From: Lobosporangium transversale
Taxonomy: Eukaryota
Assembly: GCF_002105155.1 (NCBI RefSeq)
Contig: NW_019028982.1
Span: 992,001-1,056,000 of the forward strand
Length of the DNA: 64,000 bases
Direction of reading: 5' to 3'
In this document: one piece after another, positions 1 through 64,000 of the stretch
Position numbering within the stretch: position 1 is the first letter of the stretch
Layout: every line of letters starts with the position of its first letter
Notes under the pieces: model-generated
The model's database searches: none
The model's input: only the letters and a program-made list of their open reading frames with translations
Told to the model about the DNA's origin: nothing
Position numbers and translations under genes: made by a program

Positions 1-12116: not shown

Positions 12117-12434
12117 TCAATGACAGCAGGTCAAACATTAAGCGCATTGGATTAGGGCAATTGTACACCAACAATGCATTCCTCGAAGAGTCATAAAAGG
12201 CTATTTCCCGACCTGATCGATAGCCTTTGCAAGGCCAACTACATAAAATGCATCGAACAGAGCAAATGGCAGGTAAAGAGTGCTTAGCATACTTGAACAG
12301 TATACAAATGCAACATACACAAACACAAGTATAAACATGCACATGGATGGGCGTGAAAGCCTTACCTGCTACCGTAGGAGTGAACATAGCCAAGAAGGCA
12401 ACATGAAAAAGATAAAGATGCTTGAGAGCCTCAT
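12117..12434 (-). pseudogene. Pseudogenised paralogue of the secreted-peptide family with a different Cys pattern
   Basis: acatcATG start; exon 1 12434-12366 is 69 nt versus 73 nt in the intact genes (4-nt deletion in MRLSSIFIFF..VAFLAMFTPTVA); 127-nt phase-1 intron alignable to the intact intron; exon 2 VGLAKAIDQVGK*PFMTLRGMHCWCTIALIQCA*CLTCCH*. Confidence 0.75.
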
Positions 12435-12737
12435 GATGTGGAATGGATGGTAGAATTCTGAGAAGTCTTTATAAAAGAACAGAAAATAAAGGAATATACA
12501 ACCTGGAGATAAAAAGCGCCTTATACATATGTATTGATGCTTGCATCTCTGAGCTCTTTAGAGTGGAGGATTGCTTAACGGATCATCTCCCATGATTCAT
12601 CATCCATACTCTTACAGATTATCCCAGTTGTGCCGGAGACTAGAGATACCCATCAAATATAGGGCAGGAAGCTCTTGTTCTGATGAGAATACAATAAGGT
12701 TTTGGTATGCGCTGCCGGAAATAGTCGTGGTGACTAT

Positions 12738-14243
12738 CGCCTTATCCCTGAATTTGAAAATAAGATTTTTGCGACCAAAAATGGTCGCAATTTGGAAAAA
12801 TTTAGGGTAGTTTTTTACATGTGTTTTGTACGCATAATAGAGACCTTGCGAAACATTTTTTGTTGTAGAAATAAAGGTTGCTCTTGTAGGCTGCAAAGAC
12901 ATTCTACAAAGGCAAAATGTAGAATTTTTACGTATAACATGGGTTTATACGTTAATTCATAAATTAGCCAACTTTTATTCTAACTTCGCTTCCAAATTGG
13001 AGAAATAGGCCATCAATGGCACCAATTCTCTTTTGTTCTACGTTTTTTGTCAAAAAATGTAGAATGTCTCTTCTACAAGCATAAATATTTTCAAAAAGTC
13101 ATTATAGCCAAAATTAGGTTTGATTTTTCGAATAAGGTTCCGAAACCCTACATTTGTGAGTTTCGCAAGGCCTCTAATATTATAGCTTATTTTTCTCAAT
13201 GCAATTCTGCTTTGCTTTCAAGCAAAGAGGAGCCCTACATGTAGCGCATATCCATTCTGATCGTGAGGTGGACTTCATGCCTTCCTTAATACCCATAACC
13301 CTGCAGTTTTTACATGCCATCCTACTCTTAACATCCTTCCTTCACTTTCTTTGGTTCTTATCGGGAAATGAAAGCCTGGTAGATGTCGACGAGGGCTTGG
13401 AAGAGAGTGCTTAGTAATATATGGGCCTTTTGATATCTTGAAAGTAGCCTCCAGAGACTCATTAGTTTCTACGTTTCTCTTTGAGTTCCTTTGCTCGATG
13501 ACAACTTGAGACTTAGCGATAAAAGTTGGTTTACAAGATTTAAACGAAATTGGCGATGTCCATCTTTTTTTTTTTTTTTTTTTTTTTTTGATCCTTTCCT
13601 AGTATACCATAGTATGTATGAATTGACGATACTTATATCTAATAGCCACAAGAAGAGTGGCATCCAAGAACGAATGGGCCTCATCTGCACACTAGTGTTG
13701 GCGAAGTCACCCGAAGTGATATATTGTGAAAGCAAAGTCGAGTTTCCATCGTGATTGCGGGTGATACTAACATCCATTTCCTCATCAAACAATGTGAGTT
13801 CACCTTCAAAGTATGAGGGCCAGAAACCTTTGAAGTCATCAAGTTGGGATTGATAGTCTTCATCATTAACATTGTATTGCAGATCCATCGTGTACTAGAT
13901 AGAAGTTGAAGGGAAATAGCATAAAAGCCTAGCGGTATGGAAGCGTAGAAAAGTAGGGCTTTTATTGTTATTCTCTCTCAGTATGTCACCAAATGCCTCT
14001 GAAAGACATGAAGGCATAGTTTCAATTGAAATAAAAATAGATTAACCATTCTCATTCTCAAATGAATGAAGGAAAAAATAAGCTCATGGTTTGGTCGTCG
14101 TATAAGAACGTGCATGCTGAATGAATCATCATAATGAAATGCATTTCTTAATGCGCTCCCGTAATACCAGAGATCAAGTTCTTTTAATTTAGCTTAAGAA
14201 TGGGGGGGTCGCAATTAGTAGAATGTTGTTTAACTGAGCACTT

Positions 14244-14278
<35 letters not shown>

Positions 14279-14318
14279 AAAAATTGCGACCATTTTTGGT
14301 CGCAATTAAGGATAAGGG
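12738..14318 (-). mobile_element. Internally deleted piggyBac-like DNA transposon
   Basis: Bipartite asymmetric ends: CCTTATCCCTGAATT + spacer + GCGACCAAAAATGGTCGCAATTT (left) and AAATTGCGACCATTTTTGGTCGCAATTAAGGATAAGGG (right); transposase remnant inside. No clean TTAA TSD. Confidence 0.75.
13180..13690 (-). pseudogene. piggyBac transposase C-terminal fragment
   Basis: RPIRSWMPLFLWLLDISIVNSYILW...QFRLNLVNQLL matches the piggyBac DDD C-terminal motif; downstream CKNC...WICATCRAPLC...QNC matches the piggyBac cysteine-rich C-terminal domain; broken by stops or frameshift. Confidence 0.8.
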
Positions 14319-14507
14319 ATACAAGGCTGGGTCTCCTTTGATTTTGGATCGGGGACACTTCGCGTTTTAGGTTATGGAGTTCAGCTACCGTGGATATTGT
14401 ACACGCCTCGATTCTGTGATATTCCACCTCAAGAGATCGAATGCGGAGTTGAATCGTCAAAAGCTACAGGCTGAGCCAATAGTTCTCTATTCGTTTCACT
14501 TGAGCCT

Positions 14508-14778
14508 TATGTTCACTCCTACGGTAGCAGGTAAGGCTTTCACGCCCATCCATGTGCATGTTTATACTTGTGTTTGTGTATGTTGCATTTGTATACTGTT
14601 CAAGTATGCTAAGCACTCTTTACCTGCCATTTGCTCTGTTCGATGCATTTTATGTAGTTGGCCTTGCAAAGGCTATCGATCAGGTCGGGAAATAGCCTTT
14701 TATGACTCTTCGAGGAATGCATTGTTGGTGTACAATTGCCCTAATCAATGCGCTTAATGTTTGACCTGCTGTCATTGA
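14508..14778 (+). pseudogene. 5'-truncated mirror copy of the 12117-12434 pseudogene
   Basis: Begins at the arm boundary within exon 1 (ATGTTCACTCCTACGGTAGCAG|GTAAGG); carries an extra 1-nt deletion at ~14746. Confidence 0.7.
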
Positions 14779-15769
14779 TATTAATGCCATTTGGATCCAG
14801 CATTGAGTCCTTCGTGGAAGCTGTAGAAAAAAACAAAAAAGTGGAGTAGGACTTGAAGTAGGGAAGTAGCATGCACAAAAGTACAATAAAGCAGCTCTAC
14901 AACAGAACAGACAGTTATAATATGATGTAGTGCATATCATTGCTACAACTGCACACCCATATTTGCAAGGGCATCGCTGCTCGCGCGTTCTCGCTAATGT
15001 GTTTCTATCCTTGAATCATTGTGTTGAATACATCCTAACGGTGCTTCAAGGGAACAAAGAGAACATCCTCTGTTGAAGCGTAGATGTAGCCCTACCCAAA
15101 CTCCAAGCTTGGTGGCGCTTGCCATTTCATTCTATTAAAGAGAAATAAGTAAAGTAAAGGCTTCGTCAAGCTTTGACTTCAGTTGTCTATACCATGCATA
15201 TCACAGACACTGCTCAGTGGCAAGAGCCTATTGTTTCCACTGCATTGTGTCCGCCTTCTTTGAAGGATGCATATAGGACACTAACAAGAGCAGATCAGGA
15301 CCTTCGATCTACTATGTTAGAAGCCGAACCAAATCACACTCTTAGTCAAGCTTTGTGGAGACCAAAACATCAAGAACAAGCTGCTTCATGCAGTAATGCA
15401 TTCTCAAATCTAACGCTGCTGCTTTCAGTCTCAATATGCTGTGCCTGTCAAATACTCCCTCACTTTCACTCTCACTTCTATCTACTGCAACGATGATTTT
15501 ACTAAGCTATTCGTCTAAAGGGTCATATAGGGTCTCTAAAAGGGTTGTAATATGCTATAGGCGAGCAGCTACTTTGCACTTTGGCGTTGGTTACGCCCAT
15601 TATTATGTACAGTACCTCTTATAAGAGGCTCAATGAATGTGTCATATTGCAAAGTTAAGCCAAAATATCTTTTTATTTATTTACACCTCTCACATCGTTT
15701 AGTATTGAACTTCCTAATGATGAGAAGAGTAGCTCATAATGCGTATTTTTGCTTTCAACATCTTTACTA

Positions 15770-16084
15770 TCACTTGCAGCCGAGCAAGCACAAGTTGAGT
15801 AAATTATTGCAGTAAGGTTTAGGGTGGTTCTGGAGACAGAGATTTAAGGATAAGAAGCATTTATCTCGACAGGGATTGGCATCTAGATCAGCCAATTAAA
15901 CAGATAGATGCAATATAACAAGATGAAGTGTTTAATATACTCGAGCAGTGCATAAATGCAGCACGCAAACACAAAAACAGACATGCACATAGATAATTGT
16001 AAGGATCTTACCAACTGAGTTGGGAGCGAACATAACCAAGGCGGCAACAGCCATGGAAAGGACAGCAGTGGTGGAGAACTTCAT
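15770..16084 (-). CDS. Small secreted cysteine-rich peptide precursor, copy 2 (61 aa)
   Basis: Same exon 1 as copy 1; mature NPCRDKCFLSLNLCLQNHPKPYCNNLLNLCLLGCK; mirror of copy 3. Confidence 0.88.
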
Positions 16085-16547
16085 GATGTTGGATAGGTAG
16101 TAGAGATCTGGTGAGCTGTTTTTGTTTGGAGTGTTGTATTGTGTGTGAAGAAAAGAAGAGAAAAAAGGTGAGAGAGGACCTGCTATTATATATAAAAAAA
16201 AAAAAACAGTTGCAGTAAGGATTTGAAAGGCTCTTTCAATGGAGATTAGATTCTAGAACACCTTACAATGGCCTTTTAACTATTTTTTAAGAAATGATTG
16301 AATAGGGACACGCAGGTAAGCTATACAAAAGTATATATTCCTGTCCCTTTTCTTTATTCGTGTGGGAAAAGTGAGTTTATAGTCGGATTGAGCTTTTAAG
16401 GTACGCGATCAGGGAATTAAATCGACGAGGCAATGCGTTTGTGAGAGACCTAATCAAAAAAGCCTTGTCCTCGTAGGAAAGTAACCGTAGAAGCATGAAG
16501 TGTATGCTGTCTTAACTCAGCTGAGTCTGGGACAATCCACTCACGAG

Positions 16548-19500
16548 TGTTGCATATTTCAATATGCAAAATAATAATGACCCGGCTAAAAACTAGGAAA
16601 AATATAAAAAAACACAGTAGGAAATTTCCAAGCAGTACAATAACTCTAACGCGTCACATAAAGACGCGATAAAACACTGACATGAGGGTTCCTGAATAAG
16701 CCCATGTCGCTTTATAGATAGATATGTAGTTACTTGGTACAAGTCCCTCTACCAGGAAATGAATAAATACCCCATGGATGTGGTGTATGGACCGACATCT
16801 TATTCTCACTTACTTTAGTTCCCCATAACTACTTATCTATCCAAATATTTTTCAGATATCTTGCCGTTTTCCTTCGGGCACGATGTCTCGTAGATTGTCA
16901 GAATCTTGAATAGCATGAATGTATGCTAACATTGGTTCATTATGCACATCTAATGCTTGTTGTCTTAAAGTCATGCGTGCTGGGAATAGACGTGATAAAG
17001 CGTCAGGTAAAACATTGAGCACCCCTGGTCGGTAATGCACCGTAAATGAATATCGTAGTATTACGTCCTGCCAGTTAGGCATCATAGCATTCATATCAGG
17101 TTGGGAGTGAATAAACATTAATGCACCATGATCCGTGTACAGGTCAAAGCAGTTGCTCCTATTCGAACTGAAATTTTGTCAATTGATATTTATTTTTTTA
17201 ATCTGAAACGTCATAAATGACAAAATTTCAGTTCGAATAGGAGCACTGCTTTGACCTGTACACGGATCATGGTGAAATTTGTTGAGTGCAAAAACGATGG
17301 CTAACAACTCTTTTTTCGTTGCGCTGTATTTTCGTTCGCTTTGATGGAGCGATCTGGCCATGAAAGAAATATAATTTATATTTTTTGGGTAAGACATGCC
17401 ACGGGGCAGTTGGTATAATACCGCACCAATTCCGACATCAGACGCATCAGTTGCCACATAGAATGGTAGACTAAAGTCGGGAAAGGATAAGACAGGTGCA
17501 TGAGTAAGCAGACGCTTTAAGGCATTGAAAGATTGTAATTGGTCGTCATTCAGTGTGGAAATATCTGTTCGACATCTCAGAGCATCCAAAGGTGCAGCAA
17601 CTTCACTAATGAGTGGTATATATTCGCGGAAAAAGTCGAATGTGCCTAAGTACGATTGAATTTGCTTGGCAGTAGTTGGAGGCTCCCAATCATCGATATT
17701 TGCGAATTTAGAGGGGTCAACGCTTTTACCATGCAGGCCTATTATGAAGCCGAGCAATGAGATTTGCGTACTGTGGAAATTACATTTACCACTGTTGATG
17801 ATTAACTTGGCATCGTTGAGGCGAGTAATCACAGTGCGTACATGTTCGGCGTGTTCTTCTCTGTTCTTTGAAAAAATAACAATATCATCAATGAAGTTGT
17901 AAACGAAAGGAAGATCACCAAGGATGCGAGACCTCGTTGAAATAGACTGGACAATGGTTTCAGGCCAAAAGGTGCCTTCTTAAACATATATTGTTTACCC
18001 TGGTGCATAAATGCTGTTAAGGGCTGATCTGCCTGATTAATAGGCATGCGATGATATGCTTGCGACAGATCAATGGTTGTGAAAATTGCATGCCCAGCAA
18101 GACGAATAATAATATCATTGATAAGGGGTAAAGGAAAACTATCATCTGGGAGGTGTTTATTCAGTGGTCGGGGATCAAGACAAACCCGCCATAATGTTTT
18201 ATTGCCATGTTCATCCTTCTTCGCAGTGAGCGTAAGGGTATTGCTATGGACATTGCCCACAGGGGCTAGCGTAATGACATCATCCTGCAGCCATTTATCG
18301 ATAGCTTCATTCAGGATGGACATTTGTCTTTCGGCAAAGGGACGTGAACGCCTATAGAGGACAGTACCCTCTGGGATAGGAAGAAATACTTTCATTTCAG
18401 GTACAGGGCATGGGCTTTGTTTAGGTATCCGAGCATGTGAAATCTTTTTCATAAAGACTTTTTTCTCAATAATAAATGTTTCGGTATGCTCTTCTTCCGG
18501 TACAGAGCCAGGAATGAGGGAAGGACGTTTGTCTTCCTCAGGTTCAGGTAGCTGATTAGCACCTTGCCCTGGATTATGGCAGCCTGAGAGTCCAAACCCA
18601 AGTTGATAAAATAGATCCATCCCTATGATAAAGGGGTATGATCGATTGATCACTTCTAACGTCGCAGACACGATCCGACTGCCGTATACGACTTCTATAT
18701 TTTCAACCACACCTATACGGGGAATAGTTAAGCTTTCATCAGCCAGAGTGGTAACACTTGAAACAGGGGAGATCTCTTTGTTGTGTTTAAGAATAATATC
18801 TTTTCGGACACATGTAACACTTGCGCCTGTATCAACCAAAGCTTCGTATTTTTCCCCTTCGAAAGTAACAAGAACTATGATCCTTTTGTCAGCTTTCTCT
18901 TGATTGAGATGGAGCTTGGCTAAGGTATGGGCATCATCGTTAGGGATAACATTCGAGGAAGATAAAGATGAAACTTTTATATGAGAAGGTGAGTGTATAA
19001 ATTCAGATTCAAGAGTAGCAGTAACACATTGATCATGCCATAATAATGTTTTAGGATTGATTGATTCCATAGAAATTCTAGGCTGGGTGCCAAAGATCAT
19101 CAATGGTGGTTTCAAGAGAGATGGATTCCGATATGTTTGAGCATGATCAGATAGATCTAGTAGATTTTTGGGATGTATTGAAGTCTTTGCGTTTTTACTA
19201 TCTTCTATTGAACGATCTTCAGTTAAGTTATCGATTAACCGAGGTAGACTTGTTGGAGCCTGTGTATTATCAGTAGAGTTTGACAGATTGTTATCAAAGA
19301 CTGTTTGCTTATTCAGTGACACGATATTATTTGATTTAGGACGATTCTTACCAGATCTACTGTTATGTCTGGTACATTCGGACGCCAGATGTCCGCGTGC
19401 ATTGCATTTTGCACATTGCTTGTGTCCATCCGTATTATGGGAGAAATTTTTGCCACAATGCTGGCAGTCATAGAGGGACTTTGATTTAGCCTCCTCATTG

Positions 19501-20694
19501 TGGGCTTTGCCCTTAGGATTATATCTTTCATCAGACGCTCGTGCGCGGCGCATTGGGCCTGTGTCACGGCGATGAGGTGCAGGATTATCACTGGGGACAA
19601 TCTCTTGTGGGATGTGGGGGCCAGTAAGGCCTCCCGGAATCTTTGTGAACTCGGAGATCGACTTGAAGGCGAGCACCGGTTCTTGTTTCAGGACTTGTAG
19701 CCTGGTGATCATAAGATCGAGCATGAAGGTTTTTACTGTGGCCGTCAGGAGGGAGGTGACCATCTCGCTATCGTCGCTGATACCGTATACCCGTACGTCT
19801 CGGTCCACCCGCATGGCAAATTGATGATAAGTCTCGCGTGTGCCTCTGCCAGTTTCAAGTAATTTCTTAAACTGTGACATACGTTCTTGTTCCGTAAGAG
19901 CGATCTTCAGGAAGGTCGCTTCACACTTCTCCCAGGTTTTCTGATCTTCAGGAAGTTTTTCCAGTTCCTGTTCGAGGTACTGGCGATGGTACTCGCTGAC
20001 CGTCAGGTAAAGCAAGTACCGACCACAGGACCGTTTGAACGACTCTCGACCTACGTACGTACAGACAACATGACGAACCTCATCTAAAAACTTGCGTGGA
20101 TCGGAGGTACTATGGAACCGAGGCATAGCATCTGTGACATTAAGGTGGACCTGCGGGATACTGATCGGTACCACGAGGATGGAATCATTCCTTGGTTTTT
20201 TGAGCTGGAGAGGAGTGGAAAGTGATTCCAGGTCTTGTAAAGATTCTAGGGAATCCTCAGCTCTTTTCTCGAGCACCTTAATTTCATTGACAACTACAGC
20301 TAGGGTTTCCTCAATGTTTCCTTCAGACTTGTTCGCACCATTCTGTGCCAGCAGACGCGTGAGGTACGCCTTTCGGGTGATGAGTTCATTCCTCTTCTGA
20401 TTGATATCCGTTAAGGATCTGGTCATCACACCTTCGATCAACCGAGACAGGCACAGATTCTTCGAGTGGAATATCCATATTCATATCCTCTCCGTGCAAG
20501 GAGTCTTGCGAGTGATCCATCCTCACGGGAGAAGCAGCGTAAGAGATGGACGTAGAGTCATTATCTTGGAGACGAGTGCTCTGCAAATTTGTAACCATTT
20601 CAGCGACTGCAACTTGCGGATCAAGGGAAGCATCATTGACAGAGGCAAGGACAGCACGCTCGGGGGTGTGAGGGGTAGTAGTAGGGTTCAGGTT
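16548..20694 (-). mobile_element. Mirror copy of the Ty3/gypsy element (3' LTR at 16548-16854, 5' end missing)
   Basis: Reverse complement of 21990-26136, with the same lesions and the same host flank beyond the LTR. Confidence 0.92.
17155..17244. mobile_element. Mirror copy of the 90-bp MITE-like insert in RNase H
   Basis: Reverse complement of 25440-25529. Confidence 0.65.
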
Positions 20695-20759
20695 GGAAGA
20701 TGAGAGAGAGATTTTTTGATAATGGATGGGATGTGTATGCAAATCTTCACGTAAAAAAA

Positions 20760-21067
20760 TGAAAAATATTTGGATAGATAAGTAGTAATGGGGAACTAAA
20801 GTAAGTGAGAATAAGATGTCGGTCCATACACCACATCCATGGGGTATTTATTCATTTCCTGGTAGAGGGACTTGTACCAAGTAACTACATATCTATCTAT
20901 AAAGCGACATGGGCTTATTCAGGAACCCTCATGTCAGTGTTTTATCGCGTCTTTATGCGACGCGTTAGAGTTATTGTACTACTTGGAAATTTCCCTACTG
21001 TGTTTTTTTGTATTTTTCCTAGTTTTTAGCCGGGTCATTATTATTTTGCATATTGAAATATGCAACA
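20760..21067 (+). repeat. 5' LTR (shared part; the true LTR may start further left)
   Basis: TG...CA, 308 bp, near identical to 25830-26136. Confidence 0.85.
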
Positions 21068-21174
21068 ACTTTCCCTTTATTGAGGAATGAGGCACACATT
21101 CCAGGCACCAAAGTAGGTTGAGACTGGACGCAAGGAATGATCGCGACTGCTCATTTTCTTTTGTGTAAACGCAT

Positions 21175-21207
<33 letters not shown>

Positions 21208-21590
21208 CAGGGACAAAATATTTTGCTCAAATAGCCTAGCATCATGTTTCTTTCTATTTTTTTTTTTTTTTAACTTTAGATTCTTACACATGTATGAATC
21301 AAGATCAATGATTGGTTCACATCAGTGACGCTTTTGGACAGGATTGTAATTCACAATGTTGATTGGTTTGAAAGATCAGCCAGGATCAGATCATGCGGAA
21401 AGAGATTTGTAATGTCAGGAACGAATCAGACTGAAGGAGAGTTGTAATGAGAAAAGCAATGAGTAGACTCAATTGAAGTTCATTATGCTTTTCATTCCTT
21501 CATTCCTAAAACATTGTTAACACTCAAACTCTTCTCAACACAAGACAGGCTTTCAAACCTCAATTTATCACACTTTTCATTACGTGAATT

Positions 21591-24500
21591 ATGTCTTTCT
21601 CCAACAATACTGCTTCTTCTTCCACCAGCAAAGTTGCTGGCAAAAAACGCGCTCGTGTGGAAATGGAAAATGCCAAGAGCGCAAGTCGTCAGACTTCACC
21701 TTCCCCCGACAGTCCACCCGCTGACCCAGTGTTCTCTTATGTTCCATGGGAGCGTCCTACCAGAGATGGGCGCACGATCAAGAAACTCTTTTTGGAGAGA
21801 GACATCTGTAATTTCAGGGCGCGGACAGAGAGTGCACTCTATCAGGATGGGGATGAAGTGCGACCTCGCAAATATCTCTACCTGGAGGGAGGACAAAAAC
21901 TTGACTTATACAGGAGACCTATAAGCCGTGACAATTTTGACGTATTCTGGGTACATGAGCCATCGTTGTTCAAGCAACTGAGACGTCGTAACCTGAACCC
22001 TACTACTACCCCTCACACCCCCGAGCGTGCTGTCCTTGCCTCTGTCAATGATGCTTCCCTTGATCCGCAAGTTGCAGTCGCTGAAATGGTTACAAATTTG
22101 CAGAGCACTCGTCTCCAAGATAATGACTCTACGTCCATCTCTTACGCTGCTTCTCCCGTGAGGATGGATCACTCGCAAGACTCCTTGCACGGAGAGGATA
22201 TGAATATGGATATTCCACTCGAAGAATCTGTGCCTGTCTCGGTTGATCGAAGGTGTGATGACCAGATCCTTAACGGATATCAATCAGAAGAGGAATGAAC
22301 TCATCACCCGAAAGGCGTACCTCACGCGTCTGCTGGCACAGAATGGTGCGAACAAGTCTGAAGGAAACATTGAGGAAACCCTAGCTGTAGTTGTCAATGA
22401 AATTAAGGTGCTCGAGAAAAGAGCTGAGGATTCCCTAGAATCTTTACAAGACCTGGAATCACTTTCCACTCCTCTCCAGCTCAAAAAACCAAGGAATGAT
22501 TCCATCCTCGTGGTACCGATCAGTATCCCGCAGGTCCACCTTAATGTCACAGATGCTATGCCTCGGTTCCATAGTACCTCCGATCCACGCAAGTTTTTAG
22601 ATGAGGTTCGTCATGTTGTCTGTACGTACGTAGGTCGAGAGTCGTTCAAACGGTCCTGTGGTCGGTACTTGCTTTACCTGACGGTCAGCGAGTACCATCG
22701 CCAGTACCTCGAACAGGAACTGGAAAAACTTCCTGAAGATCAGAAAACCTGGGAGAAGTGTGAAGCGACCTTCCTGAAGATCGCTCTTACGGAACAAGAA
22801 CGTATGTCACAGTTTAAGAAATTACTTGAAACTGGCAGAGGCACACGCGAGACTTATCATCAATTTGCCATGCGGGTGGACCGAGACGTACGGGTATACG
22901 GTATCAGCGACGATAGCGAGATGGTCACCTCCCTCCTGACGGCCACAGTAAAAACCTTCATGCTCGATCTTATGATCACCAGGCTACAAGTCCTGAAACA
23001 AGAACCGGTGCTCGCCTTCAAGTCGATCTCCGAGTTCACAAAGATTCCGGGAGGCCTTACTGGCCCCCACATCCCACAAGAGATTGTCCCCAGTGATAAT
23101 CCTGCACCTCATCGCCGTGACACAGGCCCAATGCGCCGCGCACGAGCGTCTGATGAAAGATATAATCCTAAGGGCAAAGCCCACAATGAGGAGGCTAAAT
23201 CAAAGTCCCTCTATGACTGCCAGCATTGTGGCAAAAATTTCTCCCATAATACGGATGGACACAAGCAATGTGCAAAATGCAATGCACGCGGACATCTGGC
23301 GTCCGAATGTACCAGACATAACAGTAGATCTGGTAAGAATCGTCCTAAATCAAATAATATCGTGTCACTGAATAAGCAAACAGTCTTTGATAACAATCTG
23401 TCAAACTCTACTGATAATACACAGGCTCCAACAAGTCTACCTCGGTTAATCGATAACTTAACTGAAGATCGTTCAATAGAAGATAGTAAAAACGCAAAGA
23501 CTTCAATACATCCCAAAAATCTACTAGATCTATCTGATCATGCTCAAACATATCGGAATCCATCTCTCTTGAAACCACCATTGATGATCTTTGGCACCCA
23601 GCCTAGAATTTCTATGGAATCAATCAATCCTAAAACATTATTATGGCATGATCAATGTGTTACTGCTACTCTTGAATCTGAATTTATACACTCACCTTCT
23701 CATATAAAAGTTTCATCTTTATCTTCCTCGAATGTTATCCCTAACGATGATGCCCATACCTTAGCCAAGCTCCATCTCAATCAAGAGAAAGCTGACAAAA
23801 GGATCATAGTTCTTGTTACTTTCGAAGGGGAAAAATACGAAGCTTTGGTTGATACAGGCGCAAGTGTTACATGTGTCCGAAAAGATATTATTCTTAAACA
23901 CAACAAAGAGATCTCCCCTGTTTCAAGTGTTACCACTCTGGCTGATGAAAGCTTAACTATTCCCCGTATAGGTGTGGTTGAAAATATAGAAGTCGTATAC
24001 GGCAGTCGGATCGTGTCTGCGACGTTAGAAGTGATCAATCGATCATACCCCTTTATCATAGGGATGGATCTATTTTATCAACTTGGGTTTGGACTCTCAG
24101 GCTGCCATAATCCAGGGCAAGGTGCTAATCAGCTACCTGAACCTGAGGAAGACAAACGTCCTTCCCTCATTCCTGGCTCTGTACCGGAAGAAGAGCATAC
24201 CGAAACATTTATTATTGAGAAAAAAGTCTTTATGAAAAAGATTTCACATGCTCGGATACCTAAACAAAGCCCATGCCCTGTACCTGAAATGAAAGTATTT
24301 CTTCCTATCCCAGAGGGTACTGTCCTCTATAGGCGTTCACGTCCCTTTGCCGAAAGACAAATGTCCATCCTGAATGAAGCTATCGATAAATGGCTGCAGG
24401 ATGATGTCATTACGCTAGCCCCTGTGGGCAATGTCCATAGCAATACCCTTACGCTCACTGCGAAGAAGGATGAACATGGCAATAAAACATTATGGCGGGT

Positions 24501-25832
24501 TTGTCTTGATCCCCGACCACTGAATAAACACCTCCCAGATGATAGTTTTCCTTTACCCCTTATCAATGATATTATTATTCGTCTTGCTGGGCATGCAATT
24601 TTCACAACCATTGATCTGTCGCAAGCATATCATCGCATGCCTATTAATCAGGCAGATCAGCCCTTAACAGCATTTATGCACCAGGGTAAACAATATATGT
24701 TTAAGAAGGCACCTTTTGGCCTGAAACCATTGTCCAGTCTATTTCAACGAGGTCTCGCATCCTTGGTGATCTTCCTTTCGTTTACAACTTCATTGATGAT
24801 ATTGTTATTTTTTCAAAGAACAGAGAAGAACACGCCGAACATGTACGCACTGTGATTACTCGCCTCAACGATGCCAAGTTAATCATCAACAGTGGTAAAT
24901 GTAATTTCCACAGTACGCAAATCTCATTGCTCGGCTTCATAATAGGCCTGCATGGTAAAAGCGTTGACCCCTCTAAATTCGCAAATATCGATGATTGGGA
25001 GCCTCCAACTACTGCCAAGCAAATTCAATCGTACTTAGGCACATTCGACTTTTTCCGCGAATATATACCACTCATTAGTGAAGTTGCTGCACCTTTGGAT
25101 GCTCTGAGATGTCGAACAGATATTTCCACACTGAATGACGACCAATTACAATCTTTCAATGCCTTAAAGCGTCTGCTTACTCATGCACCTGTCTTATCCT
25201 TTCCCGACTTTAGTCTACCATTCTATGTGGCAACTGATGCGTCTGATGTCGGAATTGGTGCGGTATTATACCAACTGCCCCGTGGCATGTCTTACCCAAA
25301 AAATATAAATTATATTTCTTTCATGGCCAGATCGCTCCATCAAAGCGAACGAAAATACAGCGCAACGAAAAAAGAGTTGTTAGCCATCGTTTTTGCACTC
25401 AACAAATTTCACCATGATCCGTGTACAGGTCAAAGCAGTGCTCCTATTCGAACTGAAATTTTGTCATTTATGACGTTTCAGATTAAAAAAATAAATATCA
25501 ATTGACAAAATTTCAGTTCGAATAGGAGCAACTGCTTTGACCTGTACACGGATCATGGTGCATTAATGTTTATTCACTCCCAACCTGATATGAATGCTAT
25601 GATGCCTAACTGGCAGGACGTAATACTACGATATTCATTTACGGTGCATTACCGACCAGGGGTGCTCAATGTTTTACCTGACGCTTTATCACGTCTATTC
25701 CCAGCACGCATGACTTTAAGACAACAAGCATTAGATGTGCATAATGAACCAATGTTAGCATACATTCATGCTATTCAAGATTCTGACAATCTACGAGACA
25801 TCGTGCCCGAAGGAAAACGGCAAGATATCTGA
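21591..25832 (+). pseudogene. gag-pol pseudogene: Gag with zinc knuckle, aspartic protease, RT, RNase H
   Basis: CAKCNARGHLASEC knuckle; ALVDTGAS protease; RT motifs LWRVCLDPRPLN, IDLSQAYH, APFGL and, after a frameshift at ~24750, VYNFIDDIV; RNase H TDASDVGIGAVL, KELLAIV, FDLYTDH. Frame change near 22243, insert at ~25410-25529, truncation before integrase. Confidence 0.92.
25440..25529. mobile_element. 90-bp MITE-like insert in RNase H
   Basis: 27-bp inverted ends GCTCCTATTCGAACTGAAATTTTGTCA / TGACAAAATTTCAGTTCGAATAGGAGC interrupt the LNKFH...FDLYTDH segment. Confidence 0.65.
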
Positions 25833-26136
25833 AAAATATTTGGATAGATAAGTAGTTATGGGGAACTAAAGTAAGTGAGAATAAGATGTCGGTCCATACA
25901 CCACATCCATGGGGTATTTATTCATTTCCTGGTAGAGGGACTTGTACCAAGTAACTACATATCTATCTATAAAGCGACATGGGCTTATTCAGGAACCCTC
26001 ATGTCAGTGTTTTATCGCGTCTTTATGTGACGCGTTAGAGTTATTGTACTGCTTGGAAATTTCCTACTGTGTTTTTTTATATTTTTCCTAGTTTTTAGCC
26101 GGGTCATTATTATTTTGCATATTGAAATATGCAACA
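25830..26136 (+). repeat. 3' LTR
   Basis: Direct repeat of 20760-21067, ending GCAACA. Confidence 0.85.
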
Positions 26137-26599
26137 CTCGTGAGTGGATTGTCCCAGACTCAGCTGAGTTAAGACAGCATACACTTCATGCTTCTACGGT
26201 TACTTTCCTACGAGGACAAGGCTTTTTTGATTAGGTCTCTCACAAACGCATTGCCTCGTCGATTTAATTCCCTGATCGCGTACCTTAAAAGCTCAATCCG
26301 ACTATAAACTCACTTTTCCCACACGAATAAAGAAAAGGGACAGGAATATATACTTTTGTATAGCTTACCTGCGTGTCCCTATTCAATCATTTCTTAAAAA
26401 ATAGTTAAAAGGCCATTGTAAGGTGTTCTAGAATCTAATCTCCATTGAAAGAGCCTTTCAAATCCTTACTGCAACTGTTTTTTTTTTTTTATATATAATA
26501 GCAGGTCCTCTCTCACCTTTTTTCTCTTCTTTTCTTCACACACAATACAACACTCCAAACAAAAACAGCTCACCAGATCTCTACTACCTATCCAACATC

Positions 26600-26914
26600 A
26601 TGAAGTTCTCCACCACTGCTGTCCTTTCCATGGCTGTTGCCGCCTTGGTTATGTTCGCTCCCAACTCAGTTGGTAAGATCCTTACAATTATCTATGTGCA
26701 TGTCTGTTTTTGTGTTTGCGTGCTGCATTTATGCACTGCTCGAGTATATTAAACACTTCATCTTGTTATATTGCATCTATCTGTTTAATTGGCTGATCTA
26801 GATGCCAATCCCTGTCGAGATAAATGCTTCTTATCCTTAAATCTCTGTCTCCAGAACCACCCTAAACCTTACTGCAATAATTTACTCAACTTGTGCTTGC
26901 TCGGCTGCAAGTGA
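26600..26914 (+). CDS. Small secreted cysteine-rich peptide precursor, copy 3 (61 aa)
   Basis: Exons 26600-26672 and 26802-26914; mature NPCRDKCFLSLNLCLQNHPKPYCNNLLNLCLLGCK. Confidence 0.88.
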
Positions 26915-27905
26915 TAGTAAAGATGTTGAAAGCAAAAATACGCATTATGAGCTACTCTTCTCATCATTAGGAAGTTCAATACTAAACGATGTGAGAGGTG
27001 TAAATAAATAAAAAGATATTTTGGCTTAACTTTGCAATATGACACATTCATTGAGCCTCTTATAAGAGGTACTGTACATAATAATGGGCGTAACCAACGC
27101 CAAAGTGCAAAGTAGCTGCTCGCCTATAGCATATTACAACCCTTTTAGAGACCCTATATGACCCTTTAGACGAATAGCTTAGTAAAATCATCGTTGCAGT
27201 AGATAGAAGTGAGAGTGAAAGTGAGGGAGTATTTGACAGGCACAGCATATTGAGACTGAAAGCAGCAGCGTTAGATTTGAGAATGCATTACTGCATGAAG
27301 CAGCTTGTTCTTGATGTTTTGGTCTCCACAAAGCTTGACTAAGAGTGTGATTTGGTTCGGCTTCTAACATAGTAGATCGAAGGTCCTGATCTGCTCTTGT
27401 TAGTGTCCTATATGCATCCTTCAAAGAAGGCGGACACAATGCAGTGGAAACAATAGGCTCTTGCCACTGAGCAGTGTCTGTGATATGCATGGTATAGACA
27501 ACTGAAGTCAAAGCTTGACGAAGCCTTTACTTTACTTATTTCTCTTTAATAGAATGAAATGGCAAGCGCCACCAAGCTTGGAGTTTGGGTAGGGCTACAT
27601 CTACGCTTCAACAGAGGATGTTCTCTTTGTTCCCTTGAAGCACCGTTAGGATGTATTCAACACAATGATTCAAGGATAGAAACACATTAGCGAGAACGCG
27701 CGAGCAGCGATGCCCTTGCAAATATGGGTGTGCAGTTGTAGCAATGATATGCACTACATCATATTATAACTGTCTGTTCTGTTGTAAAGCTGCTTTATTG
27801 TACTTTTGTGCATGCTACTTCCCTATTTCAAGTCCTACTCCACTTTTTTGTTCTTTTCTACAGCTTCGACGGAGGACTCAATGCTGGATCCAAATGTCAT
27901 TAATA

Positions 27906-28223
27906 TCAATGACAGCAGGTCAAACATTAAGCGCATTGGATTAGGGCAATTGTACACCAACAATGCATTCCTCGAAGAGTCATAAAAGGCTATTTCCCGA
28001 CCTGATCGATAGCCTTTGCAAGGCCAACTACATAAAATGCATCGAACAGAGCAAATGGCAGGTAAAGAGTGCTTAGCATACTTGAACAGTATACAAATGC
28101 AACATACACAAACACAAGTATAAACATGCACATGGATGGGCGTGAAAGCCTTACCTGCTACCGTAGGAGTGAACATAGCCAAGAAGGCAACATGAAAAAG
28201 ATAAAGATGCTTGAGAGCCTCAT
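27906..28223 (-). pseudogene. Direct copy of the 12117-12434 secreted-peptide pseudogene
   Basis: Same sequence at offset 15789. Confidence 0.75.
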
Positions 28224-28526
28224 GATGTGGAATGGATGGTAGAATTCTGAGAAGTCTTTATAAAAGAACAGAAAATAAAGGAATATACAACCTGGAGATA
28301 AAAAGCGCCTTATACATATGTATTGATGCTTGCATCTCTGAGCTCTTTAGAGTGGAGGATTGCTTAACGGATCATCTCCCATGATTCATCATCCATACTC
28401 TTACAGATTATCCCAGTTGTGCCGGAGACTAGAGATACCCATCAAATATAGGGCAGGAAGCTCTTGTTCTGATGAGAATACAATAAGGTTTTGGTATGCG
28501 CTGCCGGAAATAGTCGTGGTGACTAT

Positions 28527-30032
28527 CGCCTTATCCCTGAATTTGAAAATAAGATTTTTGCGACCAAAAATGGTCGCAATTTGGAAAAATTTAGGGTAGT
28601 TTTTTACATGTGTTTTGTACGCATAATAGAGACCTTGCGAAACATTTTTTGTTGTAGAAATAAAGGTTGCTCTTGTAGGCTGCAAAGACATTCTACAAAG
28701 GCAAAATGTAGAATTTTTACGTATAACATGGGTTTATACGTTAATTCATAAATTAGCCAACTTTTATTCTAACTTCGCTTCCAAATTGGAGAAATAGGCC
28801 ATCAATGGCACCAATTCTCTTTTGTTCTACGTTTTTTGTCAAAAAATGTAGAATGTCTCTTCTACAAGCATAAATATTTTCAAAAAGTCATTATAGCCAA
28901 AATTAGGTTTGATTTTTCGAATAAGGTTCCGAAACCCTACATTTGTGAGTTTCGCAAGGCCTCTAATATTATAGCTTATTTTTCTCAATGCAATTCTGCT
29001 TTGCTTTCAAGCAAAGAGGAGCCCTACATGTAGCGCATATCCATTCTGATCGTGAGGTGGACTTCATGCCTTCCTTAATACCCATAACCCTGCAGTTTTT
29101 ACATGCCATCCTACTCTTAACATCCTTCCTTCACTTTCTTTGGTTCTTATCGGGAAATGAAAGCCTGGTAGATGTCGACGAGGGCTTGGAAGAGAGTGCT
29201 TAGTAATATATGGGCCTTTTGATATCTTGAAAGTAGCCTCCAGAGACTCATTAGTTTCTACGTTTCTCTTTGAGTTCCTTTGCTCGATGACAACTTGAGA
29301 CTTAGCGATAAAAGTTGGTTTACAAGATTTAAACGAAATTGGCGATGTCCATCTTTTTTTTTTTTTTTTTTTTTTTTTGATCCTTTCCTAGTATACCATA
29401 GTATGTATGAATTGACGATACTTATATCTAATAGCCACAAGAAGAGTGGCATCCAAGAACGAATGGGCCTCATCTGCACACTAGTGTTGGCGAAGTCACC
29501 CGAAGTGATATATTGTGAAAGCAAAGTCGAGTTTCCATCGTGATTGCGGGTGATACTAACATCCATTTCCTCATCAAACAATGTGAGTTCACCTTCAAAG
29601 TATGAGGGCCAGAAACCTTTGAAGTCATCAAGTTGGGATTGATAGTCTTCATCATTAACATTGTATTGCAGATCCATCGTGTACTAGATAGAAGTTGAAG
29701 GGAAATAGCATAAAAGCCTAGCGGTATGGAAGCGTAGAAAAGTAGGGCTTTTATTGTTATTCTCTCTCAGTATGTCACCAAATGCCTCTGAAAGACATGA
29801 AGGCATAGTTTCAATTGAAATAAAAATAGATTAACCATTCTCATTCTCAAATGAATGAAGGAAAAAATAAGCTCATGGTTTGGTCGTCGTATAAGAACGT
29901 GCATGCTGAATGAATCATCATAATGAAATGCATTTCTTAATGCGCTCCCGTAATACCAGAGATCAAGTTCTTTTAATTTAGCTTAAGAATGGGGGGGTCG
30001 CAATTAGTAGAATGTTGTTTAACTGAGCACTT

Positions 30033-30067
<35 letters not shown>

Positions 30068-30107
30068 AAAAATTGCGACCATTTTTGGTCGCAATTAAGG
30101 ATAAGGG
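28527..30107 (-). mobile_element. Direct copy of the piggyBac-like relic
   Basis: Same sequence as 12738-14318; ORF 29258-29677 equals 13469-13888. Confidence 0.75.
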
Positions 30108-30296
30108 ATACAAGGCTGGGTCTCCTTTGATTTTGGATCGGGGACACTTCGCGTTTTAGGTTATGGAGTTCAGCTACCGTGGATATTGTACACGCCTCGA
30201 TTCTGTGATATTCCACCTCAAGAGATCGAATGCGGAGTTGAATCGTCAAAAGCTACAGGCTGAGCCAATAGTTCTCTATTCGTTTCACTTGAGCCT

Positions 30297-30568
30297 TATG
30301 TTCACTCCTACGGTAGCAGGTAAGGCTTTCACGCCCATCCATGTGCATGTTTATACTTGTGTTTGTGTATGTTGCATTTGTATACTGTTCAAGTATGCTA
30401 AGCACTCTTTACCTGCCATTTGCTCTGTTCGATGCATTTTATGTAGTTGGCCTTGCAAAGGCTATCGATCAGGTCGGGAAATAGCCTTTTATGACTCTTC
30501 GAGGAATGCATTGTTGGTGTACAATTGCCCTAATCCAATGCGCTTAATGTTTGACCTGCTGTCATTGA
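30297..30568 (+). pseudogene. 5'-truncated mirror copy of the secreted-peptide pseudogene
   Basis: Starts at the arm boundary inside exon 1; same intron and exon 2 as the minus-strand copy at 27906-28223. Confidence 0.7.
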
Positions 30569-31559
30569 TATTAATGACATTTGGATCCAGCATTGAGTCC
30601 TCCGTCGAAGCTGTAGAAAAGAACAAAAAAGTGGAGTAGGACTTGAAATAGGGAAGTAGCATGCACAAAAGTACAATAAAGCAGCTTTACAACAGAACAG
30701 ACAGTTATAATATGATGTAGTGCATATCATTGCTACAACTGCACACCCATATTTGCAAGGGCATCGCTGCTCGCGCGTTCTCGCTAATGTGTTTCTATCC
30801 TTGAATCATTGTGTTGAATACATCCTAACGGTGCTTCAAGGGAACAAAGAGAACATCCTCTGTTGAAGCGTAGATGTAGCCCTACCCAAACTCCAAGCTT
30901 GGTGGCGCTTGCCATTTCATTCTATTAAAGAGAAATAAGTAAAGTAAAGGCTTCGTCAAGCTTTGACTTCAGTTGTCTATACCATGCATATCACAGACAC
31001 TGCTCAGTGGCAAGAGCCTATTGTTTCCACTGCATTGTGTCCGCCTTCTTTGAAGGATGCATATAGGACACTAACAAGAGCAGATCAGGACCTTCGATCT
31101 ACTATGTTAGAAGCCGAACCAAATCACACTCTTAGTCAAGCTTTGTGGAGACCAAAACATCAAGAACAAGCTGCTTCATGCAGTAATGCATTCTCAAATC
31201 TAACGCTGCTGCTTTCAGTCTCAATATGCTGTGCCTGTCAAATACTCCCTCACTTTCACTCTCACTTCTATCTACTGCAACGATGATTTTACTAAGCTAT
31301 TCGTCTAAAGGGTCATATAGGGTCTCTAAAAGGGTTGTAATATGCTATAGGCGAGCAGCTACTTTGCACTTTGGCGTTGGTTACGCCCATTATTATGTAC
31401 AGTACCTCTTATAAGAGGCTCAATGAATGTGTCATATTGCAAAGTTAAGCCAAAATATCTTTTTATTTATTTACAACTCTTACATCGTTCAGTATTGAAC
31501 TTCCTAATGATGAGAAGAGTAGCTCATAATGCGTATTTTTGCTTTCAACATCTTTACTA

Positions 31560-31871
31560 TCACTGGCAGCCGAGCAAGCACAAGTTGAGTAAATTATTGC
31601 AGAAAGGTTTAGGGTGGGACCCGAGACAGAGATTTAAGGATATGAGGCAGTCATCTCGACAAGATGCATCTAGATCAGCCAATTAAACAGATAGATGCAA
31701 TATAACAAGATGAAGTGTTTAATATACTTGAACAGTGCATAAATGCAGCACGCAAACTCAAAAACAGACATGCACATAGATAATTGTAAGGATCTTACCA
31801 ACTGAGTTGGGAGCGAACATAACCAAGGCGGCAACAGCCATGGAAAGGACAGCAGTGGTGGAGAACTTCAT
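31560..31871 (-). CDS. Small secreted cysteine-rich peptide precursor, copy 4 (60 aa)
   Basis: Same exon 1 as the others; mature SCRDDCLISLNLCLGSHPKPFCNNLLNLCLLGCQ. Confidence 0.88.
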
Positions 31872-32795
31872 GATGTTGGATAGGTAGTAGAGATCTGGTG
31901 AGCTGTTTTTGTTTGGAGTGTTGTATTGTGTGTGAAGAAAAGAAGAGAAAAAAGGTGAGAGAGGACCTGCTATTATATATATAAAAAAAAAACAGTTGCA
32001 GTAACAATTTGAAAGGCTCTTTCAATGGAGATTAGATTCTACAACACCCTTACAATGGCCTTTTAACTATTTTTTAAGAAATGATTGAATAGGGGCACGC
32101 AGGTAAGCTATACAAAAGCATACATTCCTGTTCCTTTTCTTTATTCGTGTGGGGAAAGTGAGTTTATAGTAGAATTAAGCTTTTGAGATACGCGATCAGG
32201 GAATTAAATCGACGAAGCAATGAATTTGTGGGACACTCAATCAAAGAAATCTTGCTGCCATAACAAAAATATAAATTTTCTCAACATTTGGTTCTATGAA
32301 GCTGCAGTGATGCGTATATGTGAGATGGTTGACGGAAAGACTGTGTACTCATGTATCATATTACCAAACAGGCGAAGCTACTTTATCCATTTGGGATACT
32401 CGATCAAAGCATGTTGTTCACACTTGAAGCTATAAAATCGATACGATGGCATCCGATGGAACCTTTGCCTTGAATATTCATCTCATGCTTTACGTAGAGG
32501 GATATCATTAGTAAGAAGTTTGTGTGCTATCCTCATCTAGTACCACTAGATTGTTTCTAGCAACGAACCCAGCTGGATCAGAGTCTGAGGCAATGCATTC
32601 AATTAGAGACTGTGAACCTTGCATATTTTATTCCTCTGGTAGTTAGTACATGCATCTACCAGGCTGAAACTACGGTCCTCTCTCTCTACCAGGATAAGCC
32701 ATATCCGTCTGGAGAGGCCATAGAGGTTTTAGGCATGTGCCAAAAAAGCGCACATCAGTTCGGGAGGGATAGCGATCAAGCCTAATCGAGATCTT

Positions 32796-32988
32796 TATAT
32801 CCTCCAACTCGTTTGGTCAGTGATTCATATATTTTCTTTTCAAAAAACGATGATTGAATTGATTTGGTGGCTGATTTTGACATTTCACCCTCCGTGACGA
32901 ACTGGTGCCAAGGAAATAATTGGCTCCCAATTCAATCAAGATTATTCAAAAAATATATGAATCACTGACCAAATGGGACGGAGATATA
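32796..32988. mobile_element. ~190-bp MITE with Stowaway/Tc1-mariner-like ends
   Basis: TATATCCTCC...TTTGGTCAGTGATTCATATATTTT mirrors AAAATATATGAATCACTGACCAAATGGGACGGAGATATA; TA-rich flanks. Confidence 0.7.
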
Positions 32989-33046
32989 CTAATATTCAGA
33001 TGAATAAACTATATAAATGTAAGACTCATACTATCATATACATGTA

Positions 33047-34382
33047 CAGTCACCTGAAATAAAGTTTGGACAAAATGGATTTTCTTGATTTTTTTTTGAA
33101 CAACCTGGACAAACAGCTCATATGCAACATACATAAAGACTTCATCAATACACATGAAATTTTACATGCTCACTAAAGAGGTCAATACTGTTATTTATTG
33201 GGGTTTTGAAGACGGCATTGTTAGAGTAGCAAAAGTGCCATGTAGGTTCAATAGTGAGTGTTCCTACCATCGACCCCATTCACTTCTTCCAGCCTTTCGG
33301 GCATGGTAGCGACAAGGCTGGCCAGCCTCTCTTGCGGTAAATTATTCCACTCTTCGATAAGAGCCCGTGTGAGAGTGGGAAGATCTCTTGGCCCTTTAGC
33401 GCGCCTATCGAGTGCATCCGCAAGAAGTGACCATACATGTTCAATAGGGTTCAAATCTGGGGAGCATGAAGGCCAGTCTGGAATCCTCGGGATGCTGTTT
33501 TTTTCGCGCCATTCTTTTGCAATCTTACAAGTATGAACTGGAGCATTATCCTCCATAAGTATGCCATCCTCTACCTCAGCCATAAATCTGGCTAGCTCGC
33601 CTTGATATACATCTTCCACGAAACACCGTCCATCTTTACGACCTCTTTCAAATACAACCAACCGAGACTTTCTGGTTGCTGTGAACGCCCCCCAGACCAT
33701 CAGAGTTGTTCTACCACTTTTGAAAGTGGGTGCGAGGCAATCATGATCGTACTTTTCCTCTACTTTACGCCAAACTCTTATTTGACGAAAATGCTCACCA
33801 ACTTCAAATGATTATTCGTCAGTCCAAACTACCCGATTCCAGTCTTCCATGGACCAACTCATATATTTTTTGACAAACTGCAGCCTCCTTTTTATATGTC
33901 CTTCTTTTAAGAATGGTTTTTTTACTGCAATCCGGCTGAAAATACCCAGTGAATGCAATGCCTTCGCAACTGTCCTCTCGCAAACTTTGTTCGGCAATTG
34001 GTTAGTGATATCATTAAGAGTACACCTTCTATTCTGCTTAGTATGGCGAACGATGCTCCTGAGGTCCCGTTCACTTAGTACTTTGGGCCGTCCTGGGATC
34101 GGAGTGCAAGCAGTGGTGCCTCTTTCTTGGTACACCCTGATAATATTAATAACAGAGGTTCGGGGTACACCGCGTTGCAATGCGATTTCCGCAGCCTTCA
34201 TGCCCGCGAGGTGCATTCCAACGATGATACCTTTATTCTCAATGTCTAAGTGTCTCGCCATGGTGGTTTACTCAAGCTGTTTGTATGTGAAAAACAGAAA
34301 GGAAAGAGATTGAAGGAAACGCTTCCCTACGTAACTATTTCAATATTTTATTTTTTTGTCCAATCTTTGTTTTAGGTGACTG
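33047..34382 (-). mobile_element. Tc1/mariner element, 1336 bp, copy A
   Basis: TIRs CAGTCACCTGAAATAAAGTTTGGACAAAA / TTTTGTCCAATCTTTGTTTTAGGTGACTG; TA on both sides. Confidence 0.96.
33248..34261 (-). pseudogene. Tc1-like transposase with a premature stop
   Basis: Matches the 337-aa transposase except a TCA>TAA stop right after WTDE (33812) and an intact SPDLNPIE. Confidence 0.93.
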
Positions 34383-34803
34383 TACACTATCATTATTATT
34401 CAGATTGTGTATCACATAGTCTCAACATATTATCATCAGTAGAACCGTAGGGTCGATTATCTGTCCTTTCCATTCAGTAAATGTTTCAAGCATTTGATGC
34501 AATTGAGATGATCCTGTAAGAAGTATCGATGGTCAGTCATGGAAGATCGTCCAGAGTACTGCTGCATCAGTCGCTAAGCAATCCTCTACTTCAAAATCCA
34601 AAAAGAGAAGGGAGAAGAAACCTTTGACTTGTAGATAGCCATTGATTGCTCGATGATTCAAGTATAAGCGTACAGACAAGGTTTTTTTTTTCTTCTTCTA
34701 TAAAACCAGGCCCTTTCTCGTCTTTTTTTCTCTTCATTTCTTTACACACAGTATGACACTTCAAAGAAAAGCTCACTAGATCTCTACTATCTATCCCTAC
34801 ATC

Positions 34804-35049
34804 ATGAAGTTCTCTACCACTGCTGTCCTTTCCATGGCTGTTGCTGCCTTGATACATGATTCGAGTGTGCTACGCGCTTTGTCTCTGTCTGTTACCTATC
34901 TATTTGATTGGTTGATACAGATGGACACCGAAGCTGCACCATGACCTGCTATAATGCCTTTAATGAATACGTTGCTAACCCTTGGAAAGTTGGACGATAC
35001 AAAGATGTTCTCGGGAGGCTTGTTTGTTTGGAACTGCAATATGGATTAG
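34804..35049 (+). pseudogene. Decayed paralogue of the secreted Cys-rich peptide gene
   Basis: 5' UTR and MKFSTTAVLSMAVAAL nearly identical to the intact copies; donor and 5' part of intron deleted; acceptor region TTGATTGGTTGATACAG resembles TTAATTGGCTGATCTAG; exon 2 DGHRSCTMTCYNAFNEYVANPWKVGRYKDVL... has TAC near expected TGC positions and a frameshifted end. Confidence 0.8.
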
Positions 35050-38000
35050 TGAGTGAAGAGAGAGAGTATTCTATGTTGAGTTGGATGAAGAGAAAGGAGA
35101 AAGGGGAGAGGGAAGGACAAGCCGGTGAGGTTGAATCGAGCTGGCCCTATCAGATAATATGTTGCTGGCTCTAATGAAAGCAAAATGATCAAAAAAACCA
35201 CACAGGGGCCATATATATAAAAAGCTGCCATGAAATTGGATTACAAAATAAATTCCAACACCATTTTTCTATTCATTTCAAGTACTAATGTATATATATA
35301 CTCAAAAGGATTGCAGTGGCATAATATCTTTTCTTTTTTCACTCTGAGGGAGAAGAGATGCTCAAAAAGCCTACGGCTCTGTTTTTTTTTTTCTTTTTTT
35401 TTTTGTCTCGACCTCTGAAATTTCTTTTCCTTGTCAATGCCTAATCATATTTCCATTCCTCTCCTACAGAAGAAGAGGAAAGAAATGTGGGGGGGGGGGT
35501 ATGTATTAATAGCTTAAGGAAGAGAGGTTCTTTGCCTTTCATTCTTTTTTCATTTTTTTTTTTTAAAAAGAAAATTGCTCGTTTGTCAAATATTGGCAAT
35601 GTTCCAGACTCATCTTGAGGAACCATGCATTTTATATTACGCTTGGTTGAATCATTTATGAGAGGAATGTCCTTTCCTTCAAATGATTGACCATAATGAT
35701 AAAGTATATATCATACAATCAAAAAATTGAACAAAGAGAAAACGTTTTTGCTTTGTAGAAGAGTATATTTGTATAGATATGAAGGAGTATGAACAAATTT
35801 ATTTTCGTGATCTTTTACACTCCCCCATGTGTTATGAATGTAATCGTAAGAAGTCAGATTCCTACGATCAATTGTCCATCGGAGTAATAAAAGAACGAAA
35901 AGTATACGTTTGTATAGATATACATGTATTAATACATGTAATTCATGTTGTACAGAAAATGATACTGGTCAATTTTTTATTTTTATAAAATCATCTTGCT
36001 GGTTTTTTCATGCCTGCAAAGTGGTTTACTATTATAAATGATTAGAAATGTAAAATGTAGATGTATACAATTGTAATATATTATTGTTATCTTTCCAGAA
36101 GATCTTTGCATCAAGAAAGCATGGCGAGTTATGGTGGTTCTTTTTTGGTCTGCGCCCATCTGAAACGTAAAACCAATTGGCAATATATTTTATGTATATA
36201 TACATTATCTCACTCTCCAAACATTGGTGTAAATGCAATGCGATGTACTCTTGTATTTTTTTTTTTTTTTTTTTTTTTTGAGCCTTGTTTGATGGGAGAA
36301 TGAACAGAAATGAAAGGTCGAGACAGACAGATAAAACGTGTTTTGAAATGATGGAAATAAAATTGTCAGCAATGATATATGAAATCGATCGTGAGTCTGG
36401 ATTGCTCTTTTTTTTTTTTTTTTTCAAAGAATTCTTTAAGTTGCAATATTTGTTAATAAATGACATGCCAAGGGTGAGAGAGCGACGCCCATGATTTATA
36501 CTGGTGCAAATAGCGATCATTCTGTTGTACATGTGCATGTATATGCAATTGCGAGCAGTTCGACGTATTGAAACATGGATAAAAAGATTAAAAAGACTGG
36601 GCTAGACATGGAAATTCATGGTTTGTCAAGGATCGAATGATCCAATCATTTAACCGTTTAATCAACAGTATCTTTTTTTATAAATGCAAACAAGGCTTCA
36701 AGTATAATAATTATACATAACATTTGCTGTTGGTGATGTTGTGTTCACCAATGACAACAACAAAAAAAATATGCTCCGTGGCAGTTTATTTTGTCTGAAC
36801 AGATTATGTTGGAATGTTACCATGGGGAGTCCACATTGCATTGACACAAAGGAAAGAAAAATGTAACATGTTCATGTACAAAAGCTGCACCAAAAGGTTA
36901 TTGCAGGGGCACGCTGTGTGGTTTACATGTTAGAGAGTTTTTCAGGCATATAGTATCCACATCATCTCTATCCAGATCAAGTGCAGCCGTTCCTTCTTTT
37001 GTCCTTTTTTTCATTCTGCTCCTATACTCAACTAGCAACTAGCAAACAAGAAAAATGTTGCAGAGCATAACATGACATGACATGGTATGGCATGGCATGG
37101 TAAAGCATATCGATCGTGGATCGATTTGATAGCCTGGACAGCAGTCTAGCCAAAGGAGGCAGACAAGACAAGATATGAGAAAGAGAGGAACGAGCCTTTC
37201 ATAGGGAAAAGAAAAAAGAAAGAGAGATTGGGAGGGAGAAAGAGAGAGCAAACAAAAAGAGAGTTCCCGTCCAGAACAGTGAGTGATTCCGATTTCATTG
37301 GCGAATGATAAAAAAAATTCATTTCATTCGTTCAGACATCGGCTGCAACTGAGTTGAATGAATGAACATTTTTCAATTCAGTTCTAGAAAAACATAAAAA
37401 GAAATAAAGTTTTTTTTTTTTTTTTTTGCACACTTTCCCAACTCAGTTTGTCTCTCCAGTGACATTGGCATTTGCATTGTCTCCACCTTTTTCTCTCATT
37501 CGATTGCATCCTTTCATTCGCATTGCTCTTTTTTCCTTTTTTTTCCTTTTTCTCTTTATTTCTTTCTTCACCTCCTCTTTTTCTTTTCTTTTCTTTTCTT
37601 TTCTTTTTATCGTTCTTTGTTCTCGTCCTTGCCTTGCAGTCTATTTCACCCTTCAAATTATTTATACCCCCTCCCTTCGTTCTTTTTTAATTACAGGCAC
37701 AACCCCCATTTCTCACTAGAACCTTAATCCATTTTTGCGCGTCCAGGTTGCTTCTTTCAACGCCAGCTCCTTCTTCCTTCCTTCTCAACCTCGACCTATA
37801 TACTCGTTCCTTCCTCTCCTTCTCTCTTTTCTTCTCTTTCTTTCTCTTCAACTCTTTCTTTTATCATTTTTTACGGATATATATACAAACAAGCACCCTT
37901 TTTTTTTAACGACTCTATACTATTCCGCGTTATTTATTTCTCCGGACTCTATTTTTTCCCGGAAGCTCATCTCCTCTTGTCCTAACAACTGACCAAGCAA

Positions 38001-38422
38001 CGAACGAGCCACTTTTTTAGTCTTTTAGTCTTTTATAGCCTGAATATTTTTGGCCGACGCTCGTCCTTTTTTTTTTATTTTTTTTTATTTTTTTATAAGC
38101 ATACCTACCTACTTAAGCAGTCTAATCCTCAAAAGGATAGAAGAAAGAGAGAAAGAATCAGTAGAGCTTGAACAAGATCAGATTTGAACCTGATTTTTTT
38201 CTCTTTCATTTAACACCACCGTCCAGCATTCCACGCTTCAATTTATTTAATATACCCAGCAGCCAGGATCCAGCATTGGGCATTCAGCACTCGACTTTCT
38301 TTTTTCCTTTTTAAATTCAACCGTAGCAAAACTACAAACTGTACATTTCTTGAACACTTTTTTATTCTCCTTTCATTTTTGTATAATTTTCTTTCTCTTT
38401 TCCGTTCATTGTTTTATACACA

Positions 38423-38456
<34 letters not shown>

Positions 38457-38472
38457 AAAGCTCTTTATAATA

Positions 38473-38960
38473 ATGGGTGGTATCGTTTGGAACGAATGGG
38501 CACGATTGATGTGTCTTACGTCTTCCTTTGGTAAGGCTTAATCAATCAATCAAATAATCAATCGATTGACAACAATCGCAAAAAAGCAAAAAAATACCAT
38601 TCAAGAATTTTCAACTTGAAGGACTATCGTTTGTCCGATCACTGTGTATACAAATACAAATACAAAATACAAATACAAATACAATATACAATATACAAAA
38701 TAACAAATACAAATACAAATGAATTATGGACTAAAAACCAGTTTTTGTTTTATTTTATTTTGATAGTCATTTTTGTCGGAGGAATTATGGGTACATTCCA
38801 ACCGTTGCCTGCATTTGATGCAATGAGGTAAAAAAAAAAAAAAAAAAAAAAAATCCACTAAAACACTAATTATATCAACCGAATCAGAAACAAAAATAAA
38901 AACATCGTTTTGGCGCGCATGAACAAAAAAAAAAAAACAGCTGAGAAGAGGAGAGAGAAG

Positions 38961-38991
<31 letters not shown>

Positions 38992-39372
38992 GGAAAGAAG
39001 CGGAGGTTTTTATTGTTTACAACGTTGATTTGCGTATCAAAGCAAGACAATGATAGTGGAGAAGGCAGAAAGCGGACTGAGCAAAACAAGAAATGATGAG
39101 CTGACGATCTTTTTTTTTTTTTTTTTTTTTACTTTTGCTGACATGATGGGAGGTTTTTTTTTTGTTTTTTTAAACACAAAAAATTGTTACACACCTCGTT
39201 GAGTTGTGTACCTTAATCTTTGTTGGTTACACCTTTCTAATTGCTTACCTGAAATTCTATTATGCTCTATTACTATTACTTAATGGATAATGGATTAGGT
39301 TGTTGCCAGGTCTCTACACACAACCAGTACCGATATTGCCACTGATCCTAATGTAAGTATCTTCAATTCATT

Positions 39373-39414
<42 letters not shown>

Positions 39415-39719
39415 TTGTTGATGGGTAATGTATACTAATTTTTTGATTTATATATATATATTTTCGGAATAGTGTCCTTGGCATGATCCTTGCCGCAATT
39501 GAATACCCTGTCGTGGCTGTCGACTACTTCAACAGTCCCCGATCATTTATGCCCAAAGTCGCGTTCTTTATCCCCTTGACCGTCATGTCCTTGTTGGAGG
39601 CCCAAACCGTCAATGGCTCTATTTATCTTGGAATCGGTACCCTTGCTTATCTGATGGCTATCCGTGATGATTTCCGTAAACAACACCAACAAGCCATTAA
39701 TGGCGGTCGCATGGCATAG
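38473..39719 (+). CDS. noxD: NoxD/Pro41 (p22phox-like) NADPH oxidase membrane subunit
   Basis: Exons 38473-38530, 38767-38827, 39299-39352, 39473-39719 with GT-AG introns and consistent phases. MGGIVWNEWARLMCLT...QPVPILPLIL...AAIEYP resembles Pro41/NoxD (WARLI, PIPIL, WEWP) and p22phox (LEYP). Confidence 0.8.
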
Positions 39720-39890
39720 AATTAAGTAGTAGTAGTAGTAGTAGTAGAAGAAGAAGAAGAAGAAGAAGAAGAAGAAGAAAATCTCCCATCATCATTGTAT
39801 AATATAGAATATAGAAAGAGAGTCGTTCTTATCGTCTTCTCTCTGCAATCCCTTTGAAATAAAGTTGTTTTATTTTTAAAAAGCTTATTT

Positions 39891-40981
39891 TTAACATGGG
39901 TGCTCTCCTCTATAGCACACATACCATGCGCCCCTAAAGCATTTGCTGTCATTCGGATAAGGACATGGACAATCCACTGGCTTGCCAACACACACATTTG
40001 TATCACCACAGTAATATCCTCGACACGCTAAATAAAAAAGAAAAAAGAAAAAAAAAAGACGTCAACAATCGTGAGAAAAAAAAGAGAGAGCGTTTTTTTT
40101 TTCTTCTTCTTCTTCTTTTTCTTTACTCCCATGTTGAAAACGATCTCCTTCTCTCTAAACTCATGTTTTTTCGATATCGTACCTTCTCCATTGCTTGTCC
40201 ATGTTGGATCATTAACATCAACACCGTCACCATCTCCTTGAACATCGTCATCCTCCTCATCCTCGTGACTTGTTCCAAAGAAATCGCTAAAAGGTGATCG
40301 TGATCGTTTTTGATGACGTCGTTGTCGTTGTTCTTGTTGAAGTTTTTGCTTTTCTTGTCGTTCACTTTGCTGTTTCCGAAGTGTATACAAAGGCGATGAG
40401 GGTGGATAGAGCTCAGAAAGAGGTATGCCAAACGGCGTTGTTTTCGGTTTTGTTTTTGACGCGTTTTTCTGACGGTTTCTACCATCGACATGACTATCAC
40501 CTTTGCTATTACTATTACTTTTACTATGACTACCGCCATCCTTGCCATTGGGTTGATTGTTGGTATGACCTGAGGATGAAAACGTATCAAAGATTGGTTT
40601 AAAGGACCGGAGCAGTTGATCGATCGGTGACAGACCAGTAAAATATGATATGGACGATGAAGATGATGCTAATAATGATATTGAATAACCAGAAATGAGG
40701 AGTGCCAAAGCCGAAAGGAGTATGACACGTATGTATGCGCTTGAGGATGAAGATGATGAAGATGCAGTATCATTCTTTGTAGTGGGTTTGCTCCTGTCCT
40801 TTTCTTTGTCCTTTTCTTTGTCCTTATCGTTGTCTTTGGTAATTGTATGACTTAGTCTTGTATCGGTGTTTGTAGTAAGAGAAGCAGAGGAATTATGGGG
40901 ATGACGGGACACTACCCTAGAGTGTGAAGAGGTTGTAGAAGAGTCCAAAGTCATGCTTTGTGAATCCTTTTGGGTAGACAT
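39891..40981 (-). CDS. Single-pass membrane protein with a C-terminal LCL2-like cysteine domain (311 aa)
   Basis: Exon 1 40981-40183, GTACGA...TAG intron, exon 2 40027-39891 = CRGYYCGDTNVCVGKPVDCPCPYPNDSKCFRGAWYVCYRGEHPC*, similar to the Lcl2 pattern C..Y.C..T..CV..P..CPCP; one hydrophobic helix (VILLSALALLISGYSISLL). Confidence 0.7.
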
Positions 40982-41373
40982 GGTGGTGGTAATGAAATGA
41001 AGAGGAAAAAAAAAAAGTAACGAAGCCTTGGAAACACCATAAGAATAATTGATGTGACTGTTGCAGAGAAAGTGTAATAAAGGGATGAGTTACAAGCCAC
41101 TGAAAGGTTCTCTTACTCAATTATTATGGTGGAACAGGGAAAGAGACAGGGAACGAAAGGGGGGTTTTTTTTTTATTCCTACCGTTACCCCCTCCCCTTT
41201 TTTTTTTTTTTTTTCTTTCTTTATTTTATTTTTTTCTTTCATTCCTTCCTTCTCTTTTCTTTTCTTTCCTTCTCTCTCCACTCTTTATCTCTTTTATTCT
41301 ATTTATTTACATTTATTTTTATTCTTAGAAAGAGAAAGGAGGAAAAAAAAAAGAAAAAAAAAAGCTTTCAGGC

Positions 41374-42374
41374 ATGGACTATCAAGACAAGATTGAGGAT
41401 TCGTTTATTGTTGTGACAAACGACGAGATCATTTCATCTACTACCAGTATCAGCACTCTTCTCGAGACTCAATATCAATTTCAATCAAAGGATGGCAAAC
41501 AGGAAACAGCAAAGACAGAGACAGAGACAGAGACAGAGACAGAGACAGAGACAGAGACAGAGACAGGGGCAGAAACAATGGTCCGAGTGTCTGTGTTGAC
41601 ACAACAGCTGCAGACTTTAGCCACACCTAAAAAGACTTTTGAGAATTGGGCAAGAACATTCCGATGTGTGCCTGAGCAGTACTATACCCCAACAACCGAG
41701 GAGGAGATCATCAAGGTAAAAAAAAAAAAAAAAAAAATTGGAAACAAATACGATGGTTTTTTTTTTTTTTTATTCCCTCCATGTGAATTCGAATCGTGAT
41801 TGGTGAGATATTAGTTGGGTAAGGGACACTGGTTGGAATGGCTCGAGAAGCTTAAAAGACTGAGCGAATTATTTTACCACGGTCCTCTTCTCCCTCCCTC
41901 TCCCCTCTTCGCTCTCCCTATTAGAAATATCGCGTTTTACTTTAAAAAAGGCCAATGTGTAATATGTATTTGTGTCGTTATGAAATATATATTTATATAT
42001 TTATATTCCTTTTCTTTGCTTATGCATGCATTGTAGATCGTCCATTTAGCTAGATTGACAGGAAAACGCGTCAAGGCAATTGGCACAGGCCATTCACCCT
42101 CAGATTTGGCTTGCACAGACGGATTTATGATCAACACTGACAAATTAAATCGGTTGATTCGTGTCGATCAACAACACAAGACTGTGACAGTTCAGGCGGG
42201 GATGAAGCTTCATCGACTCCATGATCATTTGCAGTTGCATGATTTAGCTCTCAACAATCTGGGTTCTATATCTGATCAGAGCGTTGCAGGCCTCATGTCG
42301 ACTGCAAGCCATGGAACTGGAGCAGAGTATCCTACTCTTTGTGCATATGTAAGGAAAAGAAGAGACAAGGAGGG

Positions 42375-42405
<31 letters not shown>

Positions 42406-43423
42406 GTCGTTCTTTACGCTCTCCATTTCCATCATTACTCACTATTATTATTTTATTTTATTTTATTTATTTTATTTTTTTAAAAAAAAAAAGGTCTTGG
42501 ACCTCACATTGGTTACAGCAAAGGGCGAATCCATATACTGCTCCAAAACTGAGAACGTGGACATTTTCAATGCGGCGGTGTGCTCTTTAGGATCATTAGG
42601 GATCATCACCAGCATGACATTGCAATGTGAACGAGCCTTTAGACTAGAGAGCCATCAAGAGCCTGCTAAATTGAATGATGTGCTCGACAATATGGACACG
42701 ATCATTCATTCTGCAGAATATGTGCGTTTGTGGTGGTACCCTCATACGGATAAAGTTGTTATCTGGCGCGCCAACAAGACTGACAAGGTTTATATTAATA
42801 TCGCAATTTTTTTTTTTTTTTTTTTTTTCTTTGTTCCATTCATGTGATTCATAAGACTTAATTTTTTATTAATTTATTTATTTATTAGGATTATTTGATG
42901 CCTATCAAAAGCTGGCGTTATTCTAATTGGTTTGGATATCATGTCTTCCAAGGACTTATTTACATCTGTCGATTCATCCCTCGATTGCTACCTCTTGTAT
43001 CTCGATTCATGTTTTGGGCTCAACAATCTCGACCTTTGAAACGCGTGGATGATAGTGTTCAGATCTTTAATTTTGACTGCCTATTTTCTCAGTATACGAA
43101 CGAATGGGCGATTCCTTGGTCCAGGACTTCAGAGGCTTTGAGAGCTTTGAATGAGTTTATTGAGACTGGTACTGTCAGGATTGAGCCTAGCAAACGTCAT
43201 GAAAAGACTTCTTCTTCTTCTTCTTCTTCTTCTTCTGCTGCTGCTGTTGTTGTTGGTAATGGAAGACCCTTAAAGATTCATCCCCCAATCGAGATTCGGT
43301 TTGTGAAGAAGGATGATGTCTGGTTGAGCCCAGCCTATGGAGTTGACTCTTGTTATATCGGACTCATTATGTATCGGTAAGGAAGCATAATGAAATTTAT
43401 GAATGCAAAAAGAAGAGGAAGAG

Positions 43424-43458
<35 letters not shown>

Positions 43459-43751
43459 TAAAATGGTGTTCTGATTTTTTTTTTTTTTTTTTTTTTTTTA
43501 ATTTTTAATTTTTTTCCTTTAGACCTTTTGGCAAGCCGGTATCCTATAGACGGTTTTGGAATGGATTTGAAAAGATCATGGGAGCACTCGAGGGTCGACC
43601 CCATTGGGCGAAGGCACATTCAGTTCCTTACAAGGATCTGTTGAGAGCATATCCGAAAATGAAAGAGTTTAGTGAGATCCGACAGAAACTGGATCCAGAG
43701 GGTATGTTCCTGAATGACTATCTCCAGCGACATTTTGTTCCTTCCTCATAA
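41374..43751 (+). CDS. ALO1: D-arabinono-1,4-lactone / L-gulonolactone oxidase
   Basis: Exons 41374-41715, 42037-42348, 42494-42787, 42889-43376, 43523-43751. Motifs FENWARTF, GTGHSPSDL, NLGSISDQSVAG, SLGSLGII, PIEIRF, GRPHWAK, DPEGMFLN. Confidence 0.93.
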
Positions 43752-44576
43752 AATAGTAAAATAAATAAAAATAAAATAAAATAAAATAAAATAAAAATAT
43801 ATAATAACAGCAGCAATAAAAAAGATAAAAATTAAACTAAAAATTAAACAGTGAATAAAAATTATTCGCTAAAATAATGCATAGCACAAGCAAAACAAGA
43901 ACAAAAACAAAAAAAAGATATTTAAATATAATATTAATGCTTGTATATAATAAAGAAATAAATAATACAGTTCAACGTAACACTGGATGAGTCTAGTCTT
44001 TTTTTTTTTTTAAAGTTGAAAAAAAAGTAACCCCATAACACATACACATCTATAGTCTTACATACACAGCAAAACTCGTCTGTAGTCTATCTATGCTAAT
44101 ACAATGCCGTTTTTCTTTTCCTTTTTTTTTTTTTTTTTTTTTTTTAGTTTTTTTTTTTTAGCTTATCATATTGTTTGATTCCATGACACATGCATGCAAA
44201 AAAAAAAAAACCAAAAAACAACAAAGTAAAAAAGAGCATTGAGACTTGGTCAATCGGCGCAAACGGGAGTTGGAGGAGAAAGAGGAAGAGCAAGAGGAAG
44301 AGGAAGGGAGTGGGGGGTGGGGGGTAGGGGTCGTGCAGGCTTGGATAGACAAAAGTCCATTATTATAAACAAATTTTGTTAATCACATAAACATTTACAT
44401 GGAATGAATAAAAAAAACCATACGTTAATGGTTTTTTTTTTTTTTTTTTTTTTTGTGCTGCATAGCACGTCACGTATGACCATGGACTTTTGGCCTTGAA
44501 AGTGAAAGAGGGGATTAAAAAAAAAAAAAAAAAAAGAAAAGAAACATGCTTTTTTTTTTTTTTTTTTTAAGTTTTA

Positions 44577-44771
44577 TTATGCATTCGCATTGATATCGCT
44601 ATCGCTGTCGATTACTGTTGGCCTATTGTTACTGTCATTGCCACTGATAGTGTTTGCATTGACATTGACATAAGCATTGGTATTGGTATTGACGCTGGTG
44701 TTGGTGTTAGTGTTGGCGTTAGTGTTAGTGTTAGTATTGATGTTAGTGCTAGTGCTTGTGCTGGTGTCGGC

Positions 44772-44823
<52 letters not shown>

Positions 44824-47251
44824 GGATTAGCATTAGCATTAGCATTAGCATTAGCATTAATATTACTAGTATTCATGATTATGTTGTTGTTTTCAGGATG
44901 TGTCAAAAGCCAGTTCTCGACTTCTTCCTGAACGGTTTCAAATGTGGTAAAGACGCGATGTGCGATCTGATTGGCTCGACACAGCTTTTCCAAGGTCGTA
45001 TCCTGACGCGCTAACACAATGTTGGCCATTAAGGCCACTGGGAAATCTGAACTGCCATCACCACACCATAGGATCTCGTCCTTTGGATTCCACAAGTTGT
45101 TCTCTTTCGCCTCACGAAGAGCTGAGAGCGAGGGAATGAGGGGAGCGAAGGAGGGGGGGGGAGAGAGAGAGAGAGGAGGCGAGAAAAAAAAAAAAAACAA
45201 GCGTGAGTAACAAATCAAAAAAGGATAAACAAATCAGGTAAGAAAAAAAAAAAGAGAGAGAGAGAGAGAACGAGAGCATTAACTGGATTTGACATGTGGA
45301 GGAAGAAGGGAGGAAGAAGCGTAGGAAGGGGAAGAGGGGGGGGAAAGAGGGAAACAAGAGTCAAAGCATCACGCAAAATATATATATATCATTTATGGTT
45401 ACAACTGTAATCAAGAAATTTCGTGAGCTGAAAAATCAGAAAAAAAAAAACCTGGAATGGAGCTGATTGGAGCAAAGGGGAAGAAAGGAAGAAAGGAAGA
45501 AAGGAAAGGAGAGGAAAAAAAAAGTAAAAAAGGAAATAAAATAACGAACGAGAGAACGTAAAGACCTAAAAACTCCCGAGGAATTGTTGCTTACCTCTAC
45601 TCTTGTCCATGCCATAAGGACTATAACAGTTGATTGTTTTGGAGGAGAGAAGGGACAATGAGAAGAGAGGGGGTTGAAGTTTAAAAGAAGGTTGGAATGA
45701 TTCGTTACAAAAAGAAGAAAACAACGATAATGATAATGGTAATAAGGACAGGAGAAAGGAATTTGAAGAAACAAAAAAAAAAAAAAAAAAAAAAAAGTTA
45801 GTGTATGTTCTTAAACGAGGCTTTCCTTCTTTTGTCCATCTTGGATTTGCTTGGAAAAGCAAAGAGGGTCATCTGTTGCAAGTGACATTTAACATTGGAC
45901 ATGGCAATGGAGTGGGGGGGAGGAAGAGAAAGAGTCCAATTGTTTTTAGTTTACCTGCAATCGCGCCACTTTACTTTCCAGGCGCCATCAGTACCGATGT
46001 CAAGTTCATTCGCATATACCCCAATCCCATGTCCTTCGCCCAGGTACCGATTCAGTAATTCCTCGATCAATGGTTGAATGCCTCTATCATCAATTGAGAA
46101 AACAAGAATGTTAGATAATCAGATCAAATTCATACATTTCCCCTGCGTGACAATAGAGAAGAGGAAGCCAAAGATAATTTGGTCGACTCTGAGGTAAGCA
46201 CTGACTTTTTCTTCCTCCTTTCCCATTGTCACTTTCTCTTTCTCTTTCTCTGCCACTGCCACTGCCACTGTCTTTTTTTTTTTTTTTTTTTTTTTTTTGT
46301 TTTTCCTTTCGTGTGCCTTACTGGCGCTTGAGTGATGTGCATATGTGCGTGTGCGTTGTGTTTATATTTTGTGTTTTGAGACTAGTGTATAGTCCTGCAC
46401 TATGCGCATGAGTGCTGTCTTTTTTTTTTTTCTTTTTTTTTTTTTTTCCTTGTCTTTTCCATCCATTAGTGCCATGAATGATATCGTTTGTCATTGTATT
46501 TGTAATAGGTTGTTTGTTTATCCTGGTTGCTTGTTGTCTATGCCTTTGCCTTTATCTTTTTTTTTTTTTTTTTTTTTTTTTTTTCTTCTTACACGCTCAG
46601 GATTGTAATAGGGATGTTGTGCGCTTGACAAAATCGATGAAAATTCTTGAAGCCTGGATCCAATCGTACACGATATCGATCTGATTCATCACCGCTGAAT
46701 GGAGTCTTCGTCCTTGTTCTTGTTCTTCTTGTTGTGGTTGCTGTTGTGGTTGCTGTGGTTGTACCAACTAAGCTCAAAGAACCTTGACCACCACCACCGC
46801 TGCTACTGCTACTACTCCTACTACTCCTACTACTAGTGCTAATACTATTAGTACTACTACTACTACTGACATTATTGATGTTGTTGATATCGTTGTTATT
46901 GTTGTTATCGTTGTTATCGTTGTTATCGTTATTATCGTTGTTATCGTTATTATCGTTGTTAAGAACACTATGATTGCCACCGTCCTCGTCACTATGTTGA
47001 TTCCTCAGATCTGCATTTGGGTCGATCAGGATATCTGCAGCCTCCTGGACCGTCATCCTGACACGTTCCCATTTCATATCCTCTGCTTTCCTGACCGTGA
47101 TTCTCGAAGACTCGGTCCTGGGCAATTTATCAATCCTGTCTAATTCTTCATGACCCATTTGATGTGTCAATAATGAACCCCTTGTATCTCCCAATACAAC
47201 CGTGCTATCGAAATCGATATAAACATGAAGCGAAATATTTGTGTGGGTCAT
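44577..47251 (-). CDS. HAD-superfamily phosphatase (MtnX / phosphoserine phosphatase-like) with low-complexity inserts
   Basis: Exons 47251-46593, 46083-45955, 45620-45595, 45121-44577. Motif I IDFDSTV, LDPGF, motif II ILSVG, GMDKS, motif IV CGDGSSD. Confidence 0.85.
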
Positions 47252-48251
47252 CCTTCTTTGTATGTATGTGTGTGTATGGTGTGATGTGGTGTGGTGTGGT
47301 GTGGTGTGGAGTGGAGTTGTGGCTGTGATTTATATATATATATATAATGAATGGTATGATTTTAATCATACCACGCGTATGATAATGAGGCGTGGGAGGA
47401 AAGAGTGGATGATTGAATGAACGATATGTTTTGAAGACACTTTTAAGAATATAAAAGAAAAAGAAAAAAAAGAAAAAAGAGGATGATAGGTATAAGCAGT
47501 TGCTGGAAATATGGACAAAGCGTGTGAAAGATAGGAAGAAGAAGAAGAAGAAGAAGAAGAAAAGTGAAAGGAAAGAAAGAGGGAAATAGAGAAATAGATG
47601 TTGGAAAGAGGAATTTGTGCCCAAAAAAAAAAAAAAAAAAAAAAAAAGAATTGAAAGGGGGATGGAGGGATGGGACACATGGTATTTATGTTGTTTTTTT
47701 ATGTACCAAAAAGAAGAAGAAGAAAGAAAGTTCTCTTTTGTCGATTATGGAATGAGCACCCGCTAATACATCCAGCAATTGAATGTGGATTTTCCTTTTA
47801 TCTCGCCTCTGTGTTTCTGTGTTTCTGCATGCACTGGCATGCACTGAACCCCCGAATCCAATAAATTCAGATTTGAATCTCTGTCAACATGCCAATACAA
47901 AGAATATAATGTAATAACTAAAGCAATTTTAAAAAAGGATAAAGTTATTGCTCAAAAGTACCATGTACTTTCTCTCTCCTTTTAAAGCATGTTGATAACG
48001 AATGCTTAAGCTAATACTGAGGCTAATACTGAAGCTAATGCTAATACATGATACTCATTGCTGAGAGAATCTGTTTTGGCAGATTGAGTAACTAATCACC
48101 CCTGAGTTCTTTTTTCTTTGTTTTTTTTCCTTTTGGTCCGCTTGCCTTTTGAAACGAAATGGATCTTGCCCTGTCAAGAGAAAGAAAGAAACTGGATGAA
48201 TATATGCATTCCCCTTACAGTTAAAGTGTAACAGCCATGACTAACAACTCA

Positions 48252-48285
<34 letters not shown>

Positions 48286-49019
48286 AATAGAAAAGGGGAC
48301 ATAATAAGGAATGCAGAATAAGATAGAATTTTTAAAATAAGAAAGTAAAAGTAAGAATAAAATAACCTCGTACACAAAGCATATACAAATAGATTTTTAT
48401 TTTTTGATGATCATTGTTCAGCGAACCAACGTGGCATTAAAAAAAAAAAAAAAAAAAAAAAAAGGCCAATGCAGAGCAACAACAACATGATCACTCAAAC
48501 TTTTTGACATCTGCATCTGAAAATCAATAGACTCCCGATTCAAAAAGAAAAGCCCAATGGCTCTATTGAAAAAAGAGAAAAGGACGCTCACGCCTTTTTA
48601 TTTTAGTTTAGTTTATTTTGCAATGGCGTCAATCCATCCTGGTCTAAGACGTACATACATGTAATTGAATAAAAGCAATTATATAGTTATCCTTATTAAC
48701 CTCATGCATTTATATTTATATTTTATTTTTACTTTTACTTTTTGTTAATGCTTTGAACCCAGAAACTCGGGGACCGGGCAAAGTACATATCCAAAGAGAG
48801 AGAAAGACACGGGTCTTTTGGACCAAATGCTGGAAGACAAAAAAAAAAAAAGAAAAAGTGAGAACAGAGTATTGTAATAAACAAAAACGTCATTCTGTCC
48901 GGGTCCGGACATGGCTGGGCAGGCAAGGGCAGGTCTGGACAGAACAATAGGTTGAACTAACACTCTTGGTTTCAACAGAGGCAAAGCAAACTAACTCTTT
49001 TTCCTTTTGTGGCCGTTAC

Positions 49020-49051
<32 letters not shown>

Positions 49052-49547
49052 CATCTCTCCTATTAGTCAATAGACCGTTGCACAACAGGAATAAAAATAA
49101 ATATATATTTTTTTTATTTTATTTTATTTTTTTTTCAAACAAAATGCGTGATCGCGTTACGCCTGGTCCAATGATACAGATGTCTACAATCAGGCATATG
49201 GCTTCACTTAGTTATGTCGTCAATTATTTTACTTGCGCCGACTGATCCTGCCCGAACCCCTGCCTTTTCTTACATTCAAGTAGACATGCATATATTCTTT
49301 ATTTATTTGTTTTCATCCTTTATGGAGATAACAGTTCCCATACCATTCTTATTAAATATATATATTATGAAGAGCTACACCCATTGTCGCAACGGTTTGT
49401 TTGTTTGTTTGTTTGTTTGTTTGGTTGATTGTTCTTCATGTAATGTTTGTTATACATGTATATCATTTCGTCTTGATGATGCGATAATATTGATTTGCGA
49501 TGTGTGTTATACATATTTGTACAGTAATTTACATATACAATATATAC

Positions 49548-49590
<43 letters not shown>

Positions 49591-50306
49591 TCGCGTTTGT
49601 GGGGAGAAGAGCACAAGCGGTCGGTGCACATAAGTTGGCTATCCCAAAAAAAAAAAAAAAAAAACAAACGCGCAGCTTCCTTATTAGAGTTTCAAAAAAA
49701 CTTACTCCAAAACGCAGGTTCGCACATTAATACGGTGGAAACACATGTCTTTTTTTTGTTTTTTAATCAAAAATAAGATCGTCTTTGAGAAGAGGGAAAG
49801 GACCGGAAAGACAGAGTAAGAGCAAAATGAGATAGCAGAAGAAGAACAGGATTAAGGGGAAAGGAAGATAAATTAAGGTAAAACTGCACATTCGGTTACA
49901 TAAAGCCGAGCTATTCATCTGCCTTTTGGACTGGGTGTCTGACTTGATGCGTACCACCTTCATCTTACTTTTCCTCTTTTCCTTTATTGTTCTTATTTAA
50001 TGTGGTATATGTGCCTTCACAGCCATTGGTCCCTGACATTATCTCTTTATCCACTTTTTGTTTTTATTTTTTTTGATCCTCCAGATCCCTTGTGTATTTT
50101 GATCACCCCTTACTTGATTCTTTTTTTTATTTTTTTTTTTATTTTTCTCTTTTACACCCATAGAACTGAACCCTGAGCCTTAGCATGGGCTTGAACCTTG
50201 GACCCAGTTATGGGATATGGAGATACAAAGGGAGATATAACAATAGACAGCAAGTGCAAAAGAACACTATTGGCTATGCTCTGATCTCTTTGGTCATAGT
50301 TCCCGA

Positions 50307-50342
<36 letters not shown>

Positions 50343-51230
50343 CCCTCAATCTCGCTCTCTTTATGCTCTAACCCTTTTCCTCGCCCTTTTCCTCGCCCTT
50401 TTCCTCGCCCTTGTCCTTGTCCTTGTCCTTGTCCTTGTCCTTGTCCTTTTTCCTTGTTGGTGTTGATTTTTTATTTTTTTTTATTATTATTATTATTTTT
50501 TTTAATGCAAAGAGCACAGTAACACACTGCTATTTTTTTTTTTTTCTTTATGCTAACCAAATCCACAATTGATAAAGATCAAGCCTAACCCTCCTTTCTG
50601 ATATGCACGGGCTGTATTGCTATTGTTTTTCAGAACATTCAATCCAAAAGAAAAGATATTTCTTTAATAGATCTGAGTAGACCAGAATGCAAACTAAGAA
50701 TGCAATAAAATAAGGACGACATGAATATCTGTCTATATGACGACTTTTTTTTTGAACGTCTTGTCTTTCTTTTCTTTCCTTTTCCTTTTTTAAGTAGCAT
50801 AATGATACATGCTCATATACGTGGACTTTCTTTTCTTTCTTCTTTCTTTTTTTTTAACTAAAAAAAAAAAAAAACGACGCTGCTCTTGTCTGCTGTTCTT
50901 ATTTCTCCGCTCACGTGCAGTTTTAAATTCAAAAGAGGGCAAGCACAGACGCTAGAGCGCGCGCGGAGATCTCGCCTGTATTAACAGAAACAAAGAAAAA
51001 GCGAGTAAGAGTGAGGGTGGTGGGGGGGTAAGAATGAGAATATGCTTGGCGAATAGGCTCTCGCTCTCACTCTCTGATGCAGCTCGGACCTCGATCAATC
51101 GAGCATGAACAATTGAAAGAATGAAATAAATAAATAAATAAATAATATTAATAAATAAATAAATAAATAAATAAATTAGTAGTAAAAAGTCCTTAGGTTG
51201 ACCAGAAGGAGGAAAAGGATCCAAAAAATC

Positions 51231-51262
<32 letters not shown>

Positions 51263-52813
51263 GTTTTCTAAACCAAAAGTCCGAGAAAAAAAAAATCAGG
51301 AACAAAAGAAGATGAAGAGAAGGAGGTGACATTTGATCTCTTATTACCGCCTATGCCAATGCAATTGTCCCCTATTTTTTTTTTTTTTTTTATTTTTTCC
51401 TTCTCTCTCCTCTCTCTCTCCTCAAGATTGAACAAAGCTGTGTATACGCATTTCGTCCGCTGTGCCGGAAGCATAAAACATAAAACAGAAAACCCCCTTT
51501 GATTCCACTTTGTACTTTTAAAACCATATATCGATGTATTTTTTTTTTTTTTTTACTCTTTGATTCAATCACTCCATGCCCGTCGTCTATATTGCTCAAA
51601 GACCACTACTGCTTTTTCGCTCTATTAATCCACAGGGCATGTACATGTAGCATGTTGCATGTAGATGAACATGTTATTCAAGATCCTGCAGCTGCAGCAC
51701 ACATCGTTCAAAGCCGGGCAAAATACTTTTTCCTCTTATTTTGCTCAAAAATAAACAGGACCGTTTCCTAAAATGATTATCTATTGTTATTCAGATTCTC
51801 TTAACCTCTCCCCTTAGAAATATCTAGGACCCCGGTTTATTAGCAGAACAGCATAGCTCCTATATGCTTTATCATTTTCGCAATTAATCACTACTTAATA
51901 ACAGCTTAATCGCACAAGCGCGTATTCACCCAAGTATGGAGCCAACTAAGTCAGTCCAAGATCAAAGAACTTACTGATATTCTCGAATAAGAAAAAAAAA
52001 AAGAAAAAGAAAGCTTTTTTACCCTACAGGTAAGCGAAAAGATTCGGAAAAAATCATACTTCTTCCATTGAAATACCATACAGAAGACTGTAAGGCCGTC
52101 GTTTGGCCAGACGAGCCCAAGACCAGCCGCATTTGCTAGGATAGGATGTCTCTGGGTTTGAGGCAACCAAGGAGAAGCCCTCAATGATTGAACTATTTAC
52201 GATGCAATGAAGTGTGATAGTAAAAAGGGGAGGGGGGGGGGCATGCTATGGGAGTTGCATATCATAGAGTTTGTAGAATTGAGAGGACCATGGTTATAGG
52301 AGAAGTGCATTAGTTTTCTGTGTAAAGGATCAAACAGTCGTCTTCGTACTTGGGGCGTTTGCAGGGGAAGAAGGACGGATTTTCATTCCAATGTCACACA
52401 GCAACAACCATAAACCACATTATGAAGACCCCTTGGGTGAATTTGCGAATATACGAATATGCGACTGTGCCTGTAGAGTCTGGAAGGCTCCCACACTACC
52501 CAACGCCAACGCCAACGCCAACACCAACGCCAACGCCAACGCCAACGCCGTACATGTGGAGCTGAACTCAAGGAGAGGCCAAGAAACCTATCACGATTGA
52601 ACCACAGGCTTTGCTACAGCGTGGAATCACATCTATCACAAACTTTTCGAGCTATGTCAAGAAGGCTCTGAGACGGGTTACAACTCCAAAAAAATAAAAA
52701 AAAATAAAAAAAAAAAAATAACGCTAAATTTTATTAGATAAGGTAACCTGTTTATTATTTAGTAATCGCATTGAAATTAAGAGCGACCAACTAGGAAATA
52801 GGCTATACATGTA

Positions 52814-54149
52814 CAGTCACCTGAAATAAAGTTTGGACAAAATGGATTTTCTTGATTTTTTTTTGAACAACCTGGACAAACAGCTCATATGCAACATACA
52901 TAAAGACTTCATCAATACACATGAAATTTTACATGCTCACTAAAGAGGTCAATACTGTTATTTATTGGGGTTTTGAAGACGGCATTGTTAGAGTAGCAAA
53001 AGTGCCATGTAGGTTCAATAGTGAGTGTTCCTACCATCGACCCCATTCACTTCTTCCAGCCTTTCGGGCATGGTAGCGACAAGGCTGGCCAGCCTCTCTT
53101 GCGGTAAATTATTCCACTCTTCGATAAGAGCCCGTGTGAGAGTGGGAAGATCTCTTGGCCCTTTAGCGCGCCTATCGAGTGCATCCGCAAGAAGTGACCA
53201 TACATGTTCAATAGGGTTCAAATCTGAGGAGCATGAAGGCCAGTCTGGAATCCTGGGGATGCTGTTTTTTTCGCGCCATTCTTTTGCAATCTTACAAGTA
53301 TGAACTGGAGCATTATCCTCCATAAGTATGCCATCCTCTACCTCAGCCATAAATCTGGCTAGCTCGCCTTGATATACATCTTCCACGAAACACCGTCCAT
53401 CTTTACGACCTCTTTCAAATACAACCAACCGAGACTTTCTGGTTGCTGTGAACGCCCCCCAGACCATCAGAGTTGTTCTACCACTTTTGAAAGTGGGTGC
53501 GAGGCAATCATGATCGTACTTTTCCTCTACTTTACGCCAAACTCTTATTTGACGAAAATGCTCACCAACTTCAAATGATGATTCGTCAGTCCAAACTACC
53601 CGATTCCAGTCTTCCATGGACCAACTCATATATTTTTTGACAAACTGCAGCCTCCTTTTTATATGTCCTTCTTTTAAGAATGGTTTTTTTACTGCAATCC
53701 GGCTGAAAATACCCAGTGAATGCAATGCCTTCGCAACTGTCCTCTCGCAAACTTTGTTCGGCAATTGGTTAGTGATATCATTAAGAGTACACCTTCTATT
53801 CTGCTTAGTATGGCGAACGATGCTCCTGAGGTCCCGTTCACTTAGTACTTTGGGCCGTCCTGGGATCGGAGTGCAAGCAGTGGTGCCTCTTTCTTGGTAC
53901 ACCCTGATAATATTAATAACAGAGGTTCGGGGTACACCGCGTTGCAATGCGATTTCCGCAGCCTTCATGCCCGCGAGGTGCATTCCAACGATGATACCTT
54001 TATTCTCAATGTCTAAGTGTCTCGCCATGGTGGTTTACTCAAGCTGTTTGTATGTGAAAAACAGGAAGGAAAGAGATTGAAGGAAACGCTTCCCTACGTA
54101 ACTATTTCAATATTTTATTTTTTTGTCCAATCTTTGTTTCAGGTGACTG
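52814..54149 (-). mobile_element. Tc1/mariner element, 1336 bp, copy B
   Basis: CAGTCACCTG...CAGGTGACTG TIRs, TA flanks. Confidence 0.97.
53015..54028 (-). CDS. Tc1-like DD35E transposase, 337 aa
   Basis: HTH region, GRPK, WTDES, MVWGAF, EDNAPVH, WPSCSSDLNPIEHVW; 35 residues between the second D and the E. Confidence 0.95.
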   Translation of the reverse strand: MARHLDIENKGIIVGMHLAGMKAAEIALQRGVPRTSVINIIRVYQERGTTACTPIPGRPKVLSERDLRSIVRHTKQNRRCTLNDITNQLPNKVCERTVAKALHSLGIFSRIAVKKPFLKEGHIKRRLQFVKKYMSWSMEDWNRVVWTDESSFEVGEHFRQIRVWRKVEEKYDHDCLAPTFKSGRTTLMVWGAFTATRKSRLVVFERGRKDGRCFVEDVYQGELARFMAEVEDGILMEDNAPVHTCKIAKEWREKNSIPRIPDWPSCSSDLNPIEHVWSLLADALDRRAKGPRDLPTLTRALIEEWNNLPQERLASLVATMPERLEEVNGVDGRNTHY

Positions 54150-54183
54150 TACAAAAGTGTACAATTATCGAGATTCCACTGTA

Positions 54184-55519
54184 CAGTCACCTGAAACAAA
54201 GATTGGACAAAAAAATAAAATATTGAAATAGTTACGTAGGGAAGCGTTTCCTTCAATCTCTTTCCTTCCTGTTTTTCACATACAAACAGCTTGAGTAAAC
54301 CACCATGGCGAGACACTTAGACATTGAGAATAAAGGTATCATCGTTGGAATGCACCTCGCGGGCATGAAGGCTGCGGAAATCGCATTGCAACGCGGTGTA
54401 CCCCGAACCTCTGTTATTAATATTATCAGGGTGTACCAAGAAAGAGGCACCACTGCTTGCACTCCGATCCCAGGACGGCCCAAAGTACTAAGTGAACGGG
54501 ACCTCAGGAGCATCGTTCGCCATACTAAGCAGAATAGAAGGTGTACTCTTAATGATATCACTAACCAATTGCCGAACAAAGTTTGCGAGAGGACAGTTGC
54601 GAAGGCATTGCATTCACTGGGTATTTTCAGCCGGATTGCAGTAAAAAAACCATTCTTAAAAGAAGGACATATAAAAAGGAGGCTGCAGTTTGTCAAAAAA
54701 TATATGAGTTGGTCCATGGAAGACTGGAATCGGGTAGTTTGGACTGACGAATCATCATTTGAAGTTGGTGAGCATTTTCGTCAAATAAGAGTTTGGCGTA
54801 AAGTAGAGGAAAAGTACGATCATGATTGCCTCGCACCCACTTTCAAAAGTGGTAGAACAACTCTGATGGTCTGGGGGGCGTTCACAGCAACCAGAAAGTC
54901 TCGGTTGGTTGTATTTGAAAGAGGTCGTAAAGATGGACGGTGTTTCGTGGAAGATGTATATCAAGGCGAGCTAGCCAGATTTATGGCTGAGGTAGAGGAT
55001 GGCATACTTATGGAGGATAATGCTCCAGTTCATACTTGTAAGATTGCAAAAGAATGGCGCGAAAAAAACAGCATCCCCAGGATTCCAGACTGGCCTTCAT
55101 GCTCCTCAGATTTGAACCCTATTGAACATGTATGGTCACTTCTTGCGGATGCACTCGATAGGCGCGCTAAAGGGCCAAGAGATCTTCCCACTCTCACACG
55201 GGCTCTTATCGAAGAGTGGAATAATTTACCGCAAGAGAGGCTGGCCAGCCTTGTCGCTACCATGCCCGAAAGGCTGGAAGAAGTGAATGGGGTCGATGGT
55301 AGGAACACTCACTATTGAACCTACATGGCACTTTTGCTACTCTAACAATGCCGTCTTCAAAACCCCAATAAATAACAGTATTGACCTCTTTAGTGAGCAT
55401 GTAAAATTTCATGTGTATTGATGAAGTCTTTATGTATGTTGCATATGAGCTGTTTGTCCAGGTTGTTCAAAAAAAAATCAAGAAAATCCATTTTGTCCAA
55501 ACTTTATTTCAGGTGACTG
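54184..55519 (+). mobile_element. Tc1/mariner element, 1336 bp, copy C (inverted relative to B)
   Basis: Mirror of 52814-54149; TA flanks. Confidence 0.97.
54305..55318 (+). CDS. Tc1-like DD35E transposase, 337 aa
   Basis: Protein identical to 53015-54028. Confidence 0.95.
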   Translation: MARHLDIENKGIIVGMHLAGMKAAEIALQRGVPRTSVINIIRVYQERGTTACTPIPGRPKVLSERDLRSIVRHTKQNRRCTLNDITNQLPNKVCERTVAKALHSLGIFSRIAVKKPFLKEGHIKRRLQFVKKYMSWSMEDWNRVVWTDESSFEVGEHFRQIRVWRKVEEKYDHDCLAPTFKSGRTTLMVWGAFTATRKSRLVVFERGRKDGRCFVEDVYQGELARFMAEVEDGILMEDNAPVHTCKIAKEWREKNSIPRIPDWPSCSSDLNPIEHVWSLLADALDRRAKGPRDLPTLTRALIEEWNNLPQERLASLVATMPERLEEVNGVDGRNTHY

Positions 55520-55814
55520 TACTTCTGGTTGAAGGCTGCCACGCTGTAAAGCCCTAAGGCGGACCGCCGGGCAAGAGAGCATTGCATTTTAACTAGACAG
55601 TGTCGGGATTTAGGAAAGTAAGTTAAATAAAGGTGTGGAGTCTACACACCGCGTTCAAGGAGCATTTGTTTATCCTTCGTCAATAAGAGAATAATAACTC
55701 ATCTTCATGCTCGACTATAAAGCATCATATTGTAAGCTTATGTAGGAAGTACTGTTTGCTTCTTTGTGTCTCAGGCCACACTAATTTATCAATCTGTCAA
55801 TCCATCGACCAAGA

Positions 55815-55921
55815 TAGCGCCCTTCAAATATCAAAACAAAAATTTGCCATTTGCCATTTTTAGGCGAACGCAATAGTCGAAAAGTCATCACATTTTTTGT
55901 TTTGATATTTGAAGGGCACTA
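55815..55921. mobile_element. ~107-bp MITE-like foldback
   Basis: TAGCGCCCTTCAAATATCAAAACAAAAA mirrors TTTTTGTTTTGATATTTGAAGGGCACTA (one mismatch). Confidence 0.65.
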
Positions 55922-55948
55922 ATATAGAACAAAGAGTTAATTAGATTT

Positions 55949-55985
<37 letters not shown>

Positions 55986-56029
55986 AAAAGTTTGAAGCAG
56001 ACGGAAATGTCAGTAATATTCCTTACAAG

Positions 56030-56696
56030 TTAAAGAAGGAATACTCTCTGGTATCTTGCTGGCATAATGAGCTTGCTTTGAGTTCTTTGTGGGGCGTTGA
56101 CTTTGTGGCCCGTCGCAATACGGTCCGCAAGAGCGAACTGGGTATCGCCGTTGACGTTATGGACCTTGTTATTAACATTCTGAAGGACCTAGCATTTGTT
56201 TTTCGAGAACTCGGTTAATTACAGGACTCAGTAAACAAAGCCTTTTCCGAGTGTGAGTGTCAAAGGACATTACTTCTATCAACATAGACCAAGGCTGCGT
56301 ACGGTCTCTGTCCGATGTATTTTTACTGGATGGATGGGCATTAATAGTGACAAGAGAATGAGGGCGCCCTGCACGTCAATAAAGCGCTATTAAACAATAA
56401 TCTAGTGGAACATCAACTTACGGCATTCGAAGAGCCTTCAGAGATGAGGGAACGCTCGATGAGGTCGGAAAGCCAGTTTGCTAGCAGCCTAGGAAAGCAG
56501 GTGCATAAGAAGAACTGTAATTCCTAACAGTCAGTGGCTTTAATAAGTCGCGTCCCGGTTATTCGAGCTCATCAATGAATTTTTACCTGCTTTCGATAAT
56601 GAAGCTTCTGAAAGAGCGCATTGTTACTAGTTTTAAGGCATCAATAGCTGATGAGGGGCGAGGGATGCTCTGCAGGGAGCAGCATACGTTGTGCAT
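56030..56696 (-). pseudogene. Probable decayed multi-exon gene of unknown function
   Basis: Alternating exon-like blocks (LLANWLSDLIERSLISEG; KYIGQRPYAALVYVDR; VLQNVNNKVHNVNGDTQFALADRIATG) and GT...AG intron-like blocks; splice phases inconsistent and an in-frame stop. Confidence 0.35.
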
Positions 56697-58304
56697 AATA
56701 AAGGATAAGAGGACTGTAGAGTGAGAGAATAGATGATAAGAGAAAGCAGAGGGCGAAGGAGAGGAAGAGAGCAGAAGTGGCTCCGGCTCTACGAGCCTTT
56801 ATTTAGTTGCGCTCGCCCTCTATTGAGGCTATCCTACATGTCTATTGCTGATAGGTTGACCGTAGCATACCAACGATCAACGCAGTGATTGTACGTATCC
56901 GAAGCTGTGCGGTGTTGTACGGAATGCGTGATCATGATCATTTAGCACGCTCTTTTTTTTTTAAAGCCTTTCGGAGGCCTACTTGCAATGGTACGGACGC
57001 GCATGTACTCCTGGTTATGGACTGTCACGCTGCAATGCTTCAGGTAAGGCATCGGATAATGGAGTATTGAATTTTAACTGGGCAATATTGAAGGTGGAAA
57101 AGCAAGTGAGAAAAATATCTGGGGTTCACACACCATGCCTATGAATAATCTAGTCAAAACGCAGCTTCATGCCTGACAATGGAATACTGAATGTTGATTA
57201 TTAATATCCATACTAGAGGCTCATTTAGTAAGCACCTATTGATCTTTAACGCAACAGATCACTCCACCAATCTGTCAATCCTTTAATTTGAATAATTTAA
57301 TTTATTTTGCTTTGGATGATCGCTCATTTTCCTGAGCAGAGCGTGTATCTTTGTATTAATGACCGACAACAAACATCGAACTGTGAGTGTCCTGCACCTT
57401 ATTTCTTTTGTTTTTCTCAAAAATTTATTAAGCCACGGCCTTCCTAAGCTCAATGGGCCTTGGACCATTGGTTTTTCATCGATTCTAACAAAAATCTCAA
57501 CATCCTCCAGCATGAGCGCGTTCTCCTCATCTCGTCTGTCGGTGGTCCGTGCGAGTGAGAGAGAAATGAGAAATGAGGAAGACGGATTGTTTGATCTTAT
57601 TGTTTCTCTTTGAGAACACAAAAATACTCGACGAGGAAGGCGAGAAGATGCTTATAGTAGAAGTTCGAAGGAAGAAGAGCATAGCCCACCACCGTTTGAG
57701 CCACGCTCAAGGCCAGAGAATACCGCTTATATCATCCTGCCTCCTGAATTAGCACACGGTTCTCACAACTGTTTTTATGAATTTCACAACCCTTCATATT
57801 CCAAAAATAAAAAAATCATTGTTCTGCCCAAAATAAAGAATGTGTTATAAATCTTACATTGGTCTACTACAGACTTTTGCCAAGACAAATATGTCCTCTA
57901 AACCTTACGGTCGAAGGGATAGAGGATCAAAAACAAAAGCCTTGAATCTGATATCCCTCCATACATTTTCCAGGGCTGTAGTTCACGCATTATGTAGCTA
58001 CATACAATCCTCTGTGCCTGAAAGTATCCATTCTAGAACATATTGGTTATTTGTCAAAAAACTATTTTTTGATTTAAACCGTAGAACATTCATGTCTAAG
58101 AGAAGGCGAGAGGGACAGGAAGGGAGGGATCGGAATAGGTCGCACGAAGCAGTGTTTGGCGATATGCGCCCTCTTCAACATCAAGTTTCGGTGAAAATGT
58201 TTATAACATATAGAATGGATCCGACGAGCACCATATTGCTTATCCACCAGTTCCTTCTCAACGATTAACATCTTTTCAACTACTCATTTTTCTCCGCTTT
58301 AACT

Positions 58305-58986
58305 ATGCTTCCGAAACTAAGCTTACCCAGCGTCATCATATTGGCACTCATTGCGGTCGTTACCTCCAGCAATGCGGCTCCAATGCTCAGAAAGGGCGCG
58401 TCTCCTGCATTCTTAATAAGGATCCCAAGCTCCTCAAGCCTGAGATCATGGCTGTTAGCCTTGCTGATCCTAGAACGTGCACCATCTTCTCGGCGTAGAA
58501 TTTTGCAGGGTCTCCTCGAGAAGGTGCGCTCCTCCGGTGCCAGTCTTCAAGGTGGCTCCGTCACCTAAGGTACTGGATATACTATCTGGGCCTGTTTCGA
58601 CCCTGATGCATGTCAACGATGCACGATGGACAATTCAAAGCTTGCTACCTACCAGTTGAGGAATACTCTTTATGGACGTGTCAACTCGAACTGCGGCTTG
58701 GTCAACTATGACCTTTCAAGATCATGCTGGGGACGGATTTAGTGGTGATAAAAAGGAGGATGAAAATAAGGATGACGAGGGTAGCGGCGATATAAAGAAG
58801 GGTGATAGTGAGGGTAAAGATGGGGATGATGACAGGATGAGGGCGATAATGAGGGCGAGGACGGGGACGATGAGGGCGAGGGTGATGAGGGCGATGGTGA
58901 TGATGACACGAAGACAGCGACGGACAAGGGCTCGCTCGTGTGATTGTAGATGGCAGTCAGGAAATGAGGCACCGTCCACTCTGTAA
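58305..58986 (+). pseudogene. Probable secreted-protein pseudogene with Cys-containing core and acidic D/E/G tail
   Basis: Signal peptide MLPKLSLPSVIILALIAVVTSSNA; reading through the TAA at 58566 gives GTGYTIWACFDPDACQRC...NCGLVNYDLSRSCWG; acidic repeat tail in shifted frames. Confidence 0.45.
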
Positions 58987-59931
58987 CGTATTAGAAGTAA
59001 AAGTATTAGAGAACAATAAAAAGTCTCATGCCTTCAAACAGCTTTTTCATGGAAATGGGTGCATACGATCTTAGAGAAAGGCAATCCCATTATGATGAAC
59101 CGGTCGTTTTATTGTATTTGTTATATTATCACTCTATCAGAACACCGGCCAAAGCACAGACCAAGCTCAAGCTCTTTCAACAGGTTCATATTGTTTTCTG
59201 TAGATCACCCCTTAATCCGGAAATTCCACCTGAACTAGTTTTACATTTTATATATAAAGTTAATTTCATTTGTAATGCATAATTAATATAAGTTAATTCT
59301 CATCCCATCTCAGTTGGACCCCATGCAGACAACCTCCTTGGGCGGATTGAAAATTATAAATGAAGAAAAGAAAAGAAAAGAAAAAAAAAAGGGTGTTTTG
59401 GAACAAGGCCATTACTATAAATGAATAAGATAAACAGCCGAGTTGATAGAAAAGCGTTGATGATGGATCATCATTTTCCCCCTTTTTTCTTTTTTTTCTT
59501 TTTTCCTAATCATGACACTGCGTAGCACAAAAGTATAATTGGCATTAGCAATGGGAGAAAATCTATAAAATCAGTCAATTAAACCATAAAAAAAAAGGCG
59601 GGCAGAGATTCCTTTTCTTCTTCAATTGGCCTTTAATGCTTGCATGTGTAAACTTGAAGACGAAACACTAAAATAAACAGACGATGAAAGAAAAGAGGGA
59701 GGAGTGGGGCAAATCAGTACCCTTTCCTTCACTTTCTTCTTTTCCCCTCTTTGTTTACAACCATCTTCCCTTTACTTTCCCTACACACCCTCTCTCCTTT
59801 CCTTCCCTTCCCTTCATTCACACTCTTCTTTTTTTTTGGCCCATTTCCATCACTCATGTCTTTTCATTAGCAACGTGCTCGCAGAGTGGAAATTTAACAC
59901 AACAAATTGCTGAAAACCAAAAGACATCAGA

Positions 59932-61987
59932 ATGTCAACATTTGACCCTGTCATTTCATCATGGTTGGCTGCTGGCTCATGTATAGGTTTCACTTGCCTC
60001 TTTGTCGGATCCCTCTACTTATTTCCCCTCAGGACCAAGCAACAGGCACGCGAATATGCAGCTCGTTACAGCCTACTTTCATCCATCGCACAGTCCACTC
60101 CAGTTGCTGCCTCAGCTTCTGCGCTAGCTGTCGTCACAGCAGCAGCAGCAGCAGCATCTGGTGTCACTACAATTTCCATTGATAATGATAATAGTAATAA
60201 TAATCATAATAATAATAATGATAATGCACCATCGCGACGATCATCATTATCTTCGAACGATGATGATAATGATACAACTCCGCCTGCTTCTCCAAGGATT
60301 TCTACCTCTTCCATTTCAACGACAACAACCTTGGACAGTATGCACACTGCAGTCAGTAGTATCAATAATATTGGATCTCCATCCCTTACACCCACAACAA
60401 CCACTACAACAACAACAACAACAACAACAACACCAACAACGACAGCTACGATGATAAACCACAGCAATTCGGGAGTGAATACAGTCAGTACAATCAGTGC
60501 AGGCGCTCTGAGCGCCACTACAGGAAGCATGACCAAACCACAACCAAGTGGGGTTCCTGATAATAGAGCACATCGTACCAGTACACATCTACACCTTATG
60601 GAATCTGGTGCATATGGCATAGGCATAAACATGGGCAGCCCTTCATTGACCTCGACTACGACTATGATGACAAGTTCTAGTACCAGTAATACCAACAGCA
60701 ATAATGACAATACTAGTTTCGCCAATTCTGCTAGAAATAGTTTTCCGGCTTTACCTAAACGATCTCCATCATCAGGAACAGCTGACAAACGAGCATATCG
60801 TACTAGTTCACATTTTCAATTTGTAGAGAGTGTCAATAACAACAGTAATAGCAATATATCATCACCCATGGCATCTCCTGCACTATCGACTATTTCTGCT
60901 GGCAGCACTAGTACTTTTATTGTATCGCCTTCTACGTTGTCATCCTCTACGTTAGGAGGTTCAGGACCTGCTGCACGACCAGAAGTTGTGACCCACTCAT
61001 ATTCATCTTCATATTTTTATGATCAACACCAATCTAATGCTCCATATTATCATCATCACCCACAACAACCATACCAACAGCATCCACACCAACAAGAACA
61101 ACAAAGGGTATCTCAAATGTTACATTCACCTTCAGCAGCGGATAAAAAGTTGGATCGAAACCATCCTTTAGTAATTAAACAAAGATTCAAAGGAATTTTC
61201 TTGACTTGTTTTGTGGCTCCGATCTACCTTTGGTGGGTGTTTAAACTCACAGGAGCAATTCCCAACGATCTGGTAATTCAAATGAAAATGAAAATGAAAA
61301 TAGGACAAACACGTGTTGTGTCGTACCTGGGTTTAACATCAATTCTAATTCACCCATGTGAATACATGCATATATATATTCTTTTTCCTCTTCATCTTCA
61401 TTAGTCTTTCTGGTCGCGCCTAAGAACGTTTCTAGAACTATTAGGGATTTCGATTCCACAAAACATATTCAAGCTTTTCAATCATGTCGTGCTTCCTTTA
61501 TTCTTAATGGGCGTCCTATTCATGGGTCCCGTCCTGATGATGTTTTTAAGCAAAGAACTTCCATTCCAACAAGCCTTTGATTGGGTAACTCATCGGCAAT
61601 ATTTCCGAAGTTTGATCGGCATGAGAAATTTTGTCGTGGTAAGCTTTAATATTATAAATGATAATATATGTAAAATGAATACATTGATGAATATATATCA
61701 TTCAATCATAATAGTAACAATTCTTTTTTTTTTTTTTTTTTGTTTATTTTTTTTTTTTTTTTATTGTTATTATTAAAAAATAATAATAATAATAATTAGG
61801 GTCCTATTTCCGAAGAGTTCGTGTTTCGAGCATGCATGGTTGCAATTGTCGCACACACTGGCGCAAAATCTTATACTATGATCTTTGCATTGCCACTAGT
61901 GTTTGGTATAGGTAAATGATCTATTATTAATGTCCCTTGAATTTGCTCCGCTTAATTTTTTTCTTTCTCCTATCCAATCACTGATAC

Positions 61988-62043
<56 letters not shown>

Positions 62044-62483
62044 TAGCACATATTCACCATGGTTATGAATCCTTTGTGAGAAAGGGCCGGACACGACGTG
62101 CATTTTTAAATGCAACCCTTATGACTTGTTTTCAATTTCTCTACACAACCCTTTTTGGTTGGTTCGCCACTTACTTGTTCCTCAGAACGTCCAATTTGAT
62201 CGCACCCTGTATCTGCCATGCCTTCTGTAATTTGATGGGCTTCCCCGATGTCACCAACATTCAGTACTTTGGTCGATGGAAACACTGGCTTTATTTGGCT
62301 TTTGCAACCGGCATCCTCTTGTTCGGCCTCCTGCTACAACCCTTGACCTCGCCTAGTCTTTATGGTGATGAATTCTCTTCTGCTTATTGGAGCATCACAA
62401 TGAAGAGCACTTTAGCAGAAGCATCAATATCAGCATCAGCCGCAACAGTAGGTGTAGACACTGTCTTTAAGGCTGAGATCTAA
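59932..62483 (+). CDS. RCE1: CAAX prenyl protease 2 (Rce1) with a long low-complexity insertion
   Basis: Exons 59932-61272, 61405-61638, 61800-61911, 62047-62483. Motifs FVGSLY, RNHPLVIKQRF, RNFVVGPISEEFVFRACM, FGIAHIHH, YTTLFGW, HAFCNLMGFP. Confidence 0.95.

Positions 62484-64000: not shown

What the first reader, a model, noticed from the sequence alone, without database searches (positions are those of the whole stretch)
12389..30296. The 2.1-kb inner spacer is flipped between the big arms: a possible invertible segment
Seen: everything else in the big arms is mirror-image, but spacers 12389-14507 and 28178-30296 are direct copies (offset 15789). Inference: recombination between the ~2-kb inner inverted arms reversed one spacer after duplication, as with plastid IR flip-flop isomers. 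No recombinase gene is visible, so homologous recombination is the likely route and both orientations may coexist.
Basis: partly seen in the sequence, partly recalled or inferred. Interest (0 to 1): 0.7.

Follow-up and report, generated by a model that had tools for sequence, protein, structure and literature searches.

The report
Flipped spacer in nested fungal palindrome
In a soil fungus, a recently duplicated mirror-image region carries four copies of a small, likely secreted peptide gene, and one 2.1-kb spacer inside it points the 'wrong' way, most likely because ordinary recombination between its flanking repeats flipped it once, a known kind of event rather than a dedicated switch.

Summary
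Observation confirmed. Spacers 12389-14507 and 28178-30296 are direct copies (0 of 2119 differences) inside 10.8-kb mirror arms. The window is from a Mortierellaceae fungus. Short-read contigs from three studies support the duplication (depth about 1:2:4:2 for flank, outer arm, inner arm, spacer). They also show a one-way exchange among the four inner arms: a five-SNP allele that a clean mirror copy would hold twice is present once (23-27% of depth, 3 of 4 runs). So gene conversion acted after the duplication. The best reading is non-allelic homologous recombination between the ~2-kb inner arms (conversion plus crossover), as at the Saccharomyces chromosome XIV flip/flop region. The orientation itself was not tested: it needs words over 1,180 bases and only contigs were available. 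Assembly error (about 0.2) and ongoing flip-flop (about 0.1) stay open. No recombinase was found in the window. The inner repeat is an inverted gene duplication, not a transposon end. Its arms carry an unplaced six-cysteine, predicted helical-hairpin peptide in three versions. A new member of a known kind; modest interest, mostly from the cargo.

The parts
9891..20694 (.). Left big arm (likely the derived inverted copy)
   Evidence: contig break exactly at 9891 and depth doubling in X1
21990..32794 (.). Right big arm (likely ancestral site: the retroelement ORF 21591-22298 runs on into it from the centre, and a further peptide paralog lies beyond it)
20695..21989 (.). Unique centre with a 308-bp LTR-like repeat (20760-21067) and the start of the retroelement's first ORF
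10436..12388 (.). Inner arm a1 (outer type A, inner allele X)
14508..16461 (.). Inner arm a2 (outer type B, the only arm with inner allele Y at 14787-14858)
26223..28177 (.). Inner arm a3 (outer type B, inner allele X; inferred to have lost Y by conversion)
30297..32249 (.). Inner arm a4 (outer type A with four B-like sites and private sites, inner allele X)
12389..14507 (+). Spacer copy 1
   Evidence: both spacer-arm junctions are bridged by contigs
28178..30296 (+). Spacer copy 2, a direct copy; inferred to be the flipped one
10814..11125 (+). Peptide gene, two exons, 129-bp GT-AG intron, signal-peptide-like exon 1, six-cysteine exon 2 (version A1)
15770..16084 (-). Peptide gene, version B
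   Evidence: a spliced B-type contig in run X7
26600..26914 (+). Peptide gene, version B; exon 2 folds as a predicted two-helix hairpin (pLDDT 94, single sequence)
31560..31871 (-). Peptide gene, version A4 (3 amino-acid differences from A1)
12236..12470 (-). Decayed paralog of the peptide gene that starts in the spacer (ATG 12434; copy at 28223) and crosses the spacer-arm junction; exon 1 is out of frame and meets a stop
   Evidence: (score 141 against a shuffle maximum of 46 in 100); contig 12359-12834 matches with no differences in X1-X3
12746..14318 (-). Internally deleted multi-copy DNA transposon remnant inside the spacer, piggyBac-like by resemblance only
   Evidence: 25-bp perfect inverted repeat 12769-12793/14281-14305; CCC/GGG ends seen in sequence; zf-Tnp_2 E=0.037, below the family cut-off; many variant contigs
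20760..26136 (+). Truncated Ty3/gypsy-like retroelement (protease, RT, RNase H; no integrase hit) between two 308-bp LTR-like repeats; its 3' part is mirrored at 16548-20694

Best explanation
The two spacers are identical direct copies inside a 10.8-kb inverted duplication, and the right-hand one was most likely flipped once by homologous recombination (gene conversion with a crossover) between its own ~2-kb inverted arms. Inferred order of events: (1) an older inverted duplication of a peptide-gene segment, breaking inside exon 1 of a now-decayed paralog, made the inner repeat; (2) conversion homogenised the inner ~1.2-1.3 kb while the peptide-coding and promoter parts stayed different (types A and B); (3) a very recent inverted duplication copied the whole unit with its flanks; (4) in the right copy, exchange between a3 and a4 erased allele Y and reversed the spacer. 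No dedicated recombinase or switch function is needed, and the state would be stable in culture. Shown: the geometry, approximate dosage and the 3:1 allele pattern. Inferred: the order of events, the crossover, which copy flipped, and the stability.
For: Geometry. Duplication: contig depths in X1 are 10 (flank), 23.5 (outer arm), 42.7 (inner arm) and 21.7 (spacer left), with a break at 9891; the merged contigs in X2 and X3 fit the same model (181 against 192 expected; 14.5 against 14.7). One-way exchange: two 132-bp allelic contigs have depths 27.8:10.4, 435.8:136.6 and 31.8:9.4 in X1-X3, while the outer types A:B are 21.4:20.9, 281:290 and 201:244 in X1, X2 and X4. Y has about one copy in the genome, so it has no outside donor and is best read as ancestral and lost from a3. 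a1- and a4-private alleles have depths 146 and 135 in X2, as assembled. Substrate: a3 and a4 are identical for 1179 bp from the spacer. Assembly quality, indirect only: 0 N in the window, and the window's own protein is listed on a 1.35-Mb record. Precedent: PMC9731477 (abstract and sections 9, 10, 15 read), PMC5010909 and PMC8327919 (passages read).
Against: No call linked a spacer end to an outer arm type. The assembled and mirrored versions have the same words up to 1180 bases, and a mirror plus conversion gives the same 3:1 count. X4 shows no Y contig (contigs drop variants), and X3's A:B is 25.6:16.7, not even. The spacer's right end has only 1.3-1.55 units of depth instead of 2 in 4 of 4 runs; the neighbouring poly-A run is my untested explanation. 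Two of the 7 a2-private and 4 of the 5 a4-private differences are not shown by any contig. The tool warns that contig depth is no strict copy number. One of the three studies may be the source of the assembly, and all may be one strain.
Confidence: 0.42

Rival explanations
1. Nothing was physically inverted. The right spacer and a3's inner part were replaced by a long gene conversion (gap repair) that used the left unit as template in direct register, starting 353-1321 bp out in a3 and ending within 280 bp in a4.
For: One event explains both the direct spacer and the loss of Y from a3. The two 6-kb units are 98.4% direct repeats, and a1 and a3 are identical for 1297 bp from the spacer, the longest run of any arm pair.
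Against: It needs a tract of at least 2.5 kb and removal of the original 2.1-kb spacer, against a tract of about 70-150 bp for the crossover model (inference). The spacers are identical, so they cannot tell donor from copy.
Confidence: 0.23
2. Assembly mis-orientation: the real structure is a true mirror with a Y-to-X conversion in one arm, and the assembler placed one spacer (or one inner block) backwards.
For: Words up to 1180 bases cannot separate the two versions. PMC9731477 (section 15) says short-read assemblies miss the orientation between such repeats. One a2 indel at 14745 is absent from all 4 runs' contigs and may be a consensus error.
Against: The assembly has no gaps across a 10.8-kb perfect repeat and places copy-private alleles at the dosage seen in reads, which suggests long reads (inferred, not shown). 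Reads of 1.4 kb are enough to orient the spacer, and 2.5 kb reach unique flanks.
Confidence: 0.2
3. Ongoing flip-flop: both spacers keep inverting, and the culture holds both orientations at each locus, as in plastid genomes.
For: The arms show several conversion patches since a duplication young enough to have 0 differences in 4778 two-copy bases. Crossovers without conversion would leave the allele counts unchanged, so one search does not exclude this.
Against: Y stays at 23-27% in three studies, with no sign of erosion. No recombinase was found in the window. The yeast analogue did not flip in about 53,800 mitoses and 950 meioses (PMC9731477, section 9). Flipping would change no intact gene: the intact peptide genes lie outside the flipped part and the gene crossing the junction is decayed.
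Confidence: 0.12
4. Transposition: the spacer or the whole arm-spacer-arm unit is a foldback or other DNA transposon that inserted twice in the same direction.
For: A transposon remnant fills about 1.57 kb of the spacer, and the unit looks like a long-TIR element.
Against: The 357- and 189-bp spacer parts outside the remnant are also direct copies. The unit's outer ends fade out without a target-site duplication (best match 4 bp, not at the ends). Both units share mirrored flanks. Peptide-gene homology crosses the left junction, so the inner repeat is a gene duplication.
Confidence: 0.03

Closest known systems
Saccharomyces chromosome XIV flip/flop (FF) region (PMC9731477; abstract and sections 9, 10, 15 read)
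   Same: A fungal nuclear segment between near-identical inverted repeats that are made of duplicated genes. The repeats are homogenised by gene conversion, inversion is proposed as the crossover by-product, and no recombinase is invoked.
   Different: [quoted passage not shown] Here 2.1 kb lie between 1.95-kb arms that are only partly homogenised, the unit is itself duplicated in a larger palindrome so both orientations sit in one assembly, and there is no population evidence.
Komagataella phaffii centromere mid-region inversions (PMC5010909; passages read)
   Same: About 2-kb inverted repeats around a 1-kb core whose orientation differs among isolates through recombination in the repeats, and was unchanged among laboratory derivatives.
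   Different: Those are CenH3-bound centromeres. Nothing here points to a centromere, and it was not tested; these arms carry peptide genes.
Primate X-chromosome palindrome spacer inversions (PMC8327919; passages read)
   Same: Arms over 99% identical carrying gene families; intrachromatid NAHR inverts the spacer, mostly without harm.
   Different: Those are much larger and old. This palindrome looks very recent, is half retroelement, and the flip is in a nested inner repeat rather than the central spacer.
Plastid inverted-repeat flip-flop (PMC7145664; abstract read)
   Same: A single-copy segment between inverted repeats found in two orientations.
   Different: There the two forms are at equal frequency within individuals, and species with short repeats have a single form. 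Here coexistence at one locus is untested, the DNA is nuclear and the identical stretch is only about 1.2 kb.

Membership tests
NAHR-driven inversion between homogenised inverted repeats (FF-region type) | Long near-identical inverted repeats flank the segment | tested here: met
   1953-1955-bp arms, about 97.5% alike, a3/a4 identical over the inner 1179 bp
NAHR-driven inversion between homogenised inverted repeats (FF-region type) | Gene conversion between the repeats | tested here: met
   3:1 allele pattern in the assembly and in 3 of 4 runs; identity falls from 100% near the spacer to about 91% at the outer end. The donor arm is not identified.
NAHR-driven inversion between homogenised inverted repeats (FF-region type) | Both orientations shown by molecules that span a repeat | tested here: inconclusive
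   Both orientations are in the assembly; the contigs break at the shared arm segments
NAHR-driven inversion between homogenised inverted repeats (FF-region type) | Recurrent inversion across strains or species | not testable with these tools
   No fungal genome collection was on hand; no whole genome is held
Plastid-type flip-flop isomers | Two isomers near 1:1 within one individual | not testable with these tools
   Only short-read contigs were served
Site-specific invertible switch (tyrosine or serine recombinase) | A cognate recombinase gene nearby | tested here: not met
   No such Pfam family in 57 of 67 ORFs of 100 aa or more; the other 10 are repeat copies. This holds for the window only: intron-split genes and the rest of the genome were not tested.
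Site-specific invertible switch (tyrosine or serine recombinase) | Inversion changes expression of an intact gene | tested here: not met
   The only gene crossing a junction is out of frame; the four intact peptide genes keep their own upstream regions outside the spacer
Foldback or long-TIR transposon | Sharp termini with a target-site duplication | tested here: not met
   The ends fade and there is no duplication at the ends
piggyBac (remnant inside the spacer) | DDE_Tnp_1_7 transposase and TTAA target site (features recalled) | tested here: inconclusive
   Only zf-Tnp_2 at E=0.037, below the cut-off; no homologue; the flanks read TTAT and ATAC by eye
Inverted-repeat centromere (K. phaffii or C. 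tropicalis type) | CenH3 binding on the core | not testable with these tools
   No ChIP data
Disulfide-stapled alpha-hairpin peptides (family resemblance recalled) | Two-helix hairpin with paired CX3C motifs and sequence or fold kinship to a named member | tested here: inconclusive
   Predicted helices 3-16 and 21-33; spacing CX3CX6CX8CX6CX3C seen in the sequence; kinship to a named member is not established

The most novel reading that the evidence does not exclude
The nested palindrome works as a recombination cassette. Frequent conversion and flipping among four arms shuffle the mature region of an undescribed, expressed six-cysteine hairpin peptide (three versions already present, signal exon unchanged), giving a Mortierellaceae fungus a standing source of peptide variants, with both spacer orientations coexisting among nuclei.
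Probability: 0.08. Interest if true: 0.65.

Novelty: new member of a known kind. Interest (0 to 1): 0.36.

Why it matters
If the orientation holds, this locus catches a flip and its conversion footprint in one haploid genome, with the unflipped copy 16 kb away as a built-in control. That makes the 'conversion with crossover' model of inversion between repeats testable with four PCRs. The mechanism itself is well known. The less ordinary part is the cargo: a small two-exon six-cysteine peptide gene in four copies and three versions, for which no relative turned up in the searches run here. The flip also left two 6-kb direct repeats, which would be prone to deleting about 15.8 kb (inference).

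Tried and rejected
No whole genome is held, so other copies and a recombinase elsewhere in the genome could not be sought. No RNA holder was listed on record; X7 is RNA only by the tool's guess. No joints changing strand were seen, as expected of contigs that break at repeats, so this is no evidence on orientation. Peptide homologue searches gave nothing: the word search found no candidate, the Atlas gave no usable hit, HMMER on 1.84 billion representatives gave 2 hits at E 9e-5 and 7e-4, both in tandem-repeat proteins and rejected as chance, Pfam gave 0 families, and a 35-base exon-1 pattern had 0 matches in metagenome contigs. All of these were run on exon pieces of 24-40 aa or one exact pattern, so they are weak. 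The fold search gave a best Z of 5.3 with generic helix pairs and no specific match. The spacer ORF had no longer homologue among 211 candidates. Rfam gave 0 matches in 7000-36000. Earlier scan notes held nothing. Literature: a search with Mortierellaceae, inverted repeat, segmental duplication, palindrome and gene conversion (3 of 5 terms) listed 15 of 558 papers, none mentioning Mortierellaceae. A search for Mortierella with small secreted, cysteine-rich, helical hairpin and antimicrobial peptide (4 of 5 terms) gave 0 papers. A search on sister-chromatid conversion gave 1 paper, seen as a listing only. The target-site test for the spacer's transposon remnant used a left end 7 bases off, so that point rests on reading by eye. 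A foldback-read artefact for the big palindrome is rejected: the centre is 1295 bp of unique sequence, both outer flanks differ, and depth doubles. No supplements were consulted.
Full report
Setting. The window is eukaryotic. The gene at 479-3091 has 38 homologues at E 1e-10 or better among 7986 scored candidates, and every named one is from a Mortierellaceae genus (family membership of those genera recalled). The window's own protein is listed on a record of 1,354,255 bases. The window has no N. No whole genome is held.

Observation. Self-alignment gives big mirror arms 9886-20694 and 21990-32799 around a 1295-bp centre. Each big arm holds an inner inverted repeat: a1 10436-12388 with a2 14508-16461, and a3 26223-28177 with a4 30297-32249. 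The spacers 12389-14507 and 28178-30296 differ at 0 of 2119 positions in direct orientation. The two-copy parts of the big arms are perfect mirrors (0 of 545 and 0 of 4233 differences), so the duplication is very recent or fully homogenised.

Fine structure of the inner arms. From 1322 bp out from the spacer, the arms fall into two types, A (a1, a4) and B (a2, a3), which is the mirror pattern. Closer in they are identical except for clusters private to one arm: 7 differences in a2 at 239-391 bp (allele Y, against X in the other three), 5 in a4 at 1180-1307, and 4 in a1 at 1298-1411. A clean mirror duplication should give Y twice.

Read data. Four runs from three studies hold 84-86% of the words of 7000-16900; all are short-read contigs. 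One study may be the source of the assembly, and all may be the same strain. In X1, contig depths are 10 for the unique flank, 23.5 for 9891-10620 with a break exactly at the arm edge, 42.7 for the inner arm and 21.7 for the spacer's left end. X2 and X3 merge flank and outer arm, at depths that fit the same model. The two allelic 132-bp contigs over 14757-14888 have X:Y depths of 27.8:10.4, 435.8:136.6 and 31.8:9.4; X4 shows only X. A:B is 21.4:20.9 (X1), 281:290 (X2), 25.6:16.7 (X3) and 201:244 (X4). The a1- and a4-private alleles are 146 and 135 in X2. So the duplication, five of the seven Y sites and the 3:1 pattern are real, and Y has no second copy in the genome from which it could have come. 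The simplest reading is that Y is ancestral and was lost from a3 by gene conversion after the big duplication. Against: the spacer's right end has 1.3-1.55 units of depth rather than 2 in all 4 runs. It lies next to a 37-base poly-A run, and a flank contig beside a poly-T run is similarly low in X3 (6.95 against about 10), but this explanation is untested. The tool also warns that contig depth is no strict copy number.

What the reads cannot say. The assembled arrangement and one with the right spacer mirrored have identical words up to 1180 bases. The contigs break at the shared arm segments, so orientation is untested, and a mirror plus conversion gives the same allele counts. The case for the assembly is indirect: it is gap-free across a 10.8-kb perfect repeat and places private alleles at the right dosage, which suggests long reads. 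Reads of 1.4 kb would be enough to orient the spacer.

What the inner repeat is. Each arm carries a two-exon gene with a 24-codon signal-peptide-like exon, identical in all four copies, a 129-bp intron, and a six-cysteine exon in three versions. A contig of depth 1532 in X7 (RNA by the tool's guess, a different sample with an 8% share) joins the donor at 10886 to the B-type exon 2, which supports the gene model and expression. Exon 2 alone is predicted to be a two-helix hairpin. A decayed paralog begins inside the spacer and its homology crosses the left junction (score 141, shuffle maximum 46), whereas on the right side homology starts at the junction. So the inner repeat arose as an inverted gene duplication with a break in that paralog's first exon. 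It is not a transposon end: there are no sharp termini and no target-site duplication. Most of the spacer is a deleted multi-copy transposon remnant, piggyBac-like by resemblance only, but the 357 and 189 bp outside it are direct copies too. No recombinase family was hit in 57 of 67 ORFs; the other 10 are repeat copies. Flipping the spacer would change no intact gene.

Mechanism. I put 0.42 on conversion with a crossover between a3 and a4, which erased Y and reversed the spacer, in one or two events. I put 0.23 on a long direct-register conversion from the left unit, which gives the same product without a physical inversion. Together, a real past exchange has about 0.65. Assembly error gets 0.2, ongoing flip-flop 0.12 and transposition 0.03.

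Comparison. The Saccharomyces FF region is the closest case: gene-bearing inverted repeats homogenised by conversion, with inversion as a by-product and no change in about 53,800 mitoses and 950 meioses (PMC9731477, abstract and sections 9, 10, 15 read). K. phaffii centromere cores differ in orientation among isolates through about 2-kb repeats (PMC5010909, passages read). Primate X palindrome spacers were inverted between species in about half of the cases where orientation could be determined (PMC8327919, passages read). Plastid flip-flop has equal isomers within individuals, and a single form where repeats are short (PMC7145664, abstract read), so it is the weaker analogy. The locus works like an NAHR inversion and meets two of that kind's four features tested or testable; direct proof of orientation and recurrence across strains are missing.

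Verdict. A real nested duplication with real conversion and a probably real one-off flip: a new member of a known kind, interest 0.36. I found no paper on this locus or peptide, which cover an open-access library only. The peptide cassette is the lead worth following.

Noticed in passing
window 10814-11125, 15770-16084, 26600-26914, 31560-31871: Unplaced family of small two-exon six-cysteine peptides. Exon 1 is identical in all four copies while exon 2 differs (7 amino-acid changes between A1 and B, 3 between A1 and A4), which hints at diversifying selection. Loose contig ends at 10809 and 10868 point to further paralogs elsewhere.
   Followed up: partly
window 34681-34950: A further decayed paralog of the peptide gene (84% alike over the upstream region and exon 1) just right of the right big arm.
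   Followed up: no
window 52804-55522 and 33037-34386: Tc1/mariner-type elements: two 99.6%-alike copies in inverted orientation only 26 bp apart, both with an intact 337-aa transposase ORF, and a third copy with an interrupted ORF at 33037-34386. A near-perfect 2.7-kb palindrome of this kind is expected to be unstable.
   Followed up: no
window 20760-26136: The Ty3/gypsy-like element stops near the expected start of the integrase, where a 308-bp LTR-like repeat begins. No target-site duplication flanks the LTR pair, and a 151-bp hairpin interrupts the RNase H region at 25410-25560 (mirror 17124-17274).
   Followed up: partly
window 9803-9890 and 32795-32990: Both outer edges of the big duplication abut transposon-like ends: a remnant resembling the spacer element's right end on the left, and a MITE-like palindrome on the right. 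A small hairpin straddles the left edge. Transposon-triggered duplication is possible.
   Followed up: partly
window 7515-7884: 370-bp imperfect palindrome (about 80%), MITE-like.
   Followed up: no
window 14289-14507: The spacer's right end has lower contig depth than its left end in 4 of 4 runs (ratio 0.62-0.76). A poly-A effect is likely but not shown.
   Followed up: partly
window 15088 (run X4): A loose end that resembles a loxP-type library adapter (recalled); treated as a library artefact.
   Followed up: no
window 38724-43380 and 59932-63744: Ordinary host gene fragments by Pfam: DHHC (weak), TCTP, FAD-binding/ALO oxidase, Rce1-like protease, KIN17.
   Followed up: no
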